Positions 1 through 64,000 of a DNA stretch of 64,000 nucleotides are shown here, piece after piece. The notes under the pieces were generated by a model, which was not told the origin of the DNA, made no database searches, and saw nothing but the letters and a program-made list of their open reading frames with translations. The stretch spans positions 16,060,001 through 16,124,000 of the forward strand of contig CM075989.1 in the NCBI GenBank assembly GCA_038087875.1, written 5' to 3'. Each line of letters starts with the position of its first letter. Position 1 is the stretch's first letter. The translations under genes and the position numbers were made by a program. This DNA is from Malacoraja senta (taxonomy: Eukaryota).

Positions 1-607
1 AGCGTTTTCTGCCCCTTAGTATTTCGTAGCTCTACCCATACCGATTCCACATCCTCCAAGCTAATGTCCTTCCTTTCCACTGCGTTAATCTCCTCTCTAA
101 CCAGCAACGCTACCCCACCTCCTTTTCCTTTCTCTCTATCCCTCCTGAATATTGAATATCCCTGGATGTTCAGCTCCCAGCCTTGGTCACCCTGGAGCCA
201 TGTCTCCGTGATCCCAACTATATCATAATCATTAATTGCTATCTGCACGTTCAACTCATCGACCTTATTACGAATGCTCCTTGCATTGAGACACAAAGCC
301 TTCAGGCTTGTTTTTACAACGCTCTTACCCCTTATACCATTATGTTGGAACGTGGCTCTTTTTGATTTTTGCCCTGGATTTGTCTGCCTGCCACTTTTAC
401 TTTTCACCTTGCTACCTATTGCTTCCGCCCGCATTTTGCACCCCTCTGTTTCTCTGCTCACCCATTTAAGAACCCCACCACCTCTTATTCTCTGTTTATT
501 ATTGTTTTCTTCTTTCCCCCCTACATGTTGGGTCTGAGTGCTTTCCTTCTCTGCCTCCTGCCTCACACACTGTCCAATAGCATTCTCTATTTGAGTCCCT
601 CCCCCCA
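1..607 (-). mobile_element. CR1/HER1-type LINE, start of ORF2 (AP endonuclease), runs off the left edge
   Basis: Open frame from ATG at 434: MRAEAIG...LKALCLNARSIRNKVDEL...DIVGITETWL...RRDR...GGGVALLV...ESVWVELRN. Confidence 0.9.
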
Positions 608-1317
608 ATAATATTATCAACACAGGTAACCTGGAACCTCATACTCTGCTGCCCATTGAACCTAGCTGTGGATAAATTGGCTACAGTTTCTACAATAGCG
701 ACTGTAGAGTGCGATGGGATATAAAGCTAAGCCTTTCCTTTTGAACATGACCAGTAAACGTTGTTAATTGCCTGTGTGATAAAAATGGAGGAGTTGGGAT
801 GTGTTCAATATGAATTGGCCACTGAGACAGGAGTATAAATGTTCTCAAGACGAGAGTGCACCATCATTTCCAACATAACAACATCGTGAGGCTTATTGGT
901 TTTCAGTCATGCTGAAAAATTATTGGAAATCCACTTTAAAACTTTGTTTCCAATGCCTGCCAATCATCAGAATACTCTTCAACCAGAGATCCTGATGCCC
1001 ACAAGAAGAAGTGGTTTAAATATGTGTGATGACTGGTATGTGAGCAGAACTATTTGTAAAGTGTGAGCTAATGTGCCCATCAATCCGATTCTTTATTGAA
1101 CTAAACATTCATGTCAACTTGTCATGCTAACTTATCCTGCGGGGATTTAACTGTGTCTAGGTAAAGTGAAGCATTAATCACAGTTGCAAAATCTTCTTTG
1201 CACATAATTACTTAACGGCCAACCATGACGTTGGTTTGCTGTTACTGGTCATCTTTCATTTAAAAAGCTTCAATTTTTTCATTAAGGAGATAAGAGTTCC
1301 TCATGAGTTAAACCCTT

Positions 1318-1396
1318 TTCTTCTTCTTCTTCTTCTTCTTCTTCTTCTTCTTCTTCTTCTTCTGCTTCTTCTTCTACTTCTTCTTCTTCTTCTTCT
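1318..1396. repeat. (CTT)n microsatellite
   Basis: About 25 nearly perfect CTT units. Confidence 0.95.
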
Positions 1397-1584
1397 GTTC
1401 GTTCTGTTCTTTCTGCCTTCTGAGAGTGCAACTACATTCAACAAACAAAGAGACAGTGTATGACCCCCTTCCCAGTTGTCAGGCCTGGAAGAAAGCTGAT
1501 GCCTTCTCTGGACACAATGCCCTGATTAAAATAAAAACAAAAGCTCGTGAAGAGAAAGGACTCTAAAGGTGTCAGTGATTTGAT

Positions 1585-1887
1585 GGGCAGCACGGCGGTA
1601 GAGTTGCTGCCTTACAGCGTCAGAGACCCGGATTCGATCCCGACTACGGGTGCTGTCTGTACGCAGTCTGTACGTTCTCCCCGTGACTTGCGTGGGTTTT
1701 CTCCGAGATCTTCGGTTTCCTCCCACACTCCAAAGATGCACATGCTTGTAGGTTAATTGGCTTGAATATAAATGTAAAATTGTCCCTAGTGTGTGTAGGG
1801 TAGTGTTAATGTGCGGGATCGCTGGTCGGTACTGACCCAGTGGGCTGAGGGGCCTGTTTCTGTGCTGTATCTCTAAACTAAACTAAA
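1585..1887 (+). mobile_element. tRNA-derived SINE (HE1/V-SINE-like)
   Basis: B-box-like GGATTCGATCC, shared central GGTTTCCTCCCACA core, CR1-like 3' end, (AAACT)n tail; many copies in the window. Confidence 0.85.
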
Positions 1888-2700
1888 TTTGTGTAAATCC
1901 AAATGGAACCGTGGCCTAAGGTGATATTGAGGAGTCTTGTGCCAACATTTTTTCCGATGCACTTGAACCATCGCACATGTATCTTATATTTCACAACTGT
2001 ACTGTGAGCATGAAGCCAAAACTGTTTCATGCTGACGTTGTTGGAATGCACGCAAGAAGACTACAAGTGTACGTGAGCCTGCGGGTTTGAACATTAGACC
2101 TGCCCTAACCAGACCCTCATGTCTAACAATAATTAGTCATGATAGAAGGCTTCACTGTGAAGTAATAGCATCCATCTCTGTGCAATTAGGCCTCCAGAAA
2201 TACTTGAGGGTAATGATTAATCTTCATTGATGTCTGATGGGACCTCAGAGAAAGGACCACTGAGCTACTTTTCTCAGCAGGTTCTCAATAACACCCCAGG
2301 GTTTTATCTAAAATGATGGGTGCTGGGAGTCTACATGTAATTTATTTAAACTAATAACGAGCATGTGAGTCTGGCTAATGTGATATATAGCGGATGAATT
2401 GAATAAAAATTTCTACCGGTTAATTTATATTAGAGTGGGAAGATTTCTGCCTTTGTGTTTTCTAATAATATTTTAGCAGAGTGCTAAAAGAGGGTGCCCA
2501 GCGAGAGAAAATCCACTGACTCTTCCTGTCTCCACTGCATTGAGATGCCCGATCATTAAACAAGATTTGATATATCAAGATCAAGAATATGCCATCTACC
2601 CTTGTAATGAGACAGTTAAGATAATGTACAAGATTTCTCTCCCGCCACTATATTAATTTCCACTTTGTCAACATCCTGTTTGTGGCGACTATTGCACACC

Positions 2701-3255
2701 TTTTTTTAAAAATCAAAAATAATTGTTCAAATATTAAAATAATATATACAGTGCAGTACAGTAAAAAACTGAGCCCACCACCATAATACACCACAAACGA
2801 TAAACTATCATACAACTATCTTACACTCCTTGTCATGGATGCATTCAACCCCCCCGCGGTGCCCAGCGGTCCCAGAAATCCCCCAGGGTGCCCGTCAACA
2901 GCGCATAGTCCCTCTCTAACCCCACCCGGGCACAGACGTAACCCCGGAAAAGGGGCAGGCAGCCGACTCGGGCAGAGCCCTCTTCCACCTGGCGCCTTGA
3001 CTCGCGGATGGCCAGCTTGGCCAGGCCCAGGAGCAACCCAACCAGGACATCCTCGGCCCTACCCTCTCCCCTACGCCCAGGGTGTCCGAAGATGAGGATG
3101 GTGGGTGAGAAGTGCAGCCAGAAGGCAAGGAGCAGCCCCTTTTAGATAATGGAACAGGGGGCTGCAACCCCACACACTCCACATACACGTGGTACACAGA
3201 CGCTTCCAGCCCGCAAAAGAAACAGGTTGCAGGGACTCCTCGTACCCTCCACCCC
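2701..3255 (-). mobile_element. 5'-truncated L1/Tx1-like non-LTR retrotransposon 3' end
   Basis: Frameshifted CFFCGLEASVYHVYVEC zinc knuckle, LLGLAKLAI and FWDRWAP ORF2 C-terminus, A-tail, TSD CTATTGCACACC(TT) at 2689 and 3256. Confidence 0.8.
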
Positions 3256-3344
3256 CTATTGCACACCTTGGGTGTGCAAGCAAAGAATTTCACTCTGACT
3301 TGTCACATGTGACAATATTCAATTCAAGGCAATTCAATTCACTA

Positions 3345-3490
3345 GGTAGACACAAATGCTGGAGTAACACAGCGGGACAAGCAGCATCTCTGGAGAGAAG
3401 GAATGGGTGACGTTTTTGGTCAAGACCCTTCTTCAGACTTTGATTTACCTTCGATTTAAACCAGCATCTGCAGTTCTTTCCTGCAAATTA
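3345..3490. mobile_element. Penelope-derived terminal-repeat module
   Basis: Family sequence with a degenerate hammerhead core on -; TSD CAATTCACTA at 3335 and 3491. Confidence 0.7.
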
Positions 3491-4022
3491 CAATTCACTA
3501 TATTGGAAGCCTCCAGAGAGGGGAGACTGAGGTGAGTTTCTCGTGGCTCACCCCATTATATCTGCGTGTGTGGCTGTGTGCTTCCAGTCGGGTGTTACGT
3601 TAATTCTCTGACCACTCACTGTGATCTCTCAGTCCCAATCGTACGATGGCTCCGTTGTAATCGTATGTAGTCTTTCCGCTGACTGGTTAGAACGCAACAA
3701 AGAGCTTTTCACTGTACCTTCACATGTGATACTAAACTAAACTAAAGTGGACAAATGTAATGCAAAGAGCAAGTGCTGAAAATAGTCAAATAGCCTGGGC
3801 CGTGTCAGTGGGAAGAGAAGCAGAGTTAACATTTCAGGCACAAGACCTCTCCACATAGACATTTGGACAGATATATAAACAGGAAAGGTTGAGAGGGATA
3901 TGGGCCAAATGCAAGTAGGTGGGTCTAGTGTAGATCTGGCATCTTGGTCGGCATGGGTAAGTTGGGCTGAAGGGTCTGCTTCTGTGCTATATGTGTCTAT
4001 AAAACACCTCATTTTCTGACTA

Positions 4023-4192
4023 GACATGTCGCGGGGTGACGCCTGTTTGATGGTGAGTAGTCGCCCAAAGAGTCGTACCTTTTTCTGGTCGCCGCTGGAT
4101 TTTCAACATGTTGAAAATTTTCGGCAACCTGCTGCGACTATGATGGGTGCCGGCAAGTCGCCGAAAAAAATCGCGTAAGTGGGACAGGCCCT
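4023..4192. mobile_element. Right half of a Harbinger-like MITE (same family as 53389-53695)
   Basis: Near-identical to 53515-53695; ends AAGTGGGACAGGCCCT then TTA. Confidence 0.75.
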
Positions 4193-5183
4193 TTATGGAG
4201 AGTGAAACTCAAATGAAAATGCTGGAAATAGTAATTATCATAGAGTCATACAGCACAGGAACAGGTCCTTCTGTCCACCAAGTATGTGCTGACCACCAAG
4301 CACTCATATCTGAGCATACTACTGAAGATTCGTCAAACTGATCGGTCGAAGAGCACGACTATTTCTTACATTGTACCTCGGTCATGGAGCCCCTGCACAG
4401 GATCAGACACCCGGTAACAGTGAGAGGCAGCACAAAATCTGGTAAGATCGTTGGGGCACTTGTCAACAAGATGAACGTTTGGGGCTCCATTGCTTTGCAT
4501 CATAGGCCTGGCCACGCCGCGGCGTTACGCAGCACTACCTCTGAAGCACGTGATCTGCTTTTTACACCTCGCCCTGGTCTGGTAGCTGTTTGAGGCATTT
4601 AATATTCATGCACTTGCAAAACATGAAGGCTTTACTTTATTTCAAAATTATATTCTCAGCAGATGGCACCATCAGGAAGTCTTTGGCACGGTGAGAAATG
4701 CCAAACTTCGCTGTCAGTGAAGCTGGCAATAATTCTTCGTGGATTTTATTACTTGCAAAGCCTCACTTGCAGAGTTATTTATCGTATCTCAAGTCTGTTC
4801 TTCCGTTTAGCACATTTTCTCATTAGGGCATTTGGGAAGGTATGTGTGGGAACCCACGAGTCCTCCGGGTGATGGAAACCAATAGGTTTTGATTTATAAA
4901 AGCTATTACCAGTTCACATTAGCATCCGGTGAGACTAGCTGTTTGTAAGATATTGTAATGATTGTGCATGCGTACTAGATATTGCACTTCGGGGCTCAGA
5001 TATCAAGAGGGAGTGTCCTTTCATAGCTCCGACCTCAATGCTGTCACCACATCGCACGCTCACCCCCGAATCTACCCCTTCACCAAACCCCCTCCTGGTA
5101 CTCATTCACACCTTAGATACACTGCACTATCTTCCAGCAGCCTACTGCTGGTATGCCAAGTGTATGGCTTCACTCTGCGATGT

Positions 5184-5383
5184 NNNNNNNNNNNNNNNNN
5201 NNNNNNNNNNNNNNNNNNNNNNNNNNNNNNNNNNNNNNNNNNNNNNNNNNNNNNNNNNNNNNNNNNNNNNNNNNNNNNNNNNNNNNNNNNNNNNNNNNNN
5301 NNNNNNNNNNNNNNNNNNNNNNNNNNNNNNNNNNNNNNNNNNNNNNNNNNNNNNNNNNNNNNNNNNNNNNNNNNNNNNNNNNN
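5184..5383. other. Assembly gap
   Basis: 200 consecutive N. Confidence 1.
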
Positions 5384-5415
5384 CTCTTTCAGTGGCTTTC
5401 CTGTGCGATTCTAAT

Positions 5416-5745
5416 CCTCGCATGGGGACCTCATTGAAACCTACTGAATAATGAAGCGCCTGGTTAGAGTGGAAGTGGGGAGCATGTTTCCAGTCGTAGA
5501 GAGTCTAGGACTAGAGGGCACAGCCTCAGAATAAAAGGACTTACCTTTACAATGGAGATGAGGAGCATGGTTTTTTCAGCAAGAGGGTGGTGAATCTGTG
5601 GAATTTATTGCCACAGCAGCTGTGGAGGCCAAGTGGCCAAGTCATTGGGTATTTTTAAAGCGGCGATTGATCGGTCTTTGATCAGTAAGGGAGTCAAGGT
5701 TACAGGGGGAAGGCAGGAGAATGGGGTTGAGAGGGAATGATTGAT
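5416..5745 (+). mobile_element. CR1 LINE 3' fragment (resumes at about 7307-7350 after a nested insertion)
   Basis: GTGGTGAATCTGTGGAAT motif of the CR1 ORF2 end; its 3' UTR continues after 7306. Confidence 0.8.
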
Positions 5746-7305
5746 ATAACCATATAACCATTACAGCACGGAAACAGGCCATCTCGGCCCTTCAAGTCCG
5801 TGCCGAACACTTTTTTAAATTATTTTTATTATTTATTTATTTATATATATTTTTTATTTAGTCCCATCTACCTGCACTCAGACCATAAACCTCCAGTTCC
5901 TTTCCCGTCCTTATACCCATCCAATCTATTTTTAAAGGATAAAATTGAACCTGCCTCCACCACTTCCACTGGAAGCTCATTCCACACAGCTACCACTCTC
6001 TGAGTAAAGAAGTTCCTCCTAATGTTACCCCTAAACTTCTGTCCCTTAATTCTCAAGTCATGTCCCCTTGTTTGAATCTTCCCTACTCTCAATGGGAAAA
6101 TTTTATCCACGTCAACTCTGTCAAACCCGCTCATAATTTTAAAGACCTCTATCAAGTCCCCTCTTAACCTTCTGCGCTCTAAAGAATAAAGACCTAACTT
6201 GTTCAACCTTTCTCTGTAACTTAGATGCTGAAACCCAGGCAACATTCTAGTAAATCTCCTCTGTACTCTCTCTATTTTGTTGACATCCTTCCTATAATTA
6301 GGCGAATAAAATTGTACTCCATACTCCAGAATTGGCCTCACCAATGCCTTGTACAATTTTAACATTACATCCCAACTTCTATGTTCAATGCTCTGATTTA
6401 TTAGGGCCAGCACACCAAAAGCTTTCTTTACCACCCTATCTACATGAGATTCCACCTTCAGGGAACTATGCACAGTTATTCCTAGATCCCTCTGTTCAAC
6501 TGCATTCCTCAATTCGCTACCATTTACCATGTACGTCCTATTTTGATTTGTCCTGCCGAGATGTAGCACCTCACATTTATCAGCATTAAACTCCATCTGC
6601 CATCTTTCAGCCCACTCTTCCAAATGGCCTAAATCTCTCTGTAGACTTTGAAAATCTACTTCATTATCCACAACACCACCTATCTTAGTATCATCTGCAT
6701 ACTTACTAATCCAATTTTCCACACCATCATCCAGATCATTGATGTACATGACAAACAACAGTGGACCCAACACAGACCCCTGAGGCACCCCACTAGTCAC
6801 CGGCCTCCAACCTGACAAACAGCCATCCACCATACTCTCTGGCATCTCCCATTCAGCCACTGTTGAATCCATCTTGCTACTCCACCATTAATACCCAACA
6901 ATTGAATCTTCTTAACCAACCTTCCATGAGGAACCTTGTCAAAGGCCTTACTGAAGTCCATATAGACAACATCCACTGCTTTACCCTCATCAATTTCCCT
7001 AGTAACCTCTTCGAAAATTCAAGAAGATTAGTCAAACATGACCTTCCAGGCACAAATCCACGTTGACTGTTCCTAATCAGACCCTGCTTATCCAGATGCT
7101 TATATATATTATCTTTAAGTATCCTTTCCATTAATTTGCCCACCATTGACGTCAAACTAACAGGTCTATAATTGCTAGGTTTACTCTTAGAACCCTTTTT
7201 AAACAACGGAACAACACTGCGCAGTACGCCAATCCTCCGGCACTATTCCCGTTTCTAATGACATTTGAAATATTTCTGTCATAGCCCCTGCTATTTCGAC
7301 CATTT
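5746..7305 (-). mobile_element. CR1/HER1 LINE, 5'-truncated, RT domain with frameshifts
   Basis: ORFs 6877-7206 (NYRPVSLTS) and 5868-6872 (GVPQGSVLGP, YADD); (GGTTATAT)n tail. Confidence 0.95.
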
Positions 7306-7873
7306 CTAGATCAGCCATGATGGAATGGCAGAGCAGACTTGATGGGCCAAACTGCTACCAACATGCTTGTCCAACTCAAACATTTATCACCTAGTGTTCC
7401 CACCAACTCTCGCCTGACCCTCACCAAACCAGCCCTGATGAAGAGTCTCAACCTGAAATGTTAACTGTTCATTCCCCTCCATAGATGTTGCCTGACCCGC
7501 AGAGTGCCTCCTATTGCCCACAATAAACTGTGGACTGACCCAATCACCAGACCCATCTAAATCCTGATTGCAAGCTCCACTTCATCACACCGTCCAGCAG
7601 CCAATTCATCTCTCTACCTATGAACCACCTTGAACCTCAAGATCCAAATCCCACCCAACTGGTGGACTGGTCAACTCCCCTCTCCAACCTCTTTCCCCTT
7701 GACCTCACTTTCATTTTTTTTCCATTCCCAGTGTCTTGACCTCTTTGCTTCCCTTGCACACTTTGCAACGACACACAAAACATGCAAGACCTGCTCTGTA
7801 GCCTACCACATCTAGAGCCTCGTGGACTGCACAGTTTCTCACCCCTCATTTACTCTCTCAAGCACCGCACCAT

Positions 7874-8178
7874 GTTTAGCTTAGTTTAGAGATACAGGGC
7901 GGAAACAGGCCCTTCGGCCCACCAAGTCAGCGCCGACCATCGATTCTTGTACATTAGCACTATCCTACACACTAGGGACAAAATACAATTTTTACCAAAG
8001 CCAATTAACCTACAAACCTGTACTTCTTTGGAATGTGGGTGGAAACTGGAACACCTGTGGAAAACCCAAGTGGTCATGGGGAGAACGTACAAACTCTGTA
8101 CAGACAGCACCATTTGTCGGGATTGAACCTGGATCTCTGGCGCTGCAAGGTAGAAAGTCTACCACCACGCCTCTATGC
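7874..8178 (-). mobile_element. HE1/V-SINE-like SINE
   Basis: Reverse complement of the 1585-1887 family. Confidence 0.85.
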
Positions 8179-10271
8179 CCCTTTTTTTAAAAAACAATTT
8201 CATTGTGTTACACCATAATTACAGATCAGAAAATGCAAAGACAAAGGTCCTGATCTTATTGCAGATCAGGTGATCAATGGTATTTGTATTCAGGAGATAA
8301 CACAAAATAAACACTTATTTATGTGAAGAACACATAAAACCAATTGCAGGTCAGTTGAGCCTGATCACCATTTACCCGGCAGCCTACTGTCAGTCCCCGA
8401 ATCAGACACAAACAGCTGTTGGACGATATCTGGACATCAAGAGAATAATCAATGCTTTTTGGCTTAGCTTACTACAAGCTGTGGGCTTTGGGCAAAAAAA
8501 CCCAACAAAATATTGCAAAATAAACGATGTTCTTTTCAAAAGCCGCTAAAGGTCAGAAATGAATTTTGAGACGTAATTGTGTCACTTTGTCGCTGAGGCA
8601 ATCTGCACTTTGAAACAGCCGGTGAACAGAAAGGCTGAGACACGGCCCAACGCACACAGTGGCGCACTCAGAGGGGTTGCCCACACTCACACGTCCACAG
8701 CATCCACTTAGAGACAGCACTGTTTTATCTGGAGCAACAATTTGCTGGAGAAACACAACAGGTCAAGCAGCATCTGTGTGTGCGTGGGGGGGGGGGGTGA
8801 AGGAATGGTCTCCATTATGCCTCTTGTGTCTCCATTATACCAGTCAACTGTAGAGTCCCTTAAAGACAAACCTATTTGATGAAGTTTTCTTCCTGTGTTC
8901 TGTGAAGCCCTCTCTCATCGCTCCTCTCTCTCTGGTTAATTCCTCTCCCCCCACAGATGCCGTTTGACCGCTCCACTTCCTCCGGCAGTTTGTTTATTTG
9001 CTCCACATTCCAGCATCTGCTATCTTTTGTGTCTGCACGGATATATCTGGACTGAGAGCTTGGAGTTAAATGAGCAGGCCTTCATTTATTTCTCCATCGG
9101 GGTAAAGACAGTAGTTCTCAGTATAATGCTGGCCAGCTGCTTTGTATGTTTGCACCCCATCTTATTTTGGTTTCTCTCCATTGCAGGCGTTAGGCTTTTA
9201 GTTCAGCGAGGAATGATCTTGTATAATCATCCAGGACAATCAGTAACTGAGTTCTCTCAAAGTCTTTCAGAATTCAGTCACCTCTCTCTCTGTTTCCTAC
9301 CCTCTTACATCCTGGGCTATGTCACAGAGGGTGGTGGGTGCCTGGAACTCACTGCCAGAAGTGGAATGGAATGCAATGGAATACTTTATTGTGGCCTGTG
9401 ACAAGGCACAGTGAAGTTCTTTGCTTGCATATACCCAAGGCATGCAAATAGTCGCCACATACTGCGCTGACAAAGTTACTCCCCTTCCCTCCCCCTCCTC
9501 CGGGTCCTCCATTGTTCACCCCCCCCCCCCCTCCCCATCTCCTGGTGGTCCCACCACGTCAGATCTTCCATTGTTCACTGTTCTTCCCCCTCCCTCATGG
9601 CGGTCCCCCCACGCCAGGTCCCCCTTTGTTCTCAGGCAGATACGCTAGTGGTGTTAAAGAGGCTTTCGGATAGACAATAGACAATAGGTGCAGGAGTAGG
9701 CCATTCGGGGCCACAGGGATATGCAGGGAGTGGAGGGATATGGGTCACGTGAAGGCAGAGATTAGTTTAACTTGACATCGGACATTGTGGGCTGAAGAGC
9801 CTGTTCCTATGTTCTATGTTCTATGTTTCATGTTTCCCTCCAGTCCAGCCCTCTTTATAACTTCTACCTCTTAGTCTACTTCTCTTGTCCCCTGTTGCAA
9901 CATGATCCACTCAGTCATGCCCATTCAGTTCTTCCCTTGCCTATTTGATTCAATTTATTTCTTATATTATTTTTCTTATGGCTACTTTCCTCCCAGTTGT
10001 GTTTTCTCTCCCAGACTGACCATCTCCAGCCACCACTGTAGCTCTGACCCAATCTGCCTCCCACCTCTCCCTCAGCGGTTTTCTCAATGTCTGCCTGCTA
10101 TTTCAGCCAATGGTCAGGTTTTGACACACATCACGTTCTAATGCTGCTCCAGTGTAATGAGGCTCGTCACAGATATTAACCTGCACCTGCACACATTTTA
10201 AAAACAGAAGTAAGAAATGCCGTGGTAACCCACAAAGATATCTATTGATACCAAAGCTGCCTACGTGTGCC

Positions 10272-11615
10272 CATAGAGTGATACAGTGTGGAAACAGGCC
10301 CTTCAGCCCAACTCGCCCACACCGGCCAACAATGTCCCAGCTACCCTAGTCCCACTTGCTTGCACTTGGTCCATATCCCTCCAAACCTGTCCTATCCATG
10401 CACCTGTCTAATTGTTTCTTAAACGATGGGATAGTCCCAGCCTCAACTACCTCCTCTGGAAGCTTGTTCCATACACCCACCACCCTCTGTGTGAAAAAGT
10501 TACCCCTCGGATTCCTATTAAATCTTTTCCCCTTCACCTTGAACCCATGTCCTCTGGTCCTCGATTCCCCTACTCTGGGCATAAGACTCTGGGCATCTAT
10601 CCAATCTATTCCTCTCATGATTTTGTATACCTCTATAAGATCTCCCATCATCCTCCTGCGCTCCATGGAATAGAGACCCAGCCGACTCATCCTCTCCCTA
10701 TAGCTCACACCCTTTAGTCCTGGCAACATCCTCATAAATCTTTTCTGAATGCTTTCAAGCTTGACAATATCTTTCCTATAACATCATGCCCAGAACTGAA
10801 CACAATATTCTAAATGCGGTCTCACCAACGTCTTATACATCTGCAATATGACCTCCCAACTTCTAAACTCAATACTCTGACTGTTGAAGGCCAAAGTGCC
10901 AAAAGCCTTTTTGACCACCTTATCTACCTGCGACTCGACCTTCAAGGAACCATGCACCTGTACTCCTAGATACCTCCACTCTACAACACTACCCAGAGGC
11001 CTACCATTTACTGTGTAGGTCCTGCCCTTGTTAGACGTCCCAAAATGCAACACCTCACATTTTTCTGTATTAAATTCCATCAACCATTCCTCAGCCCACA
11101 GGCCAATCGATCCAGACCCTGCTGCAATCTTTCATAACCATCTTCACCATCTGCAAAACCACTCACTTTTGTATCATCAGCAAACTTGCTAATCTTGCCC
11201 TGTATGTTCTCATCCAAATCATTGATGTAGATGACAAACAGTAACGGGCCCAGCACCGAACCCTGAGGCACATCGCTAGTCACAGGCCTCCAGTCCAAGA
11301 AGCAACCTTCCACCATCACCCTCTGCTTCCTTCCATCGAGCCAATTTCCTATCCATTCAGCTATCTCTCCCATGCGATCTAACCTTCCAGAGCAGCCTAC
11401 CATGCAGAACCTTGTCGAATGCCTTACTGAAGTCCATGTACGCAACATCTACAGCTCTGCCCTCATCGACCTTTTTGGTCACGTCTTCAAAAAAATCAAT
11501 CAGATTTGTGAGACATGACCTCCCACATTCAAAACCATGCTGACTATCCCTAATCAGCCCTTGCCCATCCAAATGCCTGTATAACCTATCCCTCAGAATA
11601 CTCTCCAGTAACTTA
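10272..11615 (-). mobile_element. CR1 LINE, 5'-truncated, frameshifted RT
   Basis: DFSKAFDKV, VPQGSVLGP, FADD and RPHLEYCVQFW across ORFs 10346-11572. Confidence 0.95.
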
Positions 11616-11705
11616 CATTTCTTCTTAACAATAGGCAGGTATAATTATGATATTTTAAAGCCACTTACACAGGTACGTAGATAAGAACGTTTTATTGTTT
11701 TCTCG

Positions 11706-11990
11706 AGATACAACACGAAGACAGGCCCTTCCGCCCATTGAGTCCATGCCATCCATTGACCACTCATTCACATTAGTTCTATATTATCCAATTTTCGCAT
11801 CCGCTCCCTACACACTAGGGGCCAATTAACCTACAAACCTGCACGTCATTAAGGTAAGGGAGGAAACCGGAGCACCTGGAGGAAACCCATAAGTCAGAAG
11901 GAGAATGTGCAAACTCCACACAGGCAGCACCCAAGGTCAGGTTCGAACCTGGGTCTCTGGCGCTGTGAGGCAGCAGTTCTACCAGCCGGA
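11706..11990 (-). mobile_element. HE1/V-SINE-like SINE
   Basis: Family match, including GGAGGAAACCGGAGCAC and GGTTCGAACC. Confidence 0.8.
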
Positions 11991-12214
11991 CAATCGTGAC
12001 TCAGCCACAGGAGGAAAAGAGAAGGATGAGGGATATGGGCCAGATGTGGGCAAATAGGACTAGCTCATTTAGGCAATTTGGACAGCATAGACAAGTTGAG
12101 CTGAAGGGCCTATTTCCATGCTGTATGACTCAATGATTCTATGGCGGTTTCCGAAGGCGTTTGGTTATTTAATGAGGGAAAAAATAACAAGCAGAAAAAG
12201 TAATACCATCTAAG

Positions 12215-12612
12215 GGTTGTAACATTGAATTCTCCAATATTAGGTCATCTCTAACAAACCTTCCTGCCCCTCCCCTTCTTCCCCCACATGCTCCTTTCTG
12301 CACCCCTTCCCTAACTCGCACACTCCACTCTCCCTCCACTTACATTCCTTCCTCTGGCTTCACAATTCACATCTCTTCAATCCTTTTGTCTCTGGCCTTT
12401 GTCCAACCATCTGCCTATCAGTAACCCTCCTCGCCTCTGTTCACTTACTACTTGCCAAGCTTTGTTTTGCCCCTCGTCTCTCCCAGCTTTCTTCATCTCC
12501 CCCCCCCCCCCATAATCAGTCTGAAGAAGGATTCCGACCCAAAGTGGCACCTATCCCTGTTCTCCAGGGATGCTGTCTAACCCTCGGAGTTATTCCAGCA
12601 CTTTGTGTCTCT
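12215..12612 (+). mobile_element. Penelope-like element 3' end
   Basis: Degenerate end of the endonuclease ORF (AACATTGAATTCTCCAAT), pyrimidine tract, CAGTCTGAAGAAGG terminal module. Confidence 0.65.
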
Positions 12613-13294
12613 CTTTTAATAACACAGTGGAACATCTAATCTTGTTGCATTACTCCATTGTGGTCAGTTATTCTTCATGATTTTTGGAAAAAGTGGTATT
12701 TGGTCCCATAAAAGATTCTGTTTATGTGCGTGAGTCTCAGGCTGTGTAATCCACCACAAGTGGTCATTAAAGTAAATGAGTCATGATGTCCCACAGACCA
12801 AGATCATGTCCCTAGCATAATTCGAAAGGATGAGTTTTCATTTTACATCGGAGCATCAGTCAACAAGCAATGTTGCCCTCTAGCCAACTGCATCCATTGG
12901 GAAGAGTCCCATCTGTTTGTGGGATACTGACTGCACGCATGGGTTCTTGGGTCATTGCGGTGACACCAGCTACCACAGCAGCGGCAGATCATTGAGACGA
13001 GGAGCAGGAAGATCACAGAGGAAGACAGAGAGGTCCCAGCAAGGTCCAAAGCAGCAACTAGCTTCCCAAGAGCAGCATGTCAGCTGGATGGAGCTAAGCT
13101 CAGAGCAGATCACTGATGTGTTGCTTGCACCATGGTGCATGAAGTGGTTCACAGTTGTAGAGAATTGTGGATGTAGCCCAATCCATCGCACAGACCAACC
13201 TCCCCACCATCATCACAAGGCCTCGGGAAAGTAGCCAAGGACTTTTCCCACTTCAGTCATTCCATCTTCTCCTCGCACTCGTCGGGCAGAAACC

Positions 13295-13720
13295 GGGTCT
13301 CGAAGAAGAAAGGTCTCAACCCGAAACGTCACCTTTTCCTTCTCTCCAGAGATGCTGCCTGTCCAGCTGAATTACTCCGACATTTTGTGTCTATCTTCAA
13401 TGAGAACATCAATACAGTTCCATGTCAGGATTGTGTGCGACCGGAAGGATGGCGAGAGATATTGGTATTTCCAAGTATCTGCTCCCTTGTGTTTACTGGC
13501 AAAACTGGCGGGATTTAGTGGGCACTGTCAGAGTCGTTTGCAGAGTAAATACAACGCATTTTACTGGTGGTGGACCTTGTAACTCAGTAGCTGAAAAAGG
13601 GTCTCGACCCGAACTGTCACCCATTCCTTCTCTCCAGAGATGCTGCCTGTCCCGCTGAGTTACTCCAGCATTTTGTGTCTATCTCCGGTTTAAACCAGCA
13701 TCTGCAGTTCCTTCCTACAC
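13295..13720 (+). mobile_element. Two Penelope-derived terminal modules (about 13295-13400 and 13590-13720)
   Basis: GGTCTCRACCCGAA...CTCCAGAGATGCTGCCTG family sequence. Confidence 0.7.
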
Positions 13721-14107
13721 ACTTGATGTTCTCATTCATTGCTGTTGGAGTAAATCCTGCACTCCCTACCCAAGAAAACTGTGCAGGTACTGTGCTGAGG
13801 TGAACTGCAGCATTTCAAGAAGCTTTACAAGGGGAACCACAGGCAGGCGATCATTCATCACAATTGGTGTTCAGACATTTATGAGAATGGCATAGCACTT
13901 TGCAGAGGGGTCATATCCAGTTCCAATCTTTTTCATTTTGTATCATTGTGTCCCCAGTGTGTTGGTCAATTCAGCAACATCCTCACCTCAGAACAGATTA
14001 TCCTGAAACGTGCTTGCATGAAATGTCCTTTGCTTTGCTGAGGACTAAGATGGTGAATAATTTATCAACGGCAGTTCACCAAATGGAAACAGAACGATTT
14101 AACTCCT

Positions 14108-14362
14108 TAGGTAGATACAAAATGCTGGAGTAAATCAGCGGGACAAGCAGCATCTCTGGAGAGAAGGAATGGGTGACGTTTTGGGTCGAGACCCTTCTTC
14201 AAACTGATATCAGGGGAATGGGCGGGAAAGAGATAGAATGTAGTCGGAGACAGTGCGACTGGTGGGAGAACTGGGGAGGGGGAGTGGAGGGAGAGGGGAT
14301 GGAGAGAGAGGGAAAGCAAGGGCTATTTGAAGTTAGAGAAGTCAATGTTCATACCGCTGGGG
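14108..14362 (-). mobile_element. Penelope-like element 3' end
   Basis: Minus strand reads PSGMNIDFS, then a pyrimidine tract and the terminal module. Confidence 0.75.
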
Positions 14363-14427
14363 TTGAGGTCAATGGCCTTATTTAGCTTCACATCATCGAG
14401 AGAGAAAAATATTTCGATTTTGACTTA

Positions 14428-14605
14428 AAAATAACAAATTGCTGGAGGAACTCAACGGATGAGGCAGCATCTGACTGAAGAAGGGTCCCGACCAGAAACG
14501 TTGTCCGTCAATTTCTCTTCCACGGATGCTGCCTGACCCGCTGAGTTCCTCCAGCACTTTGCTTCTCGTTCAAGATTCCAGCATCTGCAGTTTCTTTTGT
14601 TTCCA
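14428..14605. mobile_element. Penelope-derived fold-back module
   Basis: Inverted arms around CTGAAGAAGGGTCCCGACCAGAAACGTT; flanked by ATTTTGAC direct repeats. Confidence 0.7.
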
Positions 14606-15619
14606 TAATTTTGACGTTATCCACCGTGTGCTAACTAGGTTTTGCGATTAGGTTTATTATTGTCATGTGTACCGAGGTACAGTGAAAAGCTTTGCTTTGA
14701 ATACTATGCAATCAGATCAGATATCAGATAATCAGCTCAAAGTCAAGTACAAAGGGGAAGATACAGAGTACAGAACATAAAAGCAGAACTATCTGATCTT
14801 GCTGAGTCCAATATTGAATGACCAGATTAGTACATGTAGGCTCAAAGCTACATATGCGGCGAGAGAATATTTATGGTTTGTCACTTGCATCTCACTCAAC
14901 CAACCAACAGAATTAAGAATATTTTATGCTAAACCTTCTCCACTGCCTGGTTCTTCACAGTGTGATGAAATTGCTGGTGATCAAAGTGTGATTTAAAGCT
15001 ACTGGACATTATTTGGATATTTAAGTGCTGTTATCCCTGCTCTTAGCAGACTGTTCATATGTTACTAGTGTCATTGGTTTATAACTCTAACACCTTTATG
15101 CATCAAAGACAGTACTTAGTGTTAGAGCACTGGCAAGTCCAGAGATGTGTTCAGTGACATGAACTGAATTATAGATGATGGAACTGTGGAAAACACATAC
15201 TCTCCCACAGTTAACAGCTCTGATTTAACACAATTGATTTGCATAACCTAGGAATGGAGATTACCATTTACATATGGAGAGGCCTATTTTGTGCGATTAT
15301 ACTGTAACATTGGACTCAGCAAGCTCCCTTCCACTGCCTTTGCTCAGTAATATTAGCTTAACTCTGATTGAAATGGTTAAGCAAGTTCAGTCAGTGCATC
15401 AACACGCGATGGACTCAAAACACCAGATCTTGGCAAATAGAATAGAAACGTAAATAAAGAAGTACAAGTAATGTTTGAATTTCAAGATGCAGCAGCACGG
15501 TTTGATTGCAATATGTCCAAGGTTATCTTGCTGCGTTATAGTGTCCTGGATTACTTGACATCTGGGTTAAGGACAGAGTGTGACAATAACATGAGATGCA
15601 GATGCTTTCCATTAGTTAT

Positions 15620-16382
15620 AGAGTCATAGAGTGATACAGCATGGAAACAGGCCCTTCAGCCCAACTTGCCCACACCGACCAACATGTCCCAACCACACTA
15701 GTTCCACCTGCCCACGTTTGGTCCATATCCCTCCAAACCTGTCCTGTCTATGTACCTGTCTAACTGTTTCTTAAATGTTGGAATGCCTCAACTATCTCCT
15801 CTAGCAGCTTGTTCCATGCACCCACCACTCTTTATGTGAAAAAGTTACCCCTCAGATTCCTATTAAATCTTTTCCCCTTCACCTTAAACCTATGTCCTCT
15901 GATCCTCGATTCAAGAGACTCTGTGCATCTACCCGATCTATTCCTCTCATAATTTTACACACCTCAATAAGATCACCCCACATCCTCCTGCGCTCCAAGG
16001 AATAGAGTCCCATCCTACTCAACCTCTCCCTATAGCTCAGTCCCTCTAGCCCTGGCAACATCCTTGTAAATCTTCTATGTACCCTTTCCAGCTTGATAAC
16101 ATTTTTCCTATAACATGGCACCCAGAACTGAACACAATACTCTAAGTGCGGCCTCACCAACTCCTTATACAACTGCAACATGACCTCCCAACCTCTATAC
16201 TGACTGATGAAGGCCAATGTGCCAAACACCTTTTTGCACACCCTATCTACCTATGACTCCACCTTCAAGGAACCATGCACCTGCATCCCTAGATCCCTCT
16301 GCTCTACAACACTCCCCAGAGCCCCAACATTCACTGTGTAGGTCCTGCTGCAATTTTTCACAACCATCTTCACTATCTGCAC
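15620..16382 (-). mobile_element. CR1 LINE 3' fragment
   Basis: ORF 15879-16241 LVRPHLEYCVQFW...GLYSLERRR. Confidence 0.9.
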
Positions 16383-16542
16383 ATGCCCAGGATGTGCAGT
16401 TCCCTGCACATTTGCTTGTAATTTTACAATCATCCATCTCATATGTATCTCTGAATATTACTTGAATTTGCCGGCAATGTGCCGGCAGTGGTTGTGTTGG
16501 TTTATCAGTGATGTTCAATGATCAGAGCATGCCTTCAGCAGG

Positions 16543-16850
16543 TAGGCTCAGTGGCGTAGCGGTAGAGTTGATGCCTACAACGCCAGAGACCTGGGTTTGA
16601 TCCTGACTATGGGTGCTGTCTGTACGGTGTATGTACGTTTTCCCTATGACCGCATGGGGATTTTCTGGGCGCTCTGGTTTCCTCCTATATTCCAAAGATA
16701 TGCACGTTTGTAGGTTAATTGGCCTCTGTAAATTACCCCTAGTGTGTAGGGAGCGGCTGAGAAAATGGGATAACATAGAGCTAGTGTACGGGTGATCGAT
16801 GGTCGCTGCGGACTTGAGTGGGCCGCAGGGCCTGTTTCCATGCTGTATTT
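16543..16850 (+). mobile_element. HE1/V-SINE-like SINE
   Basis: A-box TGGCGTAGCGG, B-box GGTTTGATCC; followed by a Penelope module at 16851-16980. Confidence 0.85.
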
Positions 16851-18297
16851 CTGATGAAGAGTCCGGACCCAAAATGTCATCCATCCATTCTCTTCCACAG
16901 ATGCTGCCTGACCCACTGAATTTCTCCAGCTGTTTGATTTTTTTGCTCCGGATCCTAGTATCTACAGGCTCGTGTGTCTCCAAAAACAACAATCCCGTCG
17001 TGACTTTAGACGGTTGCCTTGTGCTAATTTTCTAAACTTCGAAAAAGTTTACCTTTGCAGGTAGCAACTTAACAACCAGCTTAAACAATTTATAATAAGC
17101 AACTTAATCAGTCTGAAAGAGCACAAAGTGCTGGAGTAACTCAGCTGGTCAGACGGCATGCCTGGAGAACATGGACAGGTGATGTTTCGGGTCAAGACAC
17201 TTCATCAGGCCTGACTTAACCAGTCTCCACCTAAAATCACCTATCCATGTTCTCCAGAGTGCTGCCTGACCACCTGAGATACACAAACGGACACAAAATA
17301 CTGGAGTATCAACCAGTTCTTTGTTTCTACCACAATCAGATCCAGAGACGGAAACCGCTGTCAAAACATGGAGGGGACCGGGGGACAGGGGGAACATAAT
17401 TTCTTGGCGGCCGCGCACGCATGCGCGCACTCACACACACACGCGAGGCATCGGAAGCTTCAGCCGTGCGCCCTGTGAATGGTAATTAGCTCGGGATTCT
17501 TCCAGTTTCCAGCCCCGCGACGTGGATGCTTCTACTACGGGGCCGTTACCGTTAGAATGCGTCAATTACTGCAGATCTGTACCACAGATTTAAAGCTTGT
17601 AACGTGAGGGGGACCGTCCCCCACCTCTGAAAACATGGAGGGGACACGTCCCCCCTGGCCCCCCCGGGTTTTTCGTATGAATGGTCGTGACCTGCAACGT
17701 CAGATCCATATTTTCCAGAGATACTGCCTGAACCCGTTGTGTTACTCCAGCGCTTTGTGACCTTTCATTGTAAACCAGCATCTACAATGTCTTGTTTCTA
17801 CAACTTAATAACCCAGCAGGCAGTCAGCGTTAGGTGTTCCATTACCTTCCCGAGTGTTCATCGCTGAAAGTGAAGGCAGATAATCCCCACTGACGGTTTG
17901 TGACAGAAGACTTCTCCACACGTCATTATCAATTACTGAGCCATATACGTGCATCCCAGTGTCAGCAGCAACACTTTCAACAGCTTAGCTCCTCAGTATT
18001 TTAATCACATTTAATCACTCCTCAGCAACTTAATTAAACTTGCATGAGCATACTTTGGTTTTTAAATATAATACGTAATTTTTTACTTCCGCGAATGTAT
18101 GAAGGAATAATAAGCAGAGAACTCATTCATCTTATGAAAGCCTTTTATGCTCAACTCTCTAGTTAAAGTACCAAACAACATCTGCTTAAAAATTAAAATA
18201 TTAAATCTTCTCTTTGAAATATATTTTTACCTGATGGGTTAAGATTCCCCACATTTTGAGATAATCCTGCAATAATCTTGGTATGTTTAATCTGCAG

Positions 18298-18473
18298 CAG
18301 GAGGAACCCCTGTTGATAGAAGAGCAGATACGATAATCACCAAATTTGGCCTTTACAACGGTCAGTTGTCGAACTCCGAGACTTGCTACATCACCCCTCA
18401 CCGGGCAGAGACCCTGGACATCTGCGCCTTCAACTCTTCCCTTCCTTTGGTGATGATCGTTCACGGATGGACG
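18298..18473 (+). CDS. LIPC: Hepatic lipase, coding exon (human exon 2 equivalent)
   Basis: Follows tgcag acceptor; reads GGTPVDRRADTIITKFGLYNGQLSNSETCYITPHRAETLDICAFNSSLPLVMIVHGWT, then gtaac donor. FNSSLPLVMI-HGW is typical of hepatic lipase. Alternative acceptor at 18301. Confidence 0.93.
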
Positions 18474-18520
18474 GTAACACTGCTTCTTTCCTTTGGGTTA
18501 GAGGAAAGCATTTAGTTAAG

Positions 18521-18635
18521 AGTGAGTGAGTAAGTAAGAGAGAGAGAGAGAGAGAGAGAGAGTGTGAGTGAGTGAGTGAGTGAGTGAGTGAGTGAGTGAG
18601 TGAGTGAGTGAGTGAGTGAGTGAGTGAGTGAGTGA

Positions 18636-18714
<79 letters not shown>

Positions 18715-19120
18715 TGCGTGTGTGTGAGGAGATTTTGTGTATGTGTGTATGAATGAGAGATTATATATGTGTGTATGCGTGTATATTATGAGTTTATATG
18801 TGAGAGAGTATGTGTGTCTGCATGTGAATATATACAGTAAATGTGCATTTATGTGTGTGACTATGTGTATACGTGTGTGGGCATGTATATGTGTATGTGG
18901 ATGCGTGTTATAAGTATCTGTATGTGTACGTGTCACAGCTTGTGTACGTTTGCTTATGCAAATTTGTATTTAGGTGAGCCTGCCTGTATATTGTGTGCAA
19001 TTAGTATGTCTTCATGCACAAGTACGCATGTTTATAAGTGAGTGCAATGTGTACGTGCATGCATATGTAGACATATTTGTGTATGTGTGTGTGGTGTCTA
19101 TCTGTTTGTGTGTGTACATA
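18521..19120. repeat. Compound (AG)n-(TGAG)n-(TG)35 microsatellite followed by a degenerate TG/TA tract
   Basis: Perfect (TG)35 at 18641-18710. Confidence 0.95.
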
Positions 19121-19719
19121 ACGTTCAAATTTAAATTGCTGTGAACAACAGCATGAAGATATAATGTGAAGTGCAGATGAGGGAGCGCTGGTGGATGGGT
19201 GTGTTTAGATTTCCAGAGGGATTTCACTGAGTTCCCACACATGTTACCGAGCAAGGTTTAGCACATGGAATTGGGTGTAACATACTAGCATGGACTGAGA
19301 GTTGGTTAACAGATAGTAAACAAAGAATAGACACAGCATCCCATTCACAGTTCATTCGCTCGTGTGTCGTCGTCCAACATGTTGACAGAATTGGTCGCCC
19401 GACACGTCACATTGGTCGCCCCATCGTGTCGCCGTTTCCGGGGATCGCTACGAGGAGGCTTCTGTCATGATCCCCATTCACAGAGTGCCAGGCTATGCCA
19501 ATTGGTCGCCACGGGGAGCAGTGCCCGCACCCCAGCCATGCATAATCTATCCCAACAATGCGGCCGAGGGCACCAAATGTAACATTTCCAAATCTGCAGA
19601 AGCTAAGTGGGACGATGCAGAGTCAAGAGAATATCCTCAAGCCAAATGAGACGGGAACAGCACAGTGGAATAACACGGAAAAAAGGATTATTTGGCAACA
19701 GCAAGTGGTTAAGAAATGT

Positions 19720-19980
19720 TGCTCAGCGGGTGAGGCAGCATCTATGGAGAGAAGGAATAGGCGACGTTTTCGATCGAGATCCTTCTTCAGACTGATATCG
19801 GGGGATCGGGAAAAAGAAAGGAAGAGACGGAGACAGTAGGCTTGTGGGAGAGCTGGGAAGGGGAGGGAAAGGAGGGAAGACTTCAAAGAAGACCGATCAA
19901 TGAAGGGTCCCAACCCAAAATGGCACATCCATAATCTCCAGAGATGCTGCCTGACCTGTTAAATGATTCCAGCACTTTCT
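19720..19980. mobile_element. Penelope-derived inverted module pair
   Basis: Minus arm (…CCTTCTTCAGACTGA), purine spacer, then plus arm. Confidence 0.65.
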
Positions 19981-20530
19981 TTGGTTGGTCGATGTGTGGT
20001 GGAATCTAGGGGATGTTGATTCAATGTGGGGAGAATAAAAATTGTGGTTAGTTAGGATTAGTGTTAATGACCGGTTGAAGGTCGGTGCGGACTCGGTGGG
20101 CCAAAGAGCCTGCTTCCCAGCTGTATCTGTAGATTATATGATGCTACAAGTCTTTTCTTATGTACACAGGATGCTCAAAAAGTCTAAAAATATTCAAACG
20201 GAAAATGCAATGCTAACCATCAAAAGAATCATTGGCAGATCACTTAATATAAGATTAGTCAGTATATGAGAAGAAACTAATAACGTTACGCCAAAAATTG
20301 GCTTTGACAATTAAATTATTTCAATTTTACATAAGATAAAACTCAAAGCTTGCTGTGACTTCCATTTCAGTTTGTTTCTTGTATCATTTCATGTTTATTT
20401 TTAGCCATGCAAGCCATCTGACTAAATGCAGCTCGTCATTCACGTTTGGCTCTATTGTTAATAATGAAGCATGAGGGGGCAGGCAATTGATGATAACATG
20501 AGGAAGGAAAGAATGGAAAGAGGGCTGTGA

Positions 20531-21049
20531 AGGGGCTGTCCCACTGCGGCGACCTAATTGGCGAGTTTAGAAGAGTTTAGGAGAGTTTAAAAAAAATGTC
20601 ATGTTGAAGACCTCCTTCGACTATGTGGAAGACTAGCTTTGACTAGCTTCAACTAGCTTCGGGAAAATTGGACACCGAATAGTGGAGAGTGAAGACGACC
20701 TCCTTCGATCTCCTTCAACCTCCCTTTGACTATGTTGAAGACTATCTACGACTACCTTCGACTACCCTCGATTACCTACGACTAACATGCCGACCTACTA
20801 CAACCTACTTCGACTAAACCTACGAGTAAAAAAAGTATCGATTTTTTCCATGGCGACCTTTTTTTACTCGCGGGCATTTTTCAACATGAAAAATACGCCG
20901 CGACCTAGCTGAGGCCTAGAGTACGCTCTCGAGGATGAAGGAGAGTTACAAAGACCTCCTGGGACCTCGTGTCGACCATGCTGCGAGTATGAGTCGAGGG
21001 CAAACTCGTCTGATCTCGCGGATTAGGTCGCCGCAGTGGGACAGCCCCT
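20531..21049. mobile_element. PIF/Harbinger-like MITE
   Basis: 28-bp perfect TIRs AGGGGCTGTCCCACTGCGGCGACCTAAT; TGA duplicated on both sides; no coding capacity. Confidence 0.85.
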
Positions 21050-21071
21050 TGAGCGTTAGGAGAGATATGAA

Positions 21072-22745
21072 GAGGGTATCTCATGATTTTATATACTTCA
21101 TTCAAGTCTCCCCACAATCTCTGGCATTCCAGAGAATACAATCCAAGTCTGACCAACATCTCTCTGTAGTAATACCTCCCTAACCAAGCAACATTGTGAC
21201 AAAACCTCCCCTGCACCCTTTCTAAAGCCTCTATATGCTTTCATGGGCTGACCAGAACTGCACACAAAACTGCAAATGCAGCCTAACCTAAGTCCTATAA
21301 AGACACATCATGGCTTCCTGACTGTTATACTCAACATCCTGGCCTATGAAAACAAACATACCATGTGCCCTCTTTACCACTCGACCTAGCTGTGTTACCA
21401 CTTTCAGGGAGTTATGAAGTTGGACGTAAATCGCTCTGTACGTCAATGCGGTTAAGGGTCTTGCTATCAATTGTATATTTTCCTCTTTCTTTCAACCTCC
21501 CAAAGTGCAACACTTCACGCTTGCTCAGATTATACTCCATCTGCCATTTCTCCACTCATTTCTGCAGCTATATCCCACTGTATACTTGGACAGGCTTCCT
21601 CACAGCCCTTGACTCTAGCAATCTTACTAACCAACCCATAAATGTTTACGTCCAAGTAATTCATGTATGTCACAAACAGCAGAGGTAGCAGCGCAGATCC
21701 ATGCGGAACTCAACTGGTCGCAGATGTACAGCCAGATTAATGCCACAACCCTCTGTCTTCTATCCATAAACCAGTTCTGAATCCATAGGACCAAGTGATT
21801 GTTAATCCCGTGGAGTATAATCTTCTTTATCAGCCTACAAAGGGGACTTTATCAATTCCTCAGTAAAATCCATATTGATACCATCCAACGCCCTACATTC
21901 ACCTTGGTCACTGCCTCAAAAAGCTCGATCAAGTTAGTAGGACACGACATACAAAGCCATGCTGACTGTCCCTAATTAACCCATTGGCTTCCAAATGGGA
22001 GTAAATCCTATCTCAAAATATCCTCTCCAATGGCTTCCCTACCACTGATGTGAGGCTCACCGGCCTATATGTCCCTGAATTCCCTTCTTAAATAAAGGAA
22101 CAACATTAGCTACTCCCCAGCCCTCTGGGAACTCAGCTGTGGCCAAGATCTTCGCCAAGGCTGGCTCAATCTCCTCCATTGCCTCTCTCAAATAACCTGG
22201 GATTAATCCCATCAGGCCCTGGGGATTTATACACCTTAATGCTCTTTGAGAGTCTTAACACCTCTTCCTTCTTGATCTCAAACTGCCCTTGTATATTAGT
22301 ATTCTCCACATTAACCTCACTGTCCTCGATGTCCTTCTCCTTGGTGAAAACAGTTACTAATTACGCATTTACTACCTCGCCTATATCCCCAGATTCCACT
22401 CACACAATCTTTCCTTTATCCTTCAGCGATTCTACCCTTTCTCTTGTTTTTAATGTAGGTCTAAAAAGCTTTGAGATATTCTTTAAAATGCCATTTTGTG
22501 GCCCCTTTTAGCCCTTCTTATGGCCCACTTGAGTTCTTTCCTCCTTTCTTTCTATTCTTTAAAGTCCCAGACTGAATACTGACCATCAGATTGTGGCTTA
22601 TTTCTGCGCTATAGTTTCTGGGTAATTTCACCACCTCACTTGTCCTGCCCTTCCTTTCAACCATGTCTCAGTGGCAACGGCAACATCAAATTCCCAAGTG
22701 TTAATCCATGCTCTCAGTTCATCTGCTGATGACTGAAGACTTCTT
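21072..22745 (-). mobile_element. Old, internally deleted CR1 LINE
   Basis: Degenerate RT pieces and endonuclease start (DELRAWINTWEFDVAVATETWL); ends about 90 bp before LIPC exon 3. Confidence 0.85.
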
Positions 22746-22830
22746 CCTCGAGGTATAACTAACAGGTATATGATGGAAGTGGCACTGAGAAGTGGATTCT
22801 CACTCACCCTCACACCCTTGGTTTCTCCAG

Positions 22831-23010
22831 GTCGACGGAGTCCACGAAAGCTGGACCTGGAAAATGGCGGCTGCACTGAAATTAAAGCTGAAAGACGTCA
22901 ATGTGATTATAGTTGATTGGCTGATTCTGGCTCATCAGCATTATCCAACAGCAGTAAAGAACACTCGGATAGTGGGCCAGGACATAGCAGATTTATTAGA
23001 TTGGCTGGAG
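22831..23010 (+). CDS. LIPC: Hepatic lipase exon 3
   Basis: ttctccag|VDGVHESWTWKMAAALKLKLKDVNVIIVDWLILAHQHYPTAVKNTRIVGQDIADLLDWLE|gtaagt; 180 bp, phase 0/0. Confidence 0.96.
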
Positions 23011-23893
23011 GTAAGTTTATGAAACACAGATCTTCAAATGGTTTCATTTCCCCCAGTTATTGCTTGCTTTGGATTTGATGTTCTTCACGCTGCAGTCAAA
23101 TCAATAAACAAGGTCCTTACTGAGTGATTCGAAAACTCAGCAGTGGGAAGTAGAACCAATAAATATTGTCCAATTAAAGACTAGAAAGTAGTGGCCCCAA
23201 AGTCCCTGAACAATTTATATGCTCAGAGGTTGGGGAAGCACAAAAAAGAAATAGGTCCAACCATGGTCAAGTCAATGAATTCAATTACTGGTTATTCAGG
23301 AGCTTTTCAATTTGATGCTCACCACCATTTCAAAGCACTGGAATCAGCCAGGCTACTGCTCAGATGAGGAAATCTGTCAGGCAATCAATAAAGACTTAAG
23401 GTTGGAGTCGACTTTATCGTGTCAATGGATCTTCAGTCCTGTGGGTTTCTGGTGGGATTCAAGCCTCCAGCTGATACAAATCATGGACAGCTCTATTAAC
23501 TGTGGGGCAGAGAGGAATAAATTGATAACACAGGTCCCTAATGAAAGTGAAGGATCACACACAAATTTTAAAAGGTGTACCGAAGATAGACACAAAAAGC
23601 TGGTGTAACTCAGCGGGTCAGTCAACATCTCTCGAGAAAAGTGTGTCAACTGACTTCAAAGTGTTTCACAACCACCTTTCTCATCTTTCTTGGTTCTTTT
23701 GTCTTGTTTAATAAACTCTTTTGTATTCCTCTTAATTTTTCATTCTCTTTGTTTCTACACAATTTTCCTTGGATTATTCTTCCAGCATTTAGTCGCTTCC
23801 TTCATTTTTGAAGCATTTTTCTGCTTTGGATTCTGCTGGCATTTCATGGTTCCGCTTTCCCACTTCACTGCTATGTCTGATCCAGAACCCCCA

Positions 23894-24036
23894 TCCCGGG
23901 GTGGGAGATTGCAACCTTCACGTGGTCCGCCCTGTTTCGACAAATGCAATCAACCCGGTGTGCACAATCAAATAAGATCAAATGGAACAAGTTGTCCTAC
24001 AACTTTAGGCTGTGCACGCCATACGCAAGAAGAAGA
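23894..24036 (+). mobile_element. Short unclassified retroposon with (GAA)n tail
   Basis: Ends CCATACGC(AAG)n; TSD AGAACCCCCA at 23884 and 24037. Confidence 0.6.
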
Positions 24037-24404
24037 AGAACCCCCACCCCCACCCACTGCAGCCAGACTCTCCCCTCTCTGTGGAATCACAGGGCTCATC
24101 GACCAACAGTCCAGGCTCAGTTGACTAAGTGGACTGCTCAACCAACTGCCATGGAGAAACATGCAGCTAACATTTCAGATTGATGGCACTGACTCATTAA
24201 GAGATACAGCACAGAAACAGGCCCTTCAGCCCACCAAATCCATGCGTACCATCAAATTATTTTTACACTCACTCTATCCTAATCCATTTTAGTCTCCCCC
24301 ATATTAACAGCCTCCCACATTCCCATTCCTCCACTTTTTACCACTCTTTCAATATATTTGAACAACATTGAACAGGCACAATTCCTCCAGCAGCTCTACT
24401 TTTC

Positions 24405-24830
24405 TAGTTTAGTTTAGTTTAAATATACAGCATGGAAACAGGCACTTCGGGTCATTGAGTCCACACCAACAAATGATCACCCAGTCTGGAAAAAAGTCTC
24501 GACCTGAAGCGTGACCAGTCTAAAGAAGAGTCTCAACCCGAAACGTCACCTATTCCTTCTTTCCAGAGATGCTGCCTGTCCCGCTGAGTTACTCCAGCTT
24601 TTTGTGTCTATACCCGTTCACACTAGTTCTATGTCACCCCAGTATCACATCCTACAAATTAGGGGCAATTTAGAGAAGCCAATTAACCTACAATCCTGCA
24701 CGTCTTTGGATTGTGGGAGGAAACCGGAGCACCCGGAGAAACCCTGTACAAACTCCATACATGTAGTCAGGTTCGAACCCAGGTCTCTGGCGCTGTAATG
24801 CAGCAACTCCACCGATGTGCCACTGTGCCG
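24405..24830 (-). mobile_element. HE1/V-SINE-like SINE interrupted by a Penelope module (about 24482-24612)
   Basis: SINE sequence resumes after the insert. Confidence 0.8.
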
Positions 24831-25318
24831 TCCTGTTACAGATTCCATCTCCTGCAGTCTCTTGTGTCTCCAGACTATTATCACTTTTAAATTTAAAACA
24901 CCATCAAATTAAAATACCATCATTCACTGGAAAAGTAAACATTCGTAAAGCCCAAGTTAGAGTTTGGATAATTATTTAACATACTGGAGATGGTAATATT
25001 CTGTTGCATCGCAGAAGCTGGTTAGAATGAGCAATCATTGTAAGAGGTTTGTTTAGAATGACCCTCGGAGTTGTAATTTACTCAAAACAGTTCCAATTAA
25101 ATGTTAATTGAAGCAGAAGATCCTTGAAGCTCTCAGTTGCTCAACTCAGTTGCTTTACAGAGAGACACAGAGTTAAAGTTTCAGATTAATGAGCCTGCTG
25201 CCTGTTCCCTCTCCTCTCACCCTGCTTGAACCACAGCACATTCACATCCCCATGATCTTCAAGTCTTGCTGCACAGACTCTGGCCAACACACACTAGGCT
25301 AAATCAGCAGCAACAGCA

Positions 25319-25633
25319 GGGTGGCACGGTGGCGCAGCGGTAGAGCTGCTGCCTTACAGTGCCGGAGACTCGGGTTTGATCCTGACTACGGGTGCTTGTC
25401 TGCACGGAGTTTGTACGTTCCCCCGTGATCTTGCATGGGTTTTCTCCGAGATCTTACGGCTTCCTCCCACACTCCAAAGACATACAGGTTTGTGGGTAAA
25501 TTGGATTGGTATCAATGTAAAATTGTCCCAGGTATGTACAGGATAGCGTTAGGGTGTGGGGACCGCTGGTCAGTGTGGACTCAGTGGGCCGAAAGTCCTG
25601 TTTCCACGCTGTATCTCTAAACTAGACTAAACC
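25319..25633 (+). mobile_element. HE1/V-SINE-like SINE, full length
   Basis: GGTGGCGCAGCGG A-box, GGTTTGATCC B-box, AAACT tail. Confidence 0.88.
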
Positions 25634-26696
25634 GATGGCTTCGTGCTGGCTCTTCCCTTGAAGCCAATGGATAGAGACTGCACGATTGGCAGGTGGAATG
25701 GAGTGCTGCGGGGGTGGGCCAGCGCCACTGATGGACTGAGGGTGTACTGCATCGTAACCTGCAACAATGCTACCTCATTGACGTTGCAGCATTCTTAATG
25801 AGGTTGGATTACTGCTGGTGACTCCTTTACAAAGTGGATGGCTGGTCATGCAACAGCTTCTGATCTAGATTTTCCCATGCGAAAGCAGACTATGACTTGC
25901 CTCGTATTGAACTCCTGAACCTACTGACCATGTACCTACACCACTCTGTACATGTGTGTACCCCAGTGTGGGATTCAGTTAAAAACCATTTGGGTGGTAC
26001 TGGTTAAAATCTGGAAAAACAAAGTCAAATCTGGTTAGAGTGCAGAACTAAATCTTTTTTTTTTTTAACTGAGAGAGGGAATCTGTAAATAGTCTAAATG
26101 CTAAACGAAATTACTCGACCAAAAAAAGAATTTCCTGCCTGCAGCCAGGATTCTGCAGGGTCAGGTCAGGATCGTCAGAGAGCAGGTAGAGGGGAAAGAA
26201 CAGATCAGACACAATGATGTGCCTTGCACCATGGAGTGTAGGTTAATGGGTACCTTCCAGCCACACATAGGTTCTTAACATAAAGCCTGCAGGGAATAGA
26301 TAACTGGAGAGGCCAAGCCCTGTATCTTCTACTAATTTATTTAAAGTTCATTCTGCAGGCATGCTGATTTCAAATCTTTACAGAAATATTTAAAGCTTTT
26401 TTCCAGATTACATTTACCTTATTTCTGGTAGCAGACCATCTGTGGCTCAGAAAGAAGGATTCACATTCTCACTTGCCTGTTTCACACACTCATAGTGGCA
26501 GCTGCAAAGGGGGGCAGCAGCATAGGTCCTTGTTCTTGGGTTCCTCCCCTCCCACAACCGACCCTGCAGCCTCTCACACATTACCCATTGCATTAGCAAT
26601 GATGAGCATTATAGGCAGAGTCCAGTCACCCTGGATCATTGATCTTACCCCTGCAGTCAAATTCCATCATTGCCACTGCGGCTTTGGATTCAGACT

Positions 26697-27210
26697 TTGA
26701 AGATACAGTGTGCAAACAGGCACTTCGGCCCATCGAGTCCGTTTCGACCAGCGATCACCCCATACACGAACACTAGGGACAATTTGCAGTAGCCAATTAA
26801 CCTACAAACCTGCACATCGTTGGAGTGTGGGAGGAAACCGGAGCACCCGGATAAAACCCACATGGTCACAGGGAGAACATCCAAACTCCCGACAGACAGA
26901 ACCTGTAGTCAGGATCGAACCCGGGTCTCTAACACTGCAAGGCAGCAACTCTACCAGTGTATCTCTGGCTCTGTCATTCGATCCTGACTATGGGTGCTGT
27001 CCGTACGGAGTTTACACGTTCTCCCTGTGACCGCGTGGGTTTTCTCCGGGTGCTCTGGTTTCCTCCCAATTCCAAAGGTCTGTTGGTCAATTGGCTTTGA
27101 GTAAATTGTCCCCAGTGTGTAGGATAGAACTAGTGTATGGGTGATTGCTGGGTGTGTACTCGCTGGTCCACAGGGACTGTTTCCACGCTGTATCTCTAAA
27201 CAAAACTAAA
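26697..27210. mobile_element. Two SINEs head-to-head (26697-26960 on -, 26976-27210 on +)
   Basis: Both match the family, in opposite orientations. Confidence 0.85.
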
Positions 27211-28254
27211 GAATATGGATCGATGAACGAGCAGAAGGTTAGAGATAACCAGGCTTTGAGCAAGTTGGGAGGTGAGGAAAGGGGAAAGGTTGGTGTGTGA
27301 TGTCACAGAAAGCAGGAGATATTAGCTGCCTGAAGGGATGATGATGGGACAAGTATGGAAGAAAAAAATGGGGAGAGAGGAGGTCAAATGGCAGGAGCTC
27401 AATCATTTTATGAAGTTACTTAACTTAAGTGTTGAGTCTGGAATGTGCCTCCTTAAAAGGATAATTTCCCTGAGTTTACGAACCTACTTGAGAAGGTTAG
27501 AGTTGAAGTGGGTTTGAAAATTCAAGTGACAATTGACAGGCTTGGAGTCAGATTGAATTTAGTCAACGGTATCGTGAAGCAGACCAAGAGGAGACCATGT
27601 TGCCCTGGGTGACGCCATCTCCATATCAAATGCTCGCTGAGAATCTAAATATACTGTAGTACATTGATTGGTTTCCCCTTATATTCCACATATGTGTGTA
27701 CTGACACAAAGTGATCTACTGTCTTACACTCTAGTACTTAGTAGGGTTGCGTCAAATCCATACTATGATTGTCACTCAACTGTACACAAAAAAAAAGAAT
27801 TTCATTGTACATAGATACACGTGACAATAAAGTACCATTCTTCAAAGAACATCCACCTTGTCAAACAGGATTTCTCTTTTACTATTTGAGAATGACAGGA
27901 ACTGCAGATGCTGGAAGTTTGAAATAAAACTGGAATCACTCAGTAGGTCAGACAGCAGGTGAAGAGAGAGAAACAGAGTTAACCTTTCAGGTCCGACACC
28001 CTTCATGACCTGCTGAATTTTCAATACTTTCTGTTTAATTGCTTCTCACCGAACCACTCCATGCCACAGAGATGGATCAATTGGAGGAACCGGAAGCAGA
28101 GTGGGGGATGGGCTAGGGGGATGGGGAGCAGGGGGGGGGAGATGTTGCCATAGTAGCTGTGACATGTAGCATGGTAGGTTCAAGGTTCAAGGTTCAAGGT
28201 CTTTTATTGTCATGTGTACCAATTAAGGTTCAGTGATATCCCCAGTAGCTGGGG

Positions 28255-28641
28255 ATCATATAGGAACATATAAAATTCTTAAGGGAATGGACAGGCAAGA
28301 TGCAGGGAAAATGTTCCTGATGTTGGGGGAATCCTGAACCAGGGGTCACAGTTTAAGAATAAGGGGTAGGCCATTTAGGGCTGAGATGAGGGAAAACATT
28401 TTCACACAGAGAGTTGTGAATCTGTGGAATTCTCTGCCACAGAAGGCAGTGGAGACCAATTAACTGGATGTTTTCAAGAGAATTAGATATAGTTCTTAGG
28501 GCTAACGGAATCAAGGGATTATGGGGAGAAAGCAGGAACGGGGTACTGATTTTGGATGATCAGCCATGATTATATTGAATGGCGGTGCTGGCTCATAGGG
28601 CTGAATGGCCTACTCCTGCACCTATTTTCTATGTTTCTATG
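28255..28641 (+). mobile_element. CR1 LINE 3' fragment
   Basis: ORF2 end and CCTACTCCTGCACCTATT 3' UTR. Confidence 0.88.
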
Positions 28642-29077
28642 ACAGTGAGTGAATGTTGTTCTATGACCAATCCCTGGACGTGGAGATAAGGAGGTTGCAG
28701 AAGGACAGGCTCAGAGATAGACCGTGAGAGGGGAAGAGTGAGCTAAACTGATGGCATTTCCAATTCCGTTGTGAGCGAGAAATGTGACAACATGTCATCA
28801 GGATTGTATCAACGAGAGGCATGGGAGAGAGTCTGAGTCAAGCTGAAAGAAAGAACTTCCTGCATTTATCCCATGGACAGAGGCAAAACCAGGACCATCT
28901 GGTCCTCTTTTGGGATTTATTCACAAGCTTAAATACCTATTGAATACACAGGGTTGGGCAAAACCTTTCGGGGGAGTTCTCGGCACCCGATGGCGCAAAC
29001 TGGGGTAACTAGCTTTGCCACCTACTGGTACATGTTGGAACTACGGTCATCCTCAGATACCAGAATAATTCTCAACC

Positions 29078-29175
29078 TATCTCCTTCGCTCCATAGATGC
29101 TGCTGCACCTGCTGAGTTTCTCCAGCACTTTTGTGTACCTTCGATTTTCCAGCATCTGCAGTTCCTTCTTAAACA
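29078..29175 (+). mobile_element. Truncated Penelope-derived module
   Basis: 14-bp TSD AATAATTCTCAACC at 29064 and 29176. Confidence 0.75.
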
Positions 29176-29394
29176 AATAATTCTCAACCATAGAGGTACA
29201 GCATGGAAACAAGCCATTTGTCCCAACTCAGTAGACCATACAATGGGCACCTTCCCATAATGGTCCCATCCCAACAGTGAATCTCGGGGAGTACATTCCA
29301 GATACTTACCCCACTCTCAGTGAAGAATAGTCCCTCTCCGAACCCATCTAATTCTCTTTCCCTAAATCCACGCCCTCTACTTTCATCTGGCTCC

Positions 29395-31110
29395 AGAACA
29401 GAGAACAGTACAGCACAGGAACAGGCCCTTCGGCCCACAATGTATGTGTCGAAAATGGCACACCAACTCTTACCTACCTGCCTGGACATATTACACATCC
29501 CTCCATTCCCTGCATATCCATTTGCTTATCCAAAAGTCTCTTAAAAGCCACTAACATACCTGCCTCAACCATCACCACTGATAGCGCATTCCAGGCACTC
29601 GTCATCCACTGTGTAAAAAAAACATCTCCTTTAAACTTTGCCCTTCTCTCCTTAAAGCTATGCCCCCTAGTATTTAATATTTCCATCCTGGGGAAAAAGT
29701 TGACTGTCTACGCCTCTCATAATTTTAATACCTCCATCATGCCCCATCCTAACCTCATCCATCCCAGGGAGAACAGACCTGGCTTCACCAGAGTCTCCTC
29801 ATAACTGATGTGTTCCTTCTGGACAACATCCTGATCAATCTCCTCTGAATCCTTTCCAGAGTGATCACCTCCTCCCAAATCATGGGGTCCAGAACTGCAC
29901 ATGGTTATAAAGTTGGCCCATAACCGCCTTACTTCTATACTTGATGTCTTAACTAATGAAGGCCATTATCATGTATGCTTCCTAAACACATTATCGACCT
30001 GCATTGCCACTTTCAAGATTCTATTGACTTGTATTCCAAGGCCCCTCTGTTACTCAATGCCTTCCAAAGCCCTATCATTCATGTCCTAGCATGACACATC
30101 ACATTTGCCTGGATTAAATTCCATCCACCATTTTTCAGCCCATTTCACCATCAATATAAGGTTATGAGGTGATAAGTGATAGGAGTAGAATTAGGCCATT
30201 CGGCCCATCAAGTCTACTCCGCCATTCAATCATGGCTGATTTATCGCTCTCTCTCCTAACCCCATTCTCCTCCTTCTCCCCATAAACTCTGACACCTGTA
30301 CTAATCAAAAATGTATCTATCTCTGCCTTAAAGATATCCACTGACTTGGCCTCCACAGCCTTCTGTGGCCTAGAATTCCACAGATTCACCACCCTCTGAC
30401 TAAAGACATTTCTCGTCATCTCCTTCCAAAAAGAATGTCCTTTAATTCTGAGGCTATGACCTCTAGTCCTAAACTCTCCCACTAGTGGAAACATCCTCCC
30501 CACATCCACTCTAACCAAGCCTTTCACTATTCTGAATGTTTCAATGAGGTTCCCCCTCATTCTTCTAAACTCCAGCGAGTACAGGCCCAGTGCCGACAAA
30601 CGGTCATCATAGGTTAACCTGCTCATTCCTGGGATCAGGAATATCTCCCTGCAGCCTAAGACTTCTCTCCGCACTATCAACAACTCTGCTAATCTTAGCA
30701 TCTTCTGCAAACTTTCTGATCACGTCTCCCACATCCACAACCAAGTCATTCATATATATCACAGACAGCAAGTGGCCCAGCATCAATCCTTGTTGGACAA
30801 GGAGTTATAATGTGGGACACAGCAGTCAATTCAGATAAACGTGAGGTGTTCAGTTTTGGTAGGACAAACCAGGGCAGGACTTACACAGTAAATGGCAGGG
30901 CATTGGGAGTGCTGTAGAACAGAGAGTCCTTGGGATGCTTGTACCCAGTTGCCTGAAATTGACAATACGGGTAGACAGGGTGGCGAGGAAGGTGTTTGGC
31001 ATCCTTGCTTCATTGGTCATGGTATTGAGCTCATGAGTTACAACTGTAGAAGACATTGATAAGACCACATCTGGAGTACTGTGTACACTTATGGTCACTC
31101 TGTTAAATCT
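29395..31110. mobile_element. CR1 cluster: old minus copy with a younger CR1 (about 30161-30640) nested in it, plus a plus-strand piece (30825-31110)
   Basis: ORF 30162-30710 GLYSLEFRRMRG...SQRVVNLWNS; degenerate RT on both sides. Confidence 0.85.
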
Positions 31111-32327
31111 GAGTCCATGGAGAAATTTGCAAAAGAGGACTTGCAATGGAAAATGAGGGTCAGTGGAAGCAGAGGGAGAGGAGGGGGGGATGGAGAAAAC
31201 CTGGCAGAGCAGTGGAGTTCTGAGGAACGTGTGCAGTCGAGCAGGGTGGGAACCACAAAGTATTGGAGTGTTGAGTGTGGAGTTCAACTGTAGATAATAG
31301 ACCCTGGAGCTTGGAAGAGGGAAGCAAGACACAGGATAAGTAACTGAGCCTAAAATTTACCTCAGGGTAAAACAGAACTCAAAGAGGATACATATCACGC
31401 AAGACAAAAGCAGGATTGTTGGCACAAGTTGAATGGCCCATTATCAGATTAGTGCGTGATCCAAATTTACACTTTCTAGCAGCAGGGCTTTATAATCTTC
31501 AGGGTTGCATTGCATATTTTACCAAAGCTGGGTCACTGAATTCGTAAGCTTTTTCGAACTTCAGTTGGAATTTGGTCAAGTAGATGATATAAATTTCGCA
31601 AAGCAAAATGGAGCAGGTCAGTGTAACAATGAGGGCAGGCTGTTGTTTCACCCAAGCACCACTTCAATTTAAATAGAAAAAATGTACGCTACACTGTTCC
31701 AACACTTTTCTGATGTCTGGCACGTCTAGGCTCAGGAATATTAGGCAGCAATCTATTGGAAAACCTTAGCAAGGGAAAATTCTCTGTACTGCTACCAAAC
31801 TGACCCGAAGATGTCTTGCATACTGCACCTGAGTCAATCAGCAGCAGTGTTCACCCACAACAAATGATACATCATTATGCTTTTCAGATTTAATCATGTA
31901 AATAAATTGTTTTAGTCTGATCTAAAATGCATTTCAAAGATTAATTCAATTGGCACAATTTAAAAAAATTACATTTTTATTCCACTTTACGCAACCACAG
32001 GACATCCTGAGGCAGTTTATCTTTAAAGTGCCCTGGGAGTGCAATTAACAGTTGTGATGTAGGAGACACCAGACATTTCGTCCACAGCAGGTAATGATGA
32101 GATGTGTGTGGAACATCTGCTTAAATGATCATCGTGTTAATTTACAAATAGAGTATTTCATCTTTTGATCAAGAGCAACTAATTTGAGCTGAGACACATC
32201 TGCCTACTCACATTCCCCGAGTCGTTATTTACTGATGATTAGTGGCAGTACAGAGCAGCGTTTGCGTGAGATGTTTGAAGATTGCAAGGATGCCTCTGCT
32301 CATGGCCTGAATCTTCCCCGTTCTCAG

Positions 32328-32445
32328 GAGTTTTTTCAGGTGCCAAAAGGAAAGGTTCATCTCATTGGATACAGTCTCGGAGCTCATGTTTCGGGATTTG
32401 CTGGAAGCTATATCACCGGGCCAACCAAAATTGGGAGAATAACAG
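32328..32445 (+). CDS. LIPC: Hepatic lipase exon 4 (catalytic Ser)
   Basis: ttctcag|[40 protein letters not shown]|gtaac; GxSxG nucleophile elbow, Ser codon 32373-32375; 118 bp. Confidence 0.96.
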
Positions 32446-33141
32446 GTAACGTGGAAAATGCAAAGAATGGAAAAGGATTCATGAGATTTTCTCATGAGGG
32501 AAATACACATATTCAAAGACAACACTCTTCAGATTGTTAATATATACTACATTTTGTTGATCAGCACTGCTAACAACCCATCAATGCTTTTAAAAGATTT
32601 TTAGATCAATGTATCTGAAATAAAGTAAATTCATCTGATGACCAGTACAAATCAGGTCAGTCCATGAAGTTAATTGTGTTTTCCCTGTGTACTTAATGGC
32701 TAAAATTCAGCTTATAGACTGATTTACCTGAAATGCTTACCGAAAATGTACATGAGGTTGTGTTAGTTATTTCTAAGTCATATCTAAATGCATTCAGTGT
32801 TTAAGTTTGCCTTGTCACTGTTTCTTCACCTATATATTGGGAGAAAATCTGCACAATATGAATGTACAAGGAGTCCCTGGTTAATGTAAAGGTTCAGATC
32901 CTGAGAATGATCCGTAAACTGATTTTTCCATGTCATGCAGGTCAGCAAATAGGGTGATCGGCGAGAGGGACTTTGGTGCACGTTGTGATGTGGACAGCAG
33001 GGTTTTGGTTTATCTTTGATCATAGCGCAATGCTGTGTTTTATACTATATTTAATGATATAAAAAGTCCCTGGATGTAGACATCTACTGTCATTCTGTTC
33101 TTTAGTGCATTAACAAAAATACTTGTTACTAAAATTATTAT

Positions 33142-33577
33142 TTAAGAAAGAACTGCAGATGCTGGAAAAATCGAAGGTAGACAAAAATGCTGGAGAAACT
33201 CAGCGGGTGAGGCAGCAGCTATGGAGCGAAGGAATAGGTGACGTTCCGGGCAGAGACCCTTCTTCAGACTGATGTGGGGGTTGGGGGAAGAAGAAAGGAA
33301 GAGGCTGTGGGAGATCTGGGAAGGGGAGTGGAAGGAGGGAGAAAGCAGGACTACCAGAAATTGGAGAAGTCAATGTTCATACCGCTGGGGTGTAAACTAC
33401 CCAAGCAAAATATGAGATGCTGCTCCTCCAATTTGTGGTGGGACTCACTCTGTCCATGGACGAGGCCCTCCACCCCCACATCAGTCTGAAGAAGGGTCTC
33501 AACCTGAAACGTCACCTATTCCTTCGCTCCATAGATGCTGCCTCACCCGCTGAGTTTCTCCAGCATTTTTGTCTACT
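33142..33577 (-). mobile_element. Penelope-like element 3' end with inverted terminal repeats
   Basis: 33467-33351 reads GLVHGQSESHHKLEEQHLIFCLGSLHPSGMNIDFSNFW*, like the C-terminus of the Penelope GIY-YIG endonuclease; inverted arms 33177-33283 and 33469-33576. Confidence 0.8.
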
Positions 33578-33793
33578 GAAATTAATATGGTAGATTTCTA
33601 CAAGCCCACCCAATGATTCACTAACCAAACCAGTTTCCATGAAAAATTCGCCAGATTAAATAGTATTGAGAAATGGAAATGATCAGAATAAAACTGCCCC
33701 ATTTTGCTGAATAACATTCATTTGTTAACTATATAGCCACCCATAACATATCGCTCTGCATAAGCTTCCTATAATTTCACCATTTCATCGAAT

Positions 33794-33928
33794 GAAAGAA
33801 TGAAGAAGGGTCTCAACCTGAAACATCATCCATTCCTTCTCTCCAGAGATGGTGCCTGTCCCGTAGAGTTGCTCCAGCTCTTTGTGTCTATCTCCAGTTT
33901 AAACCAGCATCTGCAGTTCCTTCTTACA
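33794..33928 (+). mobile_element. Penelope-derived module
   Basis: 13-bp TSD CATTTCATCGAAT at 33781 and 33929. Confidence 0.78.
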
Positions 33929-33984
33929 CATTTCATCGAATATCTCTTCAGCCCAGCATGACCAGATTCAGGCTCAGATCAGTT

Positions 33985-34275
33985 TACGGATGTGTACACA
34001 GAGTGCAATGAAATTCCTTAATTGCATGAAGCTCACATAGTAAATAGTACACAGGAAATATAGATACAACAATAGATGCAAGACAAATGCAAAACAGCAG
34101 TGGAAAAAATATTAGCGTCCAACAATGGAATAACCGATTGAGGTAGAGTAAAGAGTAAAAGTTGCTGGTCAAGAGGTCCAGAAGCCAGTTGCAGATGGAG
34201 GCCCTGAGTTGCAGAGTTTACTTGGAATTATGATGTTGAAGGGTGTGCTGTAGACGATGAATCGCATCCTGAATA
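33985..34275 (-). mobile_element. Rex1/Babar-like LINE remnant
   Basis: RMRFIVYSTPFNIIIPSKL...SICNWLLDLLT resembles the Rex1 RT motif (LFIDYSSAFNTIIP); same 3' tail family at about 3655-3745, 9385-9478, 14650-14775, 40790-40960 and 42880-42980. Confidence 0.6.
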
Positions 34276-35848
34276 TGCGCTCTTGATGTCTTAACACATG
34301 TGAAGGTGAAGATGTCAGAATGTAAATAAGCAGAATTTTTTTTGGTTTCATGTTTAACCAAATTTGACAGAAATGGTGCAAGAGTTGTCCCATCCAGTCA
34401 GTGTTAGCCATTGTGGCCAATCAGACCACCTTGGAGAAAAAGAGAAAATCTGAAAGGAATACTGAAAATGTTGACAGTGGTCAGAATGCCAATCAAATCT
34501 TCAATAAAAAAAAGTTAGTTCCACTTCATATGCGGAATCTGCATTAGACTCAAAAGGGGCACTCCACTCTACATTGTTAGGTCATTCATCCTTGGAAATA
34601 TAAGGTTACAAGGAAAAGGCAGGAGAATGGGGTTGAGAATGGAAAATAGATTAGCCATGATCGAATGGCGGAGCAGACGATGGGCTGAATGGCTTGATTC
34701 TTCTATTTCTTATGGTCTTACAAAGGGAGCAGGGTAATTTCTCCAGAATAAGCAAAGAGTGAACGAAAGTTACACATAAATTACATGCACAAAATGAGTC
34801 TCAGGCAGTTACAGCAGAGAGCTCTCCACGCTTGATTTACAGGGAAATTACCCGATCACCACCATTCTGCCTGACAACAGCACTTACTAAATCCTTCTCC
34901 TAAATCTGGTGCCTTTAATTCATTACTAAAGGCATTAGTACAATCACACCACCTCTACGCACAGAATGCACAGGAAGGGCAAATGGTAGTCCACTTAAAG
35001 AATCCAAGGACAAAGAGAAAGGCCATTCAGACATTACACCCATGCTAGCTCTTTGAAAGGTCTAACCAATTAGTCCCAGTTGCATTCCTTCATGGTGAAT
35101 TTGCTATGTTGTTTTTCTCCTTCACTTATTTCTCTAACTCCCTCTTTGAAAGATATCATTGAATTGGCTTCTAACTTTGATTTCCTGAAATTCAGAAAAT
35201 GATAGCCTTTCAGTCAAAATAAATTTCACCTCTGGAGTGATGTGCAGAAGCGTAGATTGGAATCCTGTAAAGAGCCATCTGTGGACAACCAGCAAATCTC
35301 GCTGCTTTATCACACACTGCTGCTGTTTTATGCATACCGAACCTTTATATGCTGCAAATTACATCAATCACGTCGCACTACATGTTGTGACTGAAAACAA
35401 TCGCAATGAAAAATGTTCCCATAGTAACAGCAGTGTGACCTACGAAAAGAAACCTTAAACTAATTAAAATTCATACCCACGACAACAGTGACAGAAGCAA
35501 TGATTTTGTTTGCTGCTGGTATCACCTGTTGTCATTTTGTGTGCACATTCATTACACTTCCTGACCTGTTCAAGGCTTTCTTTCATTTCTTTTCTATAAA
35601 CAGAAAACAGATGGGGAACCAACGGGATGGGTGCATATCCAATTACTAGATTTTGTATCCACATCGGTTTGACAATGTTCATTCATATTTTCAGTGTCAA
35701 AGCAAATAGCCCTACAATATGCACACTTTGTGCAGTTAAATCTGTTTTGTTAAACAGTAAATGCATCTTAAATCCTTTGGCTCTTCACCTCTTAACTCTT
35801 ATCCATTTTTCTCTGCTTCACTAAAGGCTACAAGGTAAAAAGGATGCA

Positions 35849-36510
35849 GGGTGGCGCAGCAGTAGAGTTGCTGCCTTACAGCACCAGAGACCCGGGTTTG
35901 ATTCCGACTATGGATACTATCTGTACAGAGTTCTCCCCGTGATTGTTAAGGGCTTGGACACGCTAGAGGCAGGAAACATGTTCCCGATGTTGGGGGAGTC
36001 CAGAACCAGGGACCACAGTTTAAGAATAAGGAGTAAGCCATTTAGAACGGAGACGAGGAAACACTTTTTCTCACAGAGAGTGGTGAGTCTGTGGAATTCT
36101 CTGCCTCTGAGGGCGGTGGAGGCCGGTTCTCTGGATGCTTTCAAGAGAGAGCTAGATAGGGCTCTTAAAAATAGCGGAGTCAGGGGATATGGGGAGAAGG
36201 CAGGAACGGGGTACTGATTGGGGATGATCAGCCATGATCACATTGAATGGCGGTGCTGGCTCGAAGGGCCAAATGGCCTACTCCTGCACCTATTGTCTAT
36301 TGTCTATTGACTGCATGGGTTTTGTCCGGGAGCTCTGGGTTCCTCCCACATTCCAAAGAAGTACAGGTTTGTAGGTTGATTGGCTTTGGTGAGAATTGTA
36401 AATTGTCCCTGGTGTGAAGAATAGTGCTAGTGTATGGGAATCGCTGGCTGGTGTGGACTTAGAGGGCTGAAATGGCCTCCTTCCATGGTGTATCTCTAAA
36501 CTAAACTAAA
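35849..36510 (+). mobile_element. SINE split by a young CR1 3' fragment (about 35943-36310)
   Basis: SINE ...TTCTCCCCGTGA|CR1 (ORF 35939-36217, (TATTGTC)n tail)|CTGCATGGG... SINE resumes. Confidence 0.88.
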
Positions 36511-37393
36511 AATAAAAGGAATGAAGACAGCGTAAAGCACAAGAATTTTCCCTTTCCCCACCACCCCCAGCCACAACTAGATGAACAAGCCTTGATGTCA
36601 AAGATTCCAAATCCTTCAATTGCCTGGCTGCTTTTGCCCTAAATTGGAAAAGCAGACATTCGAAAAGAAGTGAGATTAAAAGGTAGATCTTTATTTGACA
36701 ATCCAACACTCCAATCTCTAGGCTCTTGAGAAATTCAAAAGATGTCCAGTGTAGCAGTCTGGCCAACTAATGACAGTATTGTTACCTCAGCACCTCTAAC
36801 TTGTCACACCAGTGGTACCATCTGATTCACAATAAGAACTGGTCTTCAGACTGTCTGAAGAAGTGTTTCAACCTGAAACATCACCTGTTCCTTTTCTCCA
36901 TCGATGCTGCCTGACCCATTGAGTTGCTCCAGCACTTTGTGTCTCTCTCTCATGGACTACCAACCTGGCTCCATATCGTAGAGTCATTCAGCAGGGATGC
37001 AGACACATCAGCTCAACTTGTCCACGCTTGTCCAACTGGGCCAAGATGTTAATCCCATTTGTTTACATTTGGCCCATATCCATCTAAACATTTCCTATCC
37101 ATGTACCAGTCTTTTAAATGGTGGTCATAGTACCCGCATCAACTAATTCCTCTGGCAGTTCATTCCATATATCCACCATCCTCTAAGTGAAGGAGTTGTC
37201 TTTCCAACTGGGAATTCCACAGAGTAGAAAATGCTGTGCCTTCTACCACAGCCCATCTCAACCTTGTACAAAGTATTAATACATTGTAACTAAACAATTA
37301 ACAGTTACTAATGTGGATTTAGATATATTATGGCAAGCATTCTGAATTAGGATCATTATTCAAATTTATGTCTTTAAAGCTTTTTATTATAAA

Positions 37394-37489
37394 GTCTGAA
37401 GAAGGGTCTCGACCCGAAACGTCACCCATTGCTTCTCTCCAGAGATGCTGCCTGTCCCGCTGAATTACTCCAGCTTTTTGTGTCTACCT
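37394..37489 (+). mobile_element. 96-bp Penelope-derived module with an intact minimal hammerhead core
   Basis: CTGAAGA-A-GGGT CTCG ACCC-GAAAC-GTC at 37396-37423; 13-bp TSD TTTTTATTATAAA. Confidence 0.8.
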
Positions 37490-38013
37490 TTTTTATTATA
37501 AAATGTATAAATACAGTTTGGCTTCAATTTATTTAACAGTAAAAATAGTGAAAGCTGTCTTAGGAAAACAATATCAAAATGTTTGACTGATGCTTCAAAG
37601 TTTTAATGTGGGACATTTGTGACCAAGTACAAACTCAAAACCATATTTCAATGTCCATGTACATACAATTTCTGTACTGTTTTTTTGGCTCAAATCCCAC
37701 ACTGGAAATTGAGGCACAGAATATACAGATACCTGTGTGGGGCATCAAGAGAAAGCTGCACTCTTATACCAAATATTTATTCTCAAATCAATACTTTGAA
37801 TCTTATGATCAAATTATCTACTTTGTGGCTTTATGAGACATCTTGATCTGAGATATTGTCTATTTCACAATTGATGATGGATCTTGCTGTGCCCCATCTC
37901 AACATGATCACATGGGGCCCGTTAAGTGTTTTGGCCCGTCTTGATGTCATGAAATGAGAGCATTACATTGTTTTTTGACTAAGAATATATTCCCTTCATT
38001 GCTTACTCCACAG

Positions 38014-38247
38014 GTCTTGACCCTGCTGGACCCCTGTTTGAAGGCATGTCATCAACAGAACGTCTATCTCCTGACGATGCAAGCTTCGTCGATGCTCTCC
38101 ACACCTTCACACAGGAGCACATGGGCCTGAGTGTTGGAATCAACCAACCTGTGGCCCACTATGACTTCTATCCGAACGGTGGCACCTTCCAACCTGGCTG
38201 CCACATCACGCACGTGTACAGTCACATCGCAATGTACGGGATTCTAG
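38014..38247 (+). CDS. LIPC: Hepatic lipase exon 5 (catalytic Asp, start of lid)
   Basis: ccacag|[77 protein letters not shown]|gtaggc; 234 bp. Confidence 0.97.
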
Positions 38248-38605
38248 GTAGGCTTTACTTTGACCAAAGTTACATTCTTTCACATTGACAGCAAAATATT
38301 TATATTTACAGTCATCCTATTAATTTCAGGATTAAAGCCAACAGGCAGGAAAACTTTAATCAGATGCAATAGCAAGCATGCGTTTCTTTATAATTACTCT
38401 GCACTCCTAATTATGGGGGCCATTTGCTGCTTAAATAGCATCGCGAGTTGGTCGATGATTGCTTCTGTTCCTGCATTGTCTGACTTCACAGCTATTGTGG
38501 CATCATACATCATCTCCGCAGAAAAGATGACAATTACAATTGTACTAACTTCACAGTGTTCTGGAGATTATTATATCAATTGTTCATTCTTTCATGATCT
38601 CTTAG

Positions 38606-38848
38606 GTATCACTGAAACAGTGAAGTGTGCACATGAGAGATCAGTACATTTGTTCATTGATTCTTTGCTGAATGAAGACAAGCAAAGTATTGCATATTGG
38701 TGCAATGACCTGAGCACATTTAACAAAGGAATCTGTCTAAGCTGCAGGAAGAATCGATGCAACACACTGGGCTACAATATTAAAAAGGTCCGGACACAAA
38801 GAAGCAAAAAAATGTTTCTGAATACTCGTGCTAACATGCCATATAAAG
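38606..38848 (+). CDS. LIPC: Hepatic lipase exon 6 (catalytic His)
   Basis: cttag|[80 protein letters not shown]|gtgag; 243 bp. The lid between the two Cys is 22 aa, as in HL/LPL and unlike the 19-aa lid of endothelial lipase. Confidence 0.97.
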
Positions 38849-38983
38849 GTGAGCTTTCTCATTGTTTCCATCGTTTACCTATTGGAAAAAATATATATAT
38901 ATTAAAATGGATACCGTTCAGAATTAGTACCTATAATCTTAGCTGGTGAGTAGTGAGGCTCTGCAATTACCCTCAGTTCATAC

Positions 38984-39265
38984 GTTTAGTTTGGTTTAGA
39001 GATACCGTGTGGAAGCAGGCCATTCAGCACACAGGGTCCGTGCCGACCCATGCACTGGTTCTATCCTAGACACTACGGACAATTTTACAGAAGCCAATTA
39101 ACCTACAAACATGCACATCTCTCGAACGTGGGAGGAAACCAGAGCACCTGGAGGAAACGCATGTGGTCACAGGTAAAATGTACAAACTCCATACAGATAG
39201 CACCCGTCGTCAGAATTGAACCCGGGTCTCTGGCTTTGCAAGGCAATAACTCTACCACTGTGCCA
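38984..39265 (-). mobile_element. HE1/V-SINE-like SINE
   Basis: Family match. Confidence 0.82.
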
Positions 39266-39562
39266 TAGTAAAATGGGGCTGGGTTTCCCAATTATAACAG
39301 ATCCCTTATTATATCTGATGATAAGTTAAGTTTGGTGAAAACTTGTCCCACTTCCACTCAAGAACAGAGTGGAAGTGGGACAAGTCTGGCTTTATCTTGT
39401 GCTCTGTTGACAAGTCTTTCATTTAAATGAACCTTTGCAATAATTGACATCCTCAGGAAAGTGGAGAAGAAATTTGGAGTCGAAAGAAATCACTGAGGTT
39501 ATTAGCTTTTTGAATTGTGCAACATTATAATAAAATTATCAACTGACTATATCATTTTGCAG

Positions 39563-39683
39563 TCTATCATTACCAAGTCAAGATTCACTTCATCAACCAG
39601 ACAGAACACCCTAACTTGGAACCATTTCTCAAGGTATCCTTATATGGAACAGAAGGTGACACTGAAAATGTACCTATCAAATT
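39563..39683 (+). CDS. LIPC: Hepatic lipase exon 7 (start of PLAT domain)
   Basis: ttttgcag|YHYQVKIHFINQTEHPNLEPFLKVSLYGTEGDTENVPIK|gtgagt; 121 bp; NQT sequon. Confidence 0.95.
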
Positions 39684-39867
39684 GTGAGTACTGTACTTTT
39701 GTGACATAGAAGCAATGGAATACAATGTTTTCATTTTAATTAATTCTGCAAGGCACAATAGCATGGATCAAACTGGCAGCTGTATGGTTTTTAAAGGCAG
39801 AAAGTCTCAAAACGTTACATCTCGCAGGGGTTAGGATAAGGGTGGACAGGATCAAAGAGGGTCATGT

Positions 39868-40038
39868 GGAGGAAGGAACTGCAGATGCTGGTTCAAACCG
39901 AAGATAGACACAAAATGCTGGAGTAACTCAGCGGGACAGGCAACATCTCTGGAGAGAAGGAATCGGTGATGTTTCGGGTCTCTCCAGGGATACTGCCTGT
40001 GCCGCTGAGTTACTGCAACATTTTATGTCTATCTTCAA
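39868..40038. mobile_element. Penelope-derived fold-back module
   Basis: Inverted arms of the family sequence; another copy at 40629-40755 (+). Confidence 0.7.
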
Positions 40039-41371
40039 ATAGGCTTGTAATTTTCTAAAAATAGAAAAGTATAAATAAGGTTTTGGGTGTGGACATTTAT
40101 CTTGCACCGTTAAGTCAAGCACTGCTCCCTTTCAATATCCGGAACATTTAGCCGTGTTCACCAAGAATACTGGCATGGTGGTAAGGGGAGAGATTTGGTC
40201 AACCAGTGATTAGGAGAAAGAACATCTCGTTGTGTGCACCTCTAATGTGTTGCTAATTTGTGCACAGTCACTTTTTAACTTTCTGAACACTGGAATCTGT
40301 TGACTTTTAAAGAGATGCTGGAAATACAATAGGATCCATTTGTCTGTTGACAGAAATGGTTGGAACAAAGGCAAGAATACATTTGGAATAAAAAGCTACT
40401 TGTATTCTAGTAATATCTGCATTTTATTTCTGTTCCACGTACACTGTGGAATTGAATTTCTGTATCATCTGATGATTGAAATACAAATAAATGCCTTTTC
40501 AGTATTCCCCGTTAACAGAGGAATTGAGAGCTTCATTAAGAGCTGCACTTTTCATGCACAAATATGAATGAAAGAGCAAAACATTCCTTAAATGTATCTA
40601 TCATATTCAATCTCATGACGAAGACCACGAAGAAGGGTCTCGACCCGAAATGTCACCCATTCCTTCTCTCCAGAGATGCTGCCTGTCCCACTGTGTTACT
40701 CCAGCATTTTGTGTCTACCTTTGATTTAAACCAGCATCTGCAGTTTTCTCTCACATGCTAAGAATATATGCCCGATCTTCCAGTCTACCTTGTTGCGGCC
40801 CATGCACAATTTCTTTAGCTGCACTTTCTCTGCTGCTGTAACATTATATTCTGCAGTTTCCTCTCTCTTTTTGCACCACCTGTTTTGCTCATGCATAGTA
40901 TGACCAGTCTGGATAGCACACAAAACAAAAGTCTTCATTGTATCTTGGTACACAAGATAAGTGGAACCTAGATATATCACTGCTTTCCCCAACTGTATCA
41001 CTACATTCAGTCATTAGTACAATACAACTAAATGAGGTTCAAATAACAAACAAAAAAAAAGTGCCTAGAAATTATTTTAGTGATACTGGATTGCATATAT
41101 ACCACTGTGCCAGCCAAAACACCAAGCATCCTTGCACGTTTCTTTAAAAAAAAAATCATCTGAATGTCCATGGTTTAATGCCTCACGTGTAAAGCTACTG
41201 CCTCCATCTGTAGTACAGTGTTTACCATCCTAGATTACTTGCTCATTCCTTTGGACAATGGCTCACCGTGCCCAGCCTCCTGCATGATGTAGATACAGAA
41301 ACTAAGCTTTGAACTGTTGGAAAGAATAAAACCTCCCAGGGCTCACAAGTACACATGCTTAAAGGTTCAGG

Positions 41372-41592
41372 GTAGACACAAAATGCTGCATTAACTCCGC
41401 GGGACAGGCAGCATCTCTGGAGAGAAGGAATGGGTGACGTTTCGGGTCGAGACCCTTCTTCAGACTGAACTAAGTCATTGAACTGAACGTCACCCATTCC
41501 TTCTCTCCAGAGATGCTGCCTGTCCCGCTGAGTTACTCCAGCATTTTGTGTCTACCTTCGATTTAAACCAGCATCTGCAGGTCTTTCCTACA
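41372..41592. mobile_element. Penelope-derived fold-back module
   Basis: Inverted arms; intact core on - at 41436-41463; TSD CTTAAA(G/A)GTTCAGG at 41358 and 41593. Confidence 0.8.
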
Positions 41593-41854
41593 CTTAAAAG
41601 TTCAGGAATTGTTCGCTGTCTTTAACTTGCAAGAAAAGGTTACTGAAGGTCTGTTCTTTTGCTGATAAATCCACCGCTCAAGGCATTCCCTTTAATGGTG
41701 GGAACCCACAAATTTAGGAACAAGTTGTGGTATTCAAAGAGGCACTCAGAAATACCCACTGTTACTGCAGTGAGGATGTCACACCTCAATACGGAAGTTT
41801 CCTCATGAGCGATTATGACAGGGCAACAAACAGGCAAGAATCTTATCCAACTCA

Positions 41855-42237
41855 GAACACTCTCCAATTCTAGGTAACCTCTGACTCTCCCCCACCCCAA
41901 CCTGGACTCGCACCTATTTCTCTCCTTCCTCAGGCTTCACAATTCACAACTCTTCAATCATTTTGCCCCACATCTTCAGTTTCTGTTTCTCTGGCCTATT
42001 TTGTCCATCCATCAGCGCATCATAAACCCCCTTGCCTGCATTCACTTATCACGTGTCATGCTTTGTCCTGCCCTCCTCTCTTCCAGCTTTCTTCCCACAC
42101 CCTACAATCAGTCTGAAGGGCCTCAACCCAAAATTTCACCTATCCATGTTCTCCAGTGATACTGCTTGACACGCTGAGTTATTCAAGCACTGTGTGTGTT
42201 TTTTGTAAAACAGCATCGACAGTTCCTTGTTTCTACA
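41855..42237 (+). mobile_element. Old Penelope-like 3' end
   Basis: Colinear with 12215-12612. Confidence 0.65.
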
Positions 42238-42614
42238 TCGGAACATCTTTGCTGGCCTCTTGTGTTGTGACAGAAGATGATCAAGGTACACTGCCTTGGC
42301 TTTAGGCATTTAGACAACCTGTAACTTTACCCTTGGGACTTACTGTTTAAAAAAAAAGGAGATCTACATTCTACATACATTTAACCAATCCCCTTCTACA
42401 TTTGCTTGCGGATCTTATAACCATGGCATAAATTTCTGTATGTCCAGATAATAGTGGAAGTAAATGTAATAATCAACTGGATTATTTTTTAAGACCAAAA
42501 AATGAGTTACTTATTCCTCGTTTTACAACAGATGGGCTAATAATTGCTTTATTAATTGAAACTGCCCTAACTAGAAACTAAGACTATAATGTGGAAACTT
42601 TGGTTTTATTTCAG

Positions 42615-42833
42615 GTTTGAAAGCATCAAAACCAACAAAACCTACTCTTTTCTGATTCATACTGATGTTAACATTGGTGATTTAATGATGCTAAAGTTTA
42701 AGTGGGAAAACTCTGTTGCCTGGGTAAACCTTTTGAGGACTGTTCAAACATACTTCCCATGGGGCCAGAATAATATCAATCCGGAGCTTATTGTCAGAAA
42801 AATAAGAGTAAAAGCTGGAGAAACACAACATAA
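42615..42833 (+). CDS. LIPC: Hepatic lipase exon 8
   Basis: atttcag|FESIKTNKTYSFLIHTDVNIGDLMMLKFKWENSVAWVNLLRTVQTYFPWGQNNINPELIVRKIRVKAGETQH|gtaagt; 219 bp. Confidence 0.96.
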
Positions 42834-43980
42834 GTAAGTTATGAAAAATAGCTTGCATCCATTTGTCAGATTAATTTGATGTAATTTAATGAGTTTGAGT
42901 ACAGTGAAATGCTTTTGTTGCCAGTTAGCGGAAAGAGAATACGCGATTACAATCAAGCTATCGGCCGTGTACAGATATATGTTGCTGTAGGAGTAGAGAT
43001 TTAAAAGAGTGGAGCGATTGTAATGTGTGATTGCAGATCCATTTCTGTGACTAGTACATAAAGAGTGGCCTGGGTGGGGCGCCATCATGGATCTAATATG
43101 TAACCACATCATTCACTCAAATTCTTGAAATGACACCAACCCAAATTAGATCCAGCTATTTAAGTATATTACCAAGAATAAAATGTGCTTCTTTGGACCA
43201 GTGGAAAACCTAACCATTTTTATTTGACAGAAGTAGACATTAATAAAAGATTAGACTTTTCATTCACGTTCATTTGTATTTACATTCTATCTATGCATTT
43301 GGACATGGCCTGTTCTCCACACTGGTTCATGGACAAAGGGATTTTTTTTTATTGACACAACTCATTATTCATAGACCTATTTCAACTTTAAAAGTTTAAG
43401 ACAAAAGGGCCAATCAATTTTCCAAATATTTACGTTAAACACCATGAATAATTAACCACTGATCAGAGCTATCCTGAACTGAATTTATATTGGTGTCTAT
43501 ATCACCGTTTAAAATGTCACATTGCTAACCAATGGTTTGGCATTTATTGACACCTAACGAGATACAAACACTAAAAACGAGCCTACTGTTACTTGCTGAA
43601 AGCTTGTGAAAAATGGTGCCTGTAAGGCTTTGCGAAGTATGATTTAAGAATCTATTTCGAGGGAGTGAACGTGCAGACTAGCATCTTACTAATAGATGAA
43701 TCATCTTGACACATTTAAATATTCTGCATGTAGGGTTAAACAATTTGTTTTTATCAGACTTTTCTACACTCTAATTTGCCGAACAGCTGTATCTTAACTA
43801 TAAGTCAATTTTCCTGTAGGCTATATTTTTTTGATTAACAATGCAAGATTATTAGCACAATGGAGGGGGGGCCTGGTCATTTAACCAATCGCAACAACCA
43901 AGTAGCTCGCACACTATTCAAAGTCAGGTGGGTGAGTGAAGATGAATACAATTAACGTCATTTTTAAAAATTCTTTCCAG

Positions 43981-44092
43981 AGTAACATTCTGTTCCTTAA
44001 ACACCAACAACATGCACTTGCAACCAGCCCAAGAGAAAACGTTTGTTAGATGTATAGGTAACACAAGACGGCGCCACAGAAGACTGAAATGA
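43981..44092 (+). CDS. LIPC: Hepatic lipase last coding exon 9
   Basis: tctttccag|VTFCSLNTNNMHLQPAQEKTFVRCIGNTRRRHRRLK-TGA; basic heparin-binding-type C-terminus. Confidence 0.95.
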
Positions 44093-44206
44093 AAAACTCG
44101 CTAAGCCAAAATCAAACCAGGATCCACAGAATTCATTCAAAATGCAGAAACGTTCTGGCCGACACATATCACCAAAAAAAAGTGTAAATATATGAACTAT
44201 CACTGC

Positions 44207-44212
44207 AATAAA
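44207..44212 (+). promoter_or_regulatory. Candidate LIPC polyadenylation signal
   Basis: First AATAAA after the stop codon (about 115 bp downstream); another at 44591. Confidence 0.45.
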
Positions 44213-46450
44213 GGAATTTAACACATGGATTAAAACTAATTATTTGGATCAGTAAATACAACGTGGAAATAGCTTGATGTGACATTTATAGAAGGTGTAC
44301 CGAGAAATAACATGAGTCTCATCGTCTGGAAGAGGTTTATTATGAACAAGTATACATCAATCAACTAAATTTCAATTAATATTATATTTTGAAAGATTTT
44401 ATTTCCAAAGATGTGGAAGGGACAAATGTATTTCTAACTATTATGCAAGATTGTAAGTCTGGCTTATGAATGGTGAAACAAATTTAGTTTTGTTTTAAAG
44501 AACTGACACTATTAATGGCAGTAAATTCTCAACTCAGTAAGAGTCATGCCACAAAACAAAAAAAAGATTGACATTAAAAACTGTGGCAAAAATAAATATT
44601 TCTGGAATCAAGCATTTAAATGATTTTAATTCGTTTTAAGAGTATATTCTGATGTTTCACTTGGGAAAATACAAAAGGTAAATGTGAACACCATCCCCCT
44701 AATTTCCACAATGAGTTATAAATCGCATGCCTTTTATTTCTAAATGGTTTAAAAGACATTTAGATGGGTACTAGGAAAGATTTAGAGCAAGAGGTCAAAC
44801 GTGAGCAGGTGGGACTAGTGTAGTTGGTCGGCATGGGAAAGTTGGGCCGAAGGGCCTGTTGCTGTATGACTGTGATCACGTGTTACTGTTCACAACCGCT
44901 CCAAATTTATGGCGGAAAATAAAAATTTAAGTTTTCTATTTGGTATGCTCAAAGACTGGTACAGACTGGTAGTAATTGTTTTCTAAACTGTTACAAAGTA
45001 GATACAATAGAGCTCAGCAGAATGAAACTCAGTGATTAATTCACTTATATTGCCAAATGCTATAGATGAATCAATAATTTGGTTAAAAGAACTCTTGTAA
45101 GATGTTCACACTTTTAAATCTTAGACAATTTATTGTATTACTCCAAAACATCATATCCCAGACACCTACAGAATTTATAATCTGTTTCGGCTGAATGCTT
45201 AACTTTAACAGCTACCAATAAAGAGAACACCAGACTTAATGGGAAATTTGACTGCGTTTAATGTACATCCAAAATCATTTTTGCTCCAGGCAACACACTG
45301 GACTTTATCCTTTGTCTTGTTGTGACAGTAAGATTGATGGGATCACATTTCAACCACAGTAATAGCTTTTAAGTCTCTCACTGATGTCCCATGACCCAGA
45401 ACCACACCAACGGCATCAATAACTAATATAGGACAGGATTAAAATGCAGCCAGTGCTTCTCACTGAATTCCTTAATTAAAATCTGCTAAATGATAAGCCA
45501 TTGCCTCTTGCTGATCCATTTTTCCTCTCCACGTATTTTCAAGCAGATACATTTGTCCCAAGTTTCCATATTAATTTTCAGAGTGAAATGGCCATAGATT
45601 TGTCTTGGATAAATGTCACCAGTTCTCTTTACAGTCTGAAAAAATGTAAATGTGCCCATCAGAGTCCTGGTACAGACAGTTATTATCATTTAAAGCAGGT
45701 GAAGGAAATGCTAAAATTAAATGTTTCACATCCCACACGCTGGGTTTCAGTTCTCTGCATCTGTAAAGATAGAAACCACCGACAATCTGGAGCAACGCAG
45801 GTTTCTTGCTTTTGTAGCACTTGAAGAGTCTGCAGTAACAGATGTCTCATTGCATTGATAATAGTCCAAGTGCTTTGTTCACACTGAAAATAATAGGTCA
45901 AAGGCAGACATCTGCCCAATTCCAATTTCCAGCAAATGATACAAATCCCATACTCCAAATCTAACCCAGTTGAGCACAACTCTTTTCCTAAGACAGGCTT
46001 CACGCTGAGAGAAAATCACATAGGGGTAAAATAGAAACTGCGATTATGTATATATTGCAACATAACATGAGTGAAACGCAGCGAAAAGGGAATTTGAACA
46101 CACTACCGGAGGTGTACTCATCCTTCTGTTGTGTTGTAATGTAGATTGCAAGGACGTCTATCCACATCAGAAACACATATTGGTTGCAACAATTTCTACC
46201 TTAGACTAAGTACCAATCTTAAGAAAATTCTAATTGCAGTTACTGGTATTTCCAAACAGTTTAAGGGTAGATTATCTCGTGCCCACAACAGTGTTGTTCC
46301 CCTCTATAGTTGGGTCGAGTGTGATCCCGAATCAGCTGACATTGCCAGATTAAAAACACTACCGCGATTTTCACGAAGGATCTACAAGAACGTGTGGAAA
46401 CACACAGCGCAAAACTTGCTGATAGTAAACAGACATTTACAATTCCCCAA

Positions 46451-46625
46451 AGATAGACACATAATGCTGGAGTAACTCAGCGGGTCAGGCAGCATCTCTA
46501 GAGAAATGGGGTAGGTGATATTTCGGGTCGAGACCCTTTTTCAGACTGACATTCAGAGAGAGGGAAACTCTTAGTTTTTGTGTCTATCTTTGGTGTAAAA
46601 CAGCATCTGCAGTTCCTTCCTCTAT
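46451..46625. mobile_element. Penelope-derived module between the two 3' ends
   Basis: TSD AATTCCCCAA at 46441 and 46626; core mutated (CTGAAAA). Confidence 0.72.
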
Positions 46626-47199
46626 AATTCCCCAATACGCAGAAATTTCTAATGGTGGCGAGGGAGGAAAAAAAATACACAAAAGGGATCCTGGTTTTGG
46701 CCACATGTCAGTCAATTGGCAATTTTCCAAGTCATTTAATGGGAAATACACCTTTCGTGCAAATCTATTGGAAGTTACAGCAGGAGAAAACATCAAATAA
46801 TTAACTCCAATATTGTTTTTAGAGCCAGATTTTGTGAATGTTAGAATGTTATCTGCGACTTCATTATAAGGGAATGTTTTTGCACCATGAAATTTGGGTT
46901 GTCCACAGGATTATATTCAGGATAAAAGGAGCGCATTGTGTTAAATACTGTAATCAAAATGCCAAAATGTACCAACAAGTAGCTCATGGTCATACTTTGC
47001 GACATCTAAGGCATTGTAATTTTTAATAACATTCTATTACCATTAACTGGAACATCAACTTAGTCAGAGATGAATAAGGAACTTCCTTCGCAGTATTTAA
47101 ACACAAATAAAATCTTCATTAACACATTTTTTCAACACGTTAATGCTGTAAGTATTATATATCATGGGGAGACACATACTTGGATTTTGCAATTAAGAT

Positions 47200-49031
47200 T
47201 AAATTCAATAAGACATTCATTTGGTTGCTCGAGTCTATTCTTTATTAATGCATTTCAAGTACTTCAAAAACTTACATGTCTTTGCACAATACTTTCAGCA
47301 ACTTTTAGTAAAAATTTGCTCAGTGAACAAAAAGATACTGTATAAAACACAGTGGGCAATAAAATATGACAGTAGTATTATTTATCGTTCAGGATTTGGA
47401 ATTCCCATCAGGACCAATTTTGAAATGTATGCTCAGTGCTCATCTCCTGAAGGTTTTAAACCAAAGTAAACAGGACTCAGCAGTTAACTCCTGCATATGT
47501 CCTACCACAGGGTAATAAACAAAAAATAATTACAATGAAATGTCTAATACTCTAGATTTTATTTAAATGTGCTTTTCGTAAAGCCTCATCATTGTCTGAA
47601 ACAACCCCACTTCCAGCCCACACAATGCAAAATGATGATTCCAAAGTAAAAAGAAACATTTCCAACTGTTAAGATCATTCAGGATTCAGCAGAATCGCAC
47701 ATTAATTGTTGGGTTTCCAATACAAAATTCTTTTCTAAATCATGTACAAAAAGTTGTATTTGAAAAATGTTCTTGACTACTGTACAAGTTTTTACTATTT
47801 AAAAGAAAATAGATCATGCTATTTTAGAGTTTGGCCTGCCTGCCAGACATCCAATTATTTTGGAATATGTCCAAGTAAACACTTTTTTTGAATTTATAAT
47901 TTGCAGTTCAGCAGTTTCAATTCTTTGTAAATAGAAATATTTAAACTCCCTGTGAAGAGCTACTGCTCTTTGTAAAAGAGGAGCACCTGCTATTCAGTGG
48001 TTGCCCTTGTAATTATCAGAATTCACAGAAGTATGCATTTAAAAAAAATATAATCCCAAGTTTTAACACAAATTCCAAAATATAAAAATGATTTGTCACA
48101 ATTCTTTCCACACTTCATAAAGCAAAAGCTGAAAATGTTATTCAGGCAAATATGCACCAATTTTCAGCAAAATTCAGAACACTCTAGCTGATTTAGTCCC
48201 TAAAATTAAATCAAATATTGTCAAACATTTACACTAACTTAACCATAATTTATTAAACACACAAATTACGACTATTACATCCCCAATCCAGAGCATTCAT
48301 TCTATACCTGGACATCAAGAGTTGTCCTTCCCTGGTATCAGATGACATAATGGAGGCAATATAGATTGTAAATTTAAAGCCAGATTTCATTATTTTTTAC
48401 TGTCTCACAGCCGCTATCAAGAGAGTGGTCTTTTAGATTATTCATGTCCTACATTATCCTGAGTATGGCAATTAAACAGCAATTATTTGTTATTTTAAAT
48501 AGCAGAAATGTATGCATTACAGCTAAGCTTATAACAAGTTTCTGGCATACATCTTCAAGAAGATGTACGTGTATGAGTAAGTAGTACAGGCCAATGTTTG
48601 GAAAAACGATCTGTTAATTTATCAAATAAGTTCTTAAATTGCTGAGTTATTATACATAAAAGCTTGAAATTGGCCGCAATAATAGCAATTACCTATAACC
48701 GCAGGACTGTGCAATGAGAAAGATCACAAATGGCCAAGTGCAGAATAATCTTTTGCAACTTTGATGCCTCATCAACAAAATCTCTTTCCAAGCATGATTT
48801 AATAAAATCCAAAACATGATCTGATCATTAAGACTGGATTAGAAGGGACACTGAGGATTTAATTTTCTCCATTTTAAATTGGAGGCTGCATCCATCATAA
48901 GTAATCCAATTCCCTCTAATATTAGAACCTAAAACTTTCTATCAGGTTTGAGACAATGACAGGAACAGGTTTTCTTTGGAGCGAAATTTCCTGCTGTAGG
49001 CACTAGGAAGATCCAAGGCAAATGCTTCAGT
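47200..49031 (-). other. ADAM10: ADAM10 3' UTR (distal end uncertain)
   Basis: AT-rich, repeat-free sequence after the stop codon; minus-strand AATAAA candidates at 47558-47563 and 47241-47246, further ones at 45129 and 44733. Confidence 0.6.
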
Positions 49032-49135
49032 TTAGCGTCTCATTTGGCCCATCTGATAGTTCTCTCTGGGTCTCTGGCGTGACTGTTGCATTGCCTGCTG
49101 TTGTTGTTGCTGCTGCCGTCTTCGCTTTAATGTGC
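49032..49135 (-). CDS. ADAM10: ADAM10 last coding exon 16
   Basis: ctgcag|(G)TLKRRRQQQQQQQAMQQSRQRPRENYQMGQMRR-TAA. Confidence 0.96.
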
Positions 49136-49214
49136 CTGCAGGAGACAAACATATTTCAGACATGCTACAGCATTGATAGCACTACTCAAGTACATTCAAG
49201 AGCTACAATATAGA

Positions 49215-49612
49215 GTCTGAGTCATACAGCACAGAAACAGCTCCTTCAGCCCAAATCGTCCATGTTGACCAAGATGCTCCATCCAAGCTAGTTCTATTTG
49301 CCTGCATTTGGCCCATATCCCTCTCAACGATTCCTATCCATGTAGAAATATGGAACTGCAGATGCGGATTTTGTGTCCCAAAAGACACAAAGTGCTGGAT
49401 CAGGCAGCGTCTCTGGAGAAAATGGATAAGTCAGTCTGAAGAAGGATCCTCCCCCATTTTCACCTATCCACGTTCTCCAGAGATGCTGTCCGACCTGCTG
49501 AGTTACTCCAACACTTTGTGCCCTTTCATATCCATGCACTTGTCCAAGTGGATTTTGAATACTTTTATAGATGCTTCCTCTACTACTTCCTCTGGCACTG
49601 CGTTCCATATTA
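49215..49612 (-). mobile_element. CR1 3' end interrupted by a Penelope module (about 49345-49525)
   Basis: TATCCATG repeated on both sides of the insert. Confidence 0.7.
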
Positions 49613-50663
49613 AATCTAGCCTCTCTTGCATACACTATTTGGAATATCTGGCTCTAAAAATGCCACAAGGCACATGGGCACATGTTCCCAGAAGTGGAAA
49701 CAAATAATTACAAACTTAATCGTCCACACAATAATCATATAAATTAAATCAGGGAGTTAGATTAGAATATTTACAACAGTTACACTCAGATATTTACAAC
49801 ATCAATGGGTTATGAACATTGAAACCATCTAAAAATCACACTTGGGTCTTCATATTATCCCTGCTCTAATACCATAATGAAATACTAATGCATTGCATTC
49901 TCAACTACTTAAATTCTGAACACTAATTTTAATTTACACTTACTTTATCATTAATTAAGAATTTATTAATACTTGATGACTATCTTATACTATATGGAAT
50001 GCAAATAAAATGCTCCGTCTGGTGAAGGGATGGAGATAACAAACGAACACAATTTATGAGGTATTACTAGTATCAATTTATTAATACTGTGCCGGTATAG
50101 AATTTATAAAATTAAGACAATTAATTGTATACCTTCAAATTACCAGCCCAACTTGAATCAATAGAACCTCAATCATGTGAGCAAAACATAAATGTTTCCA
50201 GAATTTACACTTATGGCATCACTGATGTGGAATAGTCCCGATTTATGAAAAAATATATATTCTTTATAGCAAAGATGCCAAACATATTAGAAAGGGAAAT
50301 TTAGTAATTAATTAAAATTAGAATTCAAGAACAATACCAATAGGAAACTTTCAATAACATGGTGTAGCACAATTTAGTTGGTCTTTGGCTTTGGATGGCA
50401 AGTAGCACCACAGTGCCATGCTACCCAAAATGAAGCAGAAAAGAGGTTTATATATATATCACCATGAGATGAAACTGGTGAAATAATCTACAGAATTTTA
50501 AGAATCAGAAACTGAAGCTCACATCATTTATACTTCTGGTCATGGTTCCTAAGATTATGTAAGTCTCTTTCAATAATCTTTGCAAAGCATTTGTAGAAAA
50601 GAAAATACTTGCATAAAACTTTAGATTAAAAATATATTATATGCTAGCAATTTTTTTTTCTCG

Positions 50664-50932
50664 TTTTTAGTTCTTAAAGATACAGTGTGGAAACAGCCCC
50701 TTCGGCCAACTGACGATTGCCCCTACACTAGCTCTATGTAATCTCAGTTTTGCATCCTACACACCAGGGGCATATTACAGAAGCCAATTAACCTACAAAC
50801 CTGCACATCTTTGGAATGTGGGAGGAAATCGGAGCACACGGAGAAAACCAATGCGGTTACAGGGGGAACCCAAATCAGGATCGAACCTGGGTCTCTGGTG
50901 CTGCAAGGCAGCAACTCTACTGCTGTGTCACC
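50664..50932 (-). mobile_element. HE1/V-SINE-like SINE
   Basis: Family match; a CR1 3' tail follows at 51028-51185 (+). Confidence 0.82.
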
Positions 50933-51851
50933 ATATAAATATAATATTTAAGTCGGTCAGAATTCACATCTTCATTTTGATGGATGTTTGAGGCCATTTT
51001 GTTCTCATGAAGAGATTTAAGCTTGCTCTCAAGAGAGTGAGATTTAGCTCTTAGGGCTAAAGGAATCAAGGGATATGGGGGGGAAAAGCAGGAACGGGGT
51101 ACTGATTTTAGATGATCAGCCATGATCATATTGAATGGGCCGAATGGCCTACTCCTGCACCTATTTTTCTATGCTTCTATGTTTTCACAAGCCAGCCCTA
51201 GAATGAGCACTTAGGAGTAGCAGTTTGTTCCATCTTTGTTCTGATGGAAGACCCAGCAGGATCAATCCCGCCTTTACACAGAGTCTCAGCTTCTGTAGGC
51301 CATTTACATACCAGTGCGGAAAGCAGTCACGGAGAAGCTGGTGGGGATCTCATTGGGAAGCAGAATGAAAAGCATTGAACAAAAATAATAAAAATTAACA
51401 ACAAATTCAACAGTTGCTCTAATAAGTGCATATAAATGTATAGCAGACTTGCTTAACGAGCGCTTCAAAAGAGCTCAAGCTTATATTCTAAACAAATATG
51501 TTAAATGACTGAAGTATAGGATTATAAATTCCAACTCCAAATAGATTTGGTCTCAACAAAAAATTAATTCACTTCACCTATAGCACATAACCGTCTATCA
51601 AGTTGGTGGAAGGGGATTTGTTCGTCTTTTGTTATAGGTTAAATAATTAATAAGTGCAGGAAAATTAGAGATTTATCTTGGTCTAGCAATTATTGGTGCA
51701 GATAATCTTTCAGTTAGGGCTGACGCCCTGTTAAATGGAAATATCAATGCAAGGCTGGTTTCAATTCGCTCTGCTTTAAATGCAAAATTTTGAAAACCAT
51801 TCATCTAAACAAATCTACTCTTGCACAACTATTAAAACTTGCTTTACTCAC

Positions 51852-51978
51852 CTGGAAGTGGTTTGGGAGGAGGCAGCTTTGGATTACTGCTCGGAGTATG
51901 CACACTACAGATTTTAATAAATCCTGCCATCAGCATAATGAGAGCAATTCCCATGAGCAGTACTGCCCACCAATGAGC
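51852..51978 (-). CDS. ADAM10: ADAM10 exon 15 (transmembrane helix and proline-rich tail)
   Basis: ttctag|[42 protein letters not shown]|gtgagt; 127 bp. Confidence 0.97.
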
Positions 51979-53388
51979 CTAGAATTAAAACAAAAAAATC
52001 TGAATTTCTCCACCACCAAAATCATTAAGCAGGGTGAAATTATTTTATTAACTAAAAGATGAGGGATCACATTACATTTTACAGATGGAAACAACAGAAT
52101 GGAGAAAATTACAGGCTCATGACAATAAAGCTGTACAAAATATGACCAAGATTGAAAACGTGAATGATATAAAATGCTCCAGAACTTTAATGATTTGGTC
52201 TACACCACCACTCATCCCCTCCCCAGCTCCTGTAACAGTGTAAGGCTTTTCCAAGTACAGTCGTTGGATTTGTTTCCTCTCAGCTTGACACCAGAAATGA
52301 AAGTGTTGAACACTCCACCATTTCCATGCCTAGATTATGCTCAGTTTCATGTAATTTTTACTTGCAGTTGAGCACTGTTACCCAGAACTCATGGATTTTA
52401 AGGATGTTTCTAGAGCTGCAGATCATTGGGCCAAAGGGCAAGTTCATTTAAAGATTTATTTTAAACTGAAGCTTAATTATCACATTTTATTATTCCTAGA
52501 TTAATGATTTAATTATTATTTTAGAAGCATATGTTTAATGAAAATGCACATTTTGAGAAATAATTCCAGTGTTTTAGCCGATTTTCAAAGCTTGCATGAT
52601 TGGAACAGGAAAAATGCAAGTTGTGTGGGGACTAACATATTATTATGAGCGGTTACAGACATAGGGAGCAGCATTTAAAAACAAATTACTATTTTATAAT
52701 TGAGTCATTGATCCCAGAGCTTATGCAAGTCACCAGTGGCAGAAAACAAACATTTAGCAATCAAGTGAAGATTTTGAAATAGAGGCAGATGGTAGAATAT
52801 ATGCAAAATGAGTCTGAGTCACTACTTTCAGCACATTACAAAACAAGCCAGAGATCAGCTGCCCAATGTTCTAGGTTTATATTAATGAGGACAAAAGGGT
52901 AAGCAAGAACCAATGGCAAAATATCTGACTAGATATAATTTCTTTTCCCTTCATTTAGTTTCTTTATGAGTACATACAAAGTTATTCTTCAGTCCTTATC
53001 TTAAAATGATCTTTAGTTTAGTTTGGTTGATCTTTCCTCCAGCATTAAAATGGAATTAAATCTGTCATCATTTAGATAATCACAAAAAGCTGGAGCAACT
53101 CAGCGGGACAGGCAGCATCTCTGGAGGGAAGGAATGGGTGACGTTTCGGGTCGAGAACCTTTTTTAGACTGAAAGTCACGGGAAAGGGAAACGAGAGATA
53201 TAGAAGATTTAGATAATCCAGGAGTTGTACCCTTTCCTCAGAAATCACTGCACTTTTTCCCTTCAACAGGAAGAGCCATCTATTCTACTGTAGGTTCAAC
53301 CAAACAGGAGGAAAGCTCACCTAAGTGCATTGTTCATCATGTTGCAATATACCATATATATTTGGTATATATGGAAACGAAACACTAA

Positions 53389-53695
53389 TGGGCCTGTCCC
53401 ACTTACGCGACTTTTTCAGCGACTGCCGGTACCCGTCATAGGTATCCAGCGGTGACCAGAACAAGGTACAACTCTTTGGGCGACTACTCACGACCATACA
53501 GGCGACACCCCCCGCGACGTGTCGCCAGGGTGTCGCCTGTATGGTCGTGAGTCGTCTCCTCAGTCGCCCAAAGAGTCGTAGCGTCTTTCTGGTCGCCGCT
53601 GGATTTTCAACATGTTGAAAATTTTCGGCGACCTGGAACGACATATGACGGCTGCTGGCAGTCGCCGAAAAGGTCGCGCAAGTGGGACAGGCCCA
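53389..53695. mobile_element. Harbinger-like fold-back MITE
   Basis: About 50-bp imperfect TIRs starting TGGGCCTGTCCCACTT, flanked by TAA and TTA; internal inverted repeats. Confidence 0.85.
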
Positions 53696-53907
53696 TTACA
53701 TTTCTTAAACTGGAACATGTAAAAAAAGCTAGGTTATCTTTAACCAATATTTTTTTTAAAAATCCCAATAATGTGATAGCTAATAATTTATGGACAGAAA
53801 CATGCAGTTTTCTTTAATGTGAAGATCAATTCAGAGATATCATTGAGCCACAAAGTACAGTTGCCAACTGTATTTCCTTGCTACAAAAGAAGCCAAATTG
53901 TACTCAC

Positions 53908-54128
53908 CACAATCCATTCAGCGATATTTTCATAAAGCTCTGGATTAAAGATTGCTTTCTTTAGTCTGGCCAATGGACCATCTGCATCCACAAGTCTACA
54001 TCTATTAAAGACATCACAGTAGCCTTTGAAATCATTACAGGGTGAACCAGGCTGTAGCGAGATGGTGGTGTAATTAAAGTGTTTCTGCCATATCGGCGAT
54101 CCAGTGCTTGCGCATGTTGATGGAGTGT
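53908..54128 (-). CDS. ADAM10: ADAM10 exon 14
   Basis: ttttgcag|[73 protein letters not shown]|gtgagt; 221 bp. Confidence 0.97.
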
Positions 54129-54359
54129 CTGCAAAAAGGACATTAGGGTGAAACATGGCAAGATATCTGAAACCATTCAAGCAGACATTCTACTTCTACC
54201 GTGTTGACCAATTACAGCATTTTGTACTCCCCTCCACAGGTCATGGTATGAACATTGAAGTCTCCAATTTTAGGTAATGCCACCCCTACATCCCCTTTCC
54301 CTTTCACCCGCCACCACCCATGTACAGACACTTTTCTCCCACCCCACAACACCCCAGTC

Positions 54360-54856
54360 ACCCAGGAAGGATGTGCTGGCTTTGGAGAGGGTCCATAGGA
54401 GGTTTACGAGAATGATCCCGCGGATGATTGGGTTAACGTACGAGGAACATTTGAAGGCTCCGAGCCTGTTTAGAAGGATGAGGAGGTTTCTTATTGAAAC
54501 CTTCCGGAAAATGAGTGGAGGTGGAAAGGATGTTCCCAGTAATGGGAGAGATTAGAACCAGAGGGCATAGCCACAGAATATAGGACAAACCTACAAAATG
54601 GATATGAGTAGGAATTTCTTTAGGCGGAGGATGGTGAATCTGTGGAATTCATTGCCAAAGATGACTGTGGAGGCCAAGACATTGGTATTTTTAAGGCGGA
54701 GATTCATAGGTTCTCGATTAAGAGGGGCCTTAAAGATGACAGGGAGAAAGCAGGAGAATGAGGTTGAGAGGGAATAATGGATCAGGCATGAGTGAATGGT
54801 GGAGTAGACGGGATGGGCCGAATGGCCTAATTCAGCTCATATGTCTTATGGTCCTA
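54360..54856 (+). mobile_element. CR1 LINE 3' fragment
   Basis: RKDVLALERVHRRFTRMIP. Confidence 0.88.
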
Positions 54857-55148
54857 TACTGTAGGTTTGCAACTCATACCACTGCCAACATGTCCTTTCA
54901 CACACTTCACACGAGTTTCTTCTCTAGTGCGACAGCCTTGGTGGAGTAAAGGGCTCTCCGGGCTAGGAGGTTACACAGACCTTGCTTGTACACAAGTCTG
55001 CAGCCAAAGGCCAACATCATCTTTATGGTTGCATTCCACATCACTACCACGGAGGATGGGAGGAAACTGGAACACCCGAGGAAAAACCAAAAGGGTTACA
55101 GGGAGAACGTGAAAATTTCTGCTGGAATCAATACCACACAGCACTTAC

Positions 55149-55251
55149 GCTTCTCCATACAGCAAACATGGCACAACTCCGAGTCATCGTCCTTGCTCGC
55201 ACACGTACACTCCATAAGCTTATACTTCTCACAGATTGATCCAGCGCATTG
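55149..55251 (-). CDS. ADAM10: ADAM10 exon 13 (Cys-rich)
   Basis: ccccacaag|[34 protein letters not shown]|gtaagt; 103 bp. Confidence 0.95.
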
Positions 55252-55885
55252 CTTGTGGGGAAAAAACATATTATACCTTCAGTGTGTTGAAATCTATGAC
55301 TACAATAACAATTCTGAAAAAGGCAAATGGATCGAACCAGTGAAAAATAATTATTTGATTTAATATGCATTCTTTAAATTTTGGAATAGGAAGCAACTAC
55401 AGAAGCAAATACAAAAAAGACATTTTATTACAACTGACCAATGTACATTTATGGATCACATCATTTGAAAAAGATGTGTTTTAGTTTTTGATATTAATCA
55501 GATATTTTTAAAAAGTGGTCGAGCAGTTTATTCCAAATAACACATGAACCAGGTAAGAAAATTTAGTTCATGATCTGAAGTAAAAGTACTCAAGAGTAGC
55601 ATTTAGATATGGACATCAAGTGCCTGAAAATATTCAAATACACAAGTCATTTTGGATTCATTTAAGTTGCAAGTAGCTTAGAACACATGAGCAAATAATC
55701 ATCATTCTGATTATGATTGAGTTTTTGTTTGTTTATACATACATATTTCTATATACACAAAACAAGATCATCTTTCTATTTGCTTTCCGTGTCTAAATTA
55801 AATACTATAAAACAATAGTCTGAGCTCCACCTGCTCTCAGACAAGGTGAGATTAAGGTTTTGTTTCCACAAGTGCAGACACTTAC

Positions 55886-56069
55886 CCCATTGATGCATAC
55901 TTGAGTTTTCATGTTACAGAGAGTAAAGTTGTCTTTGGGATCAGATGTTGGACATAAAGCAATTCCACCATTACATTTCCCTTCCTTTGCACAATCTGAC
56001 TCATTACGGCATTTATCATGAGCAGATTTGAAAATGCACGTTTTGGTACAGCATGGTCCTTGACTTGGG
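55886..56069 (-). CDS. ADAM10: ADAM10 exon 12 (disintegrin/Cys-rich)
   Basis: tttcag|[61 protein letters not shown]|gtaag; 184 bp. Confidence 0.97.
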
Positions 56070-57003
56070 CTGAAACAAAAAGGTTAGCAACAAAATTAAT
56101 ACTTGAACCTCATTTTTATTAACATCACCTTATGCATTATATGCAAGTATTAATGAATCTCATAATTCTCATTGTTGCATGAGTCCTTACTTGTTTTGTG
56201 CCTCTCAAGAAAACTAATTGAACTCAAAACATTCATTGAATCATTGCAGCACAGGTGGCGGCCACTGGACTCTACCAGTCTGTCTGTGTTAGCTCTACAA
56301 AGAGCAATCCAGTCAGTCCCATTCCCCGTGCTCAGTCCCACAACACTACAATTTGGATATTTATCCAATTTCCTTTTTGGAAGCCACAATCTAATCTACA
56401 TCCTCCAATATTTCCAAATCATAACTATTCGTTGAGTTTAAAAATCAATCCTGGATATTTTGCCTGATGCGGTCGACTTGTAACTTCTGACCCTTGATTC
56501 TCCGCTAATGGGATTAGCTTTTATTTATCCAATTAAAAATGTCATAAACCCAAATTTGTTAATATTTCAAAACAAGAGTATATAGATACTCTCACTGTAG
56601 GATTTAAAATTAATTCCACCAGAATATTTGAAGTTAGGACCAATACTGAAAAAGCACTTTTCTAATTAACATCATGTCAAACCTCTTCTGAATTAATAGG
56701 ATCCAACATTGGAAGTCACACGCCATTAAGACGAGTTACTTGGGCTATTTCAGTCATACCCTCGTCACATCCCTATATTATGTAAAGATAAAAATTTGTC
56801 ACCGAAACACTAACTCCCATTACTAAAATTTTCCACATGCGGATTTGGTTCTTTGACTGACATGTAAATGTAGAATCTACAACAGATTATGCTCCGCAAC
56901 CATCCATAAAACAGGATTATTGTCCCGGTTTTCAATGCCGTCTTGACTGGGGAAAAAGTAAAAGTAGCTTAACACACTCACACAGTCACTAGCACTTGCT
57001 CAC

Positions 57004-57154
57004 CTGCACATTTTCATTGGCTTAAGCTTACATTTCTTGTCATCTCCTTCGTTCGCATTGTAGCAGCAATCGTCGTTGCATTGGTCACTGTAACCGCAAT
57101 CACACTGCTCCCCATCTTCCACTAAACCATTGCCACAGATTGGTTTCCCAGATT
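57004..57154 (-). CDS. ADAM10: ADAM10 exon 11 (disintegrin domain)
   Basis: ttttaag|[49 protein letters not shown]|gtgag; 151 bp. Confidence 0.97.
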
Positions 57155-57497
57155 CTTAAAAAAATTAAATTAATTTCCTCCATTAGTGTCATTATTCAGT
57201 GCTTGAATGCGAAGTTTGAACAATCGGGATGCTGAATTTAATTTCTATTTATTAAACCACAAATGAACAGAGGAACCTGTACTCTGTCACCCATTGTCGC
57301 ACATGAAAATGCCAATGTTAATTAATTATAGGCTAAATTGCAAAAGCTCAAATGGAACATTAAATAAAACCTTTAGTTAGCTTCTTACAAACTGATCTGA
57401 AGCTAATTAATGCCTCGTTTTGTGCTACAGAATTACAGTAGTAAATGCCTTCAAGTATAATATTCTAATTTTATAACGCTGTTGTTTTTATACTTAC

Positions 57498-57681
57498 CAA
57501 CAAAACAGACATTTTTCTTCTTGTCAAGGACCTGGCTGATGTTTTTAATACTACAGATAGAGAATTTATTGTTGTTCTGCTTATCACCAGATGTAGCTCG
57601 TGCATACATGATATAATTGCCTCTCTCTTTCTGCTCCCCAGACTTAGATTCTCCTGGGGTACACTCACTGCCAGAGTCATG
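57498..57681 (-). CDS. ADAM10: ADAM10 exon 10 (Met-turn)
   Basis: ttcccag|[61 protein letters not shown]|gtaagt; 184 bp. Confidence 0.97.
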
Positions 57682-58256
57682 CTGGGAAAATAAATAGAAT
57701 AGAATGCTGAATATTATTCACAGCTTGTAAAGTAATCACAAGTGTTGGTCTTCGTGTCACGAGGTACCCATGCACACTATGATAAATGTAACACATGGTC
57801 AAGCTCCAATAGAAACCCATTGAGTACTGCGATGCATAACCCCAGGAGAAATTGAGTTTAAAAGCTCTCGCGCATTTTCTCCTCAAGTATTTTTCCTAAT
57901 AGTTTAACTTCGCAATGCTATGGAACAAACAACTAGTAAATAATTTGCATTCGAGCTCTCAAATGGTCTCTCCTCCAGCTGCATTGCCATCATAGAATCA
58001 CTCCTTGAATGTCTGTGAAAATCCTTCAACAGCTCTTCTGATGGATGCAGAGGTTCATGCCAAACATTTGCAGATTCATGCTCACTGACACAGTAGAATG
58101 CTTAGGATGTGGTGTCTTTCATATGGATGTAGAAGTAATCACAACTTCATCCTGGGAGAGGGGTGTAACTTCTTACCATGACCTGGCAAATATCTCCCTC
58201 TCAACTGGTCAGCAAACCCCTAATTATTGGCAGAACCCGCTGCAGGTGTACTTAAG

Positions 58257-58548
58257 GGGCGGCACAGTGGTGCAGCTGTAGAGTTGTTGCCTTACAGCGC
58301 CAGAGACGAGGTTCGATCCTGATTATTGGCGCTGTCTGTACAGAGCTTGTATGTTCTCCCTGAACCTGCCTGGGTTTTCTCCAGGTGCTCCGGTTTCCTC
58401 CCACGTTCCAAAGACGTGTGGGTTTGTAGGTTAGTTGGCTTCTGTAAAAAAATTGTCCCTCGTGTGTTGGACAGATCTAGGTATCGCTTGTCAGCATGGA
58501 CTCGGCGGACCGAAGGGCCTGTTTCCATGCTGTGTTTCCAAACCAAAC
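58257..58548 (+). mobile_element. HE1/V-SINE-like SINE
   Basis: A-box and GGTTCGATCC B-box. Confidence 0.85.
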
Positions 58549-59257
58549 CTGCTGCTCATCAATTACAGCATCGAATACAGGATTAGCATAGAGGAACCTG
58601 GATGACTGACTCACAAATAAAGAATGACTGTATGACTGACCTGGCCAGTTAAATTCCTCGTATGTTGCAAAACATATTTGGCAAATAAAAAAATCTGATT
58701 CTGAATAATTCTATTCCCATCACAGCAGCCAGGAAGCAACTGGATTGTCATAAAAAGTAATCAGGTTTACAAATATCTTTCGGGGATTTTCAGCCTAGCC
58801 TTCAGACCCACTAAATGCAGCTGATTCTTAACTATTGCACCCAAAGATCCTTGGCACTTATGTATGGACAATTAATTTCTGCTGGGCCTGTGATGGTCAT
58901 CTCTCATGGCTGAATACACACAAATGCTATGCAATAACACAAAAGTTGCTGAATACATTTGCAAGTTATTCTACCAGCTTCAATTCAACTTCGCTTAAAA
59001 ATATGTGACTCGCCACCTTTCTAAGACTGCTCTCGGAAAATAAAAAATAATACACTAAACAGCATTTGAAAAGGGAGAACCTGCTGAACTAAACCTTGTT
59101 TCTTCTTGAAAAGATTTCCTAATAAACAAGTTGGCCTCAATAACAATACTTGTCCACACACGCACATTATATCCATTCAGATATTTGAAGCATTCCATCT
59201 TTTGAAGGATTTTCTTCAACTTTCAACTTCCGTTAACAAATCAAACTTTTCCAGCAG

Positions 59258-59590
59258 CCACAGGATATTTCCACTAGTGGGAGAGTCTAGGACCAGAGGT
59301 CATAGCTACAGAATTAAAGGACGTCCCTTTACAGAGGAGATGAGGAGGAATTTCTTTAGTCAGAGGGTGGTGAATCTGTGGAATTCATTGCTACAGAAAG
59401 GCTGTGGAGGCCAAGTCAATGGATATTTTTAAGGCAGAGATATATAGATTCTTGATTAGTACGGGTGCCAGGGGTTATGGGAGAAGGCAGGAGAATGGAG
59501 TTCAGGGGGAAATATATATGAGCCATGATTGAATGGCTGAGTAGACTTGATTGGCCAAATGGCCTAATTCTGCTCCTATCACTTATGAAC
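59258..59590 (+). mobile_element. CR1 LINE 3' fragment
   Basis: IFPLVGESRTRGH...FFSQRVVNLWNSL. Confidence 0.88.
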
Positions 59591-59904
59591 ATGATTAATT
59601 TTCTCCCTATTCTACCTCTAAACCACATCTTTTTAATCTTTACAACGACATGCATATACCTAATCAGCATGTTTGATACCTCAGTGGAATGCAAAACGAG
59701 ATACAATCACTCCTTACTGCCTCCAAGGGAAAGGAGTTCAAACTCCTTGCTGATTTATAAAACAAAATACAGACAACAAAAGCATCATAAGGCCCTCTCC
59801 TACATAGAAGCCTACACCCAAGTGATGGCACTGGATCTTCACATGTACTTTGGCATGGTGTGGCGGGAGCTCCTCTGCCGAGATTCTTCCTCTTTAGTCT
59901 TTAC

Positions 59905-60192
59905 TTTGGAGATAAAACATGGAAACAGGCCCTTTGGCCCACTAAGTCTGCGCCGACCAGCAATCACCCCATAAACCAGCATTTTCTTACACACTAGGGA
60001 CAATTCACATAAGCTAACTAACCTACAAATCTGTATATCTTTGCAGTGTGGGAGGAAACCGGAGCACCCGGAAAAAAGCCCACAAGGTCACAGGGAGAGC
60101 ATACAATCTCCACACAGACAGCATCCGTAATCAGGATTGAACCCAGGTCCCTAGCGCTGCGAAGTGGGAATTCTACAACTGCACCACTCTGT
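59905..60192 (-). mobile_element. HE1/V-SINE-like SINE
   Basis: Family match. Confidence 0.8.
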
Positions 60193-61430
60193 GGTATTTT
60201 CCCACATTTATCCAAGTGATCTCTGCAAATGACCGGCCTCTCAACATCCATGGAAAAAACTCATACCGATGACCAACAGCTATTGCCCTTTACTTTTAGA
60301 GTCATGGCATTACTTTGACTGAGGAAAGCAAGACTGGAAGTATTTGCTGCAATCATATTTGCAAGACCGAGCTCTGCCTTGTTCCCACTCCACATAATTG
60401 GGGATGGCGTGGATATTTGATCTGGTTTCCCAGGAACCCCAGGCAGAAGTCTACCTAACAGAGAGGATCTCAGGAGGACCGGACAATTTTTACTAACTCT
60501 CCAGGAATACATGGTTGACCACGCAAGCGTGCGGATATACTACTGAATGTACTCTACACCAGCTTCAAAAATCGCCATTACTGTTGGTATCAGTATCGGT
60601 TTATCTTAGTAAGCATACTTGTCACACAGTCGCAACCAGTACAACTAGCTTATTTCACAGCATCAAATGGACAAACAAAACACAGGATGCATGCTTTGTA
60701 TACTGCAGTCACATGTACAAGCCATTTTATTTTAAAATTTGGAGTAACCATGCACCTTCTGCAGCAAAGGTTATGTGCATAACCGATCACGGGATGCTTT
60801 CTTCCAGAACTGCCTGACCCACTTGTTACTTTTTTTTAAACAAGCCACTCACCTTCATTTACCCTTTGCCATTCAAATTCAAAACGTTTCTGTACCTTCA
60901 GTACAGGTCAGTTAGGTGCTGCCCCTTAATGCACTGATGAGTCCAGGGACTGAGCTAGAGAACACATGCCCTGGCATCGAACCTCCAGCCCTTCCCACAT
61001 TTCAGTACCACAATGTGTGGAAATGGGAGTATGGAATATGCTGACCCTCAGAGAGCACTTTGCTGCGGGTTTGAGAGTGGGTTTCAGGCCCAGGTCATCA
61101 ACGTTAATCATAAATTTCTCTCCATGTAAACTATCCAGGCTGCAATGTATTGCCATGCATTTTTGTTTTTAGTCCTTATTACTAGTTTGATCTTGTTGTA
61201 CTAGATGCACTATAATAGCGCATATATTCTTTATAAATTAAAATGCTAAGTAATATAAACGCAGAGTTTGCATCAATTTTCATAACTTCAACACAAATTC
61301 AATAACATAATTTATGAATTCATTTCCAAAGGTAATACACATTTGAAGTTGAAAATCCTATGGGAAATAAACCGCAGCAACATTTTAGGAATCATTTAGT
61401 AAGTACATTTATGTTAGATATAATACTTAC

Positions 61431-61594
61431 AGGAGAACCAAAGTTGTGGCCTATTTCATGAGCAAAGGTTATGTGGGAGACTTTGGGAGGGACATGAGAA
61501 CCATAGTTTTGGACAGTGATGATTCCAGTGTTGAGTGACTTCTTCTTGCCATCAGAATAAAGCTTATTTTTCTCACAAATCCCCCCAGAGTTTC
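61431..61594 (-). CDS. ADAM10: ADAM10 exon 9 (zinc-binding motif)
   Basis: aatag|[54 protein letters not shown]|gtaagt; HExGHxxGxxH is completed by the next exon; 164 bp. Confidence 0.97.
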
Positions 61595-61710
61595 CTATTT
61601 GGTGGAAACAGAATACAAATATTGGTTAAATGGGCAATATTAAAAAATACAGTTCATTTCTGAAGCTGAAAATTCCATTAAGTACAAGCACCCAACAATT
61701 TTCAGATTGC

Positions 61711-61919
61711 CATAGGAAAGAACTGTAGATGCTGGTATATACCGAAGATAGACACAAAATGCTGGAGTGACTCAGGGGGTCAGGCAGCATCTCAGGAGAA
61801 AAGGAATAGGCGACGTTTTGGGACGGAACCCTTCTTCAGGCCCTTCCGATCTGAAATGTCACCTATACATTTTCTCCAGAGATGCTGCCTGACGCGCAGT
61901 TACTTCAGCATTTTTGTCG
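61711..61919. mobile_element. Penelope-derived fold-back module
   Basis: Inverted arms; TSD AATTTTCAG(A/G)TTGC at 61697 and 61920. Confidence 0.75.
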
Positions 61920-64000
61920 AATTTTCAGGTTGCTATTGTTCAGATGACAGAAACAAGTATACCTACTGTACAAGGATGGGAACACTACAATTTGAAGGGA
62001 TATATATCCATTAAAAAAGTGCATGTATTCTGAGCAAGAATCTAATTACCTTGCAAGACTTTTTTTTAAACTATTTCCAGATACTCTTATTAACCAATGT
62101 TGAAAGGAAACGGGTTGTACCTTTAAAATGCACATTTATATTTACCCTCTCATTTAAAATCCCATTCCTTCAGGAAAGTAATTGTTTCTAAATGTAAATT
62201 ATTAAACAATAAAATGTATCAGAGGTATTACAGCCCGGGCAGAAGTTCAAAGAGTTGTCATATTTTGTTGCATACTTTTCCCTTATGTGTAATGCGCATG
62301 GCTCATTTTAATGCGGCTATAAACATTCAGCTTTTACATAAAATGTTCATTTCACTACCACAAGTTTTATAAAACTTCAGTTCAATTGTCCAATTTCCAC
62401 AGGTGGCCTTCCTCTTGGGTTCTTTTACGTTTCAGTAGCTTAGGTTTTCTCAGCTACATTTTCCAGGGCACTGTTTTGTTTCCTTGGTGGCTCTATTTCT
62501 TGCCAAGGTTATTCACTGCAATGGGGACCAACGTTTTAAACTGTACTCTATCTGGGCTGGCTACTGACGACATTGATTCTCTTTGGCTCATTAATAATGT
62601 GTTAAGCTCCTCTCCACAAATGTTATTAAAAAAAACCCAACTGTTTCCTAGCAGGATTTAACAGCATTTACCTTCTGGGAAAAAATTGACTGGTTTCACT
62701 GTGAGAAGTGCACAACACAGTTGAGCATTAAATACAAGTATTTTGTATTTACTAGGTATTAAAACAAGACCAAACTTGAGAACAGGCTGTTTAGGAAGAA
62801 AGAGGCCCTAATCCACCAAGCTCAACATCCATTAATTAAGCTCACTGCCTGCCTTTGTGAAATCAATTTGTATACTTCACTACAAAACCTTTACTCCCTT
62901 TGCATACGGTATCTAGTTCATCGTACTCCAGCATATTTAGACGTGTAAAAAAAGGTAGCTGTAACATGCTTTGTGTATTGTTCTTTGCTATTTTAAGTAT
63001 CATGCAAACTAATAATTTAGAACCGAGGGCAGAGTGATCATCAAGTAGGGTGACGTGCGCTATTCCACATCACATGCCCAATGCTGTGATAAGAGAAGCC
63101 TCTTAATTTTTGAGGTCACTGAAGTAATGCAAATTACTTCACAGATCAGTTTAAGAGCATCAGTACCGGGAAGGGCTTAGAAGACAGTGAAATTTCGCAT
63201 TACTGTTTTGACTAAAAAAAAAAGTGTGAATGAGGAAGTCCTTTACACCATTTCCTCCTTTAGACCATGATGTGGAACGAAGGACCTCTTCCTGTGCTGT
63301 ACTCTTCTACGTTCTTCCTCGATCCCTCCCCAAACCCCCTCCTGACTATCCAATTTGATTCCCATGGTGCAGCACAAAAAGGTACTGCCGTCCTTAGCCA
63401 AGGCACTTTGCACTCTAAATTTGGCTGCTGCAGGCATTTGTCTACTGGGCATGGCCCTGACGTTATCAACGTGGTTTATAAACTAAACACTTCAAACTCG
63501 CGTCAATAAATCAAAAGAGATAAAGCACCCAGAAATGTAAACAAACAGCGGGCTACAAAGTTCCATATTTTAACACAAAGTTATTCTAAAGAGGTGCCTC
63601 GAGGTTTACTGATGCAGTTGAGAACTTTTGATTACAGCCTTTGAATCCCCTGTAAATTTTACAATACACATTCCTTTTATTCATTTAGCTCAAAGGATTT
63701 CCTTTGCCTGCTGTGTGTCCGTTTTCCAATCTTGTTAAATGCACAAAACAAATGGAACAATTTCGGATCATATATTTCACAGTGAGCAACAGTCAGAAGC
63801 ACAAGTCCATTACTTCATTAAATCTTTGAAAGTGTTCGCTCGATGCATTGCCACAATGCATTTAATTGATATATAAAGTTAAAGGGCCTAAAAGAGAATA
63901 GTGGCGATAACTTTGGGGCAATGTGCAATAAGCAAATGACACCCGCAGCAGCCAAATTCAGAGTACAAAGTGCCTTGTTTAACGGAGTAAGGAAGGCCTT

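What the first reader, a model, noticed from the sequence alone, without database searches (positions are those of the whole stretch)
37381..37502. Minimal 96-bp mobile unit carrying a hammerhead-ribozyme core, sense to the LIPC pre-mRNA
Seen: CTGAAGA, an extra A, stem II GGGT-CTCG-ACCC, GAAA, then C-GTC at 37396-37423, in a 96-bp insert bounded by a perfect 13-bp TSD in intron 4. Known: CUGANGA...GAAA...NUH is the hammerhead core. A loopless palindromic stem III (ACGU) typifies the minimal, dimer-dependent hammerheads of Penelope-like elements. Inference: this is a non-autonomous ribozyme-bearing unit inserted by target-primed reverse transcription. Caveat: stem I is only about 2 bp (GT/AC), so it may be inactive.
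Basis: partly seen in the sequence, partly recalled or inferred. Interest (0 to 1): 0.72.

Follow-up and report, generated by a model that had tools for sequence, protein, structure and literature searches.

The report
Penelope end-stub with minimal hammerhead
This is a real 96-letter insertion in an intron of a lipase gene of what is probably a skate, one of about 30 look-alikes in the same stretch; it is likely the cut-short end of a Penelope-type jumping gene, and the tiny self-cutting RNA motif it carries is a known kind that is predicted to be inactive here, so it is ordinary.

Summary
In detail: exact 13-bp duplication, 96-bp insert, complete minimal hammerhead core, sense in the lipase intron. 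But it is not a lone unit. The window holds 39 matches in 31 insertions. Sister copies continue upstream into the C-terminus of a GIY-YIG endonuclease that matches skate, ray and whale-shark proteins. They also show the ~35-nt tail and inverted pairs typical of Penelope-like elements (PLEs). The insert is therefore most likely a solo, tail-less PLE terminal repeat (pLTR), probably Neptune-type, carrying the minimal hammerhead described in 2014. It looks inert: stem I is 2 bp, a rival hairpin out-competes stem II (predicted 0.84 versus 0.09), copies show CpG decay and no covariation, and only 3 cores in the window are intact. Contigs of two related organisms, 3-5% diverged, run into the same insert, so it is old. 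Open points: why most copies start at the ribozyme's 5' edge, and a second intact sense core 3.9 kb upstream in the same intron. This scan noted the same family in eight findings on other genomes. Verdict: new member of a known kind, low interest.

The parts
37381..37393 (+). left copy of 13-bp target-site duplication (AT-rich); last base may also belong to the element
37394..37489 (+). 96-bp insert: tail-less solo pLTR of a Penelope-like element; 3 differences from the majority of the 7 closest window copies, none in the core
37394..37425 (+). minimal type I hammerhead: stem I 37394-95/37424-25 (2 bp), C3-A9 37396-37402, extra A 37403, stem II 37404-07/37412-15, GAAA 37416-19, palindrome 37419-22, predicted cut after 37423
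   Evidence: features as in PMC4209133
37404..37427 (+). predicted rival hairpin: 37404-07 pairs with 37424-27 and blocks both stem II and stem I
   Evidence: pairing probability 0.83-0.85 against 0.08-0.09 for stem II
37490..37502 (+). right copy of the target-site duplication; first base may also belong to the element
32446..38013 (+). host intron (GT...AG) between the active-site exon and the next exon of a lipase gene, likely LIPC intron 4
33141..33577 (.). sister insertion showing the parent anatomy: GIY-YIG C-terminus (33488-33351, minus), pyrimidine tract, hammerhead unit (33269-33175, minus), tail to 33141, and an inverted tail-less copy (33484-33577, plus)
33486..33513 (+). second intact sense hammerhead core in the same intron, 3.9 kb upstream
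14109..14367 (-). second sister copy joined upstream to the last codons of the same endonuclease frame

Best explanation
The 96-bp insert is one copy of a very abundant repeat and is likely the truncated, tail-less terminal repeat (pLTR) of a Penelope-like retrotransposon, whose minimal hammerhead is predicted to be inactive at this site. Shown: sister copies join the same unit to the end of a GIY-YIG-like reading frame; 3' ends fall in two classes about 35 nt apart; copies form inverted pairs; target duplications of about 10-14 bp recur. Inferred mechanism: the element's endonuclease nicked AT-rich DNA. Its reverse transcriptase started inside the element RNA at the nearer of two start sites and copied an uncleaved template through the ribozyme. 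It stopped about 96 nt later at the ribozyme's 5' edge, most likely by running off the RNA's 5' end (about 50%; a stall at the pyrimidine tract or a spliced template are the alternatives). The copy has since been a passenger in the intron. In the parent element the motif would cut only as a pair or with the element's protein.
For: 39 matches in 31 insertions, 3,677 bp of the window. The frame upstream of the 33269 copy matches C-termini of skate, ray and whale-shark proteins: 73% to P0001, 68% to P0003, 59% to P0012. [quoted passage not shown] In run X2, 94,781 contigs lay on the 359-bp sister stretch, covering the coding end as well as the hammerhead unit. Of 39 matches, 18 reach the tail, 19 stop before it and 2 are shorter; in 8 of 9 two-armed inverted insertions exactly one arm has the tail, as PMC8557442 describes. 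PMC11167929 reports two internal start sites 30-40 nt apart, AT-rich targets, uncleaved RNA as the main substrate and cleavage only with protein. Inertness: stem I 2 bp in all 3 intact cores, rival fold dominant, active dimer fold -6.1 against -21.1 kcal/mol for the best co-fold; CpG sites mutated 34/132 against 48/506 elsewhere, p=4e-6; covariation score reached by 79 of 500 shuffles. Age: contigs of organisms B and C run from unique flank into the insert.
Against: No reverse-transcriptase-coding sequence or full-length element was found in the window or among longer proteins, so the parent is known only by its 3' end. The Pfam GIY-YIG matches of the three closest relevant hits are below the curated cut-off. 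The focal core is intact although the insertion is old, and non-CpG core positions are slightly less mutated than others (14/198 against 34/308, p=0.16). Folding energies omit tertiary contacts and protein help. The orthologous contigs enter the insert by only 23-29 letters, under the tool's 31-letter bridging rule, and organism B's right junction was not confirmed (41 letters of that contig did not lay). The tight clustering of 5' ends is not what random truncation predicts.
Confidence: 0.85

Rival explanations
1. The unit is an independent non-autonomous element (SINE-like or retrozyme-like) transcribed as its own short RNA and mobilised in trans by a PLE protein.
For: 20-21 of 27 copies that reach the ribozyme's 5' edge lack the upstream pyrimidine tract. 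570-1,079 contigs per run begin at 37394 with AT-rich unrelated flank, and head-to-tail joints of the whole unit and of the 34-39-nt core exist genome-wide; one core tandem is in the window at 24484-24550. bioRxiv 10.64898/2026.07.22.740005 reports PLE-derived retrozymes in its one chondrichthyan genome.
Against: The same unit is attached to endonuclease coding sequence in sister copies and in many contigs. Most copies span the cut site, whereas ribozyme-processed monomers should begin at it: only 2 of 13 internally truncated pieces start within about 3 nt of it (read by eye). No tandem array of whole units in the window.
Confidence: 0.1
2. The hammerhead is active in the lipase pre-mRNA, pairing with the second intact sense core at 33486, and has been kept because it tunes splicing or RNA turnover.
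For: Two of the window's 3 intact cores lie sense in this one intron, 3.9 kb apart, close to the ~3-kb spacing of the two motifs in a full PLE. The insertion is shared by related organisms.
Against: The paired active fold scores -3.5 against -16.2 kcal/mol for the best co-fold, and stem II is predicted at 0.02-0.09 in both copies. At this copy density intact pairs are expected by chance. The focal copy's 3 differences in 96 match the 3-5% drift of the flanks. Published metazoan minimal hammerheads cut weakly even as dimers, and 8 of 9 Xenopus dimers did not cut.
Confidence: 0.04
3. The core is a chance match and the duplication an accident of AT-rich sequence.
For: No Rfam match; the duplication is low-complexity.
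Against: 3 cores against 0.015 expected, and 13 bp against a maximum of 11 in shuffles; the core is the family consensus; at least 5 other insertions have 12-14-bp duplications with at most one mismatch.
Confidence: 0.01

Closest known systems
Minimal hammerheads (min-HHR) in pLTRs of metazoan PLEs, Cervera and De la Pena 2014 (PMC4209133)
   Same: Type I core, no loop III, palindromic 15.2-16.2, extra base between 9 and 10.1, G10.1-C11.1 pair, mostly dispersed solo motifs or opposite-strand pairs from truncated PLEs.
   Different: Helix II is 4 bp (7-8 bp in the Schistosoma families) and helix I only 2 bp (4-5 bp; 2 bp in the Drosophila virilis variant). No covariation among window copies. 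The parts I read and the one supplement searched name no shark or skate.
Neptune-clade EN+ Penelope-like elements (PMC8557442)
   Same: C-terminal GIY-YIG frame ending just before the pLTR, 5' truncation, inverted adjacent copy, 30-40-bp tail on one end.
   Different: RT not found here; the clade-diagnostic linker was seen only in homologous proteins of relatives, not in the window.
Poseidon element of Anolis carolinensis (PAc), Frangieh et al. 2024 (PMC11167929)
   Same: Two 3' end classes a tail apart, AT-rich targets, copies that span the uncut ribozyme.
   Different: Different clade by the linker motif; no ORF was seen starting in the ribozyme here; no biochemistry for this family.
Non-LTR retrozymes of animals (bioRxiv 10.64898/2026.07.22.740005)
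   Same: PLE-derived, non-coding, type I hammerhead, many dispersed monomers.
   Different: Defined by tandem units that each hold a ribozyme; this copy is solo, with a target duplication.

Membership tests
PLE minimal hammerhead (min-HHR) | Conserved core C3-A9, G12-A14, A15.1-U16.1, H17 | tested here: met
PLE minimal hammerhead (min-HHR) | Extra base between 9 and 10.1; G10.1-C11.1; palindromic 15.2-16.2 without loop III | tested here: met
   against PMC4209133
PLE minimal hammerhead (min-HHR) | Helix I of 4-5 bp as in the typical families | tested here: not met
   2 bp in all 3 intact cores; a 2-bp variant is published for D. virilis
PLE minimal hammerhead (min-HHR) | Covariation among genomic copies | tested here: not met
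   22 window copies: score 0.152, 79/500 shuffles as high; genome-wide subfamilies not tested
PLE minimal hammerhead (min-HHR) | Located in a pLTR next to a PLE ORF | tested here: met
   sister copies 33269 and 14204
PLE minimal hammerhead (min-HHR) | Self-cleavage as dimer or with protein | not testable with these tools
   predicted unfavourable
Rfam hammerhead families | Match to a covariance model | tested here: not met
Penelope-like element (EN+) | C-terminal GIY-YIG endonuclease before the 3' pLTR | tested here: met
   44-aa match to C-termini of GIY-YIG-bearing elasmobranch proteins; their Pfam scores are below cut-off
Penelope-like element (EN+) | Telomerase-like reverse transcriptase | tested here: inconclusive
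   none found in window or among proteins of 665-2000 aa; no genome held
Penelope-like element (EN+) | 30-40-bp tail on one end; inverted 5'-truncated partner | tested here: met
   18 tailed, 19 tail-less, 2 shorter; 8 of 9 inverted insertions tailed on one arm
Neptune clade | CX2-5CxxC linker before the GIY-YIG domain | tested here: inconclusive
   present in homologues P0012 and P0022, not readable in the window; also shared with Nematis
Non-LTR retrozyme | Two or more tandem units each with a complete ribozyme | tested here: not met
   solo copy; tandem joints exist elsewhere in the genomes

The most novel reading that the evidence does not exclude
Two intact sense cores 3.9 kb apart in one lipase intron (33486 and 37396) pair through their palindromic stem III into a double hammerhead, helped by a PLE protein or chaperone, and cut the host pre-mRNA. 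Skate genomes, seeded with hundreds of thousands of such half-ribozymes, would then hold a distributed, pairing-dependent RNA cleavage system.
Probability: 0.04. Interest if true: 0.7.

Novelty: new member of a known kind. Interest (0 to 1): 0.2.

Why it matters
As a single insertion it matters little: it is fixed repeat debris of a described class. The family is a useful natural record of how PLEs copy themselves. Two 3' end classes, one-armed tails and clustered 5' ends in very many copies can test the internal-initiation model of PMC11167929 outside the Poseidon clade. It also matters for annotation: the endonuclease end is fused into several skate and ray gene models. If paired cores did cut host pre-mRNA, that would be a new route from transposon debris to RNA regulation, but the evidence points against it.

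Tried and rejected
Rfam at gathering score (whole window) and by E-value (37300-37600): no hammerhead. No genome is held, so no genome-wide count or full-length search. Exact 33-nt pattern in metagenome contigs: 0 hits. Pfam on the 47-aa endonuclease end itself: nothing. Search for long proteins with P0022 residues 240-379: none of 52 candidates passed, weak evidence. tblastn of three homologues against the window: only the endonuclease end. No RNA holder listed on record; contigs cannot show RNA ends. Genome-wide excess of 5' ends at the cut site: none among rows shown (24 of 1,380; 6 of 444), inconclusive. The 37393 hot-spot is partly an artefact of the reference, because every copy that extends further upstream is clipped there. 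An alignment-against-shuffle test for upstream extension was under-powered on low-complexity sequence (3 of 27 flagged; 6 of 27 by pyrimidine content of 0.75 or more). Summed contig depth was not used as copy number. One search crashed and was rerun in simpler form, without the constrained dimer fold. Look-up of earlier findings by sequence: nothing. Literature search on intronic ribozyme cleavage: listing only, not used. Searches for a paper on hammerheads in elasmobranch PLEs showed none by title or abstract; the library lacks most subscription papers, Repbase/Dfam were not available, file 1 of the PMC4209133 supplement was not searchable, and the bioRxiv supplements (which may list this family) are closed.

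Full report
Observation. An exact 13-bp direct repeat (37381-37393, 37490-37502) frames a 96-bp insert; shuffles of the AT-rich flanks (5000 tried) reached at most 11 bp. Each boundary is uncertain by one base, because the repeat's terminal bases also fit the family sequence. The hammerhead core is complete: C3-A9, an extra A, a 4-bp stem II with a 4-nt loop, GAAA, a palindromic ACGT and C17 at 37423. Stem I has 2 bp. My pattern found 3 such cores in the window against 0.015 expected from 200 shuffles. Rfam has no matching model.

Host gene. The insert is on the sense strand of the intron 32446-38013 between two Pfam Lipase exons; an ADAM10 exon lies downstream on the other strand. The name LIPC and the number 4 rest on recalled synteny and on one unlocated first exon. 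The organism is probably a skate or close relative, judging by the best protein matches.

It is one of many. nhmmer with the insert gave 37 rows; a profile including the downstream extension gave 39 matches in 31 insertions, 3,677 bp, on both strands. If the window is typical, that is about 5 x 10^5 insertions per gigabase (extrapolation). In run X2, 94,781 contigs lay on a 359-bp sister stretch. Five other insertions have 12-14-bp target duplications with at most one mismatch (29076, 33801, 3341-3477, 46445-46617, 61718-61922), and two more have weaker ones. Many older copies have none that my script could find.

What the family is. Upstream of the copy at 33269 (minus strand) lie a pyrimidine tract and the last 44 codons of a reading frame; the copy at 14204 keeps the last 14. 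That peptide found 29 proteins at E<=0.001. Of the 10 I looked up by name, 9 are from Leucoraja, Hypanus or Rhincodon and 1 is unnamed; the first hit was a Rhinoraja gene model ending in this sequence. Of 28 scanned, 4 have GIY-YIG matches: P0004 above the cut-off, and P0003, P0012 and P0022 below it. [quoted passage not shown] The RT match in P0003 belongs to a different, fused part and is not evidence for the parent's RT. No RT of the parent was found.

PLE anatomy. 18 of 39 matches run into a ~35-nt tail, 19 stop before it (as the focal copy does) and 2 are shorter. In 8 of 9 two-armed inverted insertions exactly one arm carries the tail (the 33141-33577 insertion is counted as one). Contigs of four runs show the same 3' end classes, inverted joints and tandem joints, and 421 contigs end at the tail's end in AT-rich flank. 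PMC8557442 describes this tail and inversion pattern. PMC11167929 explains the tail by two internal reverse-transcription starts, finds AT-rich targets, and shows that uncleaved RNA is the main substrate and that cleavage needs the protein.

The 5' ends. 27 copies reach the ribozyme's 5' edge; 6 of them continue into a pyrimidine tract by composition (7 with 33484), 3 by a stricter alignment test, so 20-21 appear to begin there. Only 2 of 13 internally truncated pieces begin within about 3 nt of the cut site (by eye). Extended copies read TCAGTC at the edge. That fits an initiator-like start site (motif recalled; Penelope has an internal promoter in its pLTR, PMC2377424) or a 3' splice site, as in D. 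virilis where the intron ends at helix I. I favour run-off from the RNA's 5' end at about 50%; this step is inferred, not shown.

Is the ribozyme active here? Probably not. All 3 intact cores have a 2-bp stem I. In the focal copy the 5' strand of stem II is predicted to pair with 37424-37427 (0.83-0.85) rather than form stem II (0.08-0.09). The double-hammerhead fold scores -6.1 kcal/mol against -21.1 for the best co-fold, and -3.5 against -16.2 for the pair with 33484. These energies ignore tertiary contacts and protein help. Across 22 aligned copies, CpG positions are mutated 34/132 against 48/506 (p=4e-6); non-CpG core positions are slightly but not significantly better kept (14/198 against 34/308, p=0.16); covariation does not exceed shuffles. 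Within the gene 11 copies are sense and 6 antisense (p=0.33), so sense insertions are not purged. Published minimal hammerheads did not cut as monomers and cut weakly as dimers; 1 of 9 Xenopus dimers cut.

Age. I laid 4 of 24 listed runs. Organism C has contigs running from unique flank into both ends of the insert (37154-37419 with 9 differences; 37461-38300 with 37). Organism B has the left junction (37072-37416, 14 differences); its right-flank contig starts at 37489 and 41 further letters did not lay, so that junction is unconfirmed. The overlaps are 23-29 letters, under the tool's 31-letter rule, but same-species contigs break at the same places. The insertion therefore likely predates species 3-5% diverged in this intron, which agrees with its 3 differences from the local majority. 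No empty allele was seen.

Comparison and verdict. It works like, and by core features and location belongs to, the minimal hammerheads of metazoan PLE pLTRs (PMC4209133), with the short helix I of the D. virilis variant; helix-I length and covariation tests were not met, and cleavage is untested. It is not a retrozyme by the tandem definition. My searches listed no paper on this family in sharks or skates, but the bioRxiv preprint includes one chondrichthyan genome and its supplements are closed. Eight earlier notes of this scan on other genomes reach the same reading; they are unchecked AI notes, and my reading was written down before I saw them. New member of a known kind; interest 0.2.

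What I saw of each paper: PMC4209133, abstract, parts 1-2 of 4 and a term search in supplement file 2; PMC11167929, parts 1-2 of 4; bioRxiv 10.64898/2026.07.22.740005, parts 1-3 of 5; PMC6155905, PMC2377424 and PMC8557442, passages only; all others, search listings only.

Noticed in passing
window 24484-24610: Head-to-tail duplication of the 34-nt hammerhead core in front of a full unit; both cores are mutated. Joints of this kind recur in all four runs laid.
   Followed up: partly
window 33270-33320 (minus), 14205-14260 (minus), 12470-12518, 19793-19850 (minus), 42060-42110, 53170-53210 (minus): Pyrimidine tract ending in TCA directly before the ribozyme; looks like a 3' splice site or an initiator. 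Splicing here would change the partner available for stem I.
   Followed up: partly
window 54245-54276 and 12221-12238: Further short remnants of the endonuclease 3' end; no hammerhead unit follows the one at 54245.
   Followed up: no
window 29076-29174 and 49351-49431 (minus): Two copies whose 5' ends fall at about the predicted cleavage site; possible products of cleaved RNA, or chance with microhomology.
   Followed up: partly
proteins P0001, P0009, P0011, P0012, P0022: Skate and ray gene models (named neuromedin-U receptor 1, ATP synthase C3, LAMP3, mucin-2 and others) end in this PLE endonuclease sequence: probable annotation fusions or exonisation.
   Followed up: no
window 37050-37230: Another high-copy repeat just upstream of the insert (very high contig depth), not identified.
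   Followed up: no
window 5868-7242, 10346-11448, 15879-16250, 30162-30719, 35825-36217: Fragments of a LINE reverse transcriptase, CR1/L2-like by recalled motifs.
   Followed up: no
window 2916-3302 (minus): Frame resembling the cysteine-rich C-terminus of a Tx1/L1-type element, by recall.
   Followed up: no
window 53881-54189 (minus): ADAM10 cysteine-rich-domain exon, tail to tail with the lipase gene.
   Followed up: yes
window about 5180-5385: Run of N (assembly gap) seen in the ORF list.
   Followed up: no
run X6 record 32: In organism B the right-flank contig has 41 letters beyond 37489 that do not lay on the insert: a possible indel or different 3' end in that species.
   Followed up: no
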